Virus record (IMG/VR): IMGVR_UViG_3300005918_000016
From: a virus
Lineage: Duplodnaviria; Heunggongvirae; Uroviricota; Caudoviricetes
Reading direction: 5' to 3' (one strand)
Length of the DNA stretch: 64,000 nucleotides
Numbering within the stretch: position 1 is the stretch's first letter; every line of letters starts with the position of its first letter. A model generated the notes under the pieces. It did no database searches and was not told the origin of the DNA. It saw nothing but the letters and a program-made list of their open reading frames with translations. This document shows positions 1-64,000 of this stretch, in pieces. Position numbers and translations under genes: made by a program.

Positions 1-1112
1 GTCGCATCCTCTAACAAAGGATGCGTGGATTGAAACGTTACTGCCCGCATGACACCCCGGATGAGATCACCAGTCGCATCCTCTAACAAAGGATGCGTGG
101 ATTGAAACACTGTGGACCTGGCGGGGAAGAAGCCGACCTATGGTGGTGTCGCATCCTCTAACAAAGGATGCGTGGATTGAAACTTTCAAACAGCGACCCA
201 GTCGAGTGCGACTTGGTGGGTGTCGCATCCTCTAACAAAGGATGCGTGGATTGAAACAAGTGCCTCGCCGTCAAGGATCCAGAGGGGAAGCTGAAGTCGC
301 ATCCTCTAACAAAGGATGCGTGGATTGAAACAGGCCCACAGAACGGCTCCCACGGCCTGGGGACGCCGTGTCGCATCCTCTAACAAAGGATGCGTGGATT
401 GAAACGCTCAGAGGACTGCTCGACGGGACAAGACGGTCTTCCTCGTCGCATCCTCTAACAAAGGATGCGTGGATTGAAACTCGAAGTTGGGCGAAATCCA
501 GGAATGACGGTCACAAGTCGCATCCTCTAACAAAGGATGCGTGGATTGAAACAATCCGATGACACTTCCCTTTCCTGTCCGCCCTTGGAGCGTCGCATCC
601 TCTAACAAAGGGTGCGTGGATTGAAACGAGATCCCCCTTGCGACTCCCGCCCTGAAGGCGCTGGCGAAGTCGCATCCTCTAACAAAGGGTGCGTGGATTG
701 AAACGTAAGCGAACTCCACCCCTGGTCCGTGGGTGACCGGTCGCATCCTCTAACAAAGGGTGCGTGGATTGAAACGCAGTGAGCCAGCGCCCCACGAGCC
801 ATGCCTGCCTTACTGTCGCATCCTCTGAAAAAAGGATGCGTGGATTGAAACTAAATCCGATTTACGGGGAACTGGCTGGTCGGCTCACGTCGCATCCTCT
901 AACAAGGGGTGCGTGGATTGAAACGCTGATTCGGACTGATCCCTGAGAAGGCGCAACCCTGCCGTCGTACCATCTAACAAGGGGATGCGTGGATTGAAAC
1001 GAAACCGCAGCGAGGCAGAAGGGGTCACTCCCTCACGGGTGTGTGGATTGAAACATTAGGGTAGTAAGTGTAGACAACCTCGTCGTTCCCATGAGGGGGC
1101 GTGGATTGAAAC
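1..1112 (+). CRISPR. CRISPR array, 16 repeat units (13 intact 36-37 nt units plus 3 degenerate terminal units at 964-1000, ~1024-1054 and 1082-1112); spacers 35-41 nt
   Basis: Direct repeat GTCGCATCCTCTAACAAAGGATGCGTGGATTGAAAC begins at 1, 73, 148, 222, 296, 370, 445, 517, 592, 669, 740, 815 and 889. Palindromic core GCATCCT..AGGATGC. First repeat sits at the window edge, so the array probably continues upstream. Repeats decay toward 1112, the likely trailer end. Confidence 0.95.
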
Positions 1113-1195
1113 ATCGGTGATCCAGTTATACTCCCGATCCAGGCACGCCCCTTCCCCTAGAACGGAGTAGACAAGGGGCCTGAAAGGAGGTTCAA

Positions 1196-2095
1196 ATGAT
1201 GACGCTTTGGATGAAACTGGCGGTCTTAGCCGTCCTGGGGACAACGACCCCGGAGCAGACCACCCACCCTGCATATACCCCGTACTCTTACGACCAGACC
1301 CTCACTGCAGTGGCGGAGACCATCACAGCGGAAGAGGCTGAGTTGATCCTCACCGTTGACGTGGAGGAGGAGATCAACTACTGGATGATCAAGGAGCACT
1401 TCGGGTTCGATGACACCGTAATAGAGGACATCCTACATGTGGCCTTGCACACGGCAGAGGAGCCGATGCTCATCGCCCACATTGTTTCCACGGAAAGCGG
1501 TGGGGACCGTGACGTCATCAACTACTGTAAGGTGTGGGGTGAGCCCTTCTACAACGAGAGCAAAGAACGCTGGGAGAAGAAGTGCGTCAAGCTCGGCTCC
1601 TGCTACACGAACTGCCGGAAAAAGCGGCATGTTTGGAGGAACCACCTCGACGTCGGTCTGTATCAGCTTCGGGACGTGGTCGAGCGGGTCGGTGGCCCTG
1701 AGGACTCCAAGCGGTTCTGCGGGTGGTCCTGGTTGCGAGACTTTGAACGGGACACGGGTCGGGATGTGTCCTCTGAGTGCGCCCTGGAGCGTTTCTGTGC
1801 CCGTGACGCAATGATCCACGCCGTACACACCCTCCGGGAGGAACAGCTTGCAGCGGCCCACAGGGGCGTTGGTAAGGCCAACTGCCGGGGTCTCCCTGAC
1901 GAATGGAAGTGGATGGGCCTGTGGAACGGTTGCAAGAGCGCCAGGAACCATGCAGACCACACTGCTCCCCTGGTTGAGATGCGGGACTTCCACGTCCGTC
2001 TGACGATGTTGCGGTACCGTATTGATGAGATTGCCGAGAAATGGCCGCTCTTGGGCTACCTCATTGTGCCCCTGAAAGGACAAAAGGTAGTTTGA
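1196..2095 (+). CDS. secreted SLT-like (lytic transglycosylase-like) protein
   Basis: RBS AGGAGG 8 nt upstream of ATG. N-terminal hydrophobic signal-like segment. ESGG and GLYQL motifs resemble SLT-domain E-S and GLMQ motifs. GAGTAG box at 1165. Confidence 0.5.
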   Translation: MMTLWMKLAVLAVLGTTTPEQTTHPAYTPYSYDQTLTAVAETITAEEAELILTVDVEEEINYWMIKEHFGFDDTVIEDILHVALHTAEEPMLIAHIVSTESGGDRDVINYCKVWGEPFYNESKERWEKKCVKLGSCYTNCRKKRHVWRNHLDVGLYQLRDVVERVGGPEDSKRFCGWSWLRDFERDTGRDVSSECALERFCARDAMIHAVHTLREEQLAAAHRGVGKANCRGLPDEWKWMGLWNGCKSARNHADHTAPLVEMRDFHVRLTMLRYRIDEIAEKWPLLGYLIVPLKGQKVV

Positions 2096-2124
2096 AGCAG
2101 GGCAGACGCAATATAAAGAGTCGA

Positions 2125-2148
2125 GTCGTATCCTTTGACAAAGGGTAC
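2125..2148 (+). repeat. 5' portion of a CRISPR-repeat-like unit (GTCGTATCCTTTGACAAAGGGTAC) interrupted by a mini-IS
   Basis: Matches repeat positions 1-24 with point changes. Separated from the 3' portion at 2497-2510 by the inserted element. Confidence 0.6.
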
Positions 2149-2496
2149 TTGACAGTGCCCTTCATACCTGCTAAAGTCTAACTGTTCCTGCTTGAAACAG
2201 GGAGCTGTTGCGGCAGGAAAGCTCATGCTGATTGGGTAGGAGGTTCTGGTGTGCCCAGATGTTCTGGGGACGAACGCATCAAAACTAACGATCATCCGAG
2301 AGGCATAAAACGAGTGCTAAGAGAGCGATTCCGTGTTAAACGGACCAGTTCCTTGGGATTCGGACGGAAGGAGCAACCGTCATTCGAGCCCTTACCGTTG
2401 GGCCGGAAGTTTACTACCGAGGTACTTGGGACACCAAGATTCGGCACAGCTTCAAACTTGATGCCTGTTACATTTTAGCAGGTTTTAAGGAACGGT
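2143..2496 (+). mobile_element. MITE-like deletion derivative of a TnpB (IS200/605/607-type) element: left end fused to the last ~280 nt (tnpB 3' end, omegaRNA, right end)
   Basis: Left end GGGTACTTGACAGTGCCC...CTTGAAACAGG is shared with the full copy at 55573-55646. Internal junction at 2216/2217 joins the left end directly to tnpB codons (CGRKAHADWVGSAG). Right end terminates ...GGTTTTAAGGAACGGT, as in all four copies. Confidence 0.7.
2217..2496 (+). ncRNA. omegaRNA (reRNA)-like scaffold of TnpB element, orphan copy
   Basis: About 280-nt block conserved in four copies (2217-2496, 19520-19800 minus, 35221-35506, 54133-54430 minus). It overlaps the tnpB 3' end and reaches the right end, which is the expected omegaRNA position. 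Confidence 0.55.
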
Positions 2497-2510
2497 ATGT
2501 GGATTGAAAC
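2497..2510 (+). repeat. 3' portion of the interrupted CRISPR-repeat-like unit (ATGTGGATTGAAAC)
   Basis: Identical to the repeat 3' handle GTGGATTGAAAC immediately after the mini-IS right end. Confidence 0.6.
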
Positions 2511-2628
2511 ACGATGTTGATGTTCCACCTTGATGACCTGACTCAGGAGTGGCCGCTCAGGGGGCTGGATCAACGCTCCTAAAAGTCGGGGCCTTGTGGT
2601 TGTGCGTTTTTGACGGTTAGGAGAACGG

Positions 2629-2895
2629 CTACGCAGCCACTTTCTTTTTAGCGACCTCTTCCTTACCGAACGTCAGGGAATGGGCCTCGATGATCTCCAC
2701 GATCCGGGTACCCTCAGCGATGCGGAGCACTTCCAGCTTCTCGGGGGTGGCTTCCTTCCGGGTCACGTTGAGGACACGCTTGGTGCCACCGTAACCGGGG
2801 ACCGAGATGGTCACCTCCTGATAATCCTCCGACCAGCGGTACGGACCCTTGGTGTAGGAATGACCCTTGGTGATTACGGGTGTAGACTTCGTCAT
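2629..2895 (-). CDS. hypothetical protein (88 aa)
   Basis: ORF in a minus-strand island; no recognisable domain. Confidence 0.35.
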   Translation of the reverse strand: MTKSTPVITKGHSYTKGPYRWSEDYQEVTISVPGYGGTKRVLNVTRKEATPEKLEVLRIAEGTRIVEIIEAHSLTFGKEEVAKKKVAA

Positions 2896-3139
2896 GATAT
2901 CGCTCCTGTTCGGTTTTCAGTTCGTTCAGTACTCTTCTTCAAACTCGACGCTGAGGACTTCCTAGCGTGGCACTCGCATATTGGCCACAAGTTTAAGTCC
3001 AAGTTTCTTGAGGGCCAATATGCGCCTTTTCGTATTCCGCAAGGAAGCGGCGTGAACTATAGCCCCCCCAGTGAGGGGTCTTTACTCATCCTAGCTCTAA
3101 GTCCACTAGAAATACAATCGGCCATATTCTTCTCCTCAA

Positions 3140-3373
3140 CTACAGTGCCCTGGACGGAACGGGAAGCGTCTCTGCGCTGCCGTTTTCCTGCACAGGCACG
3201 CAATTGACACAGAGGATTACCCCGATGGAGTCCCCTTCCCGAATCTCACATTCAGCTTCGCCACACTCCTCATCATCAAACTCGTCGCTATTCCACTCAT
3301 GATGTCCGAAGTGGGGACAAGTGTTGGGGTAAGGACACCGAGGATCTGTAGCATGACTACAAATATATTTCAT
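3140..3373 (-). CDS. Cys-rich small hypothetical protein
   Basis: GGAGG 7 nt upstream of the ATG at 3373 (minus strand). Multiple CxxC-like Cys pairs. Confidence 0.4.
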   Translation of the reverse strand: MKYICSHATDPRCPYPNTCPHFGHHEWNSDEFDDEECGEAECEIREGDSIGVILCVNCVPVQENGSAETLPVPSRAL

Positions 3374-3424
3374 GTGGCCTCCGTGGGGTCTTCGGGAAGA
3401 GGTGTCCAGTGGGTCCACCCCTCA

Positions 3425-4012
3425 TCATTTGTTTTCTTCCGCCAGGAGCAACTCCTGGACCCGCTGGATTTCCTCGGTGGTGTGTATGGTGCCACCGCTG
3501 TTCAGCCGCAGGTAGAACCGCAGCCGCTCTTTACGGGAAAGGTCCACAAACGAAACATGGACATTGGGTAACCGACGCACATCCCGCAGTGACAGGTCAC
3601 GGAACCAGAACGCCTTCCCGTCGTCCATCTCCGCTGGGATCACCCCTTCTAGCCAACGGAGCGTCGCCCGGATCCTCTGTTGTCCGTCGATCACCTCAGC
3701 CGCTGCGTCCAGCCAGGACACCCCCTCTGGAAGATTCTCGTCCGTCTCGTACCTCTGGATGTATATCGGCGGAACCGGACCACCTGTGATCAGGTGCCCT
3801 ATGAAGCGGGACGCCTGCGAGTCCGTCCAGACCAGCCCCCTCTGATAGTCTGGGTTCAGGTCCCAAGGGACCTTGTTTTTCCGCCCAATCGCCCGAACCT
3901 CCTCCAGCAGGAAGTCTAGGGGAAAGTCTAACTGACCAGTTGGCAAGGGCCAGTCCTGGTAGCTACGCAGGGTCGAGTCCACTTCCGGCCTGTTTTTGAC
4001 ATTGCTTCCCAT
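3425..4012 (-). CDS. DUF262 / ParB-like nuclease domain protein (DGQQR motif)
   Basis: DYQRGLVW...IDGQQRIRATLRWL matches the DUF262 signature. Start MGSNVKNRP is preceded on the minus strand by the GAGTAG box, the UTR hairpin and GAGGAG. Confidence 0.65.
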   Translation of the reverse strand: MGSNVKNRPEVDSTLRSYQDWPLPTGQLDFPLDFLLEEVRAIGRKNKVPWDLNPDYQRGLVWTDSQASRFIGHLITGGPVPPIYIQRYETDENLPEGVSWLDAAAEVIDGQQRIRATLRWLEGVIPAEMDDGKAFWFRDLSLRDVRRLPNVHVSFVDLSRKERLRFYLRLNSGGTIHTTEEIQRVQELLLAEENK

Positions 4013-4062
4013 CGTTTCATTCTCCTCAGGGGTCATTTGCCCCTCACTTACTCTACTCAGCG

Positions 4063-4090
4063 GGGTCAGCAGATGATCCCATTGCACGTA
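4063..4090 (-). promoter_or_regulatory. GGGATCATC-N13-GAGTAG promoter-like motif (minus-strand instance) with UTR hairpin at 4028-4045
   Basis: Plus strand reads CTACTC-N13-GATGATCCC; exact 13-nt spacer. Lies upstream of the DUF262 gene start at 4012. Confidence 0.55.
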
Positions 4091-4148
4091 AGGATCTAAG
4101 GAAGGTGTGTCCGAAACGGCCCTTGAGCAAAGACCCCCAGAACTTTTG

Positions 4149-4176
4149 TTGATCATCTCAGATTCCGTTGGAGTAG
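4149..4176 (+). promoter_or_regulatory. TTGATCATC-N13-GAGTAG promoter-like motif
   Basis: Exact 13-nt spacing. Hairpin CGGGGTGGACCCCCG and AAGGAG follow; ATG at 4237. Confidence 0.5.
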
Positions 4177-4236
4177 TGTGGGTAGCCTGAGGAAGGCTCA
4201 CTAACATCGGGGTGGACCCCCGAGAAGGAGAATGGG

Positions 4237-6150
4237 ATGGGGTTTCTTATCTGGATCCTGATGCTTACGGGCATCGGAGCGGTCGGTCTCGGCGTCTGGC
4301 TCATCGCAAGACGCAAAATCTGGATGCTGAAGACGTGGCGAAAGGTCACCCGCAAGGTCACGGACAAGGTCCAGATGATGGACCAACGGGTGACACAGAC
4401 AGACTTCGACGCTCAGGTGCAGGTCGAGATGGACGCTGCGGAGGCGAACGTACCGAAGGGCTTGGGCTTGTTGAGCATCCCGCTCTTCCTGTACGCCCTG
4501 TTGGCCATTTTCTTCAGTTCCATGATGGTGGACGTGCCGCAATCCGGGTTCATGGAACTGGAGCGGAACTTCGGTGGGGCTTCGATGCCCGCAGGCCAGA
4601 TCATCGCTACACAAGGCGAGAACGGCCCCCAGGCAGCGCTGCTGTCCCCCGGTCTCAAGTGGGTCATGCCCTTCATGTACTCCACGAATGAACGGGAGCC
4701 TGTGGTTATCCCGGACGGGATGATCGGCGTGATCACCACCAAGGCGGGCAAGTCCATGCCGGAGGGAATGATCTACGGCCCCAAGTTCACGGACTTCGAC
4801 GGTTTCCTCGACGCCCAGGTCTTCCTGGATCATGAGGACGGGTACAAGGGCCAACAGGTGACAGTGGCCCTGCCGGGAACGTGGAAGTTCCACTCAGGGG
4901 TGTACTCGATGACAGAGGCACCTATGACCAACGTGGAGATGGGCCATGTGATGGTCGTGAAGGCCAACTACGGCGATGTGCCCGAGGAGCGGGCAACCAT
5001 CGAGATCACGGATCTCGTGGAGAAGGAGATTGCCCTGTCCAAGGATGAACTGGAAGCGGCATATCTGGAGGCGGAAGACGCCGAGCAGCGACGGCTGCTG
5101 GCTGCGGGGGTGGCGGAGAAGGACATCAGGATCGACCGCAAGAGCTTGAAGGTGCGAAAGACCAAGATCGTGCTGGTGGAGGTCAAACGGAAGATCCCCG
5201 ACCCGCTGGTCGATGTGGGTGAGGCGGGCATCTGGCGTGATGCGCTGGTCCCCAACAAGTATCCAATGCATCCGTTCGCCCACGAGATGACGGATATCAA
5301 TACGATGCGCCTGCGAATCTCCTACACTCCGCCTGGTGAGGAAGGGGAAGACGACGGGCGGGTCATCGTCCGTAGCAAGGATGGGTACGAGTTCCCGATG
5401 GACATACGCATTGTGTACCATGTGGAACCAATGAACGCCCCTTGGGTCCGTGCAATGGTAGGTGACGACGAGAAGATCGGGGATGTCGTGATGACCCCTA
5501 CGGTCCTCTCAATCTCCCGTGTGCTGGCAGGTCGGTCCAACGTGCTGGACTTCTTCGCAGACCTGGAGGTCCGGCAGAAGGACGCTAAGGATCTCATCGC
5601 CAAGAAGTGCGCCGTGTACGGTGTGACGGTCGATGAGGTACTCATCGGGCGTGTGGGCGACGAGGCTTCCCTGGGTGAACTGATGAAAACCCAGCGGGAC
5701 CGTGAGATCGCCGTGCAGCAGCAGGTCACCTTCGCCGTACAGCAGAAGGCAGCGGAACAGCAGAAGCGGCTGAACAAGACGATGCAGGAGGCGGAGGAGG
5801 AGAAGAAGCTCGCCGCCGCTGCGTATCAGGCCCAGGTCGCCGTACAAAACAAGAAGAAGACCATCACCGACGCTGAGGCCGCTGCCGAGAAGGTGACGAT
5901 TGCAGCCACGGCTGAAGCCGAGCGGATCTTCAAGATCAAGAAGGCGGAAGCGGACGGCTACACCCTGAAGGTTGCCGCCCTTGGTCCCCAGGGGGTGGCA
6001 ATGCTGGAAGCCTTCCTGATCATCTCCGAGGGCAAGATCAAGATCACCCCGAACGTCGCAGTCAGCGGCGGAGGTGCCAACGGGGGCAACAACGCCTTCG
6101 AGGCACTGATGGCCATGATGCTCCAAGAGAAGGCCGGACCCGCCAATTAG
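4237..6150 (+). CDS. SPFH/band-7 flotillin-like membrane protein
   Basis: N-terminal TM helix. Long Ala/Glu/Lys/Gln-rich coiled-coil tail (AEAERIFKIKKAEADGY) typical of the flotillin C-terminus. Confidence 0.55.
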   Translation: MGFLIWILMLTGIGAVGLGVWLIARRKIWMLKTWRKVTRKVTDKVQMMDQRVTQTDFDAQVQVEMDAAEANVPKGLGLLSIPLFLYALLAIFFSSMMVDVPQSGFMELERNFGGASMPAGQIIATQGENGPQAALLSPGLKWVMPFMYSTNEREPVVIPDGMIGVITTKAGKSMPEGMIYGPKFTDFDGFLDAQVFLDHEDGYKGQQVTVALPGTWKFHSGVYSMTEAPMTNVEMGHVMVVKANYGDVPEERATIEITDLVEKEIALSKDELEAAYLEAEDAEQRRLLAAGVAEKDIRIDRKSLKVRKTKIVLVEVKRKIPDPLVDVGEAGIWRDALVPNKYPMHPFAHEMTDINTMRLRISYTPPGEEGEDDGRVIVRSKDGYEFPMDIRIVYHVEPMNAPWVRAMVGDDEKIGDVVMTPTVLSISRVLAGRSNVLDFFADLEVRQKDAKDLIAKKCAVYGVTVDEVLIGRVGDEASLGELMKTQRDREIAVQQQVTFAVQQKAAEQQKRLNKTMQEAEEEKKLAAAAYQAQVAVQNKKKTITDAEAAAEKVTIAATAEAERIFKIKKAEADGYTLKVAALGPQGVAMLEAFLIISEGKIKITPNVAVSGGGANGGNNAFEALMAMMLQEKAGPAN

Positions 6151-6158
6151 TCCCCTGC

Positions 6159-6185
6159 TGCCCCCTTCCCTACGGGGAGGGGGCG
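6159..6185 (+). terminator. GC-rich hairpin after the flotillin gene (possible intrinsic terminator without U-tract)
   Basis: CCCCCTTCCC-TAC-GGGGAGGGGG inverted repeat 10 nt after the stop codon. Confidence 0.3.
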
Positions 6186-6208
6186 GTCCCTGGTCAAGGA
6201 GACCCCTC

Positions 6209-6772
6209 ATGAGCCTCACACTAGAAGACCTCCAAGATCACAAGAAGGTCAGTTGGGATACCTTCCGTTCGGTGCCGCTCGGGTTGCACGAAGGGGAGGA
6301 ACTGGAGATCCGGTTCCTGCTGAACAAGGCTGGGGAGCACAAAATCGGCCTGTTTGACCCACGGCGCCACTGGTGGTCGGTGTGCTCATCCACTACGGAG
6401 GAAGCGGACGCAGTTGTCAGCTTCAACGCCATCCTTGGTGCCGTCCCTACCCCGCTGCAAAGGAAAACCATCACCTTCCAGTCTGAGGGGGACAGCAAAC
6501 CGGATTTCGAAAAGGGTGAGGATGAGGTCGTCAACTACCACCTCACCCTGTACGGCATGTTCGTTGGCAATCTCCGAGTCGGCAAATTCCAGGGTCAGGT
6601 AGAGCACTACGACACGATACTCTTCCCCGAATCAGCGCAGGACGATGCCGCCTATCAGATGCAGTACGGACAGCTTGTGCTCGCCTGTTACGAGTTCGTG
6701 CGGGGCCTCTACGACGCCCACGCTGCCGCTGCCCTTAGCCCCGTGGGATCATCTCCGGCACCCACAGAGTAG
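6209..6772 (+). CDS. hypothetical protein; C-terminus GSSPAPTE overlaps the promoter motif
   Basis: AAGGAG RBS. Stop TAG is the last 3 nt of GAGTAG. Confidence 0.5.
   Translation: MSLTLEDLQDHKKVSWDTFRSVPLGLHEGEELEIRFLLNKAGEHKIGLFDPRRHWWSVCSSTTEEADAVVSFNAILGAVPTPLQRKTITFQSEGDSKPDFEKGEDEVVNYHLTLYGMFVGNLRVGKFQGQVEHYDTILFPESAQDDAAYQMQYGQLVLACYEFVRGLYDAHAAAALSPVGSSPAPTE
6745..6772 (+). promoter_or_regulatory. GGGATCATC-N13-GAGTAG motif
   Basis: Exact consensus; GGAGGTG RBS and ATG at 6795 follow. Confidence 0.55.
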
Positions 6773-6794
6773 ACAGGGTGTATGGAGGTGGCAA

Positions 6795-6995
6795 ATGACC
6801 ACAGAACAGAGTCAGGCACTTCAAGGCGTACAGGGAAAAGTCATCAAAGACATAAAAGTCGGGGAGATGACCTCTTGGTGTGACAGCGGCGAGGTCCAGA
6901 TCCGGTGCAGCGACGGAACGATCATTCGGATCAGTACCATTGCCGATGCCGAGGACAACAGAGCCTTCCTCGCACTGTCCGTCACCGTGCGGTAG
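6795..6995 (+). CDS. hypothetical small protein (66 aa)
   Basis: Motif plus RBS upstream. Confidence 0.45.
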   Translation: MTTEQSQALQGVQGKVIKDIKVGEMTSWCDSGEVQIRCSDGTIIRISTIADAEDNRAFLALSVTVR

Positions 6996-7445
6996 TTGGG
7001 ACTCCGACAACCACCGGGGGTTATCATCGAAGCCCCACGTCCGTCCCTGTGCCTGCACCCGGACGATCATCCTTTATGGGAAACAATGGAACGGCTGGCT
7101 TGGGTTCTTGCGAACAGTCACGGTCTACCCCTCCATTTTGTAGAACCCAAACGTAGACCCCTGTCCGATGGAGCAGCGGGAGTATGCTATTGCCACGAGA
7201 GGCGTATTGCAATCCGGCTCCGGTGTAAGGATCGTGTAGAAGACGGCGGGGGGTGGTGGTCGAAGCCAGACCCCTGGGATCAGATCGTATTGACGGTTGC
7301 CCATGAGGTTGCCCACCTCCGACATCCCAATCACGGAGCAGACTTCAAGGACCTGGAACAACGCCTGTACCGAGAAGCTCAGGAACTGCTAGGGTGTTGG
7401 GATCATCCCCGGCACCCACAGAGTAGACAGGGTGAGGGGGAATGA
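6996..7445 (+). CDS. SprT-like zinc metallopeptidase (HEVAHLRHPNH); the true start is probably the ATG at 7086
   Basis: HExxH...H motif as in SprT/WLM-type domains. Confidence 0.5.
   Translation: MGLRQPPGVIIEAPRPSLCLHPDDHPLWETMERLAWVLANSHGLPLHFVEPKRRPLSDGAAGVCYCHERRIAIRLRCKDRVEDGGGWWSKPDPWDQIVLTVAHEVAHLRHPNHGADFKDLEQRLYREAQELLGCWDHPRHPQSRQGEGE
7399..7426 (+). promoter_or_regulatory. GGGATCATC-N13-GAGTAG motif with hairpin 7436-7450
   Basis: Exact consensus; GAGGAGG RBS; ATG at 7465. Confidence 0.55.
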
Positions 7446-7464
7446 CCCCCGAGGAGGATCTTAA

Positions 7465-8040
7465 ATGAGTGGCTACCCCACACGATATACTGCAGAAGGT
7501 TGTGACAGCCAATGTGTGTACCGTTCCTGTATGTGGCCGGGTGAGGACAAGGGGATCCTTGCCCAGGGCCGGGGCTACACTCGTTATCACAAGAAACCGC
7601 TCCCCGTCTGTATGCAGAGACATCTTCATGGGTGCCCCTATCTGAAACCCAAACCAGACGTTGAGAACGCCCGATGTTGTTACGCACCCAATTACAAACG
7701 TAAGGGCAAGGCTCCCTCAGGATGGCGTACCTGTGAGACCTGCGGAACAATGGTCCCCCTTCAGGTGGCCAAAGCACTTAACAACCTCCCAAAACGGGAT
7801 GGCGTTCCTTGCCTACATGAACAGGTAGAACCGTCCATCATAACTGGTTGGTTTGAGTGCCCCTCTTGTCGTTACAAGCATAAGGGTGTTTTCGATCATC
7901 GGCCTCTCCCCTTTGAGAAACCGAACAAAACACTGCAAGAACTGTATGACACCCTGGAGGTGCGACTTAACCAAACCGCAGAGAGTGAAATGACTCTTGA
8001 AGGCGGATCGGCGGGATCATCTCCCCGACCCACAGAGTAG
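7465..8040 (+). CDS. Cys-rich hypothetical protein; C-terminus GSSPRPTE
   Basis: Several CxxC pairs. Stop sits inside the next GAGTAG box. Confidence 0.5.
   Translation: MSGYPTRYTAEGCDSQCVYRSCMWPGEDKGILAQGRGYTRYHKKPLPVCMQRHLHGCPYLKPKPDVENARCCYAPNYKRKGKAPSGWRTCETCGTMVPLQVAKALNNLPKRDGVPCLHEQVEPSIITGWFECPSCRYKHKGVFDHRPLPFEKPNKTLQELYDTLEVRLNQTAESEMTLEGGSAGSSPRPTE
8013..8040 (+). promoter_or_regulatory. GGGATCATC-N13-GAGTAG motif with hairpin 8049-8065
   Basis: Exact consensus; GGGAGG; ATG at 8077. Confidence 0.55.
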
Positions 8041-8076
8041 TTAAGGTGAGGGGCAAATGACCCCTGGGAGGATGCG

Positions 8077-8331
8077 ATGACCCTGGAGCAACTGTTTGAC
8101 AAGCATGGGAACTGCCCGACCATGGGCGACCCCTACCGGAACAGCAACCCAACCACGGATCTGCTGTTCGATGAGTACGGGGATGTGCTGCCCACGGCCC
8201 TGGCCTTCCTGAGGCGGCTTGTTCAGGAACGGAAGGTGAAGCCGATGTGCGACGCCATCACGATCCTGATGGCTGACCGCTTCGCCTGCAACACGAAGTG
8301 CAACTATAACGCCATCACAATGTGGCGCTAG
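8077..8331 (+). CDS. hypothetical protein (84 aa)
   Basis: Motif plus RBS upstream. Confidence 0.45.
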   Translation: MTLEQLFDKHGNCPTMGDPYRNSNPTTDLLFDEYGDVLPTALAFLRRLVQERKVKPMCDAITILMADRFACNTKCNYNAITMWR

Positions 8332-8439
8332 GAGACCCAATGACGTTCCACAGTGGCATGACCCTGTTGTGCGCTGGGATGGCGGTTGCGGGCTTCGCCA
8401 CCCTGATCATCGGCAACTACCTGGAGAAGGGAGGCTGAT

Positions 8440-8664
8440 ATGACCTGTGTCTTTTGTGGACGGCTGCGTGAGATGGTTCGTCAGCGTAAACTCAAGGAAC
8501 TGGAGCAGCGGGGGCGGACCCCGGACAGGGACTTCGAGGACTACGTCGACAACGAGATGAAGGAGTTGGCCGAGAAGCTCACCTCCATCCTGGACCCGGA
8601 CGGGCCGTGGGTCCGCATGGCGGATCTGCCCAACGGGAGCGCCGACGACGGCGGTGACTACTAG
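8440..8664 (+). CDS. hypothetical protein (74 aa)
   Basis: GGGAGG RBS. Confidence 0.4.
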   Translation: MTCVFCGRLREMVRQRKLKELEQRGRTPDRDFEDYVDNEMKELAEKLTSILDPDGPWVRMADLPNGSADDGGDY

Positions 8665-8700
8665 GGACATGTGGTCAACTTCTCAAAACCAGGAGTCCTG

Positions 8701-9468
8701 ATGAACAAGACAGGAATCGGCTACCTGGACTACTCGTGGAACCCCCTCACGGGATGTTCCCCGGTGTCTGCCGGGTGCCAGAACTGCTGGGCCAAGAAGA
8801 GGGCCACCGAGAACGCTGCAACGGGGTCGAAGTGGTACGACCCGAAGGACCCCTTCAAGCCTACGCTGCACCGGGACAGGCTGGACGAGCCCTCCCACCG
8901 CAAGACGCCGTCAGTAATCGGTGTGGGCTTCATGGGGGACATCTGCCACCCGGATCTCCCGGAGGACGCCCTGGCGTGTGTGCTCCAGTCCTGCAGGATC
9001 GCAAACCAGCACACCTACCTGTGGCTGACGAAACGAGCAGACAGGCTGGGAGAGGCCCTCCTCGGGGTGGACCCGGTCCCGAACGTATGGCTCGGTGTGT
9101 CCGTGGAAAATATGGCGGGCGCTATTGAGCGCCTGCCTATCCTTGCACAACTGGCGGAACGTGGATGGCACACCTGGGTCTCGATGGAGCCGCTGATCGG
9201 GTCGGTGACCCTCGCCCCGTCCCCACACCACAACTGGGATCTTGTCGAGTGGGTGATCGTGGGTTGCGAGTCTGGGGACGACCGGAGGCCGATGGACCCC
9301 GCTTGGGTGACCCAGCTTCATGGCGAATGCGACCACTTTGGCATCCCCTTCTTCCTCAAGCAGATGGAGGTGGGGGGCAAAGTCCAGGCGCACCCGACAC
9401 CCTACCTCAACGGTGTACAGCACACCGAGATCCCCGACGCAATCCAGAAGCACCTGGGAACGTCCTAA
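8701..9468 (+). CDS. phage Gp37/Gp68 family (DUF5131) protein
   Basis: WNPLTGCSPVSAGCQNCWA... N-terminal Cys motif and overall pattern typical of PF07505. Confidence 0.65.
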   Translation: MNKTGIGYLDYSWNPLTGCSPVSAGCQNCWAKKRATENAATGSKWYDPKDPFKPTLHRDRLDEPSHRKTPSVIGVGFMGDICHPDLPEDALACVLQSCRIANQHTYLWLTKRADRLGEALLGVDPVPNVWLGVSVENMAGAIERLPILAQLAERGWHTWVSMEPLIGSVTLAPSPHHNWDLVEWVIVGCESGDDRRPMDPAWVTQLHGECDHFGIPFFLKQMEVGGKVQAHPTPYLNGVQHTEIPDAIQKHLGTS

Positions 9469-9968
9469 TGAGCGCCCCGGTCTATCTCTCAGCGTATTGC
9501 GACGCTAGTTATTACTATGTGACTGGGCAGGCCGGGTGGGGCGCATGGCTACGGGACAGCAAGACACGGGTCTTGGTGGCAGCACCGATCCCGTCATCGG
9601 TGGATTGGCTCAAGGGCAACACACAGGTGGAGTTGTTCGCTGTCTACCAGACTGTCCTCTGCGCCTTAAAACATCTGGACAGCGAGACCGGGACGCATCT
9701 CGTTGTGAAGACGGACAACAAAGGGGTCGTTGGGTGGTTTAAAAAGGGGATGGGGTGCGGGGATCGGGAGACGCAGGTAGTAACCGAGACCCTCGCCGCC
9801 GTTGAGGCTGCGGGCGTGACTCTGATTGTGAAGTGGGTGGAAAGCCACCAGCCGAGGAATCGCAACGTGCAGGCATACCTGAACACACGGGTTGATGAGT
9901 TGGCCCGCCGAGCAATGATCCAGGGTGAGCGAGTGTTCTGGAAGAAGCCTATCCGGGAAGCGGTCTGA
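9469..9968 (+). CDS. RNase HI-like
   Basis: DASY...E(LFAV)...TDNKG...H...D catalytic pattern of RNase H. TAATG start/stop overlap with the upstream gene. Confidence 0.65.
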
Positions 9969-10003
9969 TGAAGGACGATCATCAACGGATACCTGAGAAG
10001 GAA

Positions 10004-10031
10004 GAGATCATCCTGGTGTCCGGTTGAGTAG
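10004..10031 (+). promoter_or_regulatory. GAGATCATC-N13-GAGTAG motif with hairpin 10040-10056
   Basis: 13-nt spacer; AAAGGAG; ATG at 10074. Confidence 0.5.
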
Positions 10032-10073
10032 TACAGGTGAGGGGCAAAGGACCCCTGACAAAGGAGCCCAACG

Positions 10074-10343
10074 ATGACGACATCACTGAACCCCGTTGAC
10101 TGGGACGACGACCATGTGGTCGTTATTTCCTTCCTCCACAACCATGGAAGCAACTCCCGGTACCTGACTGCCAACGAACAATGGTATGTGTTTTGCCGTG
10201 GTAACGGATTCGGAAACTGTACTTCCGAACAACTGGAACACAGCGGTTGGAACTGGTCACACGTCAGGGATTCAGACGATACAGGATATGCAAGGATGGC
10301 CAACTGTGTGCGAGAACTGGTGCCCGAGGCGGAACAGAAATAA
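10074..10343 (+). CDS. hypothetical protein
   Basis: Motif plus RBS. Confidence 0.4.
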   Translation: MTTSLNPVDWDDDHVVVISFLHNHGSNSRYLTANEQWYVFCRGNGFGNCTSEQLEHSGWNWSHVRDSDDTGYARMANCVRELVPEAEQK

Positions 10344-10359
10344 ACGAAAAGGAGAGAGA

Positions 10360-11017
10360 GATGTCCAAAGACAAAGTGAACTGGAAGCTCCGGTACAAGG
10401 AAACGGCTCAGGCACTTGCTGCCCTGAAACGGGCGGCGTTGATCCAGGGGACGCAGGACCATCTGATCGAGTTGGAACGGACCAAAATCCGGGAGGCTGC
10501 TGTATCCCTTTCCCAGGAGGCTGACAAGGCAAGGGCAATGGGGAAGACCCTCCAGACGACAGTCCTGGATGCTCTCAAGGGCATGGCGACACAGAGCGAC
10601 ACGTTGGGGACCTTAGCCAACTCTCTTGCCACCGACCAGTTCGGCAACAAAGGGTCGGCAGATGCCGTTAAGGAAGCCCTGATGACTATCGGGGTCCTTA
10701 CAGAGGAACGAGACCAGGCGACCGCTCAGGTTGAGGATCTGACCGAGGCTCTCCGGGAGGAGACCAGGGCACGGGTAACCCTGTCCGTGGAACTGAAGGA
10801 TCTCTACCGTAAGGGCGTGCTCGGTACGGACACGGCGAAGATCCTGAACAGACACTTCGGTTCAGCCCTGCGGGCGAGTAATCGTCATCTTCAGGCGCTC
10901 TGGCCTTCCACCGAAACACAGGAAGGACTCCGTCACCTGTTCAATTGGGCCAAGGGTGCCTTGGCCCGTCAGGCAGACCACGAAAAGGGTTTGTCTGAAG
11001 AGGAGACTACCACATGA
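10360..11017 (+). CDS. coiled-coil hypothetical protein
   Basis: AAAAGGAGAG RBS before ATG 10360. Confidence 0.45.
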
Positions 11018-11325
11018 AAGTCTTGGCCGTGTTCCAGCATGTCACCTATGCACACCTTCAAGCGGCTAACTTCCTCGGTGTTGCCGCAACACCCGAAGCG
11101 GCCAAAGCCATCATGCAGAAAGACATCGACGCATTGGTGGCTGACGGTGCCACTCTGCACAAGGTAACTGCTGAGGCCACTCCCAACAAGGCCATATGGG
11201 CGGAGCGGCATGAGCAGCAACTTGGTCTGGACCCCAGCGATTTACTCGTCCTGAACGCCGATGACCACAACGTGTGTCACGTTGCCCAAGAGTTTGAGTT
11301 AGAAGGTTGGGTACCTGACGCTTAA
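11014..11325 (+). CDS. hypothetical protein
   Basis: ATGA overlap with the upstream stop. Confidence 0.4.
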   Translation: MKVLAVFQHVTYAHLQAANFLGVAATPEAAKAIMQKDIDALVADGATLHKVTAEATPNKAIWAERHEQQLGLDPSDLLVLNADDHNVCHVAQEFELEGWVPDA

Positions 11326-11332
11326 GAAGGAA

Positions 11333-11360
11333 GGGATCATCTCACCACCCTGTTGAGTAG
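11333..11360 (+). promoter_or_regulatory. GGGATCATC-N13-GAGTAG motif with hairpin 11369-11385
   Basis: Exact consensus; GGGAGG; ATG at 11399. Confidence 0.55.
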
Positions 11361-11398
11361 TCCAAGTGAGGGGCAAACGTCCCCTGGGAGGCTCACCG

Positions 11399-11788
11399 AT
11401 GGACATGCAAAAGTTTGTAGGGAAACCCTGCACCGTGTACGAGTGGGTGGGAGAGATGGAGTGGCAGCAGGAGGGATGGAGCCAGGGGGGGCCTCTCCCC
11501 GTCCCGTGGACTGTCACCACGGCGGAAGAAGGCGGTCAGCAAGCCCCAGAAGTGCGGAAGGCTGTCGGGGTCATCCGGGAGTGTTCCCTCATGGGGGACA
11601 ACCCCCGACTGCTGTGCATGGTGGAGTTGTCCGATGGCACCCTCTGGCGAGGGGACTCTCAGGATCACAACTTTGACATTGAGTTAGAGAAGGGAGCGGA
11701 CGGGAGTCTGACGCTGACGTGGGGAAGCCCCGATGGAAGCGACACGCTGTGGAAGGACCTGTGGGTACACATCCCCGCTGCCTACTAG
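11399..11788 (+). CDS. hypothetical protein
   Basis: Motif plus RBS. Confidence 0.45.
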   Translation: MDMQKFVGKPCTVYEWVGEMEWQQEGWSQGGPLPVPWTVTTAEEGGQQAPEVRKAVGVIRECSLMGDNPRLLCMVELSDGTLWRGDSQDHNFDIELEKGADGSLTLTWGSPDGSDTLWKDLWVHIPAAY

Positions 11789-11802
11789 GAGCACGACAAA
11801 AA

Positions 11803-11830
11803 GGGATCATCTCACCGACCTGCTGAGTAG
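11803..11830 (+). promoter_or_regulatory. GGGATCATC-N13-GAGTAG motif with hairpin 11839-11856
   Basis: Exact consensus; AAGGAG; ATG at 11875. Confidence 0.55.
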
Positions 11831-11874
11831 TTAAAGTGAGGGGGCAAATGACCCCTGACAAGGAGACCAACGCA

Positions 11875-12510
11875 ATGAGCAACCCTCAGATAGATACCCT
11901 GGTCAAACGGATCGCCGCCGCTCGGGACGCTTATTACAACGGCTCCCCCATCATGACGGATGTGGTTTACGACGCCCTGGAAGATCAGCTTCGAGCGCTC
12001 GACCCCAAGCACCCGGAACTCCTCAAGGTCGGTGCAGCCCCCGCCCCGGTCAAGGGTGCATGGCCGAAGGTCCGGCACAGCATCCCAATGTCCAGCCTGA
12101 ACAAGGCCCAGGTCGAAACGGATCTGGCTGCGTGGTTCGCCTCGGTGAGCAACGCCGATGTCGCTGTGATGGACAAACTTGATGGTATCTCGTGTTTTGA
12201 TGGGGCTACCCCACTGCATCTGGCTAATGGGGAAACTGTCCCCCTTCAAGAGGTCGTAGAAAAGGGACTGATGCCCCAAGTTTTAACCTGGGATCCTGAA
12301 AGGGGGGTCACCACTGAACAAGTCGTGGCCGTCAAAGACAACGGCATCAAGGATAACTGGGTTCGGGTTACCTTTGAAACGGATCCCCTGCATCTGGGAT
12401 CCTCTGTTGTGGTGACTGAAGACCATCTCTTCTATGTCAAGGATAAAGGGTGGGTTGAAGCTAAAGATCTCACGGGTGAAGACGTGCTTGACTGTACCGA
12501 ACAACCCTGA
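11875..12510 (+). CDS. ligA: NAD-dependent DNA ligase N-terminal fragment (adenylation KLDG) fused to split-intein N-half (~105 aa)
   Basis: N-terminus matches the LigA Ia/adenylation region up to KLDGIS. Then CFDGATPLHL...TEDHLF...DVLDC is Hint-N-like (Cys1, TxxH block) and runs to a stop at 12510. Confidence 0.7.
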   Translation: MSNPQIDTLVKRIAAARDAYYNGSPIMTDVVYDALEDQLRALDPKHPELLKVGAAPAPVKGAWPKVRHSIPMSSLNKAQVETDLAAWFASVSNADVAVMDKLDGISCFDGATPLHLANGETVPLQEVVEKGLMPQVLTWDPERGVTTEQVVAVKDNGIKDNWVRVTFETDPLHLGSSVVVTEDHLFYVKDKGWVEAKDLTGEDVLDCTEQP

Positions 12511-13531
12511 TAGTTTAGACCCCAGGATACCCCATCTAGCGGGTGTCCTGGGGGGCCTTATGTTATTAGGGGACGCTTGGTTTGTTGAACATTTCAGGAA
12601 AACCAGAAAACGGGGTAACACGATAGCTGGTCGTCAATGGACCTTGCGAGTAAAGCAAGAAAAACCTGTCCTGACAAAAATTTGTGACCGCTGTGGACAT
12701 AAAGAGATCACCTTATCGAGTCCATTATCTCGGGTTCGGCACGTGGTTAAACAAGCTGTAGAACAGGAACAGAAGTGGGGTCTGCATCTTTGCCCCAAAT
12801 GTGCTCGTAAGGAGGCACGCAAAAAGGCAGCTATTACGAGAGCAACGCCCGGATGGAGTGAGAACTTTGGTCGTCAAGTAGCTTTGGGTCTGGCTTTAAT
12901 ACCGTCAGACAAAAATGCAGAACGATATGAAAGAGCACGTCAAACCCGTATTGCCACCTATTCCCGCATGACACCGAAGGAACGACGCAGAGGTGTCGTC
13001 AAGCAATGGCAAACAATGACGGAGGAGGCTAAACAACGGAGAGCAAAAAAAATAGGCGAGGGTGCCAAAAAAGTTTGGGCCTCATTAACGCCAGAACAAA
13101 GAAACCAACGGGTTGCTCGGATGATCAAGGGGCTCCCTCGATCAAAGATATCGGATGATTTTCGACAACATCTGATAGATGCGAGATTGTATGCAGGCTT
13201 TGTAAGTGAACAAGTCATTTCAGGTTTCACCGTTGATGAGGCTAATGAGACCTTGAAAGTGATCCTTGAGTTCTTTGGGGACTACTATCATTGTAACCCG
13301 AGTAACCCCAAATTCTCAGACCCTGAGTTCTACAACACAACAATCCGAATGACATCGGCCCAAAAATGGCAGTATGATCGCCGTCGTTTAGCGGGACTCA
13401 GAAAAGTAGGGTACCGTATTCTAGTGGTATGGGAAAGTGACTGGCGTAAAAACCCTGAAGATGTGTTGAGCAGAGTGCGGACATTTCTGAATCAGTTTAA
13501 AACGGGATCATCTGCGGACCCCACAGAGTAG
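12434..13531 (+). CDS. free-standing putative homing endonuclease (LAGLIDADG-like HLAGVLGGLMLLGDA plus Vsr/PD-(D/E)xK-like C-terminal domain)
   Basis: Lies between the two intein halves in another frame. C-terminus GDYYHCNP...ILVVWESDW resembles Vsr-type endonuclease folds. Ends GSSADPTE inside a promoter motif. Confidence 0.5.
   Translation: MSRIKGGLKLKISRVKTCLTVPNNPDSLDPRIPHLAGVLGGLMLLGDAWFVEHFRKTRKRGNTIAGRQWTLRVKQEKPVLTKICDRCGHKEITLSSPLSRVRHVVKQAVEQEQKWGLHLCPKCARKEARKKAAITRATPGWSENFGRQVALGLALIPSDKNAERYERARQTRIATYSRMTPKERRRGVVKQWQTMTEEAKQRRAKKIGEGAKKVWASLTPEQRNQRVARMIKGLPRSKISDDFRQHLIDARLYAGFVSEQVISGFTVDEANETLKVILEFFGDYYHCNPSNPKFSDPEFYNTTIRMTSAQKWQYDRRRLAGLRKVGYRILVVWESDWRKNPEDVLSRVRTFLNQFKTGSSADPTE
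13504..13531 (+). promoter_or_regulatory. GGGATCATC-N13-GAGTAG motif located inside the fractured ligase locus
   Basis: Exact consensus; GAGG; ATG at 13563. Confidence 0.55.
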
Positions 13532-13562
13532 ACCTAGTGACGGTCATCAAACGAGGTCTACA

Positions 13563-15428
13563 ATGCGAGTTGCATCCGTTGAGAAAGTACCGGGACCCAG
13601 AAGAGCCTTTGATCTGACAATCCGCAATACGTCCTGTTACTTTGTGGGGCCTGGAATTTTAGCACACAACTGTGGGATGAGATACGAAAACAGGAAGCTA
13701 GTGCAGGCGCTGACACGGGGCGACGGGACGATAGGCGAGGATATCACCCGGAACGTCCTGCTGATGAAGGGTGCAGTCAAGGTACTGCCCCCGACGTTAC
13801 CGGATGGCACCCCCACCCCAGACGATGTGTGGGTGCGGGCCGAGGTTGTGGTGACCCACGATGACTTCGTCACCCACTTCAAGGGCGAATCCAACCCCCG
13901 TAACACGGCGAGCGGCACTGCGAAACGTCAAACTGACAACAGCAAATGTGCCTTCCTGACGGTTATCTGCTATCAACTCCTGCCCGGTGGTCGCCCGATG
14001 GCGTCCAAGAGCGCCGAGTTGAAGGCCCTGGCCACGATGGGCTTCCAGGTACCCCGCTGGGGTGAGTACAAGGGACTGGCAGCAGTGGAGGCCCTCTACC
14101 AGGACTACATCGCCACCGTCAGGAAGAGCCTGGGTTACGATATCGACGGGCTGGTGATCGAGGTGGCTGACGCCAACGCCCGTGCGATGCTTGGGGAACT
14201 GAACAACCGCCCCAAGGGTGCCTGCGCTTATAAGTTTCCTCATGAGTCCAAGCCGACCACGCTGCGGAGCATCCGTTGGCAGGTAGGCAACAGCGGGCGC
14301 ATCACCCCGGTGGCCGAATTTGACGTTGTGAACCTCGCAGGGGCGAACGTCAAACAGGCGAGCCTTCACAACATCAGCAACATCGAAGGGCTGTGGGGCA
14401 AAGCCACTGTTCCGGTACCCGGCGACGCAATTCTCGTTTCTCGCAGAAATGATGTTATCCCCTATGTAGAGGAAGTCCTGAACAAGTTCGGTACAGGCAC
14501 GGGACTCCGCACCCCGACCCAGTGCCCCTCCTGCCAGGGAGCCTTGGTGCGGGACGGCGAGTACCTTGTGTGCCGCAGCGAGGAGTGCCCCGCCCAGGCA
14601 ACCGGGGCCATCAGACGCTGGGTCAAGAAGCTCGGTGTCCTACACGTTGGCGAGACCCTGATCGACGCAATGGTGGATGCGTTCCCTTTCACCCTCACCG
14701 AGGAAGTGTTTGAAGTCACCTTCGGCGTAAAGAAGGATGACGTGAAGACCCTCCCGGCAGCGGATCAGGAACGGATACGCAACGCCCCAATGGACATCGC
14801 TGACCTCTACAACCTGGACCTGGACGAGGTCGCCTCCCTGGAGTTGAGCGGACGGCGTGTCGGCGGCTCGGCGGACAAAGCCCTCAGGAACCTTAACGCC
14901 AAGAAGACGCTGCCCCTGCACGTCCTGATAGGGAGCCTGGGTATCCCCCTGATCGGGCGCAGCATGGCCAAGGTGGTTGTGGACGCTGGATACACCACCC
15001 TGAACCTGCTCTTCAAGGCCAAGGTGCATGTTCCCATCGTCACCAGGGGCAAGACCCTCCCGGCAGTTGCCAGCATCCCTGGAATGGGGGACACGAAAGC
15101 GCTGGCCTTCGTGACGGGATTTGCTGCCAAGGCCGGGCTGATCGTCAAGTTGCGGGCCACGCAAGACCTTGGCGGAGCCGACATCACCATCCAGGACATC
15201 TCCGGGCCGTTGCTCGGGATGACCTTTTGCCTGACTGGCACCCGTGAACCCGCCCTGCTCGATGCTATCGAAAAGGCGGGTGGCACAATGAAGGGCAGCG
15301 TGTCCAAGAAACTATCCTACCTGATCGCCCTGGACCCGGACAGTACCTCGGGCAAAGCGAAAAAGGCCAAGCAGTACGGCGTGAAGGTGATCGGCTTGGA
15401 CGAGGCGTACAAGCTGGCGGGGGTGTGA
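13563..15428 (+). CDS. ligA: split-intein C-half (36 aa, ...GILAHN) fused to the NAD-dependent DNA ligase C-terminal extein (Cys4 Zn finger, HhH, BRCT)
   Basis: MRVASVEKVPGPRRAFDLTIRNTSCYFVGPGILAHN|CGMRYENRKLV...TRGDGTIGEDIT continues the LigA sequence after KLDG. CPSCQG...CRSEECPAQ zinc finger. C-terminal BRCT-like region. Confidence 0.75.
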   Translation: MRVASVEKVPGPRRAFDLTIRNTSCYFVGPGILAHNCGMRYENRKLVQALTRGDGTIGEDITRNVLLMKGAVKVLPPTLPDGTPTPDDVWVRAEVVVTHDDFVTHFKGESNPRNTASGTAKRQTDNSKCAFLTVICYQLLPGGRPMASKSAELKALATMGFQVPRWGEYKGLAAVEALYQDYIATVRKSLGYDIDGLVIEVADANARAMLGELNNRPKGACAYKFPHESKPTTLRSIRWQVGNSGRITPVAEFDVVNLAGANVKQASLHNISNIEGLWGKATVPVPGDAILVSRRNDVIPYVEEVLNKFGTGTGLRTPTQCPSCQGALVRDGEYLVCRSEECPAQATGAIRRWVKKLGVLHVGETLIDAMVDAFPFTLTEEVFEVTFGVKKDDVKTLPAADQERIRNAPMDIADLYNLDLDEVASLELSGRRVGGSADKALRNLNAKKTLPLHVLIGSLGIPLIGRSMAKVVVDAGYTTLNLLFKAKVHVPIVTRGKTLPAVASIPGMGDTKALAFVTGFAAKAGLIVKLRATQDLGGADITIQDISGPLLGMTFCLTGTREPALLDAIEKAGGTMKGSVSKKLSYLIALDPDSTSGKAKKAKQYGVKVIGLDEAYKLAGV

Positions 15429-15430
15429 CG

Positions 15431-16051
15431 ATGGGTGAGGTCGTACCAGGACCAGGGACGCTTCAGTTTGCGCTGGACAGCATAAATGATCCGGTGTTGC
15501 AAAAGGTTAAGGACCAGCAGCCCCTCACCCCTGAAGACCAAAATCATCTGAGGGAAAAGATGGGGCTTCCTGGTCCTGAGCATGTGCCTTGGGGTCATGG
15601 CCCCTGGAAACGGGACGACCCGGATATGCTCGCCCTTGATTATTTGAAGGACACTACGGTTTTTGGCTCCTGTGATAAGGAGACAGATGAATACCTGGAG
15701 AACACAATCTGGGAGTGGTACCGAGGTGTGAGACTCGCATTCCAAGAGTGTGGGTGCCAAAACTGCATGCAGATTGGAGAGGCAAAAACGATGACAGCGC
15801 CCGCTGCAATTGCCCGTGGTGAAAGGCACTACGCAGCCGTAATGAACAAACGCCTGCCACGGGGGTGGAGAAAACAGCCTAAAGTGCTGGCCCTCATTGC
15901 CAAGTTTGACCAGGAACTGAAGGCAGCAGGCAACGATCTCATGCGGACGGCACGGGGGGACAACTACGCTGGGGATACAGCACCTGAGGCAACCGGGCCA
16001 ATCGGAAAGGAATGGACCCTTCGGGAATGGCCTCGGGAGTACAGTTGGTGA
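15431..16051 (+). CDS. hypothetical protein, paralog of 16725-17348
   Basis: Shares GPGTLQFA...CGCxNC...ARGERxxAxxMNK...GWRKxPxVLAxI with the downstream paralog. Confidence 0.5.
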   Translation: MGEVVPGPGTLQFALDSINDPVLQKVKDQQPLTPEDQNHLREKMGLPGPEHVPWGHGPWKRDDPDMLALDYLKDTTVFGSCDKETDEYLENTIWEWYRGVRLAFQECGCQNCMQIGEAKTMTAPAAIARGERHYAAVMNKRLPRGWRKQPKVLALIAKFDQELKAAGNDLMRTARGDNYAGDTAPEATGPIGKEWTLREWPREYSW

Positions 16052-16662
16052 TGAACACTGAGGCTACAAACGTCACCAGCCAGTGGTTGGGACAGAACTG
16101 GCAGACCTTTCAGGAAGCGGGACATTACGGTCTCCGTACCTGGGCGGTGCCCATCCCTTCAAGTGATGTGGAGGACGTGATCCAGGACACGGCCATACAA
16201 TTCATTCATGTCGATGCTCTTCGCTTCTTCATTCACCGGGAAGGGGAGGAACTGAAAAGCTCTCTGACCTTAGACCGACTAGGTCTGTTTATAGCCCGTA
16301 AGGCCATCAAGTGGCTCCAACGAGCCGGTCAAGACGTAGTTCCCCGTAGCAGCCTGGGGGCACAGACAAAATGGGAGTGGCAAGGCAAAACCACAGCACC
16401 ACAGCCGCCCACATCGTATGAAGTGGACCCGTCGAACAGCCAATGGACAGCGGGTTGTCAAATGGAGCTTGTGGAGTCCGTTTGCACTCAGATCTTTCCG
16501 GACAACGCTGAACGGTACGTGGCTATCATCAAACGAAGGGTTGAAGGTTACAGCCAGACTGAGATAGCCGCAGAGTTCGGTTCTACTAAGGGTCGGATCG
16601 GTCGTGTTCTCCAGCGTGTTCGTCGGGAGTTTCAGCCCTTCCGGGAGGCCCTTTGCAGTTGA
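16051..16662 (+). CDS. ECF-type sigma-70 family factor (regions 2 and 4)
   Basis: DVEDVIQDTAIQFI resembles ECF region 2. C-terminal RRVEGYSQTEIAAEFGSTKGRIGRVLQRVRREF resembles the region 4.2 HTH. ATGA overlap with the upstream stop. Confidence 0.55.
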   Translation: MNTEATNVTSQWLGQNWQTFQEAGHYGLRTWAVPIPSSDVEDVIQDTAIQFIHVDALRFFIHREGEELKSSLTLDRLGLFIARKAIKWLQRAGQDVVPRSSLGAQTKWEWQGKTTAPQPPTSYEVDPSNSQWTAGCQMELVESVCTQIFPDNAERYVAIIKRRVEGYSQTEIAAEFGSTKGRIGRVLQRVRREFQPFREALCS

Positions 16663-16663
16663 C

Positions 16664-16691
16664 GGGATCATCTGTGGCGGCGGCAGAGTAG
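16664..16691 (+). promoter_or_regulatory. GGGATCATC-N13-GAGTAG motif
   Basis: Exact consensus; GAGGA; ATG at 16725. Confidence 0.55.
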
Positions 16692-16724
16692 TGTGGATGA
16701 GGCACTAGACTTAGAGGATGACTG

Positions 16725-17348
16725 ATGGACAATGTCATACCAGGGCCGGGCACGCTTCAGTTTGCCTTTAACCAGATGAAGGATCCGCTGGATCGGAAGT
16801 TCATTGACCACCCGGAACTCGTCACGGACGAGGAAATAAAGGAGATGGCCGCTCGGTTGCCTGGAGGTAAAGGCCATCACACTTGGCCCGAAGGTCCCTG
16901 GCAGCGGGAAGGGCTTGACCTGTTTGATATGATCATCGCAAACTTCAGTGATGACATCCTCAAAAACCCCATCAACCCAGACAACCTCGATGATGAGGAT
17001 GCCTTGGAATACACGATCAGTCAGTGGTACTTGGATGTTCGCTTTGTCTTTCGTCCTTGTGGTTGTGGGAACTGCGGGGATGCCGGGGATGCCGTAACGT
17101 GTATTGTCCCCGAGGCTATTACTCGGGGAGAACGAAGATTTGCTCCCATCATGAACAAATACCACACAAAGGGATGGCGCAAACACCCCAGAGTACTTGC
17201 CTTCATTCGACAATTTGACGGCGAATTGGAGGCAGCGGACTGGGACCTGATGAAAACCAAACGATGGCATGAATACGCCTGCTCATCGGCACCACTTTTG
17301 ACGCACCGTTGGGCCAATTGGTCTCTCCAAGAATGGCCCCGGCAATGA
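16725..17348 (+). CDS. hypothetical protein, paralog of 15431-16051
   Basis: See paralog entry. Confidence 0.5.
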   Translation: MDNVIPGPGTLQFAFNQMKDPLDRKFIDHPELVTDEEIKEMAARLPGGKGHHTWPEGPWQREGLDLFDMIIANFSDDILKNPINPDNLDDEDALEYTISQWYLDVRFVFRPCGCGNCGDAGDAVTCIVPEAITRGERRFAPIMNKYHTKGWRKHPRVLAFIRQFDGELEAADWDLMKTKRWHEYACSSAPLLTHRWANWSLQEWPRQ

Positions 17349-17376
17349 CACAGTTACAGGACAAGGAGACAAGCCA

Positions 17377-17619
17377 ATGATGATCACAGGACAGCATAAG
17401 GTTCTCATGGCCGACATGACCTGGAAGGCAGCTCAGGATGTGACGGTGGGAGACCTGTTGAGTGTTCCTTGGCTGATTGGTGCTATCGGTGCTGATGGGT
17501 CTACGGAGGCACCGGCCCGGTTCCCTCTGGACCAGGGTCATCTCAAGGTGTCCCCTGGGGGGACGGTGGTCCGAATCCTGCAGATCAGTAGGACACTGGA
17601 CAAGAAACGGGGAGACTGA
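17377..17619 (+). CDS. hypothetical protein
   Basis: AAGGAGAC RBS. Confidence 0.4.
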   Translation: MMITGQHKVLMADMTWKAAQDVTVGDLLSVPWLIGAIGADGSTEAPARFPLDQGHLKVSPGGTVVRILQISRTLDKKRGD

Positions 17620-17621
17620 TC

Positions 17622-17903
17622 GTGCGTAAAACGAACAAGACCCAGGACGGGCGGGTGACCTACTGGGTCGAGCACACGGACCCTGAGGAGCGTGGCAACT
17701 CCTGGTCGGTGGCTGGCCGTGGTGTTTTCCAGTTTTCCCATGAGGACGGCACAACCTTCTCTGCCTCAACGGTCAGCAAACTGGCATATGGGAAAACGGA
17801 AGCCCACGCTATCAAGGGCCTGGAGCGACGGTTCCTGAAGTCCCTGACTCGGGTCGCCGCCCTCATCAACGGAGCACAGGAACAAACGGGAGAGACGACA
17901 TGA
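17622..17903 (+). CDS. hypothetical protein (GTG start)
   Basis: Compact spacing. Confidence 0.35.
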   Translation: MRKTNKTQDGRVTYWVEHTDPEERGNSWSVAGRGVFQFSHEDGTTFSASTVSKLAYGKTEAHAIKGLERRFLKSLTRVAALINGAQEQTGETT

Positions 17904-18394
17904 GCCAGGAAAAGTGGACGCCGGAAACAGTCAAAACCTTCCGAGAGAAACGTGGCCTCAATCAACATGCCCTCGGTGTCCTCATGGGGTACGTGGGTCA
18001 GCGTTCTACCACGATGGCACACAGTGAGCAGAGGCTCCCGGACGGGACACCCCGCCGCTCCCTGACGATTGCGGACAGGGTTCGCCTGGACTACCTCCAG
18101 CAGTTGCCCCTCCCTGAGTTGTATGCACTACTGAGGGACAACGATGCTGATCCCAAGGACAATGCCAAGTGGGTCCAGATCAGCATCTGGGAGTATGAGT
18201 TCCGTGAGCGGGGCGAAGTCAAAGCGGAGTGTTGCCCCATTATGCAGGACGACGGGTCGCTGATGTGGGGTGTGCGGGTACTGCCCATGACATTCCCCTT
18301 CGAGGAAATACGCCTGTATCGCATACTACGGAGCGCCAAGTGCTCCGTTCAGGGGACGGCAGAGGAAACCTCGGATCATCCTGTGTGCCTGTAG
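17900..18394 (+). CDS. HTH (XRE-like) domain protein
   Basis: TVKTFREKRGLNQHALGVLMG helix-turn-helix; ATGA overlap. Confidence 0.45.
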   Translation: MSQEKWTPETVKTFREKRGLNQHALGVLMGYVGQRSTTMAHSEQRLPDGTPRRSLTIADRVRLDYLQQLPLPELYALLRDNDADPKDNAKWVQISIWEYEFRERGEVKAECCPIMQDDGSLMWGVRVLPMTFPFEEIRLYRILRSAKCSVQGTAEETSDHPVCL

Positions 18395-18400
18395 GAGTAG
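18372..18400 (+). promoter_or_regulatory. CGGATCATC-N14-GAGTAG motif variant
   Basis: 14-nt spacer; AAGGAGAC; ATG at 18449. Confidence 0.4.
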
Positions 18401-18448
18401 ATCAAGTAACTGGGGGATGTGAGGCCCCGCTGAAACAAGGAGACGACC

Positions 18449-18715
18449 ATGTGGATGGAACTGGCAATAGCGGGAGTGTGGGTGCTTTTTGGTTTCATCG
18501 TTTTCGCTTTCAACAGGATGATCCTGCCCCCTGTGACACAGTTTCTCGACAGTCTGTGTCGCAACCCGGTTTATCACAAGTATTCCGTTGAACGAATCCT
18601 CCTGGTATGGCCAATGTACATAATCAACATGTGCCTGACCTTCCTGATGCTGGTGACACCGCTCTACGGCTTTTGGTTGACAACCCAAACACTATGGCCC
18701 CTGCTAGGGACCTGA
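18449..18715 (+). CDS. small membrane protein
   Basis: Hydrophobic helices. Confidence 0.4.
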   Translation: MWMELAIAGVWVLFGFIVFAFNRMILPPVTQFLDSLCRNPVYHKYSVERILLVWPMYIINMCLTFLMLVTPLYGFWLTTQTLWPLLGT

Positions 18716-18727
18716 GGAGAATAAAGG

Positions 18728-19195
18728 ATGACGGACCAGACCGAAAGGGACCAGGTTTTCTACGCTAAACTACAACGGAACCGGCGGGAACGGCTCGACC
18801 TCTACAAGAAGGGTGAGTACCTAAAAGGGCTGGCCTTTTGGCTGAGCCTCAGCGCATCCGCTCTGCTAATCATCACTGCCTTCGTAGTGGTGTGGGGCCT
18901 CGGCAAGGCAGTGGACACCCTCGAAGCGATGGACCCCCTGGTCGTCACCAAGGTCGAGACCGTGGTGGAGGAGAAGGTGATCAAGGTGCCCTGCCCGCCG
19001 CCCCCCGTAAGCAACACCGGAGGCGCTGTGGACGGGAAACTCCAGGTCGTTGGGGTTGGGAGCGCCACCCGGTGTGAGATGCACACGGACACGGGGTGGG
19101 TCGTGGTTCCAGCCTCAGCCTGTCCGGCACTCCTCCAGGGAATGCTACCCCCACAGCCGTCCACTCAGGGTGGTGGCACCGCAGCGGGGGGTTAG
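18728..19195 (+). CDS. membrane-anchored hypothetical protein
   Basis: GAGGAG RBS; one TM helix. Confidence 0.4.
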   Translation: MTDQTERDQVFYAKLQRNRRERLDLYKKGEYLKGLAFWLSLSASALLIITAFVVVWGLGKAVDTLEAMDPLVVTKVETVVEEKVIKVPCPPPPVSNTGGAVDGKLQVVGVGSATRCEMHTDTGWVVVPASACPALLQGMLPPQPSTQGGGTAAGG

Positions 19196-19199
19196 TCCG

Positions 19200-19463
19200 A
19201 TGGCTTCAAAGCGAGATCCCCTCTGGTACGAGTTCATTGTACGGACACTCCCAAAATGGTTCGACCCGAAGGTCCACAGTGCCAACATGACGGTCCCCAT
19301 CTGTGGCCTCTGTGGGTGCAGCGGACGCCTTGATCAGCCGGTACCGGGGTGGGATGCCCGTCTCAAGGGCTTCTGCATCTGTCCCAACGGACGAGCGTTG
19401 AAGCGTCAGGTTCGGAAGGCGGAACTGAAACGCCTGAAAGCGGAAGAGGAAGCAGATGACTGA
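19200..19463 (+). CDS. Cys-rich small protein
   Basis: CGLCGCSG...CICPNG. Confidence 0.35.
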   Translation: MASKRDPLWYEFIVRTLPKWFDPKVHSANMTVPICGLCGCSGRLDQPVPGWDARLKGFCICPNGRALKRQVRKAELKRLKAEEEADD

Positions 19464-19519
19464 ATCAATGACACGAACCGATGCTGCTGCTATCCTTGAC
19501 TGCCCCGAGGAGGTACTCA

Positions 19520-19800
19520 ACCGTTCCTTAAAACCTGCTAAAATGTAACAGGCATCAAGTTTGAAGCTGTGCCGAATCTTGGTGACCCAAGTACCTCGGT
19601 AGTAAACCTCCGGCCCAACGGTAAGGGCTCGATTGACGACCGCTCTAATCGCCCGAATCCTAAGGAACTGGTCCGTCGAAGACGGAATCGCTCTCTCAGC
19701 ACTCGTTTTACGCCTCGTGGATGATCGCCAGCTTTGGTGTGTTCATTCCCAGAACATCTGGGCACACCAGAACCTCCTACCCAATCAGCATAAGCCTTCC
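19520..19800 (-). ncRNA. omegaRNA-like scaffold, orphan copy
   Basis: Conserved ~280-nt block. Confidence 0.55.
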
Positions 19801-19873
19801 TGCCACAACAGCTCCCTGTTTCAAGCAGGAATAGTTAGACTTTAGTAAGTTTGAGGGGTACTGTCAAGTACCC
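19520..19873 (-). mobile_element. second MITE-like TnpB-element derivative (left end plus omegaRNA/right end, no tnpB)
   Basis: Same left-end/internal-deletion junction as the 2143-2496 copy. Right end ...GGAACGGT at 19520 (minus). Confidence 0.7.
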
Positions 19874-19890
19874 TCCACCATGGGGATTGT

Positions 19891-20217
19891 GTGGGGGCAG
19901 ATTCTGAGGCTGACTCTGTTGCTGAGGAGCTTGGTTTGTACCGTGTCACACACCCGCCTGAAAACCCGAAAAACCGAGCCTACTGTGTAGCTGATGAAAC
20001 CCATCCCCTCAAACCCTATACCGTCCGTGACCATGACATTGTAGACGCCTCTCAAATTCTAGTGGCGTGCTCGAAAGCAATGCATGAGATACAGCGCTCA
20101 GGTACATGGGCAACCGTCAGGTATGCTCAAAAACGGAAACGCCCCGTCCTGGTCGTTTGGCCGGATGGCACTGTCGGCACCTTGTGGTATGGTGCTGTTG
20201 GGACTAAGCTACATTAG
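19891..20217 (+). CDS. hypothetical protein (start uncertain; 5' end abuts the mini-IS left end)
   Basis: ORF begins at a GTG 18 nt from the element end. Confidence 0.3.
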   Translation: MGADSEADSVAEELGLYRVTHPPENPKNRAYCVADETHPLKPYTVRDHDIVDASQILVACSKAMHEIQRSGTWATVRYAQKRKRPVLVVWPDGTVGTLWYGAVGTKLH

Positions 20218-20237
20218 GGAAATCCGAGGAGCGCAAC

Positions 20238-20591
20238 ATGTCCGTTTACATATACCAACCTGATGCCTTTGAAAAACTCATTGAGGTAGAAGGCGAGGAT
20301 TACCGACGTCTTGGCACCCAGGAGCGGATGGGGCACTGTTCCTTTGACGCCTTCAAGGACGTTTGGGAGGCCGGATACACCTCTTTGAAGGGTACTGACA
20401 AGCTCAGACCTTGCCTCCATGTAAAGGGTGGCAGTGCCATCTACGGCTGGTGGGGATGGAACCGTTATGCAGTGGCTGCAAAGGGTGAAATAATTTTTCT
20501 GACGGGCCTGGCTCGTACAGGCGAGGACATTACGAAGGCTACCGCCGTTGGATTCAGACTGGACAAGGAAGCCTTCAAAAACCAAACGTAG
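20238..20591 (+). CDS. hypothetical protein
   Basis: GAGGAG RBS. Confidence 0.4.
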   Translation: MSVYIYQPDAFEKLIEVEGEDYRRLGTQERMGHCSFDAFKDVWEAGYTSLKGTDKLRPCLHVKGGSAIYGWWGWNRYAVAAKGEIIFLTGLARTGEDITKATAVGFRLDKEAFKNQT

Positions 20592-20793
20592 TCCTGAAGC
20601 GTAAATCCAGGGGCACCTCCCATCTGGAAAAGTTCGAAGCCTAGACAACCCCACCATCGCCGGTATCATACGAATAACAGAGGAGGCATTGACATGCCCC
20701 TGTTCCTTTATTTCGCTGGTTCCTTCCTTGTGGCCTTCGGGGCCGAAATGATCCACACGGCCCAGACCATTATTGACGAGGAGTAGGCCCTAA

Positions 20794-20991
20794 ATGCTAG
20801 AGAAGACGGGCTTCTGCACATGCTGCGGGGCCACTCAAAAAATGAGCGCTCTCCGGCAAACCCGTGTCCGGGGCGTCCCGGTGATAGAGTGCCTAGATCG
20901 AGATGCCTGTGAACGACGCTGCAAGGACGGGCGGTTAAAACGTCTCATCGGGTTGTCCGTAAGGTCTCACACGGGGTCGCTTTTCGGCTGA
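20794..20991 (+). CDS. Cys-rich small protein
   Basis: GAGTAG at 20781 plus RBS. Confidence 0.35.
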   Translation: MLEKTGFCTCCGATQKMSALRQTRVRGVPVIECLDRDACERRCKDGRLKRLIGLSVRSHTGSLFG

Positions 20992-21000
20992 ATGGAGTAG
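20973..21000 (+). promoter_or_regulatory. degenerate motif GGGGTCGCT-N13-GAGTAG
   Basis: Correct spacing, 6/9 match in the upstream box; AGGAGG; ATG at 21021. Confidence 0.3.
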
Positions 21001-21020
21001 ACCAAGTCAGGAGGTGTTCC

Positions 21021-21626
21021 ATGTCCGTCAAATTCACCAAGAAAGGCATTGCCATCGAAAAGGGTACCACTCCCCCCTCGTGGGAGGACACCGACCAGCA
21101 GTATCAGGAGTACGTGGGCCACCAGCTTCTCAAAGCTCGACTGGAGCACCTGAAAATCTTGGAGGAAATCGCAGGGGTGCTGCCCGTGTTCGAGGAACGG
21201 CACCTCCTCAATATGGAGGCGCATCAGGCAGCGATGATTTACCTGAACCTCCCGGATCCAGGCCCCCTTTTCCCGAGCTACCAACGAAACTTTATCACCA
21301 TGAACACCACGGTAATGGACCCTGCAATTTCCTGTGCCGGGGTGATGCCCCATGTCAGGGTACTTCTTGGGTGGCTCGCTTTTCCTGAGACAATCCGAGA
21401 AGGCGTCTGCTACCACCTCTTGACGGCGGGACGTGCTCTTTACCCTTTTGGATACGACTCAGGCCGTTCGGGTTTCACCCTCCTCCAGGAGCGTGTGGGA
21501 CACTGCGTCGCTGCCGGTCTCGCTGCCTGTGAAAAACTCGGTTTTGATGGTACAAGGACGCCCCGGAAATCGGTGGTTGAACAACTCGTCCAGACTGCGG
21601 CCCTTCTCACGGAGGACACCGAATGA
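21021..21626 (+). CDS. hypothetical protein
   Basis: RBS AGGAGG. Confidence 0.45.
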   Translation: MSVKFTKKGIAIEKGTTPPSWEDTDQQYQEYVGHQLLKARLEHLKILEEIAGVLPVFEERHLLNMEAHQAAMIYLNLPDPGPLFPSYQRNFITMNTTVMDPAISCAGVMPHVRVLLGWLAFPETIREGVCYHLLTAGRALYPFGYDSGRSGFTLLQERVGHCVAAGLAACEKLGFDGTRTPRKSVVEQLVQTAALLTEDTE

Positions 21627-22390
21627 GCACCGCAATCATCGTACTCGGTCATGGTGGTGGGATCCCCGTCCCTGGGATGGGCAACACGAACTTCGCCATC
21701 GTCCCGAATGCCCCCAGAGGGATCCCCGGACCAGAGTTGCTCCAAAGCCATCCCTTCTGGTTGGTCGACTGCGGACCAGAGACCCTCGCCACCCTGGTCG
21801 GGTTGCGTGCCCTGAAGAACCTGAAGGGGATCTTCATCACGCACGTACACTACGATCACACTGGGGGCCTACTCGGGCTGGCCTACACCTTCAAATACAT
21901 GTTGAAGCGCAAGATCCCTCTCGTGATCCCCAGCAAGCTCCAAGTGCTGCTGGAACAAACGATGGTGGAGTTGACACGGACATCAGGTGGCCCAGCTAAC
22001 GTGTGGTTGGACTACTGGCAGGGCTGCTTCCTGGGGAATGGTGCTGACCTGGAGGTGGAGGGTTTCACGGCGGAGTTCTTCCCCGAGGATCACAACATCG
22101 AAGATTTCCCTGTCTATGGGGTCAAGATCCGGGTGCCCTCCTTGCGTAAGGTTTACTTCACAGGCGACACCGTTAACCCCTCGGACAAGGACGCAGACAT
22201 CATCTTCCAGGACTGTCAGGTCTACGGGGACGATTCCAAGTACGACGTCCACTGTTCCTACCAAAAAATCCTCCAGGCGTTCCCCGAAGGATGCCGGGAA
22301 CACGTCATCCTCTGTCACTGCCCCCCGCAACCGCAGTTCGAGGAGGACGGTTTCAAGCACGCCACGCAGTGGAGAGTGTTTTACGTCTGA
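21623..22390 (+). CDS. MBL-fold metallo-hydrolase (HxHxDH: THVHYDHTGG)
   Basis: Canonical metallo-beta-lactamase motif II. Immediately followed by a solitary CRISPR-like repeat. Confidence 0.6.
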   Translation: MSTAIIVLGHGGGIPVPGMGNTNFAIVPNAPRGIPGPELLQSHPFWLVDCGPETLATLVGLRALKNLKGIFITHVHYDHTGGLLGLAYTFKYMLKRKIPLVIPSKLQVLLEQTMVELTRTSGGPANVWLDYWQGCFLGNGADLEVEGFTAEFFPEDHNIEDFPVYGVKIRVPSLRKVYFTGDTVNPSDKDADIIFQDCQVYGDDSKYDVHCSYQKILQAFPEGCREHVILCHCPPQPQFEEDGFKHATQWRVFYV

Positions 22391-22394
22391 GTGC

Positions 22395-23030
22395 CTAAGT
22401 CGCATCTTTTGGCAAAAGGTGCGTGGATTGAAACGGCGTGACCCCTGACAGATAGATGATCGCCTGACCGCTCACGGGGTCATAGGAACCCTTAACGGTC
22501 AGGGACGCCTCCGCCGGGCGGGACACCACGGGGATCTTGGGCCAGTCCCGGATGAGGATCCCAACCAGCCGCTCGGACTCCTGGACGATTCTGTGGGGCG
22601 GGATGAGCAGCGTGAGGGTGTCCCCATCGAAAGCAACGGGATGGAACCCCCGCTTCCACAACCACTCTAACAGGACGATCAACTCGGGGTGCTCCTCGGC
22701 CAGGATCTGGATGCCCTTCACCAAGGGGCGGAAGGCGTTGTCCGGTAAACCGAACGCCGAGTCAGGGATCGAGACCTCGGTGAGGCCCTCTGTCCAAGCA
22801 CCCCACTGGGGATTCACGGGAACGGTACGGGGAGCGCCACGCTTGCCCCACAGCGCCCCCAGAGCCTCCTGTTCCTGTGCCTGCTCCTCTTCGGTCAACT
22901 GGACCCACAGGAGGCGCTCACGGGACACGAAGCCCTGGTCCTCATCCGGGGTCCAGGGCAGTCCTTCGGGAAGTGCCCTGCCTACGAGGATCATGAGGGC
23001 CAGGTCACGGTGCTGTTCTAAAAGTGTCAT
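22395..23030 (-). CDS. hypothetical protein (C-terminal codons run through the solitary repeat, so the true end is uncertain)
   Basis: ORF only. Confidence 0.3.
   Translation of the reverse strand: MTLLEQHRDLALMILVGRALPEGLPWTPDEDQGFVSRERLLWVQLTEEEQAQEQEALGALWGKRGAPRTVPVNPQWGAWTEGLTEVSIPDSAFGLPDNAFRPLVKGIQILAEEHPELIVLLEWLWKRGFHPVAFDGDTLTLLIPPHRIVQESERLVGILIRDWPKIPVVSRPAEASLTVKGSYDPVSGQAIIYLSGVTPFQSTHLLPKDAT
22399..22434 (+). CRISPR. solitary CRISPR-like repeat unit GTCGCATCTTTTGGCAAAAGGTGCGTGGATTGAAAC
   Basis: Same length and orientation as the array repeat. 3' handle GTGGATTGAAAC is identical; stem changed by paired substitutions (GCATCTTTT/AAAAGGTGC). Confidence 0.75.
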
Positions 23031-23129
23031 GCAGCTACTTTACCCGGATCATGTTGCTCGGAGGTAGAAGTTTGAACTGTTCCCGAAAAGCTAGGCAAAC
23101 GTGCTCCATAAGCCGCCACTGAAAACCGC

Positions 23130-23158
23130 TTGACACACCATGGGTGTCTATGTACCAT
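23130..23158 (+). promoter_or_regulatory. sigma70-like promoter TTGACA-N17-TACCAT
   Basis: Good -35, 17-nt spacer, -10-like hexamer 22 nt upstream of the HTH gene. Confidence 0.4.
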
Positions 23159-23179
23159 TAGGGAGAGCAAGGGAGAACT

Positions 23180-23365
23180 ATGGAGCCCATCCTTCTGACT
23201 ATCAACGAGGTTGCCCGTTTGTTCGGGATGCACCCAAATTCGATCCGTAAACTCATGGGCGATGGCAGACTACCCTTTCTTAAGATCGATAAGTCGCTGC
23301 GGTTCGAAACTGATGCCGTGATGCTATTTATTGAGAAACTCAGGAAACAGAGAGCGAAGGATTGA
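23180..23365 (+). CDS. small HTH DNA-binding protein (excisionase/MerR-like)
   Basis: LTINEVARLFGMHPNSIRKLMGDG helix-turn-helix. Confidence 0.5.
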   Translation: MEPILLTINEVARLFGMHPNSIRKLMGDGRLPFLKIDKSLRFETDAVMLFIEKLRKQRAKD

Positions 23366-24761
23366 CGTCTTGAAAGTCACTCGCATTCTTCAGGCAGATG
23401 TTCCGCCTGCTTTGTTGCAGGTGTGTCGAGCTACCAGATTTCTTCGTGCAGATGTCTGGCGTCGGTACGGTGCCCTGAAGAACGTGGGTAAAAGTGCCTT
23501 GGCTATCCGTAAAGAAATTGTAGCAGGTGGCATCTACGTCACTCTCGCCATAGACGGGACCATACGTAACGAAACAACCAAAGATGTCGTGAACGACATC
23601 CTGTTCTACAAAGCAGCAGCGAAAGGAAAGGTTCGCAAAGCCATTTGGCAGCGCACCGACAATGAAATGGAACGCAAACGACTCTACACGCTTCTGCGAT
23701 CAGACGCATGGATGGAGGATCCCTTCCTTCACCGCCAAATGCGTAAACACTTCAAGCACGGCGTCTCACACACGAAAAATCAGTTTATCGTGAGGTCCGA
23801 CAAATTCAAAATAGAGCACGTTAATGGGTATCTGACGATCGTCATCCAAATTGCCCGTAAATACGGTGACGACATAGTTCTAACGACAACGTCAAACGGC
23901 ACGAGTGTGGATCTGAGTAGCTGTAACCTACGCATCATTGTGAAGGGTGGTACAACTGAGATCCACTACAGCGTGGATAAAAGCAGTGGGCGTCCGCATG
24001 GTAGCCGGACGCTGGGCGTTGATAAAGGCTACACCGAAGCATTTGTTGATTCGGATGGTGAGCATCAGGGTGAGCAGTTCGGTGCTGTGATGACTGAGTA
24101 CAGCGACAAGGTCAGCAAGACGGGTTCCGCTAGAAACAAGTTGTACGCCCTAGAAAAAAAGCATCGTCAAAGCGGAAACTCCAGAAAAGCTGACAACATC
24201 AGGGCACACAACCTTGGGTGTAAAAAGATTGATGCTCGTAAACGATTGGCTCAAACACGACTACGGGGTGTAGCCTTTAAGGCTGCTCATGCCATCGTGG
24301 ATAAGGCAGCGGTGGTCGTGTCAGAAGACTTAACCTCTCCGATCGCAAAAAAGCGACCTTGGAAAAGGTTTAATAGAAGAATGAGTGGCTGGGCAAAGGG
24401 AGCACTTGCTGAGGCCCTCGATTCAGTTTGTACGCAGCGTGAAGCCAGCCATGAGTTGGTAAACTGTGCTTACACATCGCAAATGGACTCTGTAACGGGT
24501 TTGCTGCAAGGCAAGCGTGTTGGAGACAAATTTTACCGTATTAACGGGGATGTTATTCAGGCCGATCACAATGCTGCGCTGAACGTGTTAGCCCGGTTGT
24601 CTGACAAGGACATCGGGTGTTTCACCCCTTATCAAGAGGTAAAACGCATCTTGTTGGCACGTTCTCCGGCGGAACTGACCGTCAAAAGGCACGAGTTGCA
24701 GTCGAGAGGCTCTCAACCGTGTGCGGATAAACCCTCACGATCAGGAGTGATCAATGCTTGA
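23331..24761 (+). CDS. divergent TnpB/RuvC-like nuclease lacking zinc-finger cysteines
   Basis: GVDKGYTEAF (RuvC-I-like), VVVSEDL (RuvC-II E), ADHNAALNV (RuvC-III). The usual CxxC...CxxC ZnF between RuvC-II and III is absent. Confidence 0.5.
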   Translation: MRNSGNRERRIDVLKVTRILQADVPPALLQVCRATRFLRADVWRRYGALKNVGKSALAIRKEIVAGGIYVTLAIDGTIRNETTKDVVNDILFYKAAAKGKVRKAIWQRTDNEMERKRLYTLLRSDAWMEDPFLHRQMRKHFKHGVSHTKNQFIVRSDKFKIEHVNGYLTIVIQIARKYGDDIVLTTTSNGTSVDLSSCNLRIIVKGGTTEIHYSVDKSSGRPHGSRTLGVDKGYTEAFVDSDGEHQGEQFGAVMTEYSDKVSKTGSARNKLYALEKKHRQSGNSRKADNIRAHNLGCKKIDARKRLAQTRLRGVAFKAAHAIVDKAAVVVSEDLTSPIAKKRPWKRFNRRMSGWAKGALAEALDSVCTQREASHELVNCAYTSQMDSVTGLLQGKRVGDKFYRINGDVIQADHNAALNVLARLSDKDIGCFTPYQEVKRILLARSPAELTVKRHELQSRGSQPCADKPSRSGVINA

Positions 24762-25065
24762 GGAACAGCAGATGGTTGCCGTTCTCGTCGCTGCTGGTAC
24801 GTCCGCCTACGGGGACGACAGCAAACTGACTGATACCGCTCGTGACTGGCTCTCCGCAAGGTTTTCCCCCGAGGACACACAGTTCTGGTTGGAAGCTGGC
24901 TGCTGGGATGTCAAGGTCGCCAGGGCCTTCAAGGACGCTGACCTGGACTCCGAGGACGTAGAGTTCGAAACTGCCAAGCCCACCAAGAGCACGATTGCCC
25001 ATAAGGTCTGCGCCGGGGAGATATCCCTGAACGCCGCCATCCGCATCGCCAAGAGCCGCCAGTAG
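24754..25065 (+). CDS. hypothetical protein
   Basis: RBS AGGAG. Confidence 0.4.
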   Translation: MLEEQQMVAVLVAAGTSAYGDDSKLTDTARDWLSARFSPEDTQFWLEAGCWDVKVARAFKDADLDSEDVEFETAKPTKSTIAHKVCAGEISLNAAIRIAKSRQ

Positions 25066-25090
25066 ATCATCGACCTAGCTGTGCGAGTAG
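25063..25090 (+). promoter_or_regulatory. TAGATCATC-N13-GAGTAG motif
   Basis: Exact spacing; AGGAGG; ATG at 25112. Confidence 0.5.
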
Positions 25091-25111
25091 ATCCCTGTAG
25101 GAGGTTCCGCT

Positions 25112-25720
25112 TTGTCTGTTATGCCCGCCACCATCGGGAAAGCCGTCCCTATTGGAGCGCATCCCTATGCAACTGTCGTAGCGGAATACATCCTCCAGGT
25201 GTTTCCTGTGGCCCTCCAAAACCATTGCTGGTGGTGGGGCCAGTCGGAGGGAAAGGAAACGATTCTTATTGTGACCCTGTGTCAAACACCACATATCAGC
25301 CTTGGGTTCCAGTTTCGCAAAGACAGTTTGCGTGTTCGATTGGTCCTACAACAAAAGCCCCTTCACACCTTTGAACTGCAGCACTATCTGGATGAGTCCC
25401 TCATTGGTTGGTTGTCCTTAGCGGCGGACACCCTGGACGAGCACCTCATGTTGATGCAGACCAAAAAAACGGCTCATCCTGTTTTTCAAAACATGTCAAG
25501 AATTTCTTTGTGGTGTGTGGACCTAATGGAGACCGTGCGAGTCAATCCCGGTACCTACTTCACCTGGAACTCAGATTATCGGATCATTAATCCGATCCTG
25601 GCGGAGGACCCAACGGCTCGCCTTGATGACATCGATGAGCAGTGTCTTAGCCTAACCACGTCTGAGGAGTTTTACGCACTGGTTCGCAAAGGGCAGTTCC
25701 GAGGACCTATGCTTTATTAA
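25112..25720 (+). CDS. hypothetical protein
   Basis: Motif plus RBS. Confidence 0.45.
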   Translation: MSVMPATIGKAVPIGAHPYATVVAEYILQVFPVALQNHCWWWGQSEGKETILIVTLCQTPHISLGFQFRKDSLRVRLVLQQKPLHTFELQHYLDESLIGWLSLAADTLDEHLMLMQTKKTAHPVFQNMSRISLWCVDLMETVRVNPGTYFTWNSDYRIINPILAEDPTARLDDIDEQCLSLTTSEEFYALVRKGQFRGPMLY

Positions 25721-25789
25721 TTCCTGGGCTGTTCCTTTCAGGAGCCCGTTGAGTAGAGCAGTTGTGGCCTTTTAGCAGGAGAAAAAGAG

Positions 25790-28060
25790 ATGAGCTATCC
25801 GACCCGTTCCGATGTGTCCCAGTGCTGTGCCGATTTTAAAGCGTGGCTTCGCAGGCAGGGGCTTGGGGGAAAACCCGCCAGGGACTACGCCCGATGTGTC
25901 CGGGCAGTAGAGAAACACACCTCTGGTTATTATTTCACCGCCGAAAATGTCGAGAAAGTGCTCAAGGTCAACACCCGTGTCTATCGGACAGCGTGGGCGG
26001 GCAAAAACGGTTTCATGGCCTACTGGGCGCAGCGGGAGAAAGAGGTGACCCAGGCCTGTGGTGTCCTGGACGTTCTGGCAGCAATGTCGGGTGGTGGGGC
26101 ACCAAAGCCGACCAAGGGGTCACCTATGAAGGTAGAACCCATCTCCCAGAAGGAGTTCGAGAAGATTTGTGGGGCACCGAAGCCGTCGCGTCAGCTTCCT
26201 GACTTCTCCCAGTTGGCAGAAGGCCACGTGGATGCCGTCAAAACGGATGACCAGGGTCACCTCCACGTCACTATGTGCATCGCTCGTAACAGTAACCTCG
26301 CCAAAATGGTGCTGGAGGGCCTCCCCCTGAGGTTGGTCCCGGCGGACCCGACCAAGCAGCCCCGATACACGGATGAGGATCTCCAGCAGGCACTGGAAGA
26401 GGACCGGGGGAAGGAGGGTCGTGCGGGTCGTGACTCCGCCCGGAACATCCTGAAAGAGATCATCGGCAGGTTGTTGGGGAAGACCAAGACGGAAGTCAAC
26501 GACATCGCTCGGTACTCCCACGCTAAGGACAACGAACTCAAGGACTTCATCCTGGAGTTGGTGCAGGCGCAGGCGTCCTACAGGAACGGACTGAACCTCG
26601 TCTACGAGACCCTGCTCGGGGCTGTCCCGGAGGATCTGGGGGACGGGGCGGGACGGAAGGCCCAGGCGATCCTGAAAGCGCTCCCTCAGAAGGATCTCAT
26701 CGAGGAGATCCTCGGGGATAAGCCTTCGGACGAATCGGGTCTGCTCACCTTCACCAACAGCCTCCTCATGGGGCTGGCCAGGGTGTTCGACACGTCGGAC
26801 GTGGACACGGGGATCGCTTGGAAGCCCGAGATGACGTCGGAACGGATCATCGAAAGCATCCACAGGATACGGACAAAACAGGAGAACGGCCTCGTTGTAG
26901 CGGCCCTGCGGCGGGTGGCCGAGAAGACCCTGGGCCTCAAACTCCCCCCCGGTTTGAGCCCTGAAATGTTGGAGCAGCACATCCAGCACAAGGTGTCTGA
27001 CTTGCAGGGGCTGTCCACCGGGGGTCGCCGGTGGGAACAGACCCTCTGGACTGTGTACCGGATGGTGGTAGAGTCTGCCCCTCCCGGTACGGCTTCCCCC
27101 GAGGGGATCATTGGAGCAGTCCAGGACAAGGTCAAAGCCATCCAGTCCGAGGCAGTCCAGTGGCGGGCCGCTCTTCTGAACATCATCCCGATGTTGGGAG
27201 GGGAACCCAACGGGGATGCGACCCCGCAGAGGGCGTTGGAGATCATCGGTGCCCTGCTCAAGGAACGGGATCTCAAAACGTTGCAAGCCGGGACGGGGAC
27301 ACCCACAGGAGCACCTGTCATGTGGGAACAGGCGCTTCGTTCCATTGCCGGTTTGATCGGGGGGGACGACTGGACTAACGCTGAAACCCCTGAGGAGATC
27401 CGGGACGAGACCGTAGCTCTGGTGCGATCCCTGGAGCAGCGGGAACGGTTGTGTGTCCTGTCCAAACTGGCAGGGATGATGGGCGACTCCTATATGGAGG
27501 TCGTGGACGATGCCGTTGGACCTGAGGGTGTGGGAGGTTCCCACCAGGATGTGGAACATGATGTCCTGGTGGCCCTTGTGAAGGCTGTCTCGCAGGACCG
27601 CACGGCACCCGAGGAGAAACCCTCGGGCCTCCCCTACAACCTGTTCAAGCTGGTCACCCTGCTTGGCAGTCCGCTGGTGGGGGACATCGCTTCGGCACCC
27701 AAGGAGGCGGGAACCACCGACGAGGCCAAGACCGAGTACATCGTCAACCTCATCGTTGAGCAGTGGAAGGAGATGGCTGGATGGCGACAGGCCATGCTCG
27801 ACCTGCGCCTCACGGACCTCAAGTACTATTGCCCCACTTTGTCGGAACAGGAGGTGGCAGTTGTCAGCCTCGTTGATGCCAAGAGGACCTTGAGCGAGGG
27901 CATCCGTAAACTCTTCCTGAGGAAGACCGCATCGCCAGTTTCCGCCGATCATGTCATTCTCGCAATGGCTGCTCGGTATGGTGAGAGGACGCACCTGGAG
28001 GTGCCCAAGTCTGCGGTGGACGATCTGTTGGGCACCCTCCAGGTACTGCTCAAAACTTGA
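25790..28060 (+). CDS. large protein with an N-terminal integrase-N/SAM-like domain (FKAWL...GFMAYW) and a long alpha-rich tail; member of a 4-gene family
   Basis: Shares the domain ending W-x-G-x-x-GF(M/L)A(Y/F)W with 45246, 58482 and 61136. GAGTAG at 25751 plus AGGAG RBS. Confidence 0.5.
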   Translation: MSYPTRSDVSQCCADFKAWLRRQGLGGKPARDYARCVRAVEKHTSGYYFTAENVEKVLKVNTRVYRTAWAGKNGFMAYWAQREKEVTQACGVLDVLAAMSGGGAPKPTKGSPMKVEPISQKEFEKICGAPKPSRQLPDFSQLAEGHVDAVKTDDQGHLHVTMCIARNSNLAKMVLEGLPLRLVPADPTKQPRYTDEDLQQALEEDRGKEGRAGRDSARNILKEIIGRLLGKTKTEVNDIARYSHAKDNELKDFILELVQAQASYRNGLNLVYETLLGAVPEDLGDGAGRKAQAILKALPQKDLIEEILGDKPSDESGLLTFTNSLLMGLARVFDTSDVDTGIAWKPEMTSERIIESIHRIRTKQENGLVVAALRRVAEKTLGLKLPPGLSPEMLEQHIQHKVSDLQGLSTGGRRWEQTLWTVYRMVVESAPPGTASPEGIIGAVQDKVKAIQSEAVQWRAALLNIIPMLGGEPNGDATPQRALEIIGALLKERDLKTLQAGTGTPTGAPVMWEQALRSIAGLIGGDDWTNAETPEEIRDETVALVRSLEQRERLCVLSKLAGMMGDSYMEVVDDAVGPEGVGGSHQDVEHDVLVALVKAVSQDRTAPEEKPSGLPYNLFKLVTLLGSPLVGDIASAPKEAGTTDEAKTEYIVNLIVEQWKEMAGWRQAMLDLRLTDLKYYCPTLSEQEVAVVSLVDAKRTLSEGIRKLFLRKTASPVSADHVILAMAARYGERTHLEVPKSAVDDLLGTLQVLLKT

Positions 28061-28078
28061 ACCAATGGGAGCAACACC

Positions 28079-28291
28079 ATGAGCGACAACAAGCCTTTCG
28101 AGAGTAAGTTCAACAACTGCATGGTCCTCTGCCGGAAGATCATCGACAACACCGGGGACGCCGTCGTGGTGTCCCTGGACGGCTACCTCCTCGCTCCCTT
28201 GGAGGACGTCCCCATGGAGGTTCTGCAGAGCCTCTTCCCCAACTGTAACACCCCCCGGATCCCCGGACAGAACAACAAGACGACGGTTTGA
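28079..28291 (+). CDS. hypothetical protein
   Basis: GGGAG RBS. Confidence 0.4.
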   Translation: MSDNKPFESKFNNCMVLCRKIIDNTGDAVVVSLDGYLLAPLEDVPMEVLQSLFPNCNTPRIPGQNNKTTV

Positions 28292-28662
28292 GCCTCCTCG
28301 AAACACTCCAGAACGTAGACTGCGCCACGCCGTGCCTGAAGTGTGGTCGCCACCTTGAATGGAACAGGCACGCCCACCATGTGGAGGGCAATGACTTGGT
28401 CCTGGGTTGCCCCGACTGTAGTAAAGGGACGGAAGGCCTCCCCTGCCATCACCGTACTGTTCTGGGGGCAACTCCGCCGAGAGATCCTCGGAAGATCATC
28501 CTCGGACATTCGGGAGTAGACCCTGTGAGGAGGAAGGATGGGCAGGTTGCTTCAGTTCGAAGATGGTGTACTCCGCAGGAAACTCCAAGAGTTGCTCATC
28601 AGCGTCGACCGGCTCGACTTCAAATTCCTCCGTTTCTTCACCATTTGTGTCGGGTGTGGTAA
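28288..28662 (+). CDS. Cys-rich zinc-ribbon protein (TTG start; 3' end overlaps the next gene, extent uncertain)
   Basis: CLKCGRH...CPDC. Confidence 0.3.
   Translation: MSLLETLQNVDCATPCLKCGRHLEWNRHAHHVEGNDLVLGCPDCSKGTEGLPCHHRTVLGATPPRDPRKIILGHSGVDPVRRKDGQVASVRRWCTPQETPRVAHQRRPARLQIPPFLHHLCRVW
28492..28519 (+). promoter_or_regulatory. AAGATCATC-N13-GAGTAG motif
   Basis: 13-nt spacer; GAGGAGGAAGG; ATG at 28538. Confidence 0.5.
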
Positions 28663-28753
28663 ACCCATCAGACCTCGCAGGGGTCCACGGGGCAGCGAGT
28701 CGTTGCTGTGCCCGGACTGTGCCGAGAAGGAGCCACCCGATGCCCTTAAATGA
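28538..28753 (+). CDS. zinc-ribbon small protein
   Basis: CVGCG...CPDC. Confidence 0.45.
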   Translation: MGRLLQFEDGVLRRKLQELLISVDRLDFKFLRFFTICVGCGKPIRPRRGPRGSESLLCPDCAEKEPPDALK

Positions 28754-28931
28754 AACCCGTCAGGTCATGGTGGCCACCTATTCTTGTGGTCATTCAGCAC
28801 AGTTTACGGGGGCTTATCCGTTGGTGGGTGACCCCACCACCTGTATGCACTGCCTGAAAGAGGTCGTTGTGACTGAACTCCACAAGGAGTTCGTTCCTCG
28901 GCCACCCAAGGTGTTCTGGAGGAACACATGA
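28740..28931 (+). CDS. Cys-containing small protein
   Basis: Start overlaps the upstream stop. Confidence 0.35.
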   Translation: MPLNETRQVMVATYSCGHSAQFTGAYPLVGDPTTCMHCLKEVVVTELHKEFVPRPPKVFWRNT

Positions 28932-29239
28932 AAACCGCAGACGGCGTCGAGATCGTGTTGGGGGAAACCACAGGCTACATAATAAGCGAGGACGAGAAGA
29001 CCCTCTTGTCGTTCGTTCTCCGGCCCTCCACAGGTGGGGAAAAGGTTGCCCGTGTTGCGACCCCCGATGGGAAGGGCAGCATCGGGACCATTTCAGTGTA
29101 CTCTGACCCCAAGCCCCTGCTCCTGGCCCACATCGCCAAGATGGACGGGTGCATCACTGAAACGTCCACAAAGCTGACCGGCTTCCAAAAACGAAAGAGC
29201 GTCTTCGCCCGGCTGTTGGCGGAAACGACGCAGTCATGA
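28928..29239 (+). CDS. hypothetical protein
   Basis: ATGA overlap; GGAGG. Confidence 0.4.
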   Translation: MKTADGVEIVLGETTGYIISEDEKTLLSFVLRPSTGGEKVARVATPDGKGSIGTISVYSDPKPLLLAHIAKMDGCITETSTKLTGFQKRKSVFARLLAETTQS

Positions 29240-29484
29240 GCCTTTCGAACCCAATGAGCGTCATGCTCATCCTTACGGCCAATTACGGCGGCAAATGGAC
29301 GTACAATCGCAAGCAGACTCAATGGGACTGCGATGACGGACGATACGTCCAACAACGTCCGGGTGAGGACAATGATCACCCGGACGTGTGGCACCTCCAC
29401 AGGGACGGGGACGACCCAGTACTGCTAGTAGCACCTACGATAGAGGGGCTGAGACGGGCTGTTCATCGGCTTGACGGAGGTTGA
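29236..29484 (+). CDS. hypothetical protein
   Basis: ATGA overlap. Confidence 0.4.
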   Translation: MSLSNPMSVMLILTANYGGKWTYNRKQTQWDCDDGRYVQQRPGEDNDHPDVWHLHRDGDDPVLLVAPTIEGLRRAVHRLDGG

Positions 29485-29485
29485 A

Positions 29486-29845
29486 ATGGACGAGTTCCTG
29501 GCACTGTGTGTGGAGTACCTGGAGGAGAACAAGGCTGCTGGGATCAACCCCCAGAAGCCCGTGATGTTCGTGGACCGGGGTGATGCCGTTGGGATGTACC
29601 ATAAAGGCACCCTGAGGCAGATCCTGGAGCAGGCGCTGGCCAAGGAAATGCACACCGCAGTCAGGGCAGCGACCTTCACCAAGCGGGAGGACGATGCCTG
29701 GGTGGTGGCGCTTCTCCCCCATTTCCCCCTTACGGGTTGGGAACACAGGATCTACCCCACGAACTCCAACGGAGTCCCTGATCTGAACGACGTCTTCATC
29801 CCCAATGACTTGATCCAGGAGGCCGTAGATGCGTTGGAAAAGTAA
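29486..29845 (+). CDS. hypothetical protein
   Basis: GGAGG 6 nt before ATG. Confidence 0.4.
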   Translation: MDEFLALCVEYLEENKAAGINPQKPVMFVDRGDAVGMYHKGTLRQILEQALAKEMHTAVRAATFTKREDDAWVVALLPHFPLTGWEHRIYPTNSNGVPDLNDVFIPNDLIQEAVDALEK

Positions 29846-30050
29846 AGCGTCACAGAACCCCCACGAACCGTTCAAGCTGGTCTTCGTCTGGAGTGCTAGG
29901 GAGTGTCTCGCCTGCGGTGGGAACTTCTTGTTGGAACGGATGTACATCCACACCCAGGTGAACGAGGGCGGTGGCATCTCTGAGACATGCTACTGCAAAG
30001 GGTGCGGGAACATCCCTGATCGTCTCGTCCTGGCCAAAGGGGACGACTAA
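29829..30050 (+). CDS. zinc-ribbon small protein (CLACGG...CKGCG)
   Basis: ORF with paired CxxC. Confidence 0.35.
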   Translation: MRWKSKASQNPHEPFKLVFVWSARECLACGGNFLLERMYIHTQVNEGGGISETCYCKGCGNIPDRLVLAKGDD

Positions 30051-30472
30051 TGGCCTTCTGGATCACGGACATGCTCAATGGTTCGGCAACAAAGGACGAG
30101 ATGCTCTCTCGTGGGGTGATCATCCTCCAAAAAGGGCAGTTGACACACCCCTATGATGGTGGCAGTCACCACTATCAGGTAGGGAACACCCGGATCAACA
30201 AACATGGGAATCTTCAGTTTTGGGTGACACCCTACAGGAGTTCCTTCCAAACACCCCTCATCGTCACCTTAGGTTTATGTGCGGGCCTGAGTATGGGATG
30301 GCTCAATGGCAAAGCACCTGACTGGTGGACCCTTGGCCTTTGTATTGGGCTGGTGCTGGCGACCAGCGGTCTGGAAAAAGGCATCTACTGGGGGATCATT
30401 GGGCGGCACAAGAAGGAATGGTTGGACAAGTTCCTTCGGGATAATGGGTTCCCACCCCCTTCGGAGGAGTAA
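30050..30472 (+). CDS. membrane protein
   Basis: TAATG overlap; TM helices. Confidence 0.4.
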   Translation: MAFWITDMLNGSATKDEMLSRGVIILQKGQLTHPYDGGSHHYQVGNTRINKHGNLQFWVTPYRSSFQTPLIVTLGLCAGLSMGWLNGKAPDWWTLGLCIGLVLATSGLEKGIYWGIIGRHKKEWLDKFLRDNGFPPPSEE

Positions 30473-30730
30473 ATGAGAAAACTCACCAAGCAAATGGTGG
30501 AGACCACGGTTATCACCGAAATCAAATGTGACCTGTGCGGTAAAGACATCGGACCCACAGCGGAAGATGAGTTGGATGCTCAGGAAGCCATCACCATCTG
30601 TTTTACCGGGGGCTATAGCTCGGTCTTCGGGGACATGGAGACCTTCAGGGCCGATCTGTGTCAGCATTGCCTGCATAAAAGACTCGGGGACGTGCTACGT
30701 CCCGTAGAGCAGGAGGAGGAAGAGGACTGA
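30473..30730 (+). CDS. zinc-ribbon small protein
   Basis: GGAGGAG RBS; CDLCG...CQHC. Confidence 0.4.
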   Translation: MRKLTKQMVETTVITEIKCDLCGKDIGPTAEDELDAQEAITICFTGGYSSVFGDMETFRADLCQHCLHKRLGDVLRPVEQEEEED

Positions 30731-31158
30731 TGGCTACCTGGATTGGGGTGTCACCCTGGATGGTGGAGGAACGGGGGCTAACCCCTTTGAACCTGGGGCT
30801 GCAGTCCCTCAACAGGGGGCACGCCACCCTCGACGGGACCAAGTTCACGGTGTACGACGCTGAGATGAAGGAGGGAGCGTTAAGACTCCTGGTCATCCCC
30901 TGGACCTCTCCCTTCCGTGGCATAATCTTCATTACGGTAGGGGTCCTCATCGGGACGGTCCTGGGGGCCATTGCCAAACTGAACATAAACTGGTGGTGGC
31001 CCGTGCTGACCTGGGTGATGTGTTCCCTTCTTTCCCTCGGGTCTGAGTTCGGGGCTGACTGGTGGTTCCGAGGCCGACACGTCAAGGAACGGAGAGCCAA
31101 GCTGTTGTTCCAGAACGACGGGATGGCCCTGATTGATCAGGAGGAAACCGATGGGTGA
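30730..31158 (+). CDS. membrane protein
   Basis: TM helices. Confidence 0.4.
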   Translation: MATWIGVSPWMVEERGLTPLNLGLQSLNRGHATLDGTKFTVYDAEMKEGALRLLVIPWTSPFRGIIFITVGVLIGTVLGAIAKLNINWWWPVLTWVMCSLLSLGSEFGADWWFRGRHVKERRAKLLFQNDGMALIDQEETDG

Positions 31159-31360
31159 CCTGATTGAAGCGCTCCAGATCCTCAAAGAGTACGGGAACCC
31201 ACAGTCTCCCACGTGTTGCGGACACGACATTCTCTACGTCGGTATCGATCCCGAAGATGTGTCCGAGGATGACACAGCAAAACTGAACAAACTGGGCTTC
31301 CATGCTGCTGAGATTGGTAGTGAGTGCTGCTTCAAATCTTTCCGGTTCGGGTCGTATTGA
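31151..31360 (+). CDS. hypothetical protein
   Basis: GAGGAAA RBS. Confidence 0.35.
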   Translation: MGDLIEALQILKEYGNPQSPTCCGHDILYVGIDPEDVSEDDTAKLNKLGFHAAEIGSECCFKSFRFGSY

Positions 31361-31377
31361 CAGAAGGAGAACTAGAA

Positions 31378-31787
31378 TGGCACAGAGGAGCTTCTACAAG
31401 GTCGTTTCCGTAGCAGGCGAAGGCAAACTCTATTCCGCCGCCGTCCGATGTCGGGGCTGGCGGAAACGGTACATCCCGAACCGTTGGGCTGAGGCCGAGA
31501 CTGGTCTCTTTGTGTTCAGAACTCTTTATGATGCCAAAGTCTTCTGTAGCAGTGAGAAATTCAAGGATGACACCGAGATCTGGCAGTGTCAGACCGAGAA
31601 GTCCATCCGGGTAAAGACCCACATCCTGGGTTACGTCGTAAAGGGAAGACCCAAGGATTTCAAAGCCTTCTGGGATGTTATGCGAAAGCCCCTCAAATGG
31701 GGTTGGAACTGGTCCTTCCCTTTCCTGCGTACCACGCCCAAGGGGACGGCGATGTACAAGCGAGTCAAGCTCCTCGAACGGGTTTAG
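31378..31787 (+). CDS. AYKVV/GLFVF family protein (paralog of 52564, 52956 and 57211)
   Basis: SFYKVV...GLFVFRT...TPKGTAMYKRVKLLERV pattern; GAAGGAG RBS. Confidence 0.5.
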
Positions 31788-31794
31788 AGCTATG

Positions 31795-32304
31795 TTGATG
31801 AGGGAGCGGCAGCACGAAGCAATCCTGTGGCCTAACGAACGCTATCCCGAGAGCCATGTTGTTCGTGAGGGTGGCGGCAGGTTCTGTGTCCCGATGGAGC
31901 AAGGAGATCATGGGAGGCTTTTCGTTTCCGTCCGTCCCGTACAACCCAAAGGTGACCTGATGAGGACCATCGACGTGCACAACAAACACCCCGTCCGCAT
32001 CACCCTCACGGATAAGGGGCGGGTGCGTCTCCGTCAGGGCAAAGCTGACATTATATACGCCCCGTCAACGGCACGGGCTTGGGCCTGTCAGTTGTTGCAA
32101 CTGGCTGCACTTGAAGCCCCCAACCGGGATGGTGAGCGGGTGATCCGGCGGGGGACGTGGGACGGTTCAGTGAATGTCCACACCAAACGGTGGGAAATGG
32201 TAACCCGTAGTAATAGCCTCCGGTTCACGGGAGTCGGATACGACACGATCTGGATGGTACAGGAAGCGATCAAGACAGCCTGCACCCAGGCTGTAAGGAG
32301 ATGA
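31795..32304 (+). CDS. hypothetical protein
   Basis: ORF. Confidence 0.4.
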   Translation: MMRERQHEAILWPNERYPESHVVREGGGRFCVPMEQGDHGRLFVSVRPVQPKGDLMRTIDVHNKHPVRITLTDKGRVRLRQGKADIIYAPSTARAWACQLLQLAALEAPNRDGERVIRRGTWDGSVNVHTKRWEMVTRSNSLRFTGVGYDTIWMVQEAIKTACTQAVRR

Positions 32305-32600
32305 CGATGAGTAGGGAACGACCGACCGATGCTGAAATTCAAGAGGCTTTCAACGTACTGGGCGCAGCCGCTCTCGTTACGATGCCCACACCTTGCACGG
32401 TCAACCCCCTGACGGAGACAGGTCGAACACTGATGACAGCAATCCAGGGGATGCAGGAAGAACTGGAAGCTCGCCGTTTCGTAATGGCTGAACTTAGTGG
32501 TTGGGACAGGTGCCTCAGTGACTCAAAGCTGGCTACCAGGTTCGTGGTTGCCCAGAACAGGCTCAGGAAAGTCCACAACGAGCACCTCCCACCGGACTAG
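32301..32600 (+). CDS. hypothetical protein
   Basis: AAGGAG; ATGA overlap. Confidence 0.4.
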   Translation: MTMSRERPTDAEIQEAFNVLGAAALVTMPTPCTVNPLTETGRTLMTAIQGMQEELEARRFVMAELSGWDRCLSDSKLATRFVVAQNRLRKVHNEHLPPD

Positions 32601-32601
32601 A

Positions 32602-32629
32602 GAGATTATCGGTGCCTCTGTCTGAGTAG
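32602..32629 (+). promoter_or_regulatory. GAGATTATC-N13-GAGTAG motif variant
   Basis: 13-nt spacer; AGGAGG; ATG at 32647. Confidence 0.45.
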
Positions 32630-32646
32630 ACAGGGTAGGAGGCTTC

Positions 32647-32985
32647 ATGGCTGCACAAGAAACAAGGTACATCACCGTTCGGTACTGTACAGGTCACTCC
32701 TGGGGCCACTCAGCCTGGGTCCTCGTCGTCCTGGAAATCACGCCGGGATCAACCCTCAAGAAGGAGATGGAACTACTCCGGGACAGAATTGGCCAGGAGT
32801 GCAACTGGTCAGATCAGTACCGGGGAACCACGGTCGAGGCTGTTCTCGATGCGTACCTCACGGAGGAGTGGCTCCAGCGTCAGATCGAGGCGGGGGACAA
32901 AACCATCAGGAAAGCCACCGCCCAGGTCACCCACTTCCGGGGTATCCTGGAGCAGCAATACCCACCCAAGGACTCTGACGAGTAG
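32647..32985 (+). CDS. hypothetical protein
   Basis: Motif plus RBS. GAGTAG at 32980 overlaps the stop. Confidence 0.45.
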   Translation: MAAQETRYITVRYCTGHSWGHSAWVLVVLEITPGSTLKKEMELLRDRIGQECNWSDQYRGTTVEAVLDAYLTEEWLQRQIEAGDKTIRKATAQVTHFRGILEQQYPPKDSDE

Positions 32986-33004
32986 ACGGGATAGGAGGAA
33001 CACA

Positions 33005-33154
33005 ATGGCCCACGAGTATGAATCCAAGCGAGCGACGGTCAAGGTCCTGCGTGCCGACAACTTCCTGGTTATCGTGACCGAAGACGGCGACATCTACTAT
33101 TGCAAGCGCACGGGTACGCTCAAACACGTCGTCGGGGGCACCAAGGGTGCATGA
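33005..33154 (+). CDS. small hypothetical protein (49 aa)
   Basis: AGGAGG RBS. Confidence 0.35.
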   Translation: MAHEYESKRATVKVLRADNFLVIVTEDGDIYYCKRTGTLKHVVGGTKGA

Positions 33155-33232
33155 GCAGCAACCAAAAACCTACCTGACTCTCCTTTTTTCTCGGTGATCC
33201 TTTTATAACCTCCACGTTGGTATAGTGGAGGC

Positions 33233-33439
33233 ATGAAACGAACCATGATCGTCCGAGTGACCACAACCGAATTTGAAACGTCTGATGGACGGGTGATCCC
33301 ACACCCCATTCCGTTTGATCCCGATGAGGTGCCTACCGTCGAAGAGTTCCAACAACAGTACAACAGGTGGCGCAAGGTCTTTGAAGATCAAGGACTGGTG
33401 TTTCCCATACCTGATGCGGGAGATGAGGATGCTGACTGA
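33233..33439 (+). CDS. hypothetical protein
   Basis: Preceded by the hairpin CCTCCAC...GTGGAGG. Confidence 0.3.
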   Translation: MKRTMIVRVTTTEFETSDGRVIPHPIPFDPDEVPTVEEFQQQYNRWRKVFEDQGLVFPIPDAGDEDAD

Positions 33440-34070
33440 TCGTCTCCTAGCTCTCACCAAAGCAGCCGAAGCTCTTGGTGTTCACCGGAATACGCTTCGG
33501 GACTGGGCTGATGAAGACAAGATCCCTCACGTTCGCACCGTGGGTGGGCATCGCCGTTTCAAGCAATCAGACATTGACAGGTTGCTGGGCAATCTCCCAA
33601 TCGATAAACAGCAAACGGAACGAGTTGTTATCTACTGCCGTGTGTCCAGCCACGATCAGAAAAAGTCAGGCGATCTTGAACGTCAGGCTGGACGGGTCAC
33701 GATACACAGCATCACGAAGCAGTACAAGTTGGTCGAAGTGCTTCAAGACGTTGGGTCGGGCATGTCAGACACACGCCCAAAACTCCGAAAGTTGTTCAAA
33801 CTGGTCAATGCCCATGAAATAGATAGGGTGGTTGTTGAACACAAAGACCGCCTGACTCGCTTCGGGTTCAATCTGGTCAATGCTTACTTCAACAGTCATG
33901 GTGTCACCATCGAGTGGACACAAGAAGTCCTTGGCAAAGGCTATCAGGAAGAGTTGGTCGAAGACATTTTGACGCTCATGTCGTCGTTCTCCGCTAAGAT
34001 TTATGGCAAACGTTCGGCAGAACGACGTAAGGCCAAGAAAGCAGCAGAAGCGGCAGAGACAGTCAAATGA
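33424..34070 (+). CDS. tnpA: IS607-type TnpA (MerR-like HTH plus serine recombinase)
   Basis: N-terminal HTH (LGVHRNTLRDWADEDKIP); VVIYCRVSSHDQ catalytic-Ser region; resolvase fold motifs. Confidence 0.75.
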
Positions 34071-35491
34071 AATGTCGCATCTTCCGACTTCATAAAGATA
34101 CCAATCAGTCCAAAATCGACAAGTTGGAAGTCCTACACAATGCCTACGTCAAGTACGTCCGTATCTGCGTACAAACGATGCTTGACCAGCGGGTCTATAA
34201 TCTCCCGAAAGCCGCCAAACAAACGTTCTTCCCACGGGCCACCAACCTTACGTCTCAGATCGAAAAGAACGCACGAGACCATGCAATACAAATCGTGAGC
34301 GCTTGGGCGAAAGCTACTTATGCTCGTAAGTTGAAGCCAACCATTACCAACCTTAAGCATGACGGTACCCTTACCGATCAGGATGCCAAAGCACTCTATG
34401 TCATCGGATTGAAGTCCATCAGTAAACCGTGGAAAGTTATTACTCAAGACCATCTCGACGCCTACCACACCCTGTTGGACACCTACGGAGGTAATAAGCC
34501 TATCGTAAGAAACAACCTACCCATGAGGTTGTCGGAGATGACGGCTCGATTGGAAGATACATCGAAGGCCCCTCTCGGGGATTTCTGGCTGAGAGTATCC
34601 TCGTTAGAAGCTCGTAAGTCCGTCTGGTTACCCCTCGTTGGGAATCCTTACATCCAACAGGCTGATCAGGTCAGTAAAGGCATTTCGGTCCGCAAGACCA
34701 AGCGAGGCTTCTGGCGCTTTGAAGCTGTCAGCAAGGCCGAGTGGGCCGTTCCTGAAGCACAGGAGGGTTGGCCTAAGTTGGGCGTTGACGTTGGTCTGAA
34801 CGTCCTTGCAGCTACCTCAGATGGAGTGACCTATGGTGAGCACGTCAAGCCCAAATTCGATAAGCTCTATGCTCGTGTCAGAAATCTCCGAGCAAATCGC
34901 CAACGACAGGATTTGAAAGACAACAGTCCAAGGTTAGATCACCTTGAGAGCAAGTTGAGTGGGTTGATCAAGACAGAAACGGGTCGTGTGGTGAATACCC
35001 TCATCGCCCGTCATCCCGAGACGGTGTTCGTAGTCGAAGATCTTGATCTTCGAGGTTGCCGGGGTCAAAAGCGGTTCGCTTACAGGGCGTTACAGATCAA
35101 CTTGGAAAGGAAGGCTCCAACAAAGAAAGTGAACCCTGCTTACACGTCGCAGGAGTGTCCTTCTTGTGGTTATGTTCATCGAGGAAACCGAAGTTCAATA
35201 AGGTTCCGTTGCCGCTGTTGTGGCAGGAAGGCTCACGCTGATTGGGTAGGAAGTGCTGGTGTGCTCAGACGTTCTGGGAACGAACACATTGGAACTGGTG
35301 ATCACCCACGAGGCGTAAAACGAGTGCTGAGAGAGCGATTCCGTCTTCGACGGACCAGTTCCTTGGGATTCGGGCGAAAAGAGCAACCGTCATTCGAGCC
35401 CTTACCGTTGGGCCGGAGGCTTACTACCGTTGGATCAGATTCGTCTGGCAGCGGCACAGCTTCAAACTTGATGCCTAGTAGATTCAAGTAG
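34067..35491 (+). CDS. tnpB: TnpB (RuvC-like, zinc finger)
   Basis: GVDVGLN (RuvC-I), VVEDL (RuvC-II), CPSCG...CRCCG ZnF, HADWVGSAG (RuvC-III). About 90% identical to the 54106-55572 copy. Confidence 0.85.
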   Translation: MKCRIFRLHKDTNQSKIDKLEVLHNAYVKYVRICVQTMLDQRVYNLPKAAKQTFFPRATNLTSQIEKNARDHAIQIVSAWAKATYARKLKPTITNLKHDGTLTDQDAKALYVIGLKSISKPWKVITQDHLDAYHTLLDTYGGNKPIVRNNLPMRLSEMTARLEDTSKAPLGDFWLRVSSLEARKSVWLPLVGNPYIQQADQVSKGISVRKTKRGFWRFEAVSKAEWAVPEAQEGWPKLGVDVGLNVLAATSDGVTYGEHVKPKFDKLYARVRNLRANRQRQDLKDNSPRLDHLESKLSGLIKTETGRVVNTLIARHPETVFVVEDLDLRGCRGQKRFAYRALQINLERKAPTKKVNPAYTSQECPSCGYVHRGNRSSIRFRCRCCGRKAHADWVGSAGVLRRSGNEHIGTGDHPRGVKRVLRERFRLRRTSSLGFGRKEQPSFEPLPLGRRLTTVGSDSSGSGTASNLMPSRFK

Positions 35492-35506
35492 GTTTTGAGG
35501 AACGGT
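35221..35506 (+). ncRNA. omegaRNA-like scaffold overlapping the tnpB 3' end
   Basis: Conserved block shared with three other copies. Confidence 0.55.
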
Positions 35507-35702
35507 TTACGCCACCCTCTCCATCTGTGTAAGAGACTTGGTGCAAACCCTGGACCCGAATGCTTTCATCCTGCATCACGACATCAAACACCCGCTGATC
35601 AGGGCTCTCCTGGCCAGCGGACTTTTCGAGGACACGGGTAAGGTCGCAAGCTACGGGTTCGTCTTTGATCGGCCCGTGTGGAAACTACTTAAGGAGGACT
35701 GA

Positions 35703-35955
35703 AATGCCACTTCTCGTCGCCATCGTTATCATCCTCGTCGCAGTCGGGGCATACTTCTTCGTCCGTTGGATCCTGGGCCTACGTGCGGACGCAAAGGGCG
35801 CACGCCAAGCCACGGACCTGATCATGCGGGACGCCGTCGCTGATGTCCACAAGGCCCTGGAGGACATGCGGTCCACTGCCGGGGACGTGAAGGTCGACAA
35901 AGCCGTCCGGGTGCTCAACATCTTGGTCCAGGAATACAACCGCCGCCAGAGGTAG
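35703..35955 (+). CDS. small membrane protein
   Basis: AAGGAGG RBS; TM helix. Confidence 0.45.
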
Positions 35956-35960
35956 CTGCC

Positions 35961-35988
35961 GGGATCATCCTGGCCAGTGGCTGAGTAG
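35961..35988 (+). promoter_or_regulatory. GGGATCATC-N13-GAGTAG motif
   Basis: Exact consensus; AAGGAG; ATG at 36027. Confidence 0.55.
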
Positions 35989-36026
35989 AGTGTGTGAGGG
36001 ACAAAGACCCGGACAAGGAGCATCCA

Positions 36027-36449
36027 ATGAGCCACATGCTACGACACCCCAAGGAACTGCTACGACAGTACAAGGAACTCGGATGGCTCATTCCCCGACG
36101 TGTCCTAGCGGTCTTCACGGACAAGAAGAACGGGACGGGCAAGTACCGCACGGTGATGCTCCTTGATGGACACACCCATATCATCCCCATCCCTGCAATG
36201 GGGGATGCGAACTTCAGGCGGGAACTGAGGGACGCCCTTGAGTTCAGGCACCTGACCTTCATCGTGGACTTTGGGTGGATACATATGCCATCCGTCGAAG
36301 CGGTCTATCATGATCCCAAGATAAGATCCGACGTCATTTTACTCCGGGGCCAGACTCATCCCGTCAAGGTGCCCACGATCGCCGTGGACAGACTGGAAAC
36401 AGCCCTGGCCAAGCACGCCTCCCGCAAAGAGCCCGGCCCATGCCCCTAA
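36027..36449 (+). CDS. hypothetical protein
   Basis: Motif plus RBS. Confidence 0.45.
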   Translation: MSHMLRHPKELLRQYKELGWLIPRRVLAVFTDKKNGTGKYRTVMLLDGHTHIIPIPAMGDANFRRELRDALEFRHLTFIVDFGWIHMPSVEAVYHDPKIRSDVILLRGQTHPVKVPTIAVDRLETALAKHASRKEPGPCP

Positions 36450-36883
36450 GCATCTCGATAACGCCTTACAGCACGGCTCAGGCCGTCTGGGACGCCTACA
36501 TCAAGAGCATCTCGGAGGACGCCGGGGTTGACCTAACGGAGTGCTCCATGGAGGCGGTCAGCGCCGAGGGCGACGACGTCAGTGTCCCCGTTCAGGACAT
36601 GCTCGGCTTCATCGAAAGGATGGGGGCCTGGGGCTGGGTAGAAGAAGCCACCAACGAGATCCACATCTGGTTCGAGGAAGGATGCTCCCCCAGGCGGAAG
36701 CTCCAGGTGCTCGGACACGAGCTTGGGCACGTGCTCACGGACAACCCCTTCGAGCCCGGAGGCCAGACCGAGGATCAGCGTGTTGTGGAGGACGAACAGC
36801 GGGCCGACTTGGTCAGCGACCTGATCCTCCAGATCGTGGAAACTGCTGGTCTACTGGAACCGGAGGTTACTGATGAGGGCTGA
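36440..36883 (+). CDS. HExxH metallopeptidase-like protein (LGHELGHVL, ImmA/IrrE-like)
   Basis: HELGH motif. Confidence 0.4.
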   Translation: MPLSISITPYSTAQAVWDAYIKSISEDAGVDLTECSMEAVSAEGDDVSVPVQDMLGFIERMGAWGWVEEATNEIHIWFEEGCSPRRKLQVLGHELGHVLTDNPFEPGGQTEDQRVVEDEQRADLVSDLILQIVETAGLLEPEVTDEG

Positions 36884-37073
36884 CGAGCTTCCCAACCCCA
36901 TTCGGCACCACTATTCGGTGGAACAGCTTACTCGTTGTGTGCGGATCGTGCGTAGTCCTACCAAGGACCGAAGAATCACCATCCACTTCCCGGACGAAAC
37001 CCACCTGTGGCTTTGCTCGAACTTGACGGGATGGGTGTGCAAAGCCAGGCACAAAGGAGAGGTCACATGTTAG
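36873..37073 (+). CDS. small hypothetical protein
   Basis: ATGA overlap. Confidence 0.35.
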   Translation: MRADELPNPIRHHYSVEQLTRCVRIVRSPTKDRRITIHFPDETHLWLCSNLTGWVCKARHKGEVTC

Positions 37074-37654
37074 ACTCAGGTGCTGCTTCCTCATCAGGTT
37101 CGGGTTTGGCCTTACTTTTGGCGGTCCTTAGTACAGCCGGAATCCTGGCTATCGTGCTTGGGGTCCGAGCAGCCCGCAATCGCATCAAGGCCCGTCGAGT
37201 CCCTGAGTGGGTCGGACGCTTCAGGGACATTTTCAACCAACAGGACCTGTTCAAGCAGTCTGTCATGCCTGCCCACTTCGTCTTCCTCCGTGACGACATG
37301 TTGCAGGTCCGGCTCACCTACTATCGGAATGGTGTACTTGTGTTCTGGGCGCACTCGGGCCTTTGTGTTAGCATCGCTGACACACCCGAGCATTCACCCC
37401 CGAAAACGATCTCGGATCTGAACAGGTCCCACTGGATGCTCGTAGCCGACAGTGTAGCTCAGACGTGGGAGAATGGACCTTGGAACCCCGCTGTAGAACA
37501 AGCCTTGGTCGCTGTGGAGTGTGCCATTGTGGAGGTCTTAAACCGACGACGGCTGGATGCCGAGGAACGCCGGACCACCAAGAAGGACTCCCTTCAGACT
37601 CGACATGAAGCCTGGACAGTTCCCGACGACGGTTCGCACCCACTTTCCCGCTAG
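37067..37654 (+). CDS. membrane-anchored hypothetical protein
   Basis: ATGTTAG overlap with the upstream stop; TM helix. Confidence 0.4.
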   Translation: MLDSGAASSSGSGLALLLAVLSTAGILAIVLGVRAARNRIKARRVPEWVGRFRDIFNQQDLFKQSVMPAHFVFLRDDMLQVRLTYYRNGVLVFWAHSGLCVSIADTPEHSPPKTISDLNRSHWMLVADSVAQTWENGPWNPAVEQALVAVECAIVEVLNRRRLDAEERRTTKKDSLQTRHEAWTVPDDGSHPLSR

Positions 37655-37660
37655 GGCAAC

Positions 37661-37870
37661 ATGCCCGGACACGACTGCCACTTCCTGACCTATAGGGTAG
37701 AACTCAACTACGACACGAAACGCTGGGAGGTGAAGCACGCTTCAGGTTACGTTGTAGCCGACACCCGGACCCGCAACGAGGCCCTCCTGATCCGGCGACG
37801 GTTGCGGGCCATCCAGGTTGACATCACAGACACCTTGCAAAGAGGGTCATCCGAGGCATCCTTAGAGTAG
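37661..37870 (+). CDS. hypothetical protein
   Basis: ORF. Confidence 0.4.
   Translation: MPGHDCHFLTYRVELNYDTKRWEVKHASGYVVADTRTRNEALLIRRRLRAIQVDITDTLQRGSSEASLE
37844..37870 (+). promoter_or_regulatory. GGGTCATCC-N12-GAGTAG motif variant
   Basis: 12-nt spacer; AAGGAG; ATG at 37919. Confidence 0.4.
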
Positions 37871-37918
37871 ATGTAGTAGGGGTACCCGGAAAAACAGGCC
37901 CGAACCCAAGGAGTGATT

Positions 37919-38134
37919 ATGACAGACGCAACAAAGAAGACCCGCATCGTGATCAGTACAGGCGGTCTGCACTGCGGAAAGTACGAACCATCTGAGGAGA
38001 CACTCAGGAAACTTAAGGGAGTCATCGTGGATGCAGTGGGGAAACAACTGAGGGGTGAGGCTGGTCCCAGCGAACCCTGGCCCTTTGACCCGGTCCTTCC
38101 CATCAAGGGATCATCTGAGGACTCCGCAGAGTAG
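37919..38134 (+). CDS. hypothetical protein; C-terminus GSSEDSAE overlaps the next motif
   Basis: RBS plus motif. Confidence 0.45.
   Translation: MTDATKKTRIVISTGGLHCGKYEPSEETLRKLKGVIVDAVGKQLRGEAGPSEPWPFDPVLPIKGSSEDSAE
38107..38134 (+). promoter_or_regulatory. GGGATCATC-N13-GAGTAG motif
   Basis: Exact consensus; GGAGGA; GTG at 38174. Confidence 0.55.
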
Positions 38135-38173
38135 CTCAAGTGACCGTAGAGAAAAAAACGGAGGACGACTTAG

Positions 38174-38365
38174 GTGGGAACTGCCAACCAAGCGATACCG
38201 AAGATTGAGGATCTCGCCACGGAGTTGTGGGTCTTAGCACAACTTCTACCCGGTGAGGGTATCGAGGATGGTATAGGACGTCTGACTGAGCACCTCCTTA
38301 AAACGGGGTTGGTCGGATTGCAAGACGACTGTGGGGATCCAAAAAAGGAAGGGCTGATCCGATGA
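38174..38365 (+). CDS. hypothetical protein (GTG start)
   Basis: Motif plus RBS. Confidence 0.4.
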   Translation: MGTANQAIPKIEDLATELWVLAQLLPGEGIEDGIGRLTEHLLKTGLVGLQDDCGDPKKEGLIR

Positions 38366-38706
38366 TCACCTGTTGCGAGCAATGGGCCAAACTCCGCAGG
38401 GACTTCCATGTGACCCTGAGGGTGCTCCATACCCTGGGAGCCAACACCCCCAGGCACACGACGCAGTTGTACCAGATCCTCCAGCGGACACGGGGACAGG
38501 GGTACATCGACCTCGTGACCAGTGAGCGGTGTCCGTGCAACGAGTGCCCCGACCCAGCGCTTGTCAGGGAGTTCGTTTCCCGTATGCTGACCCGGCACCC
38601 AGAGGGTGTAAAGAACCACGCCGCTGTGGATGCACTGGCCACTGAGATCCTGGGGGACATCGACAAGGAGCGGCTTGCGGCTCTGCATCGTGCGGAGGGG
38701 GGCTGA
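38362..38706 (+). CDS. hypothetical protein
   Basis: ATGA overlap. Confidence 0.4.
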   Translation: MITCCEQWAKLRRDFHVTLRVLHTLGANTPRHTTQLYQILQRTRGQGYIDLVTSERCPCNECPDPALVREFVSRMLTRHPEGVKNHAAVDALATEILGDIDKERLAALHRAEGG

Positions 38707-38707
38707 C

Positions 38708-39007
38708 ATGGGCTTCAAATGCGGCAACGACCCAATGGGGACACTGACAATCCACGCCGAGGGAGGAGACCTTTCATTCAAGGTGACCTTTGACGGCGGA
38801 GGTGCTGGGGAAAATAAGAGTGTGATACTGGACGCAGCGCTTTCACAGTCCTGGATGAAAGTCCCGATCACGCTCGTCCTACGTGACGAGACCGTGGTGG
38901 ACCGGGAACCCCGGCACATCTACTACGACGCTCTTTCAATGTTCGACTGCGCCTACTATATCGACCCCGCCCGTGACTGGTGGGGTGTCGTTGGAGTAGA
39001 GCGATGA
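38708..39007 (+). CDS. hypothetical protein
   Basis: ORF. Confidence 0.4.
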   Translation: MGFKCGNDPMGTLTIHAEGGDLSFKVTFDGGGAGENKSVILDAALSQSWMKVPITLVLRDETVVDREPRHIYYDALSMFDCAYYIDPARDWWGVVGVER

Positions 39008-39052
39008 TGTCTAGTGTTGTGTTCAATGTGTAACTGACCGAAGGAGGTCCCA

Positions 39053-39688
39053 ATGTATCTTTTCGTACTGGCCGCTATTTCCACCGGGTGTGGGTTCCTC
39101 ATAGAGCGAATCTGTGGGTGGACGGAACCTTGCGTAAGCACCGCCGCAAAAATGTGCGCTCCAGACGCTGTGTCGTGGTCCTCCGTCCCGCTTACGTTGT
39201 CCATGATCTTTTTCTTCATTGCTCTCGTTCTGGTCATCATAGCCCTTATGACCAGCCTGATCGAACGGTCGGAACAAGTCTTTGGCAAAGAGTCCCTTCG
39301 TTGTATGCTGGCCAAGTTCGGTCACCGGCACTCCAGATGGTTGGTTCTGTCGGACATCCTCAAAAACTACGTGGGGGAGAAATACCCGACACTAGAGAAG
39401 GAGATCTTCGCCTCTCTGTCACAAAAGGATCTCACAGGGTTAGCTGCGGACTTCCCTGAACTTCAGTCTGCCACCACCCTTTTGGAGTTCTGCAAACGCC
39501 TCCAGGGACTCTACGACGAGATGTGGGCGCTGGCTGAGGAAATCGAGGATACGAAACAGGCCATGCGCTACCGCACCCAGGACCTGTGGGTACCCTTCTC
39601 CTCCTTCATCCCCAAACTGGATGAAGACGAGTTCGACTTCATCCTTCCGGCCAACCCTCTGGTCTCGGACAAGCCCGTCGAGGAGTAG
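39053..39688 (+). CDS. membrane protein
   Basis: GAAGGAGG RBS; N-terminal TM helices. Confidence 0.45.
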   Translation: MYLFVLAAISTGCGFLIERICGWTEPCVSTAAKMCAPDAVSWSSVPLTLSMIFFFIALVLVIIALMTSLIERSEQVFGKESLRCMLAKFGHRHSRWLVLSDILKNYVGEKYPTLEKEIFASLSQKDLTGLAADFPELQSATTLLEFCKRLQGLYDEMWALAEEIEDTKQAMRYRTQDLWVPFSSFIPKLDEDEFDFILPANPLVSDKPVEE

Positions 39689-39693
39689 CCCCG

Positions 39694-39945
39694 ATGCCTA
39701 GCTGGGAACAGATGCAGCAGATGCCGGGGTTCGGGACGTGCAAAGCCTGCGGACAGAAGCGCCGGGGTCGGTGTCTTGACGGCAACAAGCCGGTGAGGGG
39801 TCGCTACAAGAATGGGGTGGCATATGTCCTCGGCGGCTGCACCGCAGGGTGGATCCCTCGGTACAAGAACCGGAAACGAGGGGTGTCCACCACGTCCGTG
39901 GGCGGCGGCTGGTCAATGAGCCGACCGCATGTCAGGGGAACATAA
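39694..39945 (+). CDS. Cys-containing small protein
   Basis: GAGGAG RBS. Confidence 0.4.
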   Translation: MPSWEQMQQMPGFGTCKACGQKRRGRCLDGNKPVRGRYKNGVAYVLGGCTAGWIPRYKNRKRGVSTTSVGGGWSMSRPHVRGT

Positions 39946-39984
39946 AGAACTAACACTGTCGATCACCTTAAGTGGGTGTCCTAT

Positions 39985-40012
39985 GGGATCATCTCGTCAG
40001 GCGGCAGAGTAG
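39985..40012 (+). promoter_or_regulatory. GGGATCATC-N13-GAGTAG motif
   Basis: Exact consensus; AGGAGG; ATG at 40034. Confidence 0.55.
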
Positions 40013-40033
40013 TCTGGGTAGGAGGACACCACA

Positions 40034-40747
40034 ATGCCCAGAAAGACGAAAGACGGCCTGAGCAAGCAAGCCAACCTGATCTCATCACACTGCCTGGTAG
40101 CCGTACTCAGCGGGAACCCCGAAGAGATCCACAACGTGGGGACCATCCAGGATCTCGAAGAACGACGGGTCGTCATTGCCCATCTAACGGAAATACTGGA
40201 CATCATGGCCCCGAACTTCCTGGGGCGTACAAAGGTCACTTCCGCCATTCAGACGGCCCTTGGTCACCTCCGCAACATGATACCCAAGGGGCGAGACGAG
40301 TATGAGTACAGGGGGCTCAAGGTCTACAGGATGACCTTCGCTCAGCCCCGTCTCTGCGACGGTGAGTCCGTCACGGGCGGCTGGGGCGTGTCCAAGGACA
40401 GGATCAACCCGATCCCCGGTGCCGGGTGGTTCAGGACCGTAACGAGCGCCTACAGGGCCATCGACACCCTGCTCATAACCGGGGACTCGCCCGAGTTCCA
40501 CAAGCTCTACAACCCGAAGCCGGTGTGCGTGAGCACCCTGGTGGAGGCCCTGGAGGCCCTGGTCGATTACGGCATCATGCCGTCCCCTGTCCTGGAGGAT
40601 CTACAGGACGACGCCAAGTGTGCCCTGGACGAGTACCACGGGCGAGTCTGCCGCTGCGAAGCGTGCGGAAAGCTGCTCTATACCATCGAGGACCACGCTC
40701 CCGACTGCCCCCAGAAGAACACGATGGTGACCAAGGGGTCTTGCTGA
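40034..40747 (+). CDS. hypothetical protein (C-terminal CRCEACG...CPQ Zn ribbon)
   Basis: Motif plus RBS. Confidence 0.45.
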   Translation: MPRKTKDGLSKQANLISSHCLVAVLSGNPEEIHNVGTIQDLEERRVVIAHLTEILDIMAPNFLGRTKVTSAIQTALGHLRNMIPKGRDEYEYRGLKVYRMTFAQPRLCDGESVTGGWGVSKDRINPIPGAGWFRTVTSAYRAIDTLLITGDSPEFHKLYNPKPVCVSTLVEALEALVDYGIMPSPVLEDLQDDAKCALDEYHGRVCRCEACGKLLYTIEDHAPDCPQKNTMVTKGSC

Positions 40748-41076
40748 TGAGCCGCTTCCCCCAGCAAGCCAAGGAGATACAGATGACTAACAATGCTCTG
40801 GCCGATTCGCTAAAACGTCTAGCGCACGACCTCGCTCTAACGGGGTCTGTGTTTCTCCTGACGGTGGTTCATTTCATGCACGCTGAAATGACGGCTGCGT
40901 GGGAAGCGCACGTAGCTTTCAAGACCCTTTTCTCAGTCTTCTTCCTGGCCGGGGTCGTCCTGTACCTCATTGGGAAAAGAGAAGTCAACCCCCGGCCCTT
41001 CCTATCCCTCATCGGATCACTCGCCGTCATCGTCGCCTGTGTTATCGTTTTCAGTGCGCTCAAGATAGCTGGTTAG
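40747..41076 (+). CDS. membrane protein
   Basis: ATGA overlap; TM helices. Confidence 0.4.
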   Translation: MSRFPQQAKEIQMTNNALADSLKRLAHDLALTGSVFLLTVVHFMHAEMTAAWEAHVAFKTLFSVFFLAGVVLYLIGKREVNPRPFLSLIGSLAVIVACVIVFSALKIAG

Positions 41077-41109
41077 GAATGCACAAGAGGCAAACAAGGG
41101 AGGAACCAG

Positions 41110-41421
41110 ATGAACGCCGCCGACTGTGACCACATTGGCTACTTGATAGTGGAGTACGCCAATGGACTGTCGGAAGACTTGAAGGAGGCCCTCTTTGCAA
41201 TGGACCCCCGAATCGAAGAGAACTTCGAGGGCTACAACTACGTCCAAGCCCGAAGAGAGCAAGTCCGAGCCCTGTTCAAAACCAAAATAGTGGAGCGGTT
41301 TGGGGAGGCATGGTCGGTAATGAATGCCTGCACCAAGGAAATAAGGGTCAAAGTGTTGGCGGAAGCTGGCAGAGAAGTTTATGGAGAAGACTACGACCCC
41401 AAATTACACGGGAACGGCTGA
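41110..41421 (+). CDS. hypothetical protein
   Basis: GGGAGG RBS. Confidence 0.4.
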   Translation: MNAADCDHIGYLIVEYANGLSEDLKEALFAMDPRIEENFEGYNYVQARREQVRALFKTKIVERFGEAWSVMNACTKEIRVKVLAEAGREVYGEDYDPKLHGNG

Positions 41422-41437
41422 GGGAAGGAGCAACAGC

Positions 41438-41650
41438 ATGAGCCGCAAACGAAAGCCAAAGTGTGAGAGACTGCCCCCGAACCTGGATAAGCCGAAGGAC
41501 GGGCGGGTGAAGCCCCCGGAATTGGAGCCGTGTCCGAAGTGCAAAGGCAGTGGCCGGGTGGTAGATCCATATGGTTGGACCTATAAGGAGCGCTTCACCA
41601 CCTGTCCCCTGTGTGCAGGGGGTAAGTATGTAATGGACCCAGGGGACTGA
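41438..41650 (+). CDS. zinc-ribbon small protein
   Basis: CPKCKG...CPLCAG. Confidence 0.4.
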   Translation: MSRKRKPKCERLPPNLDKPKDGRVKPPELEPCPKCKGSGRVVDPYGWTYKERFTTCPLCAGGKYVMDPGD

Positions 41651-41691
41651 CCCATGAGCGATCTCGCCAAGTCGCCCTTGAAGGATAAGTC

Positions 41692-42018
41692 ATGAGGTGG
41701 CCCTGGCAATGGTTCAGGCGAGAGCCCTGCGAAGTTCACAGCTACGGGCTTGAGAAACGACTCGCCCTGGCCCCCCGAACGTCACTAGCCCCAGCCTGGA
41801 CCAGGAGGTACCCCCACACAAGGCACTTCCTGGTCTGGTTTGACCAGTCCATCTGTCAACGGTGCGGACACCGACCCTTTGCTGTGGTGCGGAAGGTGGC
41901 GGCAGCAAATGCCCTAGAATATGCTGGGTACATACATTCCCGCAGGTACCAGAGGGCTGGCTGGTTGGACCTGGGCAAACAGCCCAAAGATCATCCGAGT
42001 CCCCGCCTGAGTAGATGA
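41692..42018 (+). CDS. Cys-containing hypothetical protein
   Basis: ORF. Confidence 0.35.
   Translation: MRWPWQWFRREPCEVHSYGLEKRLALAPRTSLAPAWTRRYPHTRHFLVWFDQSICQRCGHRPFAVVRKVAAANALEYAGYIHSRRYQRAGWLDLGKQPKDHPSPRLSR
41987..42014 (+). promoter_or_regulatory. AAGATCATC-N13-GAGTAG motif
   Basis: 13-nt spacer; AGGAGG; ATG at 42035. Confidence 0.5.
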
Positions 42019-42034
42019 ACCAGGAGGTTGGCGG

Positions 42035-42253
42035 ATGGATCCTCTGACGATCAAGATTGTAAACGCTGGGATGGGTGTCGATCATGACATGCCCTGTCCG
42101 GTCTGTAAGGAGAACGTGGCTGTTCTGAACATCAACTCGGGGGTGTTCCAGCCTTGCTGGCCTTGCCAGGAGAAGGGCTGGAATACGATTCAAGTCCCCA
42201 AGCGGCTCCGCAAACTGTTCCGTTTCCTCAATGACAAGGGGGTGCTGAAATGA
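42035..42253 (+). CDS. zinc-ribbon small protein
   Basis: CPVC...CWPC. Confidence 0.4.
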   Translation: MDPLTIKIVNAGMGVDHDMPCPVCKENVAVLNINSGVFQPCWPCQEKGWNTIQVPKRLRKLFRFLNDKGVLK

Positions 42254-42564
42254 ACGTCGAAGCAACACAAGCAAGAGAACGTGCCGCCACCGCCAAGCGG
42301 GATCTCAAGGCGGCACAGCACGCCCTGGCTCACATCGTTCGGTCCTGCCAGCACGACTACACCGACCCGGTCTACAAGCCGATCGTCCAGGAAGCCTATA
42401 CCATCCCTGGCGATGCGCCCGGCACGATGGGCGTCGACTTTCGAGGCCCCTGTCACGTCCCCCGGAAAGAGACCCCCCAGTGGATGCAGACCTGCCGAAT
42501 CTGTGGCACCACCCGGACGACTATTCGGACCAAGGATGAAGTGAAGAAGATTCCACAGTTCTAG
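42250..42564 (+). CDS. hypothetical protein
   Basis: ATGA overlap. Confidence 0.4.
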   Translation: MNVEATQARERAATAKRDLKAAQHALAHIVRSCQHDYTDPVYKPIVQEAYTIPGDAPGTMGVDFRGPCHVPRKETPQWMQTCRICGTTRTTIRTKDEVKKIPQF

Positions 42565-42574
42565 GAGACGTTTC

Positions 42575-43114
42575 ATGCCACACAGCAAAGTCGAACCCTT
42601 CAAGGATCTGGTGGGCACCGTATCTGACTCGGTAGTCGCCAAAAAAGCTGGGGTCACCAGAGCCGCTGTAGCCCTTTATCGGAGGACACGGGGAATCCCC
42701 GCACACAAGCAACCCATCGACTGGAGCGTCATCCCTTTAGGAAAGGTGACGGACGTTCAGATTGCAGCAGAGTACGGGATATCCATTCAAGCAATAGGTC
42801 TTCAACGGCAACAAAGGGGCATCCCAAGAGCATCTAAAAGTTCCTTTGCCAACCTTACGGACGAAGACCTTTTCGACCAACACTACCTAGAGGTAGCTCG
42901 AAAAACAGGAAGCCATTGGTCTGCAGTACATGCGGAACGCCGACGAAGGAGGGGTCCAGCATACCACAGGGTAAACTGGAGTCAGCAGGCTGTCTTTTTA
43001 GGAACGATGACTGACTCTACGTTGGCTCGAAAACTGGGGATCTCGACCGCAGCCGTCTGCTGGCAAAGGAAGCAAAGAGGCATCCTTGCCTACACGAAAC
43101 GAACTAAGTCTTGA
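42575..43114 (+). CDS. protein with three tandem HTH-like repeats
   Basis: VAKKAGVTRAAVALYRRTRGIP, IAAEYGISIQAIGLQRQQRGIP and LARKLGISTAAVCWQRKQRGI. Confidence 0.45.
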   Translation: MPHSKVEPFKDLVGTVSDSVVAKKAGVTRAAVALYRRTRGIPAHKQPIDWSVIPLGKVTDVQIAAEYGISIQAIGLQRQQRGIPRASKSSFANLTDEDLFDQHYLEVARKTGSHWSAVHAERRRRRGPAYHRVNWSQQAVFLGTMTDSTLARKLGISTAAVCWQRKQRGILAYTKRTKS

Positions 43115-43474
43115 GTTCCTTGCTGTCCGCAGGAAGCACATCAGTTACCGGACTAGGAACCGGGGTCTTCCACGTCAGCGTGTAGCCGTCCTCTGACTGT
43201 GCCAACCGGCTACGCAGTTCAACCCTGTTCTCTACAAGTCTACGGAAAAGACTGTCATCACTTTTGGCTGCGTCATTCAAGGTGCTGACGTCGTCCAGGA
43301 GATCCCAGCACTGTTCCGCCCGGTTCTTCCAGGCATCCAGTGCCCGAAATAATGTCCCCACGTGCTCAGGACCGAACCCGCAGTCCTCCCCGCTCGCTAC
43401 GGCTGTGTCATACTCCTCCCGTACCCTCTCAACCGTCCAGGGCCTCTGAGTCCCGCTTTCACTTTCACACATCG
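43104..43474 (-). CDS. hypothetical protein
   Basis: Minus-strand island. Confidence 0.35.
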
Positions 43475-43482
43475 GATCCTCC

Positions 43483-44007
43483 TCAGTCAGTTTGTGAGTC
43501 CGGTCGTTCCGGCAAGTCCCCAAACAGAAGGGACCGCACGGCCTGGACCCCAGATTCTGTACCATCCCAGGTGTCGGGCAGTTCCATCCACGACTTCACC
43601 CCGACCTTGAGCGTGTCGCTGGAAGCGTCCCACAGAGGCCCTGGGACGGCCCGTATGACGCCGATGCCGCAGACCATAGACCACTCCACGGATCCGTCAT
43701 CCAGGCGCACAGCGTCCGGCTGCTGGGACACGGCCACGATAACGAGGTTGGCTTCAGCAGCCTCATGGGCCACATCAGCCAGCGCCTGCACCCGTTCCTT
43801 GATTGTGACATTCCTAAAGAAAGCCCACGCCTTCCGGGGATTGGCGTCCCTCAACGAAGACGAAAACAGCGGGAAGATCACTCGGTCAGGCTTAATAATC
43901 TGGAGGACATTCTCACCCTCACAGCCCAAGACCAATGCATCGGAATTCGGGGCCTTCCTAAAGATCGGCAGTTCGTTTTCCCTCATCTGGTACACAAAGT
44001 AGCGCAT
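43483..44007 (-). CDS. hypothetical protein
   Basis: ORF. Confidence 0.4.
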   Translation of the reverse strand: MRYFVYQMRENELPIFRKAPNSDALVLGCEGENVLQIIKPDRVIFPLFSSSLRDANPRKAWAFFRNVTIKERVQALADVAHEAAEANLVIVAVSQQPDAVRLDDGSVEWSMVCGIGVIRAVPGPLWDASSDTLKVGVKSWMELPDTWDGTESGVQAVRSLLFGDLPERPDSQTD

Positions 44008-45101
44008 CAGTCCTCTCCTTGTTTTTCACAGGGCCACCACTTCGCTTTACCGTGCGGATCGACCAGGTGCGAAAACCCCATTGCCTTCCCCTTGAGGGGG
44101 GCAATGTTTAGGTGTTCGAAGTGCCCCAACTCAAGAGGACGCCCTTCGATCCGGGCATCCTCCTCTATCTCTCCCAGGAAGCACTCAAGGCAGAGGCTGT
44201 TCCGGGGGTACTGGTCGCTCACCAGCTTCCAGATTGTGGCGGGGAGGCTGTAGTCGACCCGCTTGATGCAGCCGCACTTCGGGCAGGATGGGTGACCTTC
44301 CGGGTTATAATTGGAGATCGTCCACATGGCGTTCTTGGGCACATTAACAAAGGGCAACGTGTAGAACTCTCCCATCCCGGTAGATTCGAAAACGCTACCC
44401 TCCACGTTAAGGCCCAGCCGAGCGAACACCTCGAACGTCAGCAGACTCCGATAGAAACGCCGAAGCTGGTAGGAGGCATCCCGGCCAGGGTCAATGACCG
44501 GCCCATCGTTGGCGTCAAAAACCTTGGTCTCCTCCACCTTGAGTCTGCCTCCCTGAAGTGCCGGGGCGTCCAGGGTAGCGTCCATGCCGGGCAACAGAAG
44601 AGAAGGACTGTCCACGTAGTCGAACAGGAAACTGATGGCGTAACGGACCATCGGAAGCCAGGTGTCAATCAGCATCTCCCGGATCATCGTGTCGTACCCT
44701 GTCAACAGGCCGCTGGTGGCCAGCATGTGGGCCTGTCCGATAAGGAATTCGTAGGTGGCGAGCGCCTGTGAAGGAACGTAAAAATGGAGTCCCTCCGGGA
44801 GGTGCCTGACGATGTCCCACCCCTGAATAAGATCCAGGATCTGGGGGGTGTACTTAACCACGGTATGGGCGTCTGCCTCCGTGGCATAACCCTCCGGGAC
44901 GTCCTCCACCTTCTCTGTACCAACCCCGGCCAGCCTGATCCTCATGGGTTCCAGTCGTGTCCCCTCCTGGGTGTACAGGGGACTCATCCCATCTACAAGG
45001 TAAAGCTGGGGGAAGATGTCCCATTTGCCCTTGAGGTTACGGATCCGTTTGCGTGCTCGTTGTTTGGACATCATCAGATTCCTCCGCAACAGACTGTGCA
45101 T
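44007..45101 (-). CDS. hypothetical protein (364 aa; CPKCGC...CLEC)
   Basis: ORF. Confidence 0.4.
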   Translation of the reverse strand: MHSLLRRNLMMSKQRARKRIRNLKGKWDIFPQLYLVDGMSPLYTQEGTRLEPMRIRLAGVGTEKVEDVPEGYATEADAHTVVKYTPQILDLIQGWDIVRHLPEGLHFYVPSQALATYEFLIGQAHMLATSGLLTGYDTMIREMLIDTWLPMVRYAISFLFDYVDSPSLLLPGMDATLDAPALQGGRLKVEETKVFDANDGPVIDPGRDASYQLRRFYRSLLTFEVFARLGLNVEGSVFESTGMGEFYTLPFVNVPKNAMWTISNYNPEGHPSCPKCGCIKRVDYSLPATIWKLVSDQYPRNSLCLECFLGEIEEDARIEGRPLELGHFEHLNIAPLKGKAMGFSHLVDPHGKAKWWPCEKQGED

Positions 45102-45245
45102 CTGCCATCCAGGGTTGTGGTGCGAGCGGACTGTTCGTCCACCCGCCCGATTACCCTACCCACAGAATCTGTGTCTTTCCAGGCCTTTTTGCTCTCGTTG
45201 GAGTAGATCAGAGAGAATGACCAGAACACCAGGGGCGAAAACGGC

Positions 45246-46682
45246 ATGAGCTTCCCTACCAAAGCCGAGATCCAAAAGCACCTCCCGGAGTACGTCCGGT
45301 GGGTGGAAGCGACCCACAATCTCTCACAGAAAACGGTCCGGTACTATGTCCAGTGTATCCTAGACCTGATCCAAGACCTGTTAGACGTACCCGCACACCA
45401 GTTCGAAGAAAGGGTGACAACCCGTCTGCAGACCATCCTGACCTTCCAGTCATCCTTTTGGAATGGGCCAGCCGGATTCATGGCCTATTGGCGGAGGACG
45501 GAGGCGTCTCCCTCTCTGAGTCAGAACAATGGAGGAGTTATGAGCTTCCCTACCAAAGCCGAAGTCAAAAAGCACCTTCCGGAATACATCCGGTGGACCG
45601 CTCATAACCGGGGATTGCAGGGGGAGACGATCAAGCACCATCTCCTGTACATCCAGCGATTGATCGATGTGTCCCCAGAACGGTTCACGGAAGAGTGGGT
45701 TGCCCTCAAACAATCGGGGCAGTCTAACTTTGACACAAGCCATTGGTTAGGACAGTCCGGGTTCATGGCCTACTGGAACGAAGCCAAGGGACCGATAGGC
45801 CGGTTGACCACCGAAGACGTCATCAACCTCTTCCCTGAATACCGGACCTGGGTCGACAGACATCATGATCTGAGGGGCCTCAGTTTGGTCAATTTCTGTC
45901 GGTACATCCAAAACGTGATTGGGAAGAGGGGCGTCAGCCAGATGGTCATCGCTCTAGCTTTAAAAACCCAGCCAGAGTGGTACACCGACGCCTGGGAAGG
46001 CCCCAAAGGCTTCCTGACCTTCCTCAAGGAGTACAGCGCCTCAGAGACCCCAACGGAGGACACCTACAATCCGATAGTGACATCAGAAGACAACTTCTCC
46101 CCAAATAAAAAGTTCTATGATGAACAGAACAATCCCTGGGAAACAGCGATGCATCGTGTGGCCCGTTCCTTAAGGATCTATGATAGTGAGAACATGTCCG
46201 CAGAAGTCGTGGCGGACAAGATCCAGGATGTCGTCCAGATCGTGACGAACCGGCCCAACCCGTGGAAGGAAGCGCTCTTGTCCGTGACCAATGCCTTCGG
46301 CTACCCCCCAGAGGGTGACCCCGGACGACCGGCCCGGCAGTTCGCTGGCATGTTCATCCGTCACCTCAAGGGGTCACCGTCGCTGATGCGGGGGCGTACC
46401 TCCCGTGACTGGTTGGCGGCGTTCCGCAAACTGTCAGTCCTGCTGGATGGTGATGATCTGGTGAAGCCCGGAGCGGACCCTGACGACTGTTACACCCTGA
46501 TGGCGAAACTGATCCGGCTGCGGGATGCGGACACCCAGGCCAAGGTGTCGGGCTTCAAGGAAATGCTGACTCAGGCCCTCGCCGCTCGGTACATTGAGAA
46601 AGAGAAAAACACCCTCCCGAGTACCCCCGTGGACGACCTACTCAGGAAATTGTCCCAGATCCCGACGACTCCCGAAGCCTGA
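45246..46682 (+). CDS. tandem integrase-N/SAM-like repeat protein (3 repeats), paralog family
   Basis: Repeats LPEY(V/I)RW...GF(M/L)(A/T)(Y/F)W. GAGTAG at 45201. Confidence 0.5.
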   Translation: MSFPTKAEIQKHLPEYVRWVEATHNLSQKTVRYYVQCILDLIQDLLDVPAHQFEERVTTRLQTILTFQSSFWNGPAGFMAYWRRTEASPSLSQNNGGVMSFPTKAEVKKHLPEYIRWTAHNRGLQGETIKHHLLYIQRLIDVSPERFTEEWVALKQSGQSNFDTSHWLGQSGFMAYWNEAKGPIGRLTTEDVINLFPEYRTWVDRHHDLRGLSLVNFCRYIQNVIGKRGVSQMVIALALKTQPEWYTDAWEGPKGFLTFLKEYSASETPTEDTYNPIVTSEDNFSPNKKFYDEQNNPWETAMHRVARSLRIYDSENMSAEVVADKIQDVVQIVTNRPNPWKEALLSVTNAFGYPPEGDPGRPARQFAGMFIRHLKGSPSLMRGRTSRDWLAAFRKLSVLLDGDDLVKPGADPDDCYTLMAKLIRLRDADTQAKVSGFKEMLTQALAARYIEKEKNTLPSTPVDDLLRKLSQIPTTPEA

Positions 46683-47151
46683 TCGTCCGCCCGGACCAGC
46701 GAGGTTCCTTTCTGTTCGGGTTTTTGCACTCAAAGTGATGGAGATCCTCAAGGAACATCCATCCTTCGGCAGTTGTGAGGTAGTCGAAGTTCAGCAGCCT
46801 CACAGCCTCAGTTTTTGCACACAGGTCTACTGCCAGGACGGAATGGGAACCGTACCGTTTGTGCCACACGTTGATCTCACAGGGGAGATCCTTGGTGCCC
46901 ATGAACGAGGGCCACACAGGCTCCTCCACGAACTCCAGTCCGAAACGGTCCAGGGCAGCCTGGATGCCATTAGCGGTTCCGTAACGGCAGCCTGTGAGAT
47001 CAACCAGTTCCTCGTACTCCTCGGGGGACACGACCTGCCCCGTCCAGTAGGTGTGGGCGTTGGTCACGGTGATTAGTTGGCAGTCTTGACCAACAGCGTT
47101 CTCCTGCCGGAACTTTTTCCAGAGGGCCTTCGTGATCCGCTTAGACATCAA
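46642..47151 (-). CDS. hypothetical protein
   Basis: ORF. Confidence 0.4.
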   Translation of the reverse strand: MMSKRITKALWKKFRQENAVGQDCQLITVTNAHTYWTGQVVSPEEYEELVDLTGCRYGTANGIQAALDRFGLEFVEEPVWPSFMGTKDLPCEINVWHKRYGSHSVLAVDLCAKTEAVRLLNFDYLTTAEGWMFLEDLHHFECKNPNRKEPRWSGRTIRLRESSGSGTIS

Positions 47152-47214
47152 TTGCTCCTAAGAAAACATTTGACAAGGAGGGACAATTCGTGTGTTCTTT
47201 AGGTGCTTATCGCT

Positions 47215-47251
47215 GTCGCATCTTCTGAAAAGAATATGCGTGGATTGAAAC
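47215..47251 (+). CRISPR. solitary CRISPR-like repeat unit GTCGCATCTTCTGAAAAGAATATGCGTGGATTGAAAC
   Basis: 37 nt; 3' handle identical; stem variant retained. TTGACA at 47170 lies 40 nt upstream. Confidence 0.7.
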
Positions 47252-47254
47252 GGC

Positions 47255-47482
47255 CTAGAGGACATAGGGTTCTCCCGCCGGGGGTAGGATCTCGTACAGG
47301 TAGTGAACGTCCGGTTTGCCGTCCGTTTTGGAAGCGCAGGATGCCAGGACTCGGAACTCCAAGGGGGTAGGCTTCCGCATGAGCACCACCCGCCAGGCAA
47401 ACAGCGCTTCGGCCTCTTCTGTTTCATACACGATCTTCCACAGATCTTTACCAAGCTCCATCGCTGCTAGTGGTGTCTTCAT
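47255..47482 (-). CDS. small hypothetical protein (76 aa)
   Basis: Ends 4 nt from the solitary repeat. Confidence 0.35.
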   Translation of the reverse strand: MKTPLAAMELGKDLWKIVYETEEAEALFAWRVVLMRKPTPLEFRVLASCASKTDGKPDVHYLYEILPPAGEPYVL

Positions 47483-47546
47483 CGGTCCCCTCCGTTCTGT
47501 AAGTCTACTCCGTAACACCGGGCAAGGGCACAATCGGAGACCCTCA

Positions 47547-47574
47547 GAGATCATCAAGGGTGCGATTGGAGTAG
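47547..47574 (+). promoter_or_regulatory. GAGATCATC-N13-GAGTAG motif
   Basis: 13-nt spacer; AAGGAGAG; ATG at 47611. Confidence 0.5.
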
Positions 47575-47610
47575 AGCTTGTGTGGATGGAACTTGAAGGA
47601 GAGTTGACTA

Positions 47611-48540
47611 ATGGCAACGCATATTTTCTACCACTCCGCAGACCTGGACGGGCATTGCGGCGGGGCCGTCTGTTCAAAGGCCCTTCCTGGCTCTATTCTG
47701 CATCCCATTGACCACGGGGACGACTTTCCCCATAACGACATCCTGACGAGGGATACCGTTGTCCTTGTGGACTGGACCCCTCCCGCTCAGGATTTCATAC
47801 GCCTCGCTGGGAAACTGGACTGGCACCCCGAGAGAATCATCTGGCTCGACCATCACGAGCCCAATATCCAGGAGATCGTCAAAACAGTGCAGAGCAAGGG
47901 AAAGGACGCCACCGTCTTCCAGGGCAACGCTTTACACTTCGATGACGGCCTCTCCGGTTGCGAAAAGGCGTGGGTACATTTCTTCCCCGGAAAGCCGATG
48001 CCCTACACCGTGCGGATGCTTGGCCGCTACGATGTTTGGGATCACGAGGATCCCGAAGTCCTCCCTTTCCAGTACGGGATGAAGGCGGAGGAAGAGACTG
48101 ATCCTCACAAGAACCCCTGGCTCTGGAAGGGCCTTCTGATCTATTGCGGAGAACTCGAGCCCAAGATCCTCCGTGCGGGGAACGCCATCTCGAAATACGT
48201 CCAGGCCCAGAATCACAAGTTGGCTCGGGCGTGTGCTTTGGACATCCGATGGAAGGACCAGGACTGGCTTGCCATCAATGCCCCCCTGTCCAACTCCAAG
48301 GTAGTGGACGGACTCTGGAAGGACAACCACGTAGGGGTCTTGGTCTTCGCCTTCCACGGTTCTCGGAACAAATGGAAGGTCACTCTTTTTCGCAATCCGC
48401 TCCGTGACGACATCTCCATGGCCGCTATCGCTAAGAGCATGGGAGGGGGCGGTCACGACGGGGCCGCTGGGTTCTGGTGCGACGCTCTGCCTGACTGGAC
48501 AGTGGCCGAAGCAATCTCTGTGACCAGGGATGGGCGGTAA
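47611..48540 (+). CDS. DHH/DHHA1-family phosphoesterase (NrnA/RecJ-like)
   Basis: HSADLDGHCGG (DHH motif I), VLVD, IIWLDHHE (motif III) and GGGHDGAAGF (DHHA1 GGGH). Confidence 0.7.
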   Translation: MATHIFYHSADLDGHCGGAVCSKALPGSILHPIDHGDDFPHNDILTRDTVVLVDWTPPAQDFIRLAGKLDWHPERIIWLDHHEPNIQEIVKTVQSKGKDATVFQGNALHFDDGLSGCEKAWVHFFPGKPMPYTVRMLGRYDVWDHEDPEVLPFQYGMKAEEETDPHKNPWLWKGLLIYCGELEPKILRAGNAISKYVQAQNHKLARACALDIRWKDQDWLAINAPLSNSKVVDGLWKDNHVGVLVFAFHGSRNKWKVTLFRNPLRDDISMAAIAKSMGGGGHDGAAGFWCDALPDWTVAEAISVTRDGR

Positions 48541-48543
48541 CTC

Positions 48544-48897
48544 ATGAGCATTGCGCTAGACGGATTGAAACTGCGAGTAAGGGTTCAATGCGATCTTTGC
48601 GGGAAACTGGTGACAAATAAGGATGTCCAACTAAGCAGGACAACGGTACAACAAAAAACGGAGGAGGAGTGGGCCGAACTCCTCAAACATCGTTGCATAC
48701 ACTGTGGAAGGCACTACTGTGCGGCTTGTGAGGGAGCTTCCCTCCCGGACTACCCCCATCTAGGTCTCTGCCAGAAATGCAAAGAGGACGGGTTGTTTTG
48801 GCGTTTCAGCAGACAAAACTACAGACCCCGCTGTATGTTGGGCCTGTACAAAAGGGGCGACCCCATGTTCCTGATGAAACTTAAGGTAGAGGACTAA
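48544..48897 (+). CDS. zinc-ribbon protein
   Basis: CDLCG...CIHCG...CAAC...CQKC. Confidence 0.4.
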   Translation: MSIALDGLKLRVRVQCDLCGKLVTNKDVQLSRTTVQQKTEEEWAELLKHRCIHCGRHYCAACEGASLPDYPHLGLCQKCKEDGLFWRFSRQNYRPRCMLGLYKRGDPMFLMKLKVED

Positions 48898-48966
48898 TAG
48901 GGGGGTAAAATCAGGACCATGATCTACCCCCTTGATGAGTACAGCAAGGACGTCACTGTCAAGGCG

Positions 48967-48994
48967 CTAGGTCATCAGGGTACGCTTGGAGTAG
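48967..48994 (+). promoter_or_regulatory. degenerate motif (..GGTCATC..-GAGTAG), near-copy of the 47547 instance
   Basis: GAGTAGAGCTTGT tail shared with 47569-47581; GAGAGGAG; ATG at 49018. Confidence 0.35.
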
Positions 48995-49017
48995 AGCTTG
49001 TAACGAGAGGAGCTGAC

Positions 49018-49467
49018 ATGAGAGTACACACGGAAGACGGTTGGTTCCATATGTCGGCGGATGGGACCTATCCCAAAATGTCCGGCAAATGGCTCTTCTT
49101 CGGTCCGAGCATGGGTCGACTAGTGGAGGTGGCCGAAAAGGAGCTGTCAGAAGGCCTCTTCCATCTGGCAAAGGTAAGTACCACGACCAGACGGGGCGAC
49201 TATGTCCTGTATCTCTACGCTGAAACGGAAGACCGAGCACAGGGCGCTCGGCTGAAAGAGATCTATGACGGACCGCAAGGGATCAAATTTAGATGGTGGA
49301 AATCGGAAGAGGCCACAAGGAAACAGCAGACCCCTATACCGTCAACAGGAGGCAACGTGATGCGGTCCATCTGGGCCGATCGTTACATCCCCGACTGGGT
49401 AATCGACAGGCACCCCGACGAGGGCCTCCTGACATACGATGACATCTACGGGGACGGTGATTTCTGA
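49018..49467 (+). CDS. hypothetical protein (the alternative upstream ATG at 48919 would add a 33-aa leader that contains the motif)
   Basis: RBS GAGAGGAG before the ATG at 49018. Confidence 0.4.
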   Translation: MRVHTEDGWFHMSADGTYPKMSGKWLFFGPSMGRLVEVAEKELSEGLFHLAKVSTTTRRGDYVLYLYAETEDRAQGARLKEIYDGPQGIKFRWWKSEEATRKQQTPIPSTGGNVMRSIWADRYIPDWVIDRHPDEGLLTYDDIYGDGDF

Positions 49468-49558
49468 TGGCCTTTCCCATTGATGAGTACAGCAAAGACG
49501 TCACCATCAAGGCCCTGGCTACACCAGGGGACATTCTCACGGTCTGTTTACCTAATGG

Positions 49559-50671
49559 TTACCCAGAACCGGCATAAACCGGCAGAGGATTTGGTAGTAA
49601 ACGGAGACCATAGACTCCCGCCAACCCAAGAAGCTCCAAGTTCTTGGCAGCATTGAGGTCGGCATGTTCGGAATGCCCACAATGCACACACTTGAACTTG
49701 TCCCCTCTCCGATTTCGCCTGTCCCATCTACGGCATACTCGACAGAACTGCGAGGTTTTCCAGGGGTTCTTCCGTTCCAGCCGGACCCCCTCTTCCTCAC
49801 ATTTCCGTTCAATGAGATCCGCCGTATAGGCATAAAGCCAATGAGACAACCGCCTATTAAACCGACGAGGAAACTTTCCCCGTGTACCACGTTTCACATG
49901 TTTCAGGTCCTCGATGCACAGCTCTTGGACACCACTCAAATCAAGAGACTTGAGGGCGTGACCGACCACCGATTTGATATAGGTTCTTGTGTGCTTCCTG
50001 CGACGTCCAAATTGTTGGATAAGGGCATATGGTTCATCTGCGATCTGTTGGCCATCAGAGAAGACAAGACCAGCCTTGTAGTTGGAATCCATCCCGAGGA
50101 TTTTTCCGATCTTCCGCTTGGGGGCTTTGGGCTTCTCCAGCAAGAGGTCTATGTAGAGATCGTCGTTTCTACGACCGAGCCGAATAGACTTGCTGATCTT
50201 CCAGCCGTTACTGAGCATCTTGTTGATGTGTGCGGTGCTCTTTGTAGGAATGACCACTCGGGGGGCTCCAGAGCCGATCAGTTTGATAGCGTAATCGAAT
50301 GCCCCATCGAACTCCGAAACGGTTACGAAATGCGAGCACAGTGTGGCTGTGTGTCTACGAAGACTAGGTTTCCTGTGCTTGTTGGCGTGGGCAGATCGGA
50401 CCGTTTCCTTCGCTTGTTTGGCAAGGGCTTGAGCAAGTCGGGTCGTGATTTTGAACCTGTCTCGTCCTCGATGTACTGTAGGGAGGTCTGCGAGAGTAGC
50501 CGAGAAGTCCTTTCGTTGCCAAAAGAGATCTACAAAGTACTGCGTGGTGTCGTGGCACAATCGCAGAAAATCTACAAGTTCGTCCCGCTTTCCTGTGTTC
50601 AGATCGTTGATGAAGATGCGACTGGAGCGTCGCATAGTAGGGACAGAGAAGGTCTTGTGCGCCTTACGCAT
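49559..50671 (-). CDS. tnpB: TnpB (RuvC-like, zinc finger)
   Basis: ILGMDSN, CIEDL, CRVCRR...CVHCG and HADLNAAKNL motifs. Confidence 0.8.
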   Translation of the reverse strand: MRKAHKTFSVPTMRRSSRIFINDLNTGKRDELVDFLRLCHDTTQYFVDLFWQRKDFSATLADLPTVHRGRDRFKITTRLAQALAKQAKETVRSAHANKHRKPSLRRHTATLCSHFVTVSEFDGAFDYAIKLIGSGAPRVVIPTKSTAHINKMLSNGWKISKSIRLGRRNDDLYIDLLLEKPKAPKRKIGKILGMDSNYKAGLVFSDGQQIADEPYALIQQFGRRRKHTRTYIKSVVGHALKSLDLSGVQELCIEDLKHVKRGTRGKFPRRFNRRLSHWLYAYTADLIERKCEEEGVRLERKNPWKTSQFCRVCRRWDRRNRRGDKFKCVHCGHSEHADLNAAKNLELLGLAGVYGLRLLPNPLPVYAGSG

Positions 50672-51280
50672 CTACTTTTTCTTCTCCAGCGCTTGGATTG
50701 CTGCTTCTGTCTTCTTCCTGCCTCGTCGCTGCCCGTAAAGACGAGCACAGAAGGACGTTATGATGGCCACGAGGTCTTCCATAAGATCGGAGGTCTTGTC
50801 TTCAGCGACGTTGACGACTTCGATCCGAAACGGCGCAAGGGCTACGAACCAGCGGAAACCGAATCGAGTGAGCCTGTCTTTGTGCTCTACAAGAAGCACA
50901 TCGAAATCCTTAGCAGCCAGAAGCCGGTGGAGTTTTCGTCGCTCGTCGTTAATGCCAGAGCCGATTTCTGTGACCACCTGAACAATTTGCCAGCCTTTTG
51001 CTGTAGCATACCGACGGAGCCCATCAACTTGCGAAGCCAGTGCTGCCTTGTTCTCAGATGAAGATTCCCTTGCGTAGATAGCGCACCGACACTCTGTCGT
51101 CTTCGGGGTCACTCCTGCCTGTTCTTCGACCCACCATGTGGGGATAAACCAGCGTCCAGTGTCGGACCGGATAGCAGGTATTTCTCCCTTGGCGGCTCTT
51201 CTACGAAGAGCTACTCCTTGAAGACCAAGGAGTTTGGCTGCCACCGACGCACGAACTCGAAGTGGTTTTTCATCCCTCAT
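50672..51280 (-). CDS. tnpA: IS607-type TnpA serine recombinase
   Basis: N-terminal HTH; CAIYARESS catalytic-Ser region; resolvase-like core. Confidence 0.75.
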   Translation of the reverse strand: MRDEKPLRVRASVAAKLLGLQGVALRRRAAKGEIPAIRSDTGRWFIPTWWVEEQAGVTPKTTECRCAIYARESSSENKAALASQVDGLRRYATAKGWQIVQVVTEIGSGINDERRKLHRLLAAKDFDVLLVEHKDRLTRFGFRWFVALAPFRIEVVNVAEDKTSDLMEDLVAIITSFCARLYGQRRGRKKTEAAIQALEKKK

Positions 51281-51299
51281 ACGGACAACATAGGCCCGA

Positions 51300-51617
51300 T
51301 TGTGCCAAAAGTCAAGGAACTTTTATAATGCTTTCGTCCTGCGCCCGTGCTCGCACTGTCAGGGACAACACACCGAGACCGTCCGGGGCGTCGAGTTCCG
51401 GTGCGTCCATTGCCAGTTTGGGAAGGAAGAAAGCAACCTGAGCAACCAGCCCATTCAGGTCATCGTCCAGGAGGTCAGAATGAAGGCTGGGGGACGAACC
51501 ACCTACCTCATCGGACTGGCCGAGGGAGGCCGTTTGGCTAACGAGGGGATCATCTGTGATGGCTTCCTGAGCGAAGCCCTGGAGAAGGCCAAAAACTACC
51601 AAGAGGGGACTGGATGA
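51300..51617 (+). CDS. zinc-ribbon ORF starting (TTG) at the IS boundary; possibly the distal part of an interrupted gene
   Basis: CSHCQG...CVHCQFG. Confidence 0.25.
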   Translation: MCQKSRNFYNAFVLRPCSHCQGQHTETVRGVEFRCVHCQFGKEESNLSNQPIQVIVQEVRMKAGGRTTYLIGLAEGGRLANEGIICDGFLSEALEKAKNYQEGTG

Positions 51618-52028
51618 CTGAATCAACTTCGATGTGGACCCTGCACCCAAAGTGCCCGTTCTGTGACGCCCCGCTAAGAAGCCTCCTGAGAAGCTTCCTG
51701 ACATTTTTCCATCGGGAGCTACGAGTGTGGCTCCCGATGGAACGACTCACACCTTGTCCGGTCCTACGCTTGCACCGAGATTTCACTCTTCCAGGGTGCC
51801 TTCCACCTCGCCGTGGCCGAAGCAGGAACCTCAGCCCAAGACTACCTAGAAGCGACCCGTCACCTGGACGAGTTCATGGAGGACGTGGTCTACACCCCGA
51901 ACATGAGGCAACTAGACTGCCGTATTGATTGCAGACCCGTGCCGGGGGAAGCCCGGCGGGAAGGAGCGACACCGATGGGCTGGCACTAGGAAAAGCATGC
52001 ACCTCGAACAACAAACCACAGAACTGGA

Positions 52029-52056
52029 GAGATCATTCAGGGCACCAGCCGAGTAG
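52029..52056 (+). promoter_or_regulatory. GAGATCATT-N13-GAGTAG motif variant
   Basis: 13-nt spacer. A 12-codon mini-ORF comes first, then the ATG at 52120. Confidence 0.4.
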
Positions 52057-52119
52057 AGGGAGTAACGGATGCTCCATGCTGCTGTGGGGCCAGGAACGGA
52101 AACGTGAGCGAGACACGGC

Positions 52120-52344
52120 ATGAAACTTTGGGTCAAACAACGGGTCCGGCTCAGGAAAGGCGTAGACGGCCCTCCTTGCCGTGTAGGAACCGTCATCTCC
52201 GTGGAGCGAGGCGGTGCCCTGGTCAAACACGATCAAGCCACTGACATGGGCGACATTTTTGGGCTTTGGGAAAACTTCGGATGGATGGCCTCGGAACTTG
52301 AACCCCTATTACAGGAGGTGCCCCGTGGGCCGACCCAAACGTGA
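52120..52344 (+). CDS. hypothetical protein
   Basis: ORF after the motif. Confidence 0.4.
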   Translation: MKLWVKQRVRLRKGVDGPPCRVGTVISVERGGALVKHDQATDMGDIFGLWENFGWMASELEPLLQEVPRGPTQT

Positions 52345-52564
52345 GAGGTACAGTCGGGAGCGGGAGATCCAGCGTCTCCTGGACGCTGCGGAGGATGAGT
52401 TCGGGGATCTGCTCGGCCCTGCGATGGCCAACAGGGTGCTCTGGGCCAAGTATCGCAAGCGCATGCGGGCACGCCTGATCAAGTTCGGTCAGGGCGAGCG
52501 GAACAAGCTGGCCACACAATATGACAACGTCTGCAAAGCCTGGAATCATCCGGGGAGGTTCTAG
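52325..52564 (+). CDS. hypothetical basic protein (GTG start after GGAGG; the longer ORF begins at 52214)
   Basis: RBS GGAGG 8 nt before GTG. Confidence 0.3.
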   Translation: MGRPKRERYSREREIQRLLDAAEDEFGDLLGPAMANRVLWAKYRKRMRARLIKFGQGERNKLATQYDNVCKAWNHPGRF

Positions 52565-52959
52565 TGAAAGCGTACAAGGTCGTCCAACGCCACGGGGACA
52601 AACGAGTGAGCCTCTTCATGGGTGTCCCTGGGTGGCAGACCTTTTACCCAGTGAAGAAATGGGCCGAGGCTCGCTCGGGGGGTCTCTTCGTATTCGACAC
52701 CTACACCAACGCTGCTGTCTTCGCTCAGGCCAACGACTTTCGGATGCCCGAGATCTGGGAGTGTGAGGTAGAGGACCGATGCCTCACTGTCATGAGCATC
52801 CCCTACATGTCAATTTTATGTACAGCAGCGGACTTTGAGTGCTTCTGGGGGGGCACATACGGCCACGCCCTGATGCCCGTCCCCAAGGGTACGCTGCTGT
52901 TTCAACGGGTCAAGCTCACCCAAAAGATGCCCAACCCGGCCCAAAAGGAAGCAGCATGA
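52564..52959 (+). CDS. AYKVV/GLFVF family protein
   Basis: MKAYKVV...GLFVFDT...VPKGTLLFQRVKLTQKM. Confidence 0.5.
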   Translation: MKAYKVVQRHGDKRVSLFMGVPGWQTFYPVKKWAEARSGGLFVFDTYTNAAVFAQANDFRMPEIWECEVEDRCLTVMSIPYMSILCTAADFECFWGGTYGHALMPVPKGTLLFQRVKLTQKMPNPAQKEAA

Positions 52960-53351
52960 TTGCTTACAAGGTCGTCCGGGTCACAGGTCACCTCTGGTGG
53001 AGGAAACGCCTTTCGGTCGTTATTAACAACCCTGACTGGCAGATGGAGTACAAACCTGACGAATGGGCCAAAGCGAAAACGGGCGGCTTGTTCGTGTTCA
53101 AAAGTTTGCCAGCAGCACGGATTTTTTCCAAGAACTCACATGGGTGTAAACAGAGCATCGAAATCTGGCGGTGCAAGGTTGCCAAACCAAGGTTCGTGCC
53201 TCCTCAGATCATGCCCCTTACGAAAAGATCAATCCTGTTACAGGAGTTCTGGCTCACCCCGGATCACCCGAAGTGGCCCTGGCTCTTGAACACACCCTGC
53301 GGAACGGCACTGTACGACCGGGTGATGCTTCTGAGAAGGATGCGAAGATGA
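52956..53351 (+). CDS. AYKVV/GLFVF family protein
   Basis: MIAYKVV...GLFVFKS...TALYDRVMLLRRM; ATGA overlap. Confidence 0.5.
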   Translation: MIAYKVVRVTGHLWWRKRLSVVINNPDWQMEYKPDEWAKAKTGGLFVFKSLPAARIFSKNSHGCKQSIEIWRCKVAKPRFVPPQIMPLTKRSILLQEFWLTPDHPKWPWLLNTPCGTALYDRVMLLRRMRR

Positions 53352-53830
53352 TCAACTACACGCACGTCTTCGTTGTGGACACGGAACAGTACTCGGGCAA
53401 CTTCGAGCGATCCCTTGTTGCCTGGATGACAGGTCGGATCGGGGACTGCAGCGTGGGTGACGAAGAAGCGACAATGGCCATAGAGGATATGTCCTCTGAG
53501 TTGTACGATTGGTTTGCAAACCACGTGGTCAGCGTGCCTGACGACCACGGTTGTGCCCGTCCCGCAGCGACCTACCCGACCCCCGGCTGGTTCAACAGCG
53601 GACATGGGACACACTGGAAGGAGGACGCTGACCCCGAGGAGGTCCGTGTAGCCCACGAGAAGTCCGTCCGAAAGACCTACGAGGGCTACATGGGCATCCG
53701 GGCGTGGACCATCTTGCCACCGATGTTAGCCCTAGCTGTAGATTTCATCTACGTGGCGCTGCTCGTCCACTATTATTCGGTACGAATAGAACTCGCCGCT
53801 CTTCGGCGGACACACAAACCTGGAGGATGA
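53348..53830 (+). CDS. hypothetical protein with C-terminal TM helix
   Basis: ATGA overlap. Confidence 0.4.
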   Translation: MINYTHVFVVDTEQYSGNFERSLVAWMTGRIGDCSVGDEEATMAIEDMSSELYDWFANHVVSVPDDHGCARPAATYPTPGWFNSGHGTHWKEDADPEEVRVAHEKSVRKTYEGYMGIRAWTILPPMLALAVDFIYVALLVHYYSVRIELAALRRTHKPGG

Positions 53831-54144
53831 CAATGAAAAGTCACGAAACGATCATCGTCGAACAAACGGTCTCGGACGGGGACTCGGGCTGGATTCACGG
53901 GATGATGACTACCGTCATCCGTTTCATTGTGCCCGAGTTGGACAACCTCGCAATCACCGTTCACAAGGACAGGCTGTACATACTCACCGGCTTCGACCTG
54001 AAGGAGGCACCCGACACCAAGGTCGTGGGGCACTGCCAGCTTCCCGCCGAGACGGTCAACAAAGCCCTGGCCTATGCTGATGCCAAAAAGGAAATCATCA
54101 AAATCCTACAGCCCCTTGTGGATGAGCACATCACCGTTCCTTAA
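53827..54144 (+). CDS. hypothetical protein
   Basis: ATGA overlap. Confidence 0.4.
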   Translation: MTMKSHETIIVEQTVSDGDSGWIHGMMTTVIRFIVPELDNLAITVHKDRLYILTGFDLKEAPDTKVVGHCQLPAETVNKALAYADAKKEIIKILQPLVDEHITVP

Positions 54145-55572
54145 AACCTGCTGGAATGTAACAGGCATCAAGTTTGAAGCTGTGCCGCTGCCAGACGAAT
54201 CTGATCCAACGGTAGTAAACCTCCGGCCCAACGGTAAGGGCTCGATTGACGACCGCTCTAATCGCCCGAATCCCAAGGAACTGGTCCGCTTAACACGGAA
54301 TCGCTCTCTCAGCACTCGTTTTACGCCTCTCGGATGATCGTTAGTACCGATGTGTTCGTCTCCAGAACGTCTGAGCACACCAGAACTTCCCACCCAATCA
54401 GCATGAGCTTTCCTGCCGCACGAGCGGCAATGGAACCTTGTTGAATTTCGGTTTCCTCGATGAACATAACCACAAGAAGGACACTCCTGCGAAGTATAAG
54501 CTGGGTTCACCTTCTCAACCGGAGTCTTCCTTTCCAAGTTGACTTGTAACGCCCTGTAAGCAAACCTCTTTTGACCCCGACAACCTCGAAGATCAAGATC
54601 CTCAACCACGAACACTGTCTTAGGATGACGAACGATAAGGGTGTTTACTACACGACCCGTTTCTGTTTTGATCAACCCACTCAGTTTGCTCTCAAGGTGG
54701 TCCAACTTTGGACTGTTGTCCTTTAAGTCCTGTCGTTGGCGATTTGCTCTGAGATTCCTGACACGAGCGTAGAGTTTATCGAACTTGAGTTTGACGTGTT
54801 CACCATAGGTCACGCCATCTGATGTAGCTGCGAGCACATTCAAACCAACGTCCACACCCAACTTAGGCCAACCTTCCTGTGCTTCAGGAACAATCCATTC
54901 GTCCTTGCTGACCGCCTCAAAACGCCAAAAGCCTCGCTTGGTCTTGCGGGCTGAAACACCTTTGCTAACTTGGTCAGCCTGCTGGATGTAAGGATTCCCA
55001 ACGAGAGGTAACCAGACGGACTTGCGAGGTTCTAACGAAGACACCCTCAGCCAGAAATCCCCGAGAGGAGCTTTAGTTGTGTCTTCCAATCGAGCCGTCA
55101 TTTCTGACAACATCATGGGCAGGTTGTCCCTTACGATAGGCTTATTGCCTCCGTATGTGTCCAGCAGAACGTGGTAGGCGTCGAGGTGGTCTTGGGTAAT
55201 GAATTTCCATGGCTTACTGATGGATTTTAATCCAATGGTGTAGAGTGCTTTGGCGTCTTGTTCGGTAAGGGTACCATCGTGTTTGAGATTGGTGATAGTC
55301 GGCTTCAATTTGCGAGCGTAAGTGGCCTTGGCCCAAGCGCTCACGATCTGGATGGCGTGGTCTCGTGCGATCTTTTCGATTTGGGATGTAAGGTTGGTAG
55401 CTCGTGGAAAGAACGTCTGTTTGGCGGACTTCGGGAGATTGTGGGTTCGCTGGTCGAGCATTGTTTGTACGCAGATACGGACATACTTGACGTAGACTTT
55501 GTGCAGGGCTTCCAACTTATCGATTTTGGACGGGTTGGTGTCCTTGTGAAGTCGAAAGATGCGACACTTCAT
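54106..55572 (-). CDS. tnpB: TnpB (RuvC-like, zinc finger)
   Basis: About 90% identical to the 34067-35491 protein; all RuvC/ZnF motifs intact. Confidence 0.85.
   Translation of the reverse strand: MKCRIFRLHKDTNPSKIDKLEALHKVYVKYVRICVQTMLDQRTHNLPKSAKQTFFPRATNLTSQIEKIARDHAIQIVSAWAKATYARKLKPTITNLKHDGTLTEQDAKALYTIGLKSISKPWKFITQDHLDAYHVLLDTYGGNKPIVRDNLPMMLSEMTARLEDTTKAPLGDFWLRVSSLEPRKSVWLPLVGNPYIQQADQVSKGVSARKTKRGFWRFEAVSKDEWIVPEAQEGWPKLGVDVGLNVLAATSDGVTYGEHVKLKFDKLYARVRNLRANRQRQDLKDNSPKLDHLESKLSGLIKTETGRVVNTLIVRHPKTVFVVEDLDLRGCRGQKRFAYRALQVNLERKTPVEKVNPAYTSQECPSCGYVHRGNRNSTRFHCRSCGRKAHADWVGSSGVLRRSGDEHIGTNDHPRGVKRVLRERFRVKRTSSLGFGRLERSSIEPLPLGRRFTTVGSDSSGSGTASNLMPVTFQQVLRNGDVLIHKGL
54133..54430 (-). 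ncRNA. omegaRNA-like scaffold
   Basis: Conserved block at the tnpB 3' end/right end. Confidence 0.55.
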
Positions 55573-55646
55573 TTACTAACCTCTGATTCCTGTTTCAAAC
55601 AGGAATAGTTAGATTTTAGCAACTAAATCGGGTGCTGTCAAGTACC
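54133..55646 (-). mobile_element. TnpB-only IS200/605-like element (IS1341-type organisation), full length
   Basis: Left end GGGTACTTGACAGCACCC... at 55634-55646 (minus), right end ...GGAACGGT at 54133; no tnpA. Confidence 0.7.
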
Positions 55647-55756
55647 CTTACAAGGAAGACGTGGAGAACGACTCCACGCCCGTGTGAATGTGTAAAGACT
55701 GTCGGGACATGGTAGCATAGGAGGTCTGATGTCAGAAGTCAATACACAGCCCAGCC

Positions 55757-55785
55757 CTTGACTTTAGAACGATCTTCCTGCACAA
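55757..55785 (+). promoter_or_regulatory. sigma70-like promoter TTGACT-N17-CACAAT
   Basis: Lies 23 nt upstream of the ATG at 55809, next to the IS left end. Confidence 0.35.
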
Positions 55786-55808
55786 TCCTTATGTAGGAGG
55801 AGGGCATC

Positions 55809-56045
55809 ATGTCACGCTCACGGAAGAAGACCCCGAAACAGACTATCGTTTGTTGTAATTCAGAGAAACTCTGGAAGCGGTATATGAACCGTCGTGTCCG
55901 TAGAGGGGCCACACAGCGCCTTCTCACTGACGGGGACGGGGACAACATCCCGGACCTGAAAACGCTATACGACCCCTGGTCTGGCCCGAAGGACGGCAAA
56001 CGTCGCTTCGACCCCGACGAGCACCCTGAAGACATGCGGAAATAG
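55809..56045 (+). CDS. basic hypothetical protein
   Basis: GGAGGAGGG RBS. Confidence 0.4.
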   Translation: MSRSRKKTPKQTIVCCNSEKLWKRYMNRRVRRGATQRLLTDGDGDNIPDLKTLYDPWSGPKDGKRRFDPDEHPEDMRK

Positions 56046-56072
56046 CTCCTTTGTGCCTGTAAGTCCCAACAG

Positions 56073-56100
56073 GGGATCATCTGTGACACCACCAGAGTAG
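56073..56100 (+). promoter_or_regulatory. GGGATCATC-N13-GAGTAG motif
   Basis: Exact consensus; AGGAGG; ATG at 56120. Confidence 0.55.
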
Positions 56101-56119
56101 CTGAGGGTAGGAGGTCACA

Positions 56120-56470
56120 ATGGGAGACATGCACGACCACGATGAGAGATTTCGGAACGGTGAACACCTCCGAGATGACGACTTAGAGGGCTATGCCCCT
56201 CGGAGGCCCAGCGGAACACGCCGACCCAAACACAAAGGCTGGGCCACTTGGCAGTGGGTCCTGTTCTCCGTGCTGGCTTTGGCCTGGGTCCTCTTCGCTT
56301 TTGGGCAATGGGTGGAACAATTCGGGGTCACATGGGCCTTCTTCGTAGACTATCTGGTGGTGTCCTTCAACTGGGCCTGGAAGACGTCCCTGCTGACGGT
56401 CGCTCTGGTGATCGGGTGGGCTGTCCTACGGGTGGTCATCACGGCGCTCGGGAAGCTCATCTACAGGTAG
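56120..56470 (+). CDS. membrane protein
   Basis: Motif plus RBS; TM helices. Confidence 0.45.
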   Translation: MGDMHDHDERFRNGEHLRDDDLEGYAPRRPSGTRRPKHKGWATWQWVLFSVLALAWVLFAFGQWVEQFGVTWAFFVDYLVVSFNWAWKTSLLTVALVIGWAVLRVVITALGKLIYR

Positions 56471-56491
56471 GAACGTTTACGGACCGTTCTC

Positions 56492-57172
56492 CTAAACTGA
56501 CCCAATCGAGGACACAGGCCCCCCATCAGGGTTAGGTTCCTGCTTCATTGAGGATAGTTTCACTTGGTTCAGATGAACCAAGCCAGCGCTTTCCTCTCCA
56601 CAGGCTGTAACCGTCGAACTGACGGCCAAATTTCTTAAATTACAAGCTGCGTTCTCATCACGATCCTGTATGTGTCCACAGGAATCACAATGGAAAACAC
56701 GATCCCTCAAGGTTAATTTGTGCTTAACCTCACCACAAACCGAACACATCTTGGACGAGGGGAACCATCGATCTGCCTCTACGATTGTCCCACCGTGCCA
56801 AGCTACCTTGTACTTCAGACAACGAAGGAAGTTTCCCATCGTTGCGTCAGATAAACTTCGAGCCAGACAATGGTTTTTCATCATCCCTGACACATTCAAG
56901 GACTCGATCCCAACAATCACACACCGTTTGGCTATCGCAGTGGTGGCCTTATGAAGCGCATCCTTACGAACGCAGGAAATTCGATAATGTTGGCGGGCGA
57001 GACGATGCTTTGCTTTCCCCCGATTCCTCGATCCCTTCTTCTTTCTGCATACGTGAATGACCCAACCCAGGCCTTCCTGCCTGGTAGCTCCCTGAGAGCT
57101 GGTCGACAATTCACCATCAGAAAAAACATTGCAACACTGGCCACCCTGATCGGTGTAAAACTGAAATATCAA
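56492..57172 (-). pseudogene. tnpB: 5'-truncated TnpB remnant (RuvC-II, ZnF and RuvC-III present; RuvC-I missing)
   Basis: VGIESLNV, CSVCG...CDSCG, DRDENAACNL. The N-terminal ~200 aa expected for TnpB are absent. Confidence 0.6.
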
Positions 57173-57210
57173 CAGGCACAGAAATTCGAGGCCAAGGACA
57201 ACATTACCAT

Positions 57211-57834
57211 GTGCGAAATCACGGAATGACCACCGACGACGGCAAGCTCACGTCCGAGCAACGGGCCAACTGGAAACGGACCCTGAGCGCCTCTTTCGGG
57301 CTACCCTCCTGGTTCCTCACGGACAAGGATGTCCAGGAGTTCCGGGACAAGACCCAGCGGGAAGCTGATCAGAAGGCCCTGGAACGAGCCGCAAAGGAGG
57401 CCCTCACTCGCCAGGAAGCCTCCTGTACGGCATACAAAGTCGTCGTCAGTACTCTCCGGGGTGACTTAGAATCCTTTTCCCAGTACTCAGCCTGGGCCTA
57501 CAGCTACACCCCCGAGAAATGGATGAGCGCATTCCCTGGCTCAGGTCTTTTCGTGTTCGCCACCCAGGACCAAGCTATGAACTTTGCCAGCGCATCCATT
57601 TTCCGAAGTCAGGTTTGGGGGTGCGAGTGTGAAGGCCCAATGGCAACGCCGCCTATGGTCCTGGGCATGCTGTATTCCGATGTGCCCCTTCAGCGCTTCT
57701 GGTCCAATCACCATCTGGGGCTCCCGCAGCCGCTGGAACCCCACCTCATCAAACCCCCGGAGGGGACGCTGTTGTTCAAACGGGTCAAATTGATCAAGCG
57801 GCTCACCCCCCAGGCCAAACAAGGTCCCTTCTAA
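57211..57834 (+). CDS. AYKVV/GLFVF family protein with N-terminal extension
   Basis: TAYKVV...GLFVFAT...PPEGTLLFKRVKLIKRL. Confidence 0.45.
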   Translation: MRNHGMTTDDGKLTSEQRANWKRTLSASFGLPSWFLTDKDVQEFRDKTQREADQKALERAAKEALTRQEASCTAYKVVVSTLRGDLESFSQYSAWAYSYTPEKWMSAFPGSGLFVFATQDQAMNFASASIFRSQVWGCECEGPMATPPMVLGMLYSDVPLQRFWSNHHLGLPQPLEPHLIKPPEGTLLFKRVKLIKRLTPQAKQGPF

Positions 57835-58389
57835 CGCCCGGAGAGCCTCCCACAACTTGATCTCCGTGACCTTCCTGTCCCAGCAGTCAGGCAACTCTAC
57901 CCCCCCCCCGATCTGCAGCTCGTCCGTGGCGATACCATAGAGATCGTCATCGTTCTGAAGACACCCGACCCCACACTGCAGGCTCCAAACGGTTCCTTCA
58001 CTACCATCTCTCTTGGGGGCTTCCAACGTCTCAAAGGCGATGACCATCAGGTCACAACCCGACTGGACCTTCATCAGGTCGTCCACCTTGGACCGGAGGA
58101 GAGTTCCGACTGAGGCCACAATGTTCCGGGGGCTGGGGAACACCTTGTCCGTCACAATGATGGTGAACATCGGAAGGAGTACCCGCTTGTTCGGCTCTGG
58201 GATCTGAATCACCCCCACACCGTCATCCCCGATGGCCCACGCTGGAGTGCCCTGTACCTTCTCAAGGATCGGGACGGCTACACCGCTTGCCCGGATGTTC
58301 ACGTACTTCATGGACGCCCGTGGGGCGGACTCGACTCGGGGAGGGGTATCGAACCCTGGAGGAAATACAGCATTCGGTGGGTAACGCAT
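57541..58389 (-). CDS. hypothetical protein; the 3' ~290 nt overlap the convergent gene 57211-57834, so the extent is doubtful
   Basis: The ORF occupies the otherwise empty 57835-58389 interval. Confidence 0.25.
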   Translation of the reverse strand: MRYPPNAVFPPGFDTPPRVESAPRASMKYVNIRASGVAVPILEKVQGTPAWAIGDDGVGVIQIPEPNKRVLLPMFTIIVTDKVFPSPRNIVASVGTLLRSKVDDLMKVQSGCDLMVIAFETLEAPKRDGSEGTVWSLQCGVGCLQNDDDLYGIATDELQIGGGVELPDCWDRKVTEIKLWEALRALEGTLFGLGGEPLDQFDPFEQQRPLRGFDEVGFQRLREPQMVIGPEALKGHIGIQHAQDHRRRCHWAFTLAPPNLTSENGCAGKVHSLVLGGEHEKT

Positions 58390-58433
58390 TGGGGTCTCCT
58401 TTTGTCAGATCACTCTACCCCAGTCGGAACTGT

Positions 58434-58461
58434 TGGATCATCTGACACCGTCAGGGAGTAG
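58434..58461 (+). promoter_or_regulatory. TGGATCATC-N13-GAGTAG motif
   Basis: 13-nt spacer; AGGAGG; ATG at 58482. Confidence 0.5.
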
Positions 58462-58481
58462 AGGATGTCAGGAGGTGCCCT

Positions 58482-61073
58482 ATGCACGAAAAGATCCGCA
58501 AGTCCTTGATCCGCAAACTCATCCCCGATTTTCGCAACTGGCTCTACACGAAGGCCCGACAAGGCAAGGGACTGGCCGAGAAGACCATCACGTACTACCT
58601 GCTCAACCTGGATCGCCTCCTGAAGGTGCTCCCGGACCCGTTCACGATCGATGACGTGAACAAGGTAGTGGCGGACGACTGGGCCAGCCAAACGAGCAAG
58701 AACAAGCAGACGCATATGGCGTCCGTTTGGAGCAACCTCCAGGTGTTCCGTCTCACCCTGCTCCTGGCCAAGGACACGCCCCCGGCCATCTGGGGTGTGT
58801 CCCCCAAGACCGTCATCAACCGGCTCCCCGAGTACAGGATTTGGATGGAGGCGGGGGGGCTGCTCAAGCACGAAACGGTAGAGGAGTACCTGCGAATCGC
58901 ACACATCGTCCTGGGCTGTGTGACCAACGTCACGACCGAGAACCTGAAGGAGGCCCTGACCGGGCATCCTCTCCGTTACCGTTATGCCACACTCGGGCAG
59001 TCTGGGCTGCTGACATGGTGGAAGAACGTCACGGTAACCCCGGACACGGCAAGGCTCCCCGCCAACATCCCGACCGTCACCTGGGACATGCCCGAAGACT
59101 TCTCCGTCCCACTTGCCGCCATCCCGGCGTACAGGGAATGGCTGGTCAAGGAACAAAACTTCAAGTCCAGTTCCGTTCGGGTCTGGGTCAGTGCTGCGGA
59201 ACGCATGATCCACAAGGGCACCCCGATGAACATCAACACCCTCGTGCGTGCGACCTACATCAACTACTACGCCTGGATCGGCCCCTCCGGTTTCGTGCCC
59301 TTCTGGAAGCAGTATAACAAGCCGTCCGAGGTCACGGAACCGGATCCGATCCCTGCAAAGCCCAAGACGCCCAACAAGAACAAGGAGACCCCCTTGAAGT
59401 ATTGTCACCTGTTCCCGACCGAAGCCCAGGTAGCCCAGTCCCTGTCTGAGTACCCCGATTGGGTGGTGCGCCGGGGTTGCACCCCCAACACGGCGGAGGT
59501 TTACCGCAAGGCCCTCCGGCAGTTGCTGAAGACCGTCACGTCCTGGGACCAGGAAACCGTAAATAAGGCGCTCTCAGGAATGAAACAGACGCCCAACTAT
59601 GCCTGGAACGGAAACTACGGCTTCCTGGCCTTCTGGAACGAACGGAACGCCCTTCCGATCAGCCACCACCAGATCCAGTCGTTGACTCCCGCCTTCCGCT
59701 CCTGGATGAGGGAACAGGGTCACACCGAGCGGGTGGCTGGCGACTACGCCAAGGCAGTCCTTGGGCTGTCCCTTAAGGTCAAGTCCTTCAGCCCGACCGA
59801 CCTCGCCCCGGTGCTCAACAAGTCCAAGCACTACAGGAACGCCTGGAGAAAGTTCATGATCTTCTACCAGGCCCAGGACATCTCGGTCGAGGCCCCCACG
59901 AAGGCCACGCCGGTCCCCGAGCCTGAGCCGGTAACGGACACGCCCACCGACATCAGGAAGCCCACCAAGGCCGACGTCGAGGCCCTCAAGGGCGCATTTG
60001 AACTCTGGCTGAGCACAAGCCGCAAGCTCAGTCGGAAGTCGACCGGCAACCGTATGAGTGGACTCCGGCAGATCATCAAGCACTCCACCTCACCCACTTT
60101 GGATGACATCTACTCCGTGCTGAACATCCCAATGTCCAACTTCTACCGGGACGCTTGGCTCGGGGGCTCCGGCTTCATGCACTTCTGGACTGAATACAGG
60201 GACATTCAGACGCCCCTCATCGTCATGACGCCCCCGGTGGAGACGCCTGAACCCGCCGAGGCGCTCTCCAAGCCCCTGACCTGGGAGGGGGGCCTCAAGA
60301 CCGTGGCCAAGTCCCTCGACTCCAACTATGATCCCAAGGCAAATGCCAAGGAAATGGTCGACAGCATCATCAAGGAATGGTCGGAAGACAATGACTTGTT
60401 GAATGTCCTGATGACCCAGGCAGGTATCGAAACACCCCAGGACAGCACAATGGGCAAATGTTTCCAGCTTCTCCTGGATGCAGCGGAGGCCCCCAAACCC
60501 GAGACCACCCCGCAGTCCGATGTGTATGAACAGAGTTTCCGCACCCTGATCAAGACCATGTTCCACGGCAGCGCCCTCACTGACCCTACTGAACTGACTG
60601 AGTCCTTCCGTGACGGTTGGGCAACGGATTGGGCTAGACTCAACAACTGGATGGACGAAGCGGGAATCAACAGGGCGGATCCCCTCATCACACTCAGGGA
60701 GGCCATCCGCCTCCTCAAGGCCGACTGGGACTTCAAGTCTGTACCCCAGGACAACCCCTACAAGGACGCCCTGGTGCAGATCAGGAAGACCCTCAACATC
60801 ACCGGGGTCACCGACCCCCACGAGGTAGCGGAAAGTATCCGCAACACCTGGATGGTTCTCGAAACGCTGCTGACCGAGCTTCTGCACAAGGCCGGATGGT
60901 CCAAGGGGCAGACCCTCACCTTCCCCGAAGGACTTCGGTACCTCAAAAGGAACTGGCCTGACAGGGGTACCCCGGCCAACCTGACCCAGGAGATCCTCGC
61001 CGCACGTTGGCGGGAGACCAAGACCGGAACCGACCCCAAGGTGCTGGATGCACTCCTCGCCAAGCTCACATGA
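58482..61073 (+). CDS. 863-aa protein with >=5 tandem integrase-N/SAM-like repeats plus an acidic/alpha-rich C-terminal region
   Basis: Repeats (I/L)P(E/D)(Y/F)R.W(L/M)...T(I/V)..Y...GF(L/V)(A/P)FW. Confidence 0.5.
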   Translation: MHEKIRKSLIRKLIPDFRNWLYTKARQGKGLAEKTITYYLLNLDRLLKVLPDPFTIDDVNKVVADDWASQTSKNKQTHMASVWSNLQVFRLTLLLAKDTPPAIWGVSPKTVINRLPEYRIWMEAGGLLKHETVEEYLRIAHIVLGCVTNVTTENLKEALTGHPLRYRYATLGQSGLLTWWKNVTVTPDTARLPANIPTVTWDMPEDFSVPLAAIPAYREWLVKEQNFKSSSVRVWVSAAERMIHKGTPMNINTLVRATYINYYAWIGPSGFVPFWKQYNKPSEVTEPDPIPAKPKTPNKNKETPLKYCHLFPTEAQVAQSLSEYPDWVVRRGCTPNTAEVYRKALRQLLKTVTSWDQETVNKALSGMKQTPNYAWNGNYGFLAFWNERNALPISHHQIQSLTPAFRSWMREQGHTERVAGDYAKAVLGLSLKVKSFSPTDLAPVLNKSKHYRNAWRKFMIFYQAQDISVEAPTKATPVPEPEPVTDTPTDIRKPTKADVEALKGAFELWLSTSRKLSRKSTGNRMSGLRQIIKHSTSPTLDDIYSVLNIPMSNFYRDAWLGGSGFMHFWTEYRDIQTPLIVMTPPVETPEPAEALSKPLTWEGGLKTVAKSLDSNYDPKANAKEMVDSIIKEWSEDNDLLNVLMTQAGIETPQDSTMGKCFQLLLDAAEAPKPETTPQSDVYEQSFRTLIKTMFHGSALTDPTELTESFRDGWATDWARLNNWMDEAGINRADPLITLREAIRLLKADWDFKSVPQDNPYKDALVQIRKTLNITGVTDPHEVAESIRNTWMVLETLLTELLHKAGWSKGQTLTFPEGLRYLKRNWPDRGTPANLTQEILAARWRETKTGTDPKVLDALLAKLT

Positions 61074-61085
61074 CAGATTCAACAC

Positions 61086-61113
61086 TGGATCATCTGCTGC
61101 CGCCAGGGAGTAG
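61086..61113 (+). promoter_or_regulatory. TGGATCATC-N13-GAGTAG motif
   Basis: 13-nt spacer; AGGAGG; ATG at 61136. Confidence 0.5.
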
Positions 61114-61135
61114 ATGATCCAGTAGGAGGAACACG

Positions 61136-62833
61136 ATGAAACACCCGACCAGGAAACAAGTCAGGGCCTTCCAGCCCGAGTACGCTGAGTGGCTCCAGCA
61201 GATGGGCGTGGCCCCAAGGCGGATCAGAGCGAACACCCTGTGCCTTGACATGCTGCTCCGAGAAACACACTCGCCCTTTAACGAAAAAACCGTGGCCCTC
61301 GCTGTCATACAAACGACAGGCATAGGCCTTCAAGAAGCTTGGGCCACGTCCCAATTCAGCTTCCTGGCCTTCTGGAAGGACAAGACCGGACCCACTCCGG
61401 GTGACTTCCAGTCCCACAAGACCCGATTTTACAGTTGGTTACAACACGGGGACGACCCCAACGTACAGCGTTATAGCGAGCGGGTCACCACCGATACAAT
61501 GTATGCCCTTACGGGGCTGTCCCACAAGGGCAAATCGTTCCGGTCCTGTGACCTGGAAGAGACCCTCAACCGTTCCGGGCACTACAGGTTGGCCTGGAAG
61601 CGTTTCCTGAAGTTCTGGGACACCATCGACCAGCCCCCACTGGAACCCCCGGCAACGTCCCAACCGGCACCTCCGGCCCCCGTGAAGGCCCCGGAGCAGG
61701 CGGACACCTCCCTCCCTCCTCTGACCCGGTACAACGTCCTGAAAAACCTGACACGGTACAACAGGTGGCTGCAGGTGGCTGACGGGTTCGACACCACCAA
61801 CCTCCCCGCACGGCAATGGGCCATGGCGAGGATCCTTCGCCTGTGTCACTCCGAAAATATGGATGACCTCCCCCAGATCCTTGTAGAAAACGGCGACCTC
61901 CACGCTGTGTGGCACGGCATCGATTTCGGCTTCCTCACCTTCTGGGCGTTTCAGTATGGACCCAAGGACGCCTCCGAGGGGTCCACGGACCAGCCGAAAC
62001 CCCCCACCATGACCGAAGCCCTGGATGTCCTGGACGACTACGAGCGGTGGCTGAGGGTCTGCCACGGGTGGCGTCACAGCGCTGTAAGGGGACGATATCG
62101 GACCATGATGCTGGGCCTCAGCCGGTGCCAATCCGAAGACCTGTCCGACCTGTACCAGTTTACGAAAACGGACGACGCCTTCCACACGGCGTGGCACGGC
62201 ATCGATTTCGGCTTCCTCACCTACTGGAATCTCCGGCACGAGAAGGTCCAGATCCCGAAGACTCCCGTTACACCAATGGGCGTGTGGGAACAGTGCCTGC
62301 GCTCCGTGTTTCAAGCACTCAGCCCTGGCACCTTCCCCCCTAGCGACCCCCGCAAGTTGGCCGACACCATCAACAAGACCTGGGGGGAGACCCACGAACT
62401 GCTGTCCAAACTGCTCACCAAGGCAGGCGTCACGACCAAGATCATGACGGCCACCGACGCCCTCCATGCCCTTCTGGTGGTATGGCCGGAACCCGAGCAT
62501 CCCGAGACCGAGCCTACCCCGAGCGACGTGGCACACGACAGGGAGAACGAATCTACCAGGATGCCCACCAAGATTGATGTCAAAAGGGCGGTGGGGGACT
62601 ATCAGGCATGGCTGAAGGACATCCAGGGACTGAATACCACGGCAATCTGGGAATGCACCGTGGATCTCCAAGGGAGCGTCTGCGCCTGCTGCTCCCACGA
62701 TCTGGAAGATCTCCCCAGGATCAAGAGCGAACACAAGCCGTTCAAGGAAGCCTGGGACGGCCCCAATGGCTTCATGGCCTTCTGGAATGATCGCCGCCGG
62801 ACCCCAAAAGCGATCAAGAAAACGCCCCCGTAG
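61136..62833 (+). CDS. 565-aa tandem integrase-N/SAM-like repeat protein (>=5 repeats)
   Basis: Repeated ...Y..WL...(H/D)G..FGFL(T/A)(F/Y)W. Confidence 0.5.
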   Translation: MKHPTRKQVRAFQPEYAEWLQQMGVAPRRIRANTLCLDMLLRETHSPFNEKTVALAVIQTTGIGLQEAWATSQFSFLAFWKDKTGPTPGDFQSHKTRFYSWLQHGDDPNVQRYSERVTTDTMYALTGLSHKGKSFRSCDLEETLNRSGHYRLAWKRFLKFWDTIDQPPLEPPATSQPAPPAPVKAPEQADTSLPPLTRYNVLKNLTRYNRWLQVADGFDTTNLPARQWAMARILRLCHSENMDDLPQILVENGDLHAVWHGIDFGFLTFWAFQYGPKDASEGSTDQPKPPTMTEALDVLDDYERWLRVCHGWRHSAVRGRYRTMMLGLSRCQSEDLSDLYQFTKTDDAFHTAWHGIDFGFLTYWNLRHEKVQIPKTPVTPMGVWEQCLRSVFQALSPGTFPPSDPRKLADTINKTWGETHELLSKLLTKAGVTTKIMTATDALHALLVVWPEPEHPETEPTPSDVAHDRENESTRMPTKIDVKRAVGDYQAWLKDIQGLNTTAIWECTVDLQGSVCACCSHDLEDLPRIKSEHKPFKEAWDGPNGFMAFWNDRRRTPKAIKKTPP

Positions 62834-62841
62834 CAGTCGTC

Positions 62842-63303
62842 GTGTGGGAGAACACCTACCGGGACAACTGGGAAGGTTGGCACATGGCCCGGAAGATGCT
62901 GACCAGATACGAGGGGTGGCTCTCCTACCACGACGAACTGCGACCCTACATCAACTGGATCGACCAAGGCAAAGACCTGCCCCGACTCTCGGTCGTTACA
63001 ACCTACCCAAACCCAAGGATCGGGACGCTGAAGACCCAGGGGCGCAATGTCCCCGTCCTGAGTCATACCACGAGTAAAGACGGAGACCACCATCGCATCC
63101 ACCTGAGGACACGTCTGTGCCCCGGCACATGGCCCAGCTATGTCAATGAAAAGTTCAATGCCACGCTGACCATAGGAAACCAGCAGTGGGAAGGCCCATG
63201 GCGGGCCTACGAGGACTATGACACACCCTACAGCAACACCATCCGGTTAGACCCACCTACACAAAAGGCGTTAGGAATAGAACACCCCAGCCAGCCCACC
63301 TAA
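62842..63303 (+). CDS. hypothetical protein (start GTG at 62842 or ATG at 62884)
   Basis: ORF. Confidence 0.35.
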   Translation: MWENTYRDNWEGWHMARKMLTRYEGWLSYHDELRPYINWIDQGKDLPRLSVVTTYPNPRIGTLKTQGRNVPVLSHTTSKDGDHHRIHLRTRLCPGTWPSYVNEKFNATLTIGNQQWEGPWRAYEDYDTPYSNTIRLDPPTQKALGIEHPSQPT

Positions 63304-63605
63304 GCCCCCCACCTAAGCCCCTTCACCCCAATAAGGATACACAACCCGCAGAAGGACCAGAAACGCCCACACAAGGCCACGTGGGATCCCCTAAAAGCAT
63401 ATACAGCCAGTGTACCCAATCCCCTAGAACGTAAGACCACATGACAACAACCACAAAGTGATCGGAAATAGCCACTGAAGGCCACATGGGGGTTTATAGG
63501 GACGTATCCCTGACAATTCCAGCGATAGCCGGAACCGTCCCTGATAGGTCGGGCAATCGTTATAGAGGAAAAACCGGCAAAGTCCCTCCTTTTCACACCG
63601 TTTTC

Positions 63606-63631
63606 TTGACACCCCAACGCCCAAGGAGTAG
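63606..63631 (+). promoter_or_regulatory. TTGACA-N14-GAGTAG variant of the element motif, followed by hairpin CCCCAG-ACT-CTGGGG
   Basis: Same -35-like to GAGTAG spacing as GATCAT-N14-GAGTAG. Confidence 0.3.
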
Positions 63632-63781
63632 GAAAGTTGGGAGGCCCCAGACTGGGGATCGCTGAGAATGGCAGCGTCAGTCAGGTCGGGGGCGTAACGC
63701 TAGGTGGCCCGAATGTCAAACCGGCACGAAGAAAGAGATTGCTTGACTCGAATTGAAATCTAGATTCTGTAGGAGTTGCTT

Positions 63782-64000
63782 ATGCCACAGATTCTCTACA
63801 CCCGGTCGAATGATGGTTGTGATGAAGTTCGAGTACGGGAGACGGAGGGTGGCCGTATCTATACACTAGAGCGGCCTACAGGTGCTGAGACGTTCGACTC
63901 GGCACGCAAGCTACTCATCATGGTAACGGGTCATCCTGAGGCTCGTCATTGGACGCTGGACCGTTACTTCCGGACGGGGCGTCACACCCCTAGAGGCAGG
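63782..64000 (+). CDS. partial ORF running off the window (hypothetical)
   Basis: ATG at 63782 after a TTGCTT-N16-TAGATT promoter-like sequence; no stop before the window end. Confidence 0.3.
   Translation, partial: MPQILYTRSNDGCDEVRVRETEGGRIYTLERPTGAETFDSARKLLIMVTGHPEARHWTLDRYFRTGRHTPRGR

Follow-up and report, generated by a model that had tools for sequence, protein, structure and literature searches.

The gene at positions 16051-16662 (+ strand) of a 64,000-nt stretch of viral DNA (IMG/VR record IMGVR_UViG_3300005918_000016; the whole stretch is called the window below) is surrounded by copies of a bipartite, promoter-like motif, and the question raised by this locus is whether its 203-aa product is a sigma factor and whether it reads these promoters, as proposed in a preliminary description. 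Sequence comparison supports the assignment of the element to a large phage, because the related contigs are IMG/VR viral contigs with rIIA (E 1e-92), HNH/LAGLIDADG homing endonucleases, and intein-containing PolA. The phage or mobile-element origin suggested earlier agrees with the identical or related sequence on IMG/VR viral contigs and with the phage-type genes of the relatives. The examined parts showed neither a capsid nor a terminase gene. A search for the host through the closest TnpB in reference genomes was uninformative, leading to two short MAG contigs of different phyla (Actinomycetota and Pseudomonadota).

The motif GGGATCATC-N13-GAGTAG is present in 12 exact copies in the window vs 0.00 expected from shuffles, and a relaxed form (at most one mismatch in GATCAT, exact GAGTAG, and 14-nt spacing) is present in 23 copies, 22 on the + strand and one on the - strand. 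Looser criteria yield 28-29 matches, some of them chance-like, so the earlier figure of about 27 promoter copies was of the right order of magnitude. Two exact copies bracket the sigma gene: one at 13504-13531 (+) heads the operon that contains it and is a candidate autoregulation site, and one at 16664-16691 (+), starting 2 nt after the sigma stop codon, heads paralogue B and the genes downstream of it. The other exact copies are found at 6745-6772, 7399-7426, 8013-8040, 11333-11360, 11803-11830 (heading the gene for a ligase N-terminal part plus intein-N), 35961-35988, 38107-38134, 39985-40012, and 56073-56100 on the + strand, and at 4053-4080 as the sole minus-strand copy. The variant copies, all on the + strand, are located at 4149-4176 (TTGATCATC, 5' of an SPFH/Band7 gene at 4237), 10004-10031 (GAGATCATC), 25063-25090, 28492-28519, 32602-32629 (GATTATC), 37843-37870 (GGTCATC), 41987-42014, 47547-47574 (5' of a DHH/DHHA1 phosphoesterase gene), 52029-52056 (GATCATT), 58434-58461 (5' of an 863-aa gene), and 61086-61113 (5' of a 565-aa gene). 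A 5' leader hairpin follows the copies at 7399, 8013, 10004, 11333, and 11803; as a general feature the hairpin was rejected, as it occurs at only about 8 of the 23 sites and the mean leader folding energy equals that of random window segments.

Each motif copy lies 13-60 nt 5' of a Shine-Dalgarno (SD) sequence and start codon, and the spacer between the two hexamers is variable in sequence and fixed in length. The orientation always agrees with that of the downstream gene, and the one divergent pair (4053-4080 and 4149-4176) is located between divergent genes. Sigma-70-type promoters are not enriched in the window (6 found vs 4.0±2.2 expected), and this chance level, together with the promoter-like placement, upholds the earlier view of the motif as non-sigma70. 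The intergenic regions of the window show no other prominent conserved motif. The TAG of GAGTAG doubles as the stop codon of the upstream gene at 6772, 8040, and 13531; terminator-like sites in the window are at chance level with no T-run after the motif, and an Rfam and tRNA scan of the window gave no match. Among 98 non-redundant motif copies in related IMG/VR contigs, flanking positions that had not been selected for are also conserved (GG at 78% and 89%, C at 82%). Within IMG/VR the window motif clusters in multi-hit contigs, whereas a control pattern of equal information (the L104-type promoter described below, whose lineage is absent there and which serves as a background control) is found as singletons only. 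A repeated consensus of non-host type is therefore found upstream of phage operons in company with a sigma gene, and judged by its sequence and placement the motif is probably the promoter set of these operons.

The reading frame at 16051-16662 (+) is present as described earlier, and the two peptides quoted for it, DVEDVIQDTAIQFI and YSQTEIAAEFGSTKGRIGRVLQRVRREF, are located at aa 39-52 and aa 167-194 of the translation. The ATG at 16051 is the likely start codon, because the equivalent MNxTAxW is the N-terminus of all seven sigma homologues and GGGAG is found 11 nt 5' of the ATG. The translational coupling to the upstream gene claimed in the preliminary description holds as an overlap and fails in its 4-nt ATGA form: the actual sequence is TGATG, in which the stop codon of paralogue A (16049-16051) and the sigma start codon (16051-16053) have a single base in common. 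By their coordinates, the sigma homologues in four other lineages (L003, L101, L104, and L106) overlap their upstream genes by 4 nt.

The 203-aa protein is best read as a divergent two-domain ECF-type factor of the sigma-70 family, with a sigma2-like part at about aa 8-105 (nt 16072-16365), a disordered linker at about aa 106-129 (aa 106-132 being of low confidence in the AF2 model), and a sigma4 helix-turn-helix (HTH) part at about aa 130-202 (nt 16438-16656). The preliminary description had called it ECF-like and proposed HMM searches and structure prediction as checks. NCBIfam TIGR02937 (sigma70-ECF) aligns as a single segment, with model positions 27-161 of 165 on aa 39-194 (E 2.3e-5), Pfam matches are obtained to Sigma70_r4_2 (E 8e-4), Sigma70_ECF (E 0.013), and Sigma70_r4 (E 0.015), and PHROG sigma-factor families match at E about 1e-3. 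The HMM check thus returned matches to sigma-70 and ECF models with scores under the curated cut-offs: 24.1 vs 42.9 for TIGR02937, 19.4 vs 25.7 bits for PF08281 (r4_2), and 15.9 vs 21.1 for PF07638. Standard ECF models typically miss phage ECFs on account of their divergence (PMC7826278). Across the family, Sigma70_r4_2 is matched by 4 of the 8 members (best E 1.1e-6) and Pfam Sigma70_r2 by one member only (E 0.097). The family profile has ECF SigE and SigR as its best PDB matches, and hhalign aligns it to E. coli RpoE with a probability of 93% (E 3e-7) over 141 columns covering both sigma2 and sigma4 (query 34-194 to RpoE 40-181, the N-terminal part being aa 34-112 to RpoE 40-109). In this alignment the segment VEDVIQD, which contains the family-invariant Asp D42, is placed on VPDVVQE of RpoE in sigma region 2.

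The predicted structure is in line with these matches. The AF2 model (pLDDT 77.6) consists of two helical domains separated by the disordered linker, its best 50 Foldseek matches in the PDB are all sigma factors, mostly ECF, with 190-205 columns aligned for a query of 203 residues, and the best matches in BFVD are phage ECF-type sigmas. As in the ECF (group 4) family, a sigma4 domain with regions 4.1-4.2 (HTH) is present, regions 1.1 and 3 are absent, and the protein is about 200 aa in length with a short linker. A putative sigma2 domain is supported by TIGR02937 from aa 39 onward, by hhalign, and by Foldseek, none of these matches being individually significant for the N-terminal domain alone. 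The probable sigma identity is carried by the convergence of these sequence and model-based lines rather than by one strong match.

The sigma gene is located in an operon whose first gene (13563-15428, +) encodes, as one fusion, an intein C-terminal piece (...ILAHN/C) and the C-terminal portion of an NAD-dependent DNA ligase, and no terminator-like site is found on the + strand between 13531 and 16662. Paralogue A (15425-16051, +; 206-208 aa) lies between the ligase gene and the sigma gene, and paralogue B (16725-17348, +; 207 aa) on the far side of the sigma gene. The flanking genes are paralogous as proposed (43% identity, E 2e-52) and both contain CGCxNC; the second motif, given earlier as ARGERxxA for both, is ARGERHYA in A and TRGERRFA in B. 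Neither has a Pfam, NCBIfam, or PHROG match, anti-sigma domains included, and their homologues are confined to near-identical phages and close relatives.

The sigma family is tiny: in a set of 1.84 billion representatives it makes up 8 clusters, and the contigs that carry them are all phage-like, with lengths of 1-418 kb. The 7 clusters other than that of the window sigma were found by exhaustive HMMER and are 21-40% identical to it. The L104 contig, at 418 kb, is megaphage-sized, and L003 has two sigma paralogues. Searched by tblastn, 50,697 phage records yielded a chance-level match to the sigma only, a word-indexed protein search with the sigma or paralogue B returned only the query itself, and a search of related loci with single proteins turned up nothing beyond one fragment and an identical contig of 5.5 kb, present in IMG/VR and JGI. 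In about 390 kb from 12 related contigs using the same promoter, no sigma homologue was found except in the 5.5-kb contig identical to the window in this region, and the relative L034 has no sigma gene at the syntenic position behind the ligase. The family is uncatalogued and known only from uncultured large phages.

The argument that the sigma reads the motif comes from these distant homologues. The closest one (40% identity, on a contig of 46% GC) has GATCATC-N13-GAGTAG directly 5' of its gene. In L003 the motif is GCTTAG-N14-SAGTAG (6 exact copies vs 0 expected) and in L104 it is GCTTAC-N14-GCGTAG (9 exact vs 0 expected). Wherever a lineage with a sigma homologue offers sufficient DNA for a judgement, it has a bipartite motif of its own with this hexamer-N14-hexamer geometry, sigma and motif co-occurring in four lineages; no clear motif could be defined in L101, and in L106 the -35 part is uncertain and the conserved GTTTCC sits inside terminator-like hairpins. 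Because distant phages with sigma homologues have their own motif of the same geometry, the comparison suggests that sigma and promoters co-evolve across lineages. The lineage's own motif, a predicted promoter, stands at the head of the sigma-containing operon in the window, L001, L003, and L104, so that by motif presence the layout is that of autoregulation, with the putative target promoter upstream of the sigma's own operon. Autoregulation is usual for ECFs, whose genes typically follow their own promoter (PMC7826278). Neither a further sigma nor an RNA polymerase (RNAP) domain was found in the 53 ORFs of the window (64 kb of a genome of probably >200 kb) or in 55 large ORFs of related contigs, and a phage RNAP or another sigma may lie beyond the visible 64 kb. 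The earlier proposal of the sigma as a candidate reader of the motif gains support from the lineage-specific motifs, and the pairing is one that we infer.

We lean toward the reading, rather probable on the sequence evidence, that an ECF-type sigma redirects host RNAP to GATCATC/GAGTAG promoters, its own operon included. The gene at 16051-16662 would encode a highly divergent group-4 (ECF-type) sigma of a large lytic phage, whose sigma2 domain would bind the host RNAP core and read the -10-like GAGTAG, and whose sigma4 HTH would read the -35-like (GG)GATCATC, 14 nt upstream hexamer to hexamer (counted alternatively as GATCAT-N16-GTAG, the spacing would be of the ECF type). Host RNAP would be redirected to about 23 phage operons in the 64-kb window, and the promoter at 13504-13531 would let the factor boost its own production, which is usual for ECF sigmas. 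Since the sigma's own operon would be sigma-dependent, a bootstrap step would be needed, and the first low level of sigma would come from elsewhere, i.e., from read-through, weak recognition by the host holoenzyme, or delivered protein.

The chief rival is that the protein is a genuine phage sigma that reads another promoter class, e.g., late promoters outside the window, while GATCATC/GAGTAG is read by another phage specificity factor, a phage RNA polymerase, or a host alternative sigma. We rate it unlikely but deserving of weight, as the position of the sigma gene downstream of a GATCATC/GAGTAG promoter is what a temporal cascade would predict for a target of this class and not for its reader, the 390 kb of motif-rich relatives are without a sigma homologue, the two paralogues in L003 indicate that these phages can have more than one specificity, and the window protein and its closest homologue have a common -35 element yet a poorly conserved sigma4 recognition helix. 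Against it, the window has no second intergenic motif and only chance-level sigma-70-like sites, no domain of an RNAP or of a further sigma was detected in the window or in the large ORFs of relatives, sigma homologues and lineage-specific motifs of one bipartite geometry occur together in three independent lineages, and ECF sigma genes are typically preceded by their own promoter (PMC7826278). It is very improbable that the protein is an ordinary activator or repressor with a DNA-binding HTH (LuxR/GerE-, KorA-, or small-terminase-like fold), because TIGR02937 and hhalign align the N-terminal domain as well and in the correct order, the invariant D42 falls on RpoE region 2, the Foldseek alignments to ECF sigmas run over nearly the whole protein with no non-sigma in the PDB top 50, the BFVD top matches are phage ECF sigmas, and the size and two-domain-plus-linker layout are ECF-like.

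The motif itself could be another punctuation signal (an RNA processing site, a terminator or anti-terminator, or a regulator site) with the sigma gene nearby by coincidence. The copies that overlap upstream stop codons, and so also mark gene ends, and the conserved hairpin after some copies would fit such a signal, which we nevertheless hold to be highly improbable: two hexamers with a spacer of fixed length and variable sequence are the signature of sigma-type recognition, and the consistent orientation, the divergent pair, the short distance to SD and start codon, the missing T-run, the chance-level terminator-like sites, and the lack of an Rfam family all speak for a promoter. A further proposal is a role of the flanking paralogues as sigma regulators, for which anti-sigma had been one speculation. 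[quoted passage not shown] The anti-sigma idea found no backing, as neither paralogue has an anti-sigma domain match or homologues outside this group of phages, and no such domain is encoded by the neighbours; in BLASTP comparisons the genes beside the sigma homologues in L003, L101, L104, and L106 are related neither to the paralogues nor to each other. The cluster differs from that of ZAS anti-sigma factors, which is HxxxCxxC, and the structure prediction for paralogue B (pLDDT 41) was not good enough to compare its fold with others. A novel type of anti-sigma, or a co-factor, is accordingly quite doubtful.

If the sigma/promoter pairing holds, it gives an operon map for genomes otherwise more than 80% unannotated and a handle on the phage transcription programme in metatranscriptomes, and synthetic biology would gain candidate orthogonal parts. 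The most prominent DNA repeat of these genomes would be accounted for, and a function would be assigned to an uncatalogued family of uncultured large phages, some of megaphage size. A more far-reaching version, which we regard as speculative and improbable, is a self-contained orthogonal transcription system in which nearly every operon, including the sigma's own, depends on the phage sigma, with an unusual bootstrap (virion delivery or a cryptic early promoter), co-diverged sigma/promoter pairs, and orphan paralogues as possible new sigma partners. If true, GATCAT/GAGTAG, GCTTAG/SAGTAG, and GCTTAC/GCGTAG would belong to naturally occurring sigma/promoter pairs, each orthogonal to the others.

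The highly repeated phage-specific promoter and the apparent independence from host promoter specificity resemble the systems of T7-type RNAP and of phiKZ/AR9 non-virion RNAP with its sigma-like subunits. In those systems the polymerase is phage-encoded and the promoters are contiguous, AT-rich, or read on the template strand (PMC9209446, PMC5449584). Here, in contrast, the window ORFs and the large ORFs of relatives yielded no RNAP gene, and the promoter is bipartite with sigma-type geometry. Phage sigmas that have been studied include Bacillus SPO1 gp28 and gp33/34, T4 gp55, and phiEco32 gp36. Like such alternative sigmas, the window protein would replace the host sigma on the host core RNAP and lead it to phage-specific promoters, and its top viral structural matches are ECF-type sigmas annotated in Cronobacter phage GAP52 and Agrobacterium phage Atu_ph04. 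It differs from the known phage sigmas in having no sequence relationship to them (by tblastn against the phage records), in the restriction of its family to 8 clusters in uncultured large phages, and in that one motif heads most visible operons, the sigma's own included, and not those of a clearly distinct middle or late set.

Compared with bacterial ECF (group 4) sigmas such as E. coli sigmaE/RpoE and M. tuberculosis SigH, SigL, and SigE, the window protein has the same size of about 200 aa, a putative sigma2 and a sigma4 domain only, a flexible linker, and an 'EGxSxxEIA...' sigma4 HTH, and these sigmas are its best structural and profile matches; the putative target promoter is likewise bipartite with a fixed spacer, and the gene lies behind a copy of it. 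The usual ECF -35 element contains 'AAC', which the window hexamers GATCAT and GAGTAG do not. Also unlike bacterial ECFs, the window protein scores under every curated model cut-off, has no recognisable anti-sigma, and, being phage-encoded, would serve a whole-genome programme and not a stress regulon. That phages encode their own sigma factors is known, hence no conceptual surprise is involved, and at this locus an uncatalogued protein family most likely serves a phage strategy of a known kind.

The open reading frame at 16051-16662 (plus strand) was recovered as it stands in the preliminary description, and its translation contains both of the peptides quoted there. A longer version of the frame reaches back to 16012, but the likely start codon is the ATG at 16051: the equivalent MNxTAxW opens all seven homologues, and 11 nt before this ATG there is a GGGAG. 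The TGA stop codon of the upstream gene (16049-16051) shares one base with this ATG in the sequence TGATG, so the two genes are coupled as had been proposed, although by this single base and not by a 4-nt ATGA overlap; a 4-nt overlap with the upstream gene is found in the homologous sigma genes of four other phage contigs.

Single-sequence HMM searches gave weak matches that all pointed in the same direction, i.e., Pfam Sigma70_r4_2 (E = 8e-4), Sigma70_ECF (E = 0.013) and Sigma70_r4 (E = 0.015), NCBIfam TIGR02937 of the sigma70-ECF superfamily (E = 2.3e-5; a single stretch, aa 39-194 against positions 27-161 of the 165-position model), and two PHROG sigma-factor families (E about 1e-3). Every one of these matches misses its curated cut-off. 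Standard models usually fail to capture phage ECFs, which are too divergent for them (ECF reclassification paper, PMC7826278). An exhaustive HMMER search of 1.84 billion cluster representatives yielded only seven more clusters that align end to end, with 21-40% identity. Among the eight family members four matched Sigma70_r4_2 (best E = 1.1e-6), and the family profile ranked the ECF factors SigE and SigR at the top of a PDB sequence search. When the family was aligned by hhalign with E. coli RpoE, aa 34-194 paired with RpoE 40-181, sigma2 then sigma4 in order (probability 93%, E = 3e-7, 141 columns).

In the AlphaFold2 model built on the family alignment (pLDDT 77.6), a disordered linker connects two helical bundles. 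The top 50 Foldseek matches in the PDB were all sigma factors, mostly ECF (SigH, SigL, sigmaE, CnrH and AlgU), over 190-205 columns; their E-values start at a modest 4e-3 and their TM-scores are low, the latter as expected for two domains free in relative orientation. Against viral models, the best structural matches were phage proteins that carry an ECF-type sigma factor annotation. We conclude that the protein is very probably a member of the ECF-type sigma-70 family, with a very divergent sigma2 domain.

The repeated promoter motif was confirmed: GGGATCATC-N13-GAGTAG occurs in 12 exact copies (0.00 expected), and 23 copies are found when one mismatch is tolerated in GATCAT. Of these, 22 lie on the plus strand; the exception, 4053-4080 on the minus strand, pairs divergently with 4149-4176 where the genes themselves diverge. 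Every copy is followed 13-60 nt downstream by a Shine-Dalgarno sequence (SD) and a start codon. The 14-nt distance from GATCAT to GAGTAG does not vary, while the sequence in between does, which is the hallmark of an element read by two protein domains. The IMG/VR copies of the exact 28-nt pattern cluster in a dozen contigs, the longest of 217 kb and some holding over 20 copies, whereas a control pattern with the same information content gave single hits only. Among 98 non-redundant copies from related contigs, conservation extends to positions that were not selected for: the GG preceding GATCAT (78% and 89%) and the C that follows it (82%), as well as a C two bases ahead of GAGTAG (74%) and a T seven bases behind it (64%). 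Around the sigma gene, neither sigma-70-type promoters (6 found, 4.0±2.2 expected) nor intrinsic terminators (15 found, 11.9±3.6 expected) depart from chance level. At 6770-6772, 8038-8040 and 13529-13531 the TAG of GAGTAG is also the stop codon of the upstream ORF, and in L003, a locus on a 50-kb contig, most upstream genes end at the TAG of the -35 hexamer GCTTAG; gene ends and promoters are therefore very tightly packed.

A subset of the promoters clustered at 4-12 kb carries a conserved leader hairpin, GAGGGGCAAATGACCCCTG, which begins 7 nt after GAGTAG and has the SD directly behind it (4029-4047 on the minus strand, 7433-7450, 8047-8065, 10038-10056, 11367-11385 and 11837-11856; a degenerate copy lies at 35995). 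It has no match in Rfam. Analogous hairpins such as GGGCACGGACGATGCCCC stand behind the promoters of the phage carrying L104, a locus on a 418-kb contig, where a hairpin and SD follow most motif copies.

The evidence linking the sigma factor to the motif is comparative and not direct. In P0002, the closest homologue (40% identity; contig of 46% GC), GATCATC-N13-GAGTAG stands 24 nt ahead of the start codon. The operons of L003 are preceded by GCTTAG-N14-(G/C)AGTAG (6 exact copies, 0 expected), and L104 carries GCTTAC-N14-GCGTAG(AT) (9 exact copies including one divergent pair, 0 expected); another related locus, L106, has a repeated CCGTAATACTGAC element without a clear -35 part. Judged from these sequences, the geometry of the motif is constant and the hexamers differ per lineage, which fits a phage-encoded specificity factor and not a conserved host housekeeping sigma. 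The motif of its own lineage heads the sigma-containing operon in the window, L001, L003 and L104, in agreement with the autoregulation usual in ECFs (PMC7826278). L003 contains two sigma paralogues 5 kb apart (10001-10633, behind a 297-aa gene, and 15416-16054, behind an RNA ligase gene); its promoters fall into GAGTAG and CAGTAG variants of the -10 part, which might correspond to two specificities.

The main rival reading is that the window protein is a sigma factor for another promoter class. No second sigma factor or RNA polymerase domain was detected by a Pfam scan of 53 window ORFs, among the 25 most-matched families listed for 46 related-contig ORFs of at least 330 aa, or in single Pfam scans of the nine largest of those 46. 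The window is only part of a genome of probably more than 200 kb, and a sigma homologue is absent from about 390 kb of motif-rich related contigs. In L034, other genes follow the ligase at this position. P0002 and the window protein have the -35 element in common and well-conserved sigma2 halves, and they differ in the sigma4 recognition helix. A sigma factor required for its own operon would also need a bootstrap step. Given these weaknesses, we hold recognition of the GATCATC/GAGTAG promoters by the window sigma to be reasonably probable and not firmer, and we regard a sigma for another promoter class as unlikely.

The flanking ORFs (15425-16051 and 16725-17348) are true paralogues, as described earlier (43% identity, E = 2e-52), and have in common a CxCxxC cluster and several invariant motifs. 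The speculation that they could act as anti-sigma factors found no backing: neither matched Pfam, NCBIfam or PHROGs, and the genes adjoining other sigma homologues are unrelated to them. No homologue beyond near-identical phages was found for either in about 1 Mb of related phage DNA, or for the downstream one in a search of 5.8 billion sequences; its predicted structure reached a pLDDT of 41 only. By position an anti-sigma or co-factor role is conceivable, and we consider it very unlikely.

A ligase gene (NAD-dependent DNA or RNA ligase) is located a short way upstream or downstream of the sigma gene in most lineages and is its only recurring neighbour (window, L003, L104, L002 and the contig of the homologue P0005). 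In the window (11875-15428) the NAD-dependent DNA ligase is broken at the KLDGIS active-site motif. An N-part with an intein N-piece (CFDGATPL…; about 11875-12430) is followed by a free-standing DUF559/MTES_1575-like endonuclease gene (12434-13531) and then by an intein C-piece (…ILAHN/C) with the remaining ligase under its own promoter (13563-15428). The fractured form recurs in L034; in the close relative L100 the ligase is intact (702 aa) and a GIY-YIG endonuclease comes before it. A small ORF at 17377-17619 (MMITGQHKVLMADMTWKAAQDVTVGDLL…) resembles a Hint/intein N-terminal block and is followed by an unannotated ORF (17622-17903); 17377-17903 has no family match and may be a further intein remnant or a bacterial-intein-like domain. 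The L104 contig (BUCK21-1 scaffold_4), which is of megaphage size and carries the sigma homologue P0007, has separate adenylation/OB and HhH ligase genes followed by a GIY-YIG endonuclease gene, and a peptide-chain release factor (PCRF/RF-1 domains) across two adjacent ORFs (19331-20012).

The element is a large lytic phage. Its relatives encode rIIA (E = 1e-92), HNH and LAGLIDADG homing endonucleases, an intein-containing family-A DNA polymerase, Cpn60, RtcB and a type I-C cas3/csd1 module. The window itself (56% GC) is almost wholly unannotated and transcribed mainly rightward. Positions 1-924 are a CRISPR array in which the 36-nt repeat GTCGCATCCTCTAACAAAGGATGCGTGGATTGAAAC occurs at least 12 times with 34-38 nt spacers; the array extends upstream in L011 (IMG/VR contig 3300025669_002088), and ORF calls within it are spurious. 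Since L011 carries genes for a Cas3-like helicase and Cas8c/Csd1, and its end matches window 1-1220 at 100% identity, the phage carries a type I-C-like CRISPR-Cas system. TnpB/IS607 elements are scattered throughout, with Cas12f1-like TNB/OrfB_IS605 genes at 23331-24761, 33315-35491 and 54106-55572 (minus strand) whose GC3 is below that of the surrounding genes; a serine-recombinase/MerR-HTH gene accompanies one of them (IS607-like). End fragments of about 290-360 bp recur, as solo copies in the window (2140-2497 and 19520-19873) and at 84-92% identity in many related contigs, so the insertion elements are active within the phage population.

Lineage-specific sigma/promoter pairs in huge phages would form a tidy, testable system. 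The window protein is of the same build as bacterial ECF sigma factors and shows the ECF architecture, but it differs from that family in scoring below the curated thresholds and in having no identifiable anti-sigma. Its putative mode of working is like that of phage-encoded alternative sigma factors, and the protein, whose family is uncatalogued, is a very divergent addition to the established phage-sigma concept.

Follow-up and report, generated by a model that had tools for sequence, protein, structure and literature searches.

How two short, protein-less segments of a huge-phage genome came to carry both ends and the RNA region of a TnpB transposon, and whether they are remnants of that transposon or mobile elements in their own right, is the question raised by positions 2143-2496 and 19520-19873 of the window (the whole 64,000-nt stretch of DNA analysed, corresponding to ~340,105-404,104 of the 528,260-bp JGI contig Ga0208769_1000001). 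The initial annotation described the two segments as orphan, MITE-like ωRNA mini-elements derived from the resident TnpB element; its anatomy largely stands, and its account of their origin does not. We consider it likely that both copies, here called mini1 and mini2, are dispersed non-autonomous elements of the IS607 family that carry their own ωRNA and use TnpA and TnpB in trans. The parts needed to follow the argument are given below, where L numbers denote individual loci.

2143-2496, plus strand: mini1, a complete protein-less element, 100% identical in L005
19520-19873, minus strand: mini2, a complete protein-less element (left end, ωRNA region and right end), 100% identical in L159/L007
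19811-19873, minus strand: mini2 left end, 63 nt, homologous to stand-alone tnpB left ends and stopping at the GC-microhomology junction
54133-55647, minus strand: stand-alone full element with the same left-end type as the minis, tnpB, ωRNA and right end
33145-35506, plus strand: IS607 copy with tnpA (33429-34070), tnpB (34067-35491) and a right end of the same family; the left boundary at 33145 is tentative

The two 354-nt copies align end to end with about 90-91% identity, which confirms the coordinates and strands first assigned to them. The boundaries of homology are abrupt, starting at GGGTACTTGACAG (GGGTAC...) and stopping at ...GGAACGGT. The right-end 18-mer occurs four times in the window (2496, 19520, 35506 and 54133) compared with 0.06 expected, a 22-nt internal core occurs four times compared with 0 expected, and the left-end 13-mer occurs exactly three times. 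The first 63 nt of the minis are the left end of the stand-alone element and also of the full elements L006 and L011, and the remaining ~290 nt are the 3' end of both resident tnpB genes up to the right end, with the tnpB-derived part beginning at the second CxxC of the zinc finger (CGRKAHADW). A left end joined to the 3' part of tnpB had been reported previously, with a left end of ~70 nt; the join is confirmed and the size corrected to the measured 63 nt. The breakpoint is identical in both copies, as claimed, and in every other copy aligned, with a 2-nt GC microhomology between the left end (...CAGGAAGC) and tnpB (...CCGC-TGTTGTGG). Neither the Shine-Dalgarno sequence nor the ATG survived the deletion, which also took out about 380 tnpB codons. 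A one-time origin would account for this arrangement, in which an internal deletion in a stand-alone tnpB element, running from left-end position 63 to about codon 380 across the GC microhomology, would have fused the left-end promoter to a complete ωRNA scaffold and right end.

The resident full elements encode the proteins that the minis lack. TnpA (33429-34070), the only candidate transposase in the window, matched the NCBIfam IS607 transposase model (transpos_IS607) with 196 bits against a cut-off of 110 and carries the Pfam domains Resolvase and HTH_17/MerR, the make-up of an IS607 serine transposase. The two resident TnpBs are 91% identical, have Cas12f1-like TNB and OrfB_IS605 domains, and are long (474-488 aa), with a tail of ~80 aa encoded by the ωRNA region; the tnpB ORF of the stand-alone element (54106-55572) does not stop at the right end and continues into the flank. 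This stand-alone element shares its left-end type with the minis and is a candidate source of TnpB in trans. In the tnpA-bearing copy, the left end differs from that of the minis and the right-end hairpin motif CCTG/CAGG is changed to CCTA/TAGG; both differences weaken the case for recognition of the mini ends by this TnpA. A search of IMG/VR with TnpA yielded a single hit at 32% identity, yet IMG/VR genomes carry minis. The minis are closer to the full elements L004 and L006 (88-90%) than to the resident copies (82-86%), and the proposed derivation from the two resident TnpB copies was abandoned.

A further possibility, set out as a null in the initial annotation itself, is that the window copies are in-place deletion scars of full elements, inherited vertically and without further copies, and the host genome of both copies does hold full elements as well. 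Searches of IMG/VR and of JGI metagenomes, plus exact-protein look-ups, placed the same junction in several viral and metagenome genomes, at seven sites whose flanks are unrelated.

Site 1: mini1 of the window (also L005)
Site 2: mini2 of the window (also L007 and L159)
Site 3: L001/L002/L003, the same as L161
Site 4: L012, with L096 as a 3'-truncated version
Site 5: L013, the same as L164
Site 6: L097/L098
Site 7: L163

The minis are 85-92% identical to each other. Two unrelated sites, L163 and L164, hold copies of the L013-type element with 100% identity over 353 nt, which indicates recent movement of this type. An empty site for the same element exists at ~253,315 of the window's own contig (L168/L169), in a region syntenic with L164 and 91-94% identical to it. 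The empty allele reads ...GCTAG-CGGT-ACTGTTACC... and the occupied L164 reads ...GTTAG-GGGT[ACTTG...AACGGT]ACTGTTACC...; at greater length, these are ...GGATGCTAG-CGGT-ACTGTTACCTAAGG... for L168/L169 and ...GGATGTTAG-GGGT[ACTTGACAG...GAGGAACGGT]ACTGTTACCTGAGG... for L164. As the comparison of L168/L169 with L164 shows, the insertion is 350 nt long, GGT is shared and nothing is duplicated; the DNA actually inserted is the 350 nt that remain once the initial GGGT (or, to the same effect, the final GGT) is counted as common to the target. A precise 350-nt insertion of the already deleted form, the recurrence of the junction in different genomes and the identical element at two sites together refute in-place scarring, to which we assign next to no probability. 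Judged by sequence relationships, the minis are an older, dispersed and mobile family of single origin and not the offspring of the two resident copies.

In the empty allele, CGG is found where occupied sites have GGG, with one mismatch in the first 20 nt past the junction, and by analogy with ISXfa1 this CGG allele would not be cut. If the minis acted as gene drives, a reading taken up below, such a CGG would be a TAM-escape allele and a trace of conflict. For mini2, two contexts are shown and 22 further places are grouped with them as similar; given these contexts and the 90% identity of mini1 and mini2, neither copy has moved recently in the window's genome. Searches of IMG/VR with exact flank sequences, aimed at empty sites of the mini1, mini2 and L001 types, returned nothing or occupied sites only, and neither BLASTN of a mini against phage and plasmid collections nor a conserved-core search of genome contigs gave a match. 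A left-end pattern scan returned 67 stretches, seven of which were already known loci; among the 60 new loci, an element match was present in L125 only (the left end of L004).

The ends of the element place it with IS607. A purine followed by GGG precedes the element in 10/10 independent left flanks, and (C/T)GGT closes 12/12 right ends and is followed by unrelated sequence; in the minis, this amounts to RGGG before the left end and ACGG at the right end. This is the IS607 arrangement, in which a G-rich site holds a GG core and reads GGG where it meets the left end and CGG where it meets the right end. The joint is scarless, with neither terminal inverted repeats nor a target-site duplication, as seen in L168 compared with L164 and in the CRISPR repeat interrupted by mini1. 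The T after GG is invariant at both ends and peculiar to this family of minis and full elements. In published IS607 elements, TnpA_S uses a GG core and the TAMs are GGG, TGGG and GAGGG; the TAM is GGG and not CGG, the guide is flanked by CGG and the scaffold ends in UCGG (10.1101/2023.11.20.567912, 10.1101/2023.08.09.552727, PMC11061315). As the right end and scaffold end in CGG, which is no TAM, occupied sites escape cutting in these systems.

Other classes of small element fit less well. A MITE has terminal inverted repeats and a target-site duplication, and the ends here (GGGTAC... compared with ...GGAACGGT) show neither; "MITE-like" is thus apt for the small size and the derivation by internal deletion and is otherwise a loose term. 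Palindrome-associated elements (PATEs) have sub-terminal palindromes, a Y1 transposase and TAM/TEM pairing, and the elements here have IS607-like ends and an associated serine recombinase; no Y1 transposase was detected among the ORFs scanned. An inverted motif pair, CCTGYT/ARCAGG, is present in the left end and recurs close to the right end. As it lies near both ends, we regard it as a candidate TnpA_S binding motif, by analogy with the ends of CboIStron, which carry 6-7-bp inverted motifs (10.1101/2023.11.20.567912). In mini2, the left-end hairpin is at the following position.

19815-19829, minus strand: left-end hairpin CCTG-CTTGAAA-CAGG, seen in the sequence

Both window copies interrupt recognizable sequences, which, like the left-end promoter described below, had escaped the initial annotation.

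2125-2146, plus strand: left 22 nt of a CRISPR repeat, GTCGTATCCTTTGACAAAGGGT, the last 4 nt of which overlap the first 4 nt of mini1
2497-2510, plus strand: right 14 nt of the same CRISPR repeat, ATGTGGATTGAAAC
19456-19519, plus strand: ATG-initiated N-terminal stump of the gene split by mini2
19874-20217, plus strand: C-terminal part of the split gene (HHGDCVGAD...), the HHGDC part starting at 19876

The CRISPR array at 1-1114 has a 36-nt repeat, and mini1 resides within a degenerate, solitary copy of that repeat. Taking out 350 nt, in the same register as for L164 and L168, restores the 36-nt repeat length, and the rejoined repeat (GTCGTATCCTTTGACAAAGG-GT/ATGTGGATTGAAAC) matches the array consensus at 31/36 positions. 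The repeat contains AAAGGGT and is thus a good target for insertion. A position inside a CRISPR repeat beside an array would be a further conflict trace on the gene-drive reading. The sole product of a CRISPR-repeat scan was the terminal repeat of a Paenibacillus array, which is unrelated, and no CRISPR spacer had a significant match to the window or to any locus retrieved. The gene interrupted by mini2 is a conserved phage gene and belongs to a SLOG/YpsA-like family; its intact homologues are 130-150 aa long and contiguous across ...(L/F)HHGDCVGAD. The conserved Leu before HHGDC is restored if at least one base of GGGT is kept, and a profile HMM of the homologues scored every junction register alike (148-150 bits). 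No near-identical uninterrupted allele of the split gene was found in the databases searched.

Within the minis, the retained parts form what would be a compact transcription unit.

19839-19867, minus strand: mini2 promoter, sigma-70-like TTGACA-17-TAAAGT, 10/12 consensus positions
2149-2177, plus strand: mini1 promoter, TTGACA-17-TAAAGT, 10/12, with TG before the -10
19520-19810, minus strand: mini2 ωRNA scaffold region, the former tnpB 3' end plus right end, terminus ...GGAACGG(U)
2206-2496, plus strand: mini1 ωRNA scaffold region, 85/85 consensus pairs formed
19500-19519, minus strand: predicted mini2 guide, the right-end flank TGAGTACCTCCTCGGGGCAG, placed by the IS607 TnpB ωRNA position rule
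2497-2516, plus strand: predicted mini1 guide ATGTGGATTGAAACACGATG, the first 14 nt being the 3' part of the CRISPR repeat

The left end is predicted to carry a strong sigma-70-type promoter, now directly upstream of the RNA. The full-element left end matches 11/12 consensus positions, TTGACA is unchanged in 8/8 aligned left ends, and in the minis the promoter lies ~30 nt upstream of the retained RNA region. That region has the position expected of an ωRNA, as its counterpart in at least four full elements shares the strand of tnpB, overlaps the 3' end of the gene and extends no further than the right end. If the scaffold ends in CGG, the mini2 guide would start one base earlier, with the T at 19520. 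Neither the mini1 nor the mini2 guide has a second match within the window. Between the mini1 guide and the array repeats, differences are located at TAM-proximal positions, so self-targeting of the CRISPR array by mini1 seems unlikely. A 15/16 match of the L001-type guide at window position 36749 (minus strand) was set aside as chance (no flanking homology; ~0.03 expected).

The retained region is both the former 3' end of a gene and a putative RNA, so the product under selection could in principle be a peptide of 75-78 aa, started at an internal GTG and corresponding to the basic C-terminal tail of TnpB, rather than the RNA. The tnpB reading frame remains uninterrupted in each of the five aligned minis, AGGAGG is found 7 nt upstream of an in-frame GTG in 4/5 of them (full copies have AGGAAG or GGGAAG), and gene callers predict the ORF in four protein clusters. 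The open frame is uninformative, as the ~20 private changes would be expected to produce only about one stop by chance. Variable sites among the minis are spread evenly across codon positions (20/18/22), as are mini-private states (7/8/5); full copies show a third-position excess in their 5' third. A zinc-finger Cys has become Tyr in two minis, and the His of AHADW, next to the RuvC Asp, has become Tyr in three. The G that creates AGGAGG resides in a paired column of the RNA alignment (column 37, G-U compared with A-U), the C-terminus is not conserved, with the frame running past the right end in one full copy, and the 75-aa ORF had no Pfam or NCBIfam hit. A selected peptide is therefore very unlikely. 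By this substitution pattern, coding constraint is gone in the minis, in agreement with the earlier view that they encode no protein and that the small ORFs called here are translations of an RNA region. A protein search with the 75-aa ORF returned only the four mini-ORF clusters and no full TnpB; as only mini-ORF clusters were returned, this search is not a census of full elements.

In place of coding constraint, the alignment shows conserved pairing. Thirteen right-end regions (five minis and eight full or partial full elements, 71-100% identity) were aligned, and RNAalifold predicted 85 pairs in 15 helices over columns 6-291, nearly the whole segment kept by the minis. At these consensus pairs, 98.5% of cells were paired compared with at most 47.5% when partners were slid by 1-3 columns, and compensatory change was seen at 16 pairs compared with 0-6 in the slid controls, a count that 0/500 shuffles reached; these counts are to be read with the caveat that the sequences are related and that a single alignment served both to predict and to score the structure. 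Helix 13 shows full sequence turnover between lineages (CTTGG/CCAAG, CAGA/TCTG, CAGG/CCTG) with pairing kept. In every mini, 83-85 of these 85 consensus pairs form. Base states private to the minis number 22, of which 12 fall in unpaired columns, nine keep a pair and one breaks a pair. The mini2 RNA from its predicted start to the right end gave a single-sequence fold of -126 kcal/mol (z = -5.4). On this modelled structure, the retained 3' part is a conserved ωRNA scaffold whose fold was kept after coding was lost, and with the structured 3' region and both ends present, the statement that the whole ωRNA region is retained holds true.

No Rfam family, including the ωRNA families RAGATH-18 and the IS605-orfB motifs, was hit at gathering score over the whole window, and a search of Rfam with mini2 at E values up to 10 gave nothing except one chance hit. 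The helix-13 hairpin was considered as a mini-specific feature and rejected, as full elements L004 and L006 carry the mini form. In the resident tnpB copies, this hairpin differs from that of the minis, and recognition of mini scaffolds by a resident TnpB despite the difference is plausible.

Exchange between minis and full elements complicates the reading of this conservation. Most polymorphisms among the minis are common, in patches, to full elements, and some apparent selection on the minis may have been imported from full elements, as much of their variation is shared with full copies through recombination. L162 is an L001-type mini through the last 41 nt identical between both parents and then continues as an L006-type full element, with the right-end variant AATGGT and the corresponding right flank. 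An assembly at k=141 would not join sequences over an overlap of 41 nt, so L162 is probably a real molecule and a mini/full recombinant. L005 is 100% identical to window positions 1221-2496 and unrelated directly past the right end, a pattern that could stem from recombination or from an assembly path that ran through an identical copy. Recombinants that break at the right end or close to it (L162, L005) would also count as conflict traces if the minis were gene drives.

These exchanges bear on the possibility that the minis are inert relics, which once transposed or were copied by recombination, whose RNA is no longer made or used, and whose conservation reflects youth and gene conversion. 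The sharing of most mini variation with full copies (only 20-22 base states are private), the true recombinant L162, the 3'-truncated copy L096 and the grouping of mini2's contexts described above all fit such a reading. Against it, the minis have diverged by 8-15% and each still forms 83-85 of the 85 pairs, and private changes in paired columns keep pairing in 9/10 cases while coding features decay. Promoter hexamers are present in all copies, and the identical copy at two sites indicates recent activity. On balance, inert relics are an unlikely explanation.

We therefore return to dispersed, non-autonomous IS607-family elements as the best explanation. With tnpB lost and the promoter and guide-RNA scaffold kept, reliance on the TnpB and transposase of intact relatives is most likely; transcription of the minis, binding of TnpB in trans, mobilisation by TnpA_S and homing are steps that we infer. 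In the proposed mechanism, the promoter would transcribe the ~300-nt scaffold past the right end, with the flank serving as guide, and TnpB from intact family members would bind the mini ωRNA. The IS607 serine transposase (TnpA_S) would excise the mini and integrate it through the GG core, at RGGG(T) sites and without target duplication. TnpB-ωRNA would then cut the empty site (an RGGG TAM plus a guide match), either after excision or in a co-infecting genome lacking the insertion, and recombinational repair from an occupied copy would restore or spread the element.

Protein-less elements of this kind have a precedent in another transposon family. PATEs often encode ωRNAs that need TnpB in trans (Meers et al. 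2023, PMC10055086). The IS200/IS605 PATEs of Geobacillus stearothermophilus are, like the minis, non-autonomous and protein-less and keep both ends and the ωRNA; TnpA mobilises them in trans and TnpB is used in trans (PMC10055086), as would be expected for the minis. PATEs move as single strands through a Y1 (HUH) transposase acting on palindromic ends (PMC10055086). The minis differ in their IS607-type ends (GG core, RGGG/ACGG), their association with a serine transposase, their residence in huge-phage genomes and the fusion of a left-end promoter straight to a scaffold of ~290 nt. Bacterial MITEs resemble the minis in being small, non-coding, multi-copy products of internal deletion of an IS; the minis, in contrast, have no terminal inverted repeats or target-site duplication and possess a structured guide RNA and a promoter.

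Within IS607, ISXfa1 (10.1101/2023.08.09.552727), CboIStron (10.1101/2023.11.20.567912) and ISFba1 (PMC11061315) have, like the resident copy, a serine TnpA with a MerR-type HTH. As in the family described here, their tnpB 3' end overlaps the ωRNA, their TAMs are G-rich (GGG, TGGG, GAGGG), their right end is CGG with the occupied site left uncut, and their insertion is scarless and without duplication. The minis differ from all three in having neither tnpA nor tnpB, and the family differs in its TnpB of 474-488 aa with the ωRNA-encoded tail of ~80 aa and in the invariant T after GG at both ends. At 144 nt, the ISXfa1 scaffold (10.1101/2023.08.09.552727) has about half the length of the mini scaffold, which matches no Rfam family, RAGATH-18 included. 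A further parallel is found in engineered mini-IS donors, gene-less constructs of left and right end that are excised efficiently by TnpA_S in trans; for excision by CboTnpA_S, a left end of 40 bp and a right end of 60 bp are enough (10.1101/2023.11.20.567912). The natural minis retain 63 nt and ~290 nt compared with that minimum, and unlike these laboratory constructs they are natural and dispersed and keep the whole ωRNA. No description of a natural IS607-type equivalent of ωRNA-bearing PATEs was found in the open-access literature. As ωRNA-bearing protein-less elements of the IS605 type are already on record, the conceptual step taken here, to an IS607-type, phage-borne version, is modest.

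A more far-reaching reading, which we regard as speculative and doubtful, is that the minis are guide-only satellites of TnpB and act, where huge phages co-infect, as gene drives at several loci. Every copy would supply its own promoter, together with a guide directed at the form of its site that is still unoccupied, and one TnpB could police several loci and cut rival genomes; this part of the reading is equally tentative.

For the biology of these phages, such elements disrupt phage genes, enter CRISPR repeats and serve as recombination substrates. The insertion of mini1 provides a natural juxtaposition of an ωRNA module and a CRISPR repeat, as has been invoked for the origin of type V systems. 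The natural deletion, together with covariation, delimits the functional part of a long, uncatalogued ωRNA (~290 nt), and the occupied, empty and TAM-variant alleles present in public metagenomes offer a simple natural setting in which to test the homing model on phage populations. If the minis are indeed used in trans by TnpB, guide and nuclease would be separable mobile modules in IS607 as well, inside phage genomes of half a megabase.

The element at positions 2143-2496 (+), a 354-nt protein-less mini derived from tnpB and referred to here as mini1, was found to have a solitary degenerate CRISPR repeat as its insertion target. This repeat, now in two parts, lies a short distance beyond a CRISPR array:

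1-1114: CRISPR array, continuing past the window start, in which the 36-nt repeat GTCGCATCCTCTAACAAAGGATGCGTGGATTGAAAC occurs at least 15 times
2125-2146 and 2497-2510: the two parts of the solitary degenerate CRISPR repeat, ~1 kb past the array

The array repeat is type I-C-like, belonging to the GTCGC...GCGTGGATTGAAAC family, with repeat starts 71-77 nt apart and a degeneration that increases rightward. An open reading frame (1196-2095) separates the array from the solitary repeat, whose AAAGGGT motif is also present in three of the array repeats. No cas genes were recognised among the window ORFs scanned, and the array spacers yielded no match in the window or in any fetched locus.

Related minis occur at other sites. 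For one type (L013-type), an empty site was located at 3335-3338 of metagenome loci L168/L169, corresponding to ~253,315 on the window's own 528-kb contig. This empty site carries CGG in place of the GGG found at all occupied sites, and it has one mismatch to the would-be guide of the mini within the first 20 nt; such an allele could be ancestral or could reflect TAM escape. For another type (L001-type), the guide matched the window at 15 of 16 positions (36734-36749, -), and ~0.03 such guide matches were expected across all tests. This match has neither flanking homology nor an RGGG directly upstream, and it is probably a chance occurrence.

Comparison with an L001-type mini locus (L161) and a full element (L006) showed that L162 2893-3300 is a natural recombinant of a mini and a full element, with the crossover falling within the final 41 identical nt ahead of the right end and a right flank that is that of the full element. 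In addition, IMG/VR contig L005 (1-2364) showed 100% identity to window 1221-2496, through the final right-end base of mini1, past which it continues into unrelated, methyltransferase-like genes. This switch reflects either a rearrangement associated with the right end or an assembly that was routed through an identical copy.

The IS607 copy that carries tnpA seems to begin at GGGTGCATGAGCAGCAACC, within window 33145-33439. This putative left end is preceded by AA, weakly resembles the other left ends and overlaps the end of the upstream gene, whose stop codon it contains. The copy also carries an extra ORF:

33233-33439: 68-aa ORF upstream of tnpA, with no family match

The TnpB ORFs at 34067-35491 and 54106-55572 extend ~80 aa past the end of the TnpB profile, spanning the whole ωRNA region, and one of the two runs past the right end and into flanking sequence. 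Over the final ~150 nt, substitutions lack a third-position bias even in full copies, and this tail has probably been shaped by RNA, not protein. A third TnpB-like gene is more divergent:

23331-24761 (+): TnpB-like gene, 476 aa
23181-23365: small accompanying HTH ORF

Its product matches NCBIfam guided_TnpB (62 bits) and PHROG 506 "transposase", shares 29% identity with the other two window TnpBs across the RuvC region, and lacks the zinc-finger cysteines while retaining QADHNAALN.

Two further genes bear on the source of this DNA:

~21623-22390 (L159 4386-5153): gene with precomputed Pfam hits to anti-Pycsar Apyc1 / metallo-beta-lactamase, near the second mini (19520-19873, -)
13563-15428: NAD-dependent DNA ligase

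Together with the 528-kb contig and the IMG/VR relatives, these genes suggest that the window derives from a huge phage.

Follow-up and report, generated by a model that had tools for sequence, protein, structure and literature searches.

A solitary type I-C CRISPR repeat unit behind an Apyc1-like gene in a huge-phage-like genome with a matching CRISPR-Cas system

What is a single, complete CRISPR repeat doing directly behind the last gene of an operon, about 21 kb away from the array and the type I-C effector genes of the same genome? The question is raised by a stretch of 64,000 nucleotides (hereafter, the window) of a huge-phage-like genome of ~528 kb that is catalogued as a viral contig; the window showed no virion genes, and the INPHARED phage collection gave no match. 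The RNA anti-CRISPRs described in 2023 are based on solitary repeat units (SRUs), few of which have been examined beyond model systems. The co-occurrence of three units and a matching effector in one genome bears on how a decoy could be used, or relics tolerated, without poisoning the CRISPR system of the carrier itself.

The unit, designated here SRU-A, occupies positions 22399-22434 of the plus strand and reads GTCGCATCTTTTGGCAAAAGGTGCGTGGATTGAAAC. A covariance model, built from the repeat family and used both to score the units and to look for further copies, recognizes it as a complete type I-C repeat of 36 nt (59.3 bits, E 1.5e-15), bearing out the initial annotation, which had placed a single 36-nt unit at these positions and assigned it to the family of the array at 1-1112. 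Considering this score together with the 19 occurrences of the 12-mer GTGGATTGAAAC, against 0.4 expected, SRU-A is not a chance resemblance. The perfect conservation of the 3' handle, claimed from the beginning, holds as well: the last 14 nt of SRU-A are those of the array consensus, and so are its first 8 nt. Both ends typical of type I-C repeats, the 5' GTCGC and the 3' ...GCGTGGATTGAAAC, which forms the 11-nt 5' handle after cleavage, are present in SRU-A; the X. citri repeats quoted in PMC9504256 have identical ends. Rfam gave no match. No spacer-repeat adjoins the unit, just as initially noted, and the covariance-model search found no second repeat within hundreds of bases. The same search did not uphold the notion of one solitary unit, since it retrieved three dispersed ones, SRU-A, SRU-B and SRU-C; in the 10 kb to the right of the window no further units were found. 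The 10-mer GGATTGAAAC at 48562 lies inside an ORF and scores 12.7 bits (E 0.5); it was treated as a chance occurrence.

SRU-A folds into a 10-bp stem (C3 to G25) with a 3-nt loop and an 11-nt single-stranded tail, UGGAUUGAAAC, in the same hairpin register as the array repeat and with a folding free energy of -10.4 kcal/mol versus -11.7 for the latter. It differs from the array consensus at six positions, all of them transitions and all in the stem or loop, yet both of its ends are unchanged, which argues against plain decay. The initial annotation had described the stem changes as paired substitutions. One of them is indeed a true double change (C-G to U-A), while the others need a more precise description: one is a repaired mismatch (C x A to U-A) and one is a change from A-U to G.U, also present in five repeats of the array. 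When the variants of the array repeat are taken together with the three solitary and two bacterial units, 88.9% of cells pair, both sides have changed at 4 pairs, and the covariation score was reached in 0/500 shuffles. Fold and covariation thus agree with the earlier view that the hairpin has been retained through compensatory stem change.

The genome possesses its own system of the same kind. Genes of Cas3, Cas5c, Cas8c and Cas7 are located directly upstream of the array and match the corresponding profiles (Cas_Cas5d, 1.9e-18; Cas_Csd1, 1.7e-66; Cas_Cas7, 1.6e-76; plus the Cas3 helicase, which matches the Cas3 C-terminal domain), and the phage Cas5 matches the type I-C Cas5 chain 8g9t at 8e-31. 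There is no cas6 in this system and no Cas1/Cas2 beside the array. Recognition by Cas6, proposed earlier as the selective force acting on the stem, is therefore to be replaced by recognition by Cas5c, the processing enzyme of type I-C, whose predicted cut in SRU-A falls between 22423 and 22424. The array at 1-1112 (plus strand) was correctly assigned to the repeat family of SRU-A; this part of it, however, holds 16 of 17 repeats, one being located upstream of the window. No protospacers were found in IMG/VR for two leader-proximal spacers, and no host array with GTCGCATC-type repeats was found among the GTDB species representatives.

As to the position of SRU-A, it follows the stop codon (22388-22390) of the MBL-fold gene after an 8-nt linker, GTGCCTAA (22391-22398, plus strand), and lies in the crRNA sense, as initially reported. 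This gene (21623-22390) encodes a 255-aa phosphodiesterase and is the last of a three-gene plus-strand operon (20794-20991, 21021-21626, 21623-22390). The protein matches Lactamase_B_2 at 2.9e-16; its match to the Pfam family Anti-Pycsar_Apyc1 scores 30 bits, under the cut-off of 50, and its best three PDB matches (7T28, 7U2S and 7U2R) are all Apyc1 anti-Pycsar nucleases, so that we refer to it as Apyc1-like. No related MBL locus was found in IMG/VR. Upstream of the operon a consensus scan predicts a sigma-70-like promoter site at 20642-20669 (plus strand; TAGACA-16-TATCAT). Between this site and SRU-A such scans revealed no convincing plus-strand terminator, the sole terminator-like site in that stretch being a weak one just past the promoter site (20685-20698); neither did they predict a sigma-70-like promoter within 250 bp of SRU-A or SRU-B. 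Most of the neighbouring genes have no Pfam, PHROG or PDB match. Three further ORFs were considered and rejected: that at 23331-24761 is a distant TnpB relative only and has no positional link to the units, that at 45246-46682 is unrelated to the former and likewise has no positional link, and the 756-aa product of 25790-28060 has no sequence support as CasPhi.

On its other side SRU-A overlaps the end of a convergent gene of 211 aa (22395-23030, minus strand): its reverse complement makes up the last 12 codons of this gene (FQSTHLLPKDAT) and the stop. In comparison with strain L009 the gene shows 8 nucleotide differences, 7 of them at codon position 3, a pattern which indicates that the gene is real. 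Both flanks of SRU-A are under purifying selection. Among 14 homologues the C-terminal tail is variable; the protein's AlphaFold model, with pLDDT 85 overall and low pLDDT in the tail, has no fold match in the PDB. A terminator-like hairpin with a T-run, suitable for the convergent gene, is located inside the MBL coding region (22268-22292, minus strand), and the minus transcript would therefore carry SRU-A in antisense. The flanks of SRU-A contribute no supporting structure (flank-only shuffles, z +1.9). The identity of SRU-A in strain L009 was considered as a sign of selection and found to carry no information, since the two strains diverge in a patchy way: throughout the 2.2-kb alignment, identical patches of 124-473 nt alternate with patches diverged by 10-20%.

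The second intact unit, SRU-B, is 37 nt long (47215-47251, plus strand; 52.2 bits, E 2.4e-13); its loop is GAAA, its stem contains a single C x U mismatch, and its tail is that of SRU-A. It is antisense to both flanking genes and belongs to a strain-specific cassette of 109 nt (47152-47260, plus strand). Around it a 23-bp outer stem is predicted (47180-47276), in which 47180-47204 pairs with 47253-47276 through 17 Watson-Crick and 6 G.U pairs. This outer stem forms in the plus-strand RNA only; in flank-only shuffles the plus strand gave z -3.9 (1/1000) and the minus strand z -1.0.

SRU-C is interrupted. Its 5' part, GTCGTATCCTTTGACAAAGGGTAC (2125-2148, plus strand; 22.8 bits), contains the hairpin, in which one pair has undergone a compensated change from C-G to U-A, and its 3' part, ATGTGGATTGAAAC, is found at 2497-2510 (plus strand; 16.4 bits). 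Between them, after GGGTAC, a TnpB-type mini-IS of 348 nt lacking the tnpB gene has been inserted (2149-2496, plus strand); it combines the left end of the resident TnpB elements with their omega-RNA region, and the 3' part of SRU-C doubles as the first 14 nt of its omega-RNA guide position. An in-frame gene relic of 24 codons (2511-2582, plus strand) starts precisely where the SRU-C handle stops; it is homologous to the 3' end (2003-2078) of the ORF at 1196-2095 (score 45 versus 23.6 +/- 3.3; 0/500 shuffles).

The units are not constant features of their loci. The initial annotation had asked for a search of related elements for conserved repeat units at the same position; the comparison showed no such conservation, for the closest syntenic relative (L027/L028) lacks the 44-bp piece made up of the 8-nt linker and SRU-A. 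In the lineage studied here this piece stands between two convergent genes, where it takes the place of the final few codons of one gene. SRU-B is missing from another related genome (L035/L036), which has, in place of the 109-nt cassette, ~296 nt encoding a small minus-strand ORF between flanks 98% and 88% identical. In all three units the handle end forms a sharp junction with coding sequence.

SRU-A is thus a genuine solitary type I-C repeat unit, one of three in this part of the genome. As to its function, the account we tentatively favour is that of an RNA of the Racr type which binds Cas5c and is transcribed together with an anti-defence operon. SRU-A would be transcribed as the 3' end of the three-gene operon that closes with the Apyc1-like cyclic-nucleotide phosphodiesterase; the RNA would fold into the repeat hairpin, to be bound and cut by a type I-C Cas5c. 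Since SRU-A has no guide of its own, it may act, within the anti-defence operon, as a repeat-only decoy of the Racr type that occupies the Cas5c/Cas7 of some type I-C system; the most plausible target would be the system of the host or of a co-infecting element. The intactness of the unit, the array-like register of the hairpin and the tail, the covarying stem, the divergence confined to stem and loop, the cognate Cas5c, the repeat-only architecture and the plus-strand stem of SRU-B all speak for such a decoy. Counted against it are the lack of conservation of SRU-A and SRU-B, the antisense position of SRU-B, the lack of a predicted promoter near SRU-A and SRU-B, the Pfam Apyc1 score, which stays under the family cut-off, the failure to find a host array with such stems, and the IS-split SRU-C, which has not been purged. 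An RNA anti-CRISPR had been suggested from the outset, and the Apyc1-like gene upstream and the layout resembling that of RacrIC1 favour this suggestion; the simple story of sequestering host Cas proteins is, however, complicated by the fact that the element encodes a cognate effector and array in cis. A decoy would compete with the element's own crRNAs, which weakens this reading.

The closest parallel is RacrIC1 from a Bifidobacterium prophage, a type I-C RNA anti-CRISPR located 11 nt downstream of acrIC5, with which it is co-transcribed (Camara-Wilpert et al., 2023, PMC10651486). Like RacrIC1, SRU-A is a solitary type I-C repeat-like unit on a mobile element, in sense orientation and a few nucleotides past a counter-defence-like gene, and Cas5 is the relevant processing enzyme in both cases. 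Unlike RacrIC1, which follows an acr gene, SRU-A follows an Apyc1-like gene; moreover, its element carries a matching type I-C effector and array, and SRU-A itself extends into the end of a convergent gene. The published viral SRUs were described as not associated with cas genes (PMC10651486). SRU-A shares with them the single repeat copy, the mimicry of repeat sequence and fold, and the virus-like carrier genome, whereas this carrier has a full type I-C interference module with a 17-repeat array, and three units, each with a different compensated stem. Huge phages with adaptation-less type I-C variant systems are described by Al-Shayeb et al. (2020, PMC7162821), whose text as consulted makes no mention of dispersed solitary repeats; our genome resembles these phages in its Cas5d-type processing, the lack of Cas6 and the lack of Cas1/Cas2 next to the array, but differs in that its helicase matches the Cas3 C-terminal domain. 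SRU-A adds a new example to the known solitary-repeat elements and is, on the favoured reading, an RNA decoy, the twist being the matching CRISPR-Cas system in the same genome; SRU-B is probably a stand-alone version of a decoy of the SRU-A type, stabilized by its long outer stem.

A somewhat unlikely alternative, but the one that fares best, is that the units are functionless footprints, that is, scars of recombination or exchange between the array of this genome and other arrays or elements, which persist because they are young and harmless. Recombination had been named initially as another possibility, and it gains circumstantial support from the absence of SRU-A in L027/L028 and the small gene replacing SRU-B in L035/L036, from the sharp handle-end junctions with coding sequence in 3/3 units, and from SRU-C, split by the mini-IS and followed exactly at the handle end by a truncated gene relic. 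The array orientation of all the units and the lack of predicted promoters and terminators nearby fit it as well. However, recent copies of array repeats are expected to be nearly identical to them, and old decaying copies to have lost their structure, while all three units, despite 4-6 differences from the resident repeats, keep the tail and, through compensatory changes, the full hairpin. The significant outer stem of SRU-B, limited to the plus strand, and the sense location of SRU-A directly after an anti-defence-like gene, as in RacrIC1, are also at odds with mere footprints. If the units are inert after all, they represent a record of the spread and decay of CRISPR repeats outside arrays.

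We consider it unlikely that SRU-A gives rise to a single-repeat guide RNA, in which Cas5c would cut the unit and the downstream RNA with its 11-nt 5' handle would load into Cascade, of the phage or of the host, to repress or attack a partly matching target. Such regulatory crRNA-like RNAs are known as CreR and CreA, and their viral mimics as Cracrs (bioRxiv 10.1101/2024.10.29.618823). The genome has a Cascade of its own, the 5' handle is intact, viral mimics are documented, and SRU-A, SRU-B and SRU-C are of the same repeat family as four bacterial units that clearly belong to this type (L004, L006, L011 and L021), each composed of a promoter, a repeat, ~35 nt and a terminator and each accompanied at short distance by a 12-16-nt seed match flanked by TTC or TTT. 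The phage units differ from them. Neither a terminator nor a second hairpin was found downstream of SRU-A or SRU-B, and no terminator or second repeat closes the spacer-like part of the units; the would-be guide of SRU-A falls within the convergent gene and belongs to coding sequence that is under purifying selection. The target scan, which recovered PAM-flanked targets for 4/4 of the bacterial CreR-like units, found in 89.8 kb of the phage genome, the cas promoter region included, no TT-flanked seed match of at least 8 nt, nor any PAM-flanked target with at least 9 PAM-proximal matches, as expected of CreR, CreA or Cracr. A crRNA-like guide with a local target was rejected on these grounds, and the lack of PAM-flanked targets in these 89.8 kb and of downstream terminators leads us to read the phage units as repeat-only. 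Furthermore, the sequence just upstream of the units does not end in TTC, so the empty sites would not be targets either.

Returning to the decoy, a more elaborate version of it seems distinctly doubtful, namely that the dispersed units, whose stems differ from those of the phage's own array, give RNAs for which the Cas5c of a host or rival type I-C system has a stronger preference than the phage enzyme. In that case the phage could put a resident type I-C system out of action without losing the function of its own orthologous system, and the sharp handle-end junctions and the absences of SRU-A and SRU-B would reflect a dedicated means of transferring 40-110-bp modules between genomes. Selectivity of the units for foreign Cas5c would mean that type I-C systems can be rendered orthogonal through variation of the stem, which would also be useful for engineering.

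It is improbable that SRU-A serves as an mRNA processing site, at which the Cas5c cut would define and stabilize the 3' end of the terminator-less Apyc1-like operon mRNA and separate it from antisense read-through into the convergent gene. The unit is suitably placed, 8 nt past the stop and with no plus-strand terminator downstream, the convergent genes would otherwise make antisense RNA, and the cognate Cas5c is encoded in cis; but SRU-B is antisense to both of its neighbours, so processing cannot be the general role of the units, and the flanks of SRU-A provide no structural support. We know of no natural precedent for such a role of the repeat in type I-C systems.

Finally, that SRU-A is the edge of a larger degraded array or a mini-array, a case the initial annotation had raised against its own reading, can be dismissed as extremely improbable: although the resident array degenerates at its trailer end, the covariance-model search, run down to E = 10, brought up no other unit in the vicinity of SRU-A, purifying selection acts on both of its protein-coding flanks, and neither these flanks nor the homologous loci contain degenerate repeats. 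At the trailer end of the resident array the last two repeats are 31 nt long, with different GC-rich stems, and the last two spacers measure 23 and 27 nt.

The solitary type I-C repeat unit SRU-A is one of three dispersed units in the window (the others are designated SRU-B and SRU-C), all oriented as the repeats of the array. It is a complete unit of sequence GTCGCATCTTTTGGCAAAAGGTGCGTGGATTGAAAC at 22399-22434 on the + strand and, as stated in the initial annotation, begins 8 nt past the stop codon (22388-22390) of a + strand gene. It is not a chance match: the window contains 19 copies of GTGGATTGAAAC vs 0.4 expected, and a covariance model for repeats of this family gives SRU-A 59.3 bits (E 1.5e-15). 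Its first 8 and last 14 nucleotides are identical to the array consensus, and the six differences are all transitions, all in the stem or loop. The stem runs from C3 to G25 in the register of the array repeat and leaves an 11-nt free 3' tail (the handle), the folding free energy being -10.4 vs -11.7 kcal/mol for the array repeat. The paired stem substitutions described earlier are borne out at one pair, in which both bases changed (C-G to U-A); the others are a repaired mismatch (C x A to U-A) and a replacement of A-U by G.U, also present in five array repeats. When four variants of the array repeat are aligned with the three solitary and two bacterial units, 88.9% of the cells pair, both-side changes occur at four pairs, and the covariation score was matched by 0 of 500 shuffles.

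The recognition by Cas6 that had been read from this stem does not apply, as the CRISPR system is of type I-C, without Cas6, and Cas5c is encoded upstream of the array. A complete type I-C interference module (L001 1157-7201) lies immediately upstream of window position 1, with a Cas3-type helicase, Cas5d/Cas5c, Cas8c (Csd1) and Cas7 (Csd2) directly 5' of the array, and ends 196 nt before the first repeat. Among solved structures, the Cas5 protein matches chains of type I-C Cas5 ("pre-crRNA processing endonuclease") at 8e-31. No cas1, cas2 or cas4 was found between cas7 and the array; adaptation-less type I-C variants are known in huge phages (PMC7162821). The window derives from the IMG/VR contig IMGVR_UViG_3300025669_002088, and a 528,260-bp JGI contig bears an identical gene. 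The array, inside which the window starts, consists of 17 repeats with 16 spacers between them. Two related viral contigs (L001 7434-7467 vs L002 9636-9678) have the leader and all spacers from the second onward in common but not the leader-proximal one, so the array still acquires spacers, the adaptation proteins presumably being supplied in trans. The last two repeats (1024-1054 and 1082-1112, + strand, 31 nt each) combine an exact handle with short GC-rich stems resembling canonical type I-C repeats, e.g., those of X. citri, and the spacers that they flank, at 23 and 27 nt, are unusually short; instead of products of simple decay, these repeats may be units of a hybrid or decoy type. Protospacers for two leader-proximal array spacers were not found in IMG/VR, nor was a host array of the same repeat type among GTDB representatives.

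The gene preceding SRU-A (21623-22390, +) encodes an MBL-fold protein whose three best solved relatives, 7T28, 7U2S and 7U2R, are Apyc1 anti-Pycsar nucleases (PMC9117128), with RNase Z and other MBL-fold hydrolases ranking behind; its Pfam Apyc1 score is 30 bits, under the cut-off of 50. No relatives of this locus were found in IMG/VR. The gene is the last of a three-gene operon headed by a promoter-like site (20642-20669); in consensus scans we found no convincing + strand terminator ahead of SRU-A, and no promoter within 250 bp of either SRU-A or SRU-B.

On its other side, SRU-A runs into a convergent minus-strand gene (22395-23030, 211 aa), whose final 12 codons and stop codon it covers. 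This gene is real, as seven of the eight nucleotide differences from the 93%-identical strain L009 are at third codon positions, with one amino-acid change. Across 14 homologues, conservation ends shortly ahead of the overlap, and the tails differ; the overlap-encoded tail has low confidence in an AlphaFold model, and no fold match to the protein was found. The convergent gene has a terminator-like hairpin with a T-run within the MBL reading frame (22268-22292, minus strand), so minus-strand transcripts would carry SRU-A antisense. Conservation of the unit's position in related elements, suggested in the initial annotation as a check, was not observed: in L027/L028, the nearest relative with synteny (73% protein identity), the two genes overlap by 8 nt and the locus has no repeat. 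Thus, SRU-A with its 8-nt linker is a lineage-specific 44-bp piece, the handle end of which adjoins the last conserved codon of the convergent gene.

SRU-B (47215-47251, +) is an intact 37-nt unit scoring 52.2 bits, located within a strain-specific cassette of 109 nt (47152-47260), in place of which the variant strain L035/L036 has about 296 nt with a small ORF between flanks 98% and 88% identical. A stem of 23 bp, six of them G.U pairs, encloses the unit (47180-47204 pairing with 47253-47276) and can form in + strand RNA only (z -3.9, 1/1000, vs z -1.0 on the - strand in flank-only shuffles), consistent with a stable small RNA of the + strand. Both genes flanking SRU-B run antisense to it. 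A DHH/DHHA1-family phosphoesterase gene (47611-48540, weak Pfam matches), possibly another nucleotide-signal-degrading counter-defence gene, starts 360 nt downstream. SRU-C (+) is split into a 5' part (2125-2148, GTCGTATCCTTTGACAAAGGGTAC), the hairpin of which has a compensated C-G to U-A pair, and a 3' tail (2497-2510, ATGTGGATTGAAAC) by a tnpB-less mini-IS of 348 nt (2149-2496), composed of the left end and omega-RNA region of the TnpB insertion sequences, of which the genome has several; a second copy of the mini-IS is at 19520-19874 (minus strand). All copies of this element are preceded by GGGTAC or GGGTCC, so the compensated stem of SRU-C happened to create the target motif, and the omega-RNA guide position of the inserted copy begins with the handle ATGTGGATTGAAAC. 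No further units above chance were found in the window, the cas region or 10 kb to the right. An exact GGATTGAAAC 10-mer at 48562-48571 (12.7 bits, E 0.5) was rejected as chance; it has no hairpin upstream, lies inside ORF 48544-48897 and is kept in strain L035 as coding sequence.

SRU-A is a member of the class of solitary repeat units already published for viruses. Among known units, it would act most like RacrIC1, which is located 11 nt past an acrIC5 homologue and shares a transcript with it (PMC10651486); viral solitary units are, however, described as "not associated with cas genes," a feature that SRU-A lacks. The best fit, which we put forward tentatively, is a Racr-type (RNA anti-CRISPR) repeat-only RNA: SRU-A would be transcribed together with the Apyc1-like operon, bound by Cas5c and cut between 22423 and 22424, and would compete with genuine crRNAs for Cas5c/Cas7 of a type I-C system. 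The Apyc1-like upstream gene, the RacrIC1-like layout, the operon promoter-like site and the + strand stem of SRU-B favour this reading, while the cognate effector in cis, the lack of a close promoter, the antisense position of SRU-B and the disruption of SRU-C argue against it. What is unusual here, i.e., that the genome carries a cognate type I-C system in cis and three units differing in their compensated stems, that SRU-A and SRU-B are absent from related genomes and that SRU-A overlaps a gene end, supports the unproven idea that the units are decoys tuned to a foreign Cas5c.

Alternatively, though this is rather unlikely, the units could be inert footprints of recombination. SRU-A and SRU-B are each absent from a related genome, and the handle end forms a sharp junction in all three units. 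In SRU-C this junction is followed exactly by a gene relic (2511-2582, 24 codons in frame), derived from a paralogue of ORF 1196-2095 and homologous to the 3' end of that ORF (alignment score 45 vs 23.6 +/- 3.3 in shuffles), which points to a rearrangement with a breakpoint at the repeat/spacer boundary. SRU-A is identical in strain L009; this is weak evidence of selection, as stretches of 124-473 nt without differences alternate with 10-20% different ones along the whole alignment (20794-22997), a pattern that indicates frequent short-tract recombination.

A single-repeat guide RNA, i.e., a crRNA-like regulator (CreR/CreA/Cracr), is improbable and not supported, although bacterial units of the same repeat family have this build. 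Solitary repeats beside type I-C loci of Sporosarcina, Gammaproteobacteria and Megasphaera (L004 3400-3435; L006 2414-2447, minus strand; L011 540-575; L021 4142-4175), which were recovered by a pattern search, served as positive controls of the target scan. In each, an AT-rich, promoter-like stretch precedes the repeat, and about 35 nt and then a terminator come behind it; all four have, no more than 500 nt away, a 12-16-nt seed match flanked by TTC or TTT in which only every sixth position is mismatched, and are CreR-type autoregulators in architecture. The same scan found no target for SRU-A, SRU-B or SRU-C in 89.8 kb of the genome, the cas promoter region included; no terminator follows the phage units, and what would serve as the guide of SRU-A is coding sequence under constraint. 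Another viral contig, of 70 kb, carries one 38-nt type I-C-like solitary repeat (L003 5667-5704, on the same contig as L012 8883-8920), just past a gene ending in ...PQPA; after about 45 nt more comes a clear intrinsic terminator. A scan of 12 kb gave no target for this repeat, which is a candidate Racr or Cracr. That SRU-A is a Cas5c-dependent mRNA 3' end or insulator seems to us more doubtful still. The edge of a larger degraded array, with degenerate repeats in homologues, as envisaged in the initial annotation, is hardly credible, as no further repeats were found and both flanks of SRU-A are coding.

As for the rest of the window, most ORFs have no Pfam or PHROG matches, and searches of INPHARED phages and Rfam gave no match and no family, respectively; a 756-aa ORF was considered as CasPhi and rejected for lack of sequence support. 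TnpB/IS605-type genes are at 34053-35506 (+), 54133-55647 (-), 49559-50671 (-) and 23331-24761 (+), and at L001 1-451; two full copies share about 87% identity, a resolvase accompanies one of the genes, one is no more than a distant relative, and each omega-RNA end is flanked by a different guide. Recognisable genes in the otherwise ORFan-rich window encode a GmrSD N-terminal-domain protein (3425-4207, -), an SPFH/Band 7 protein (4237-6150, +), a DUF5131 protein (8671-9468, +), an RNase H-like protein (9165-9968, +) and an NAD-dependent DNA ligase with BRCT (13563-15428, +).
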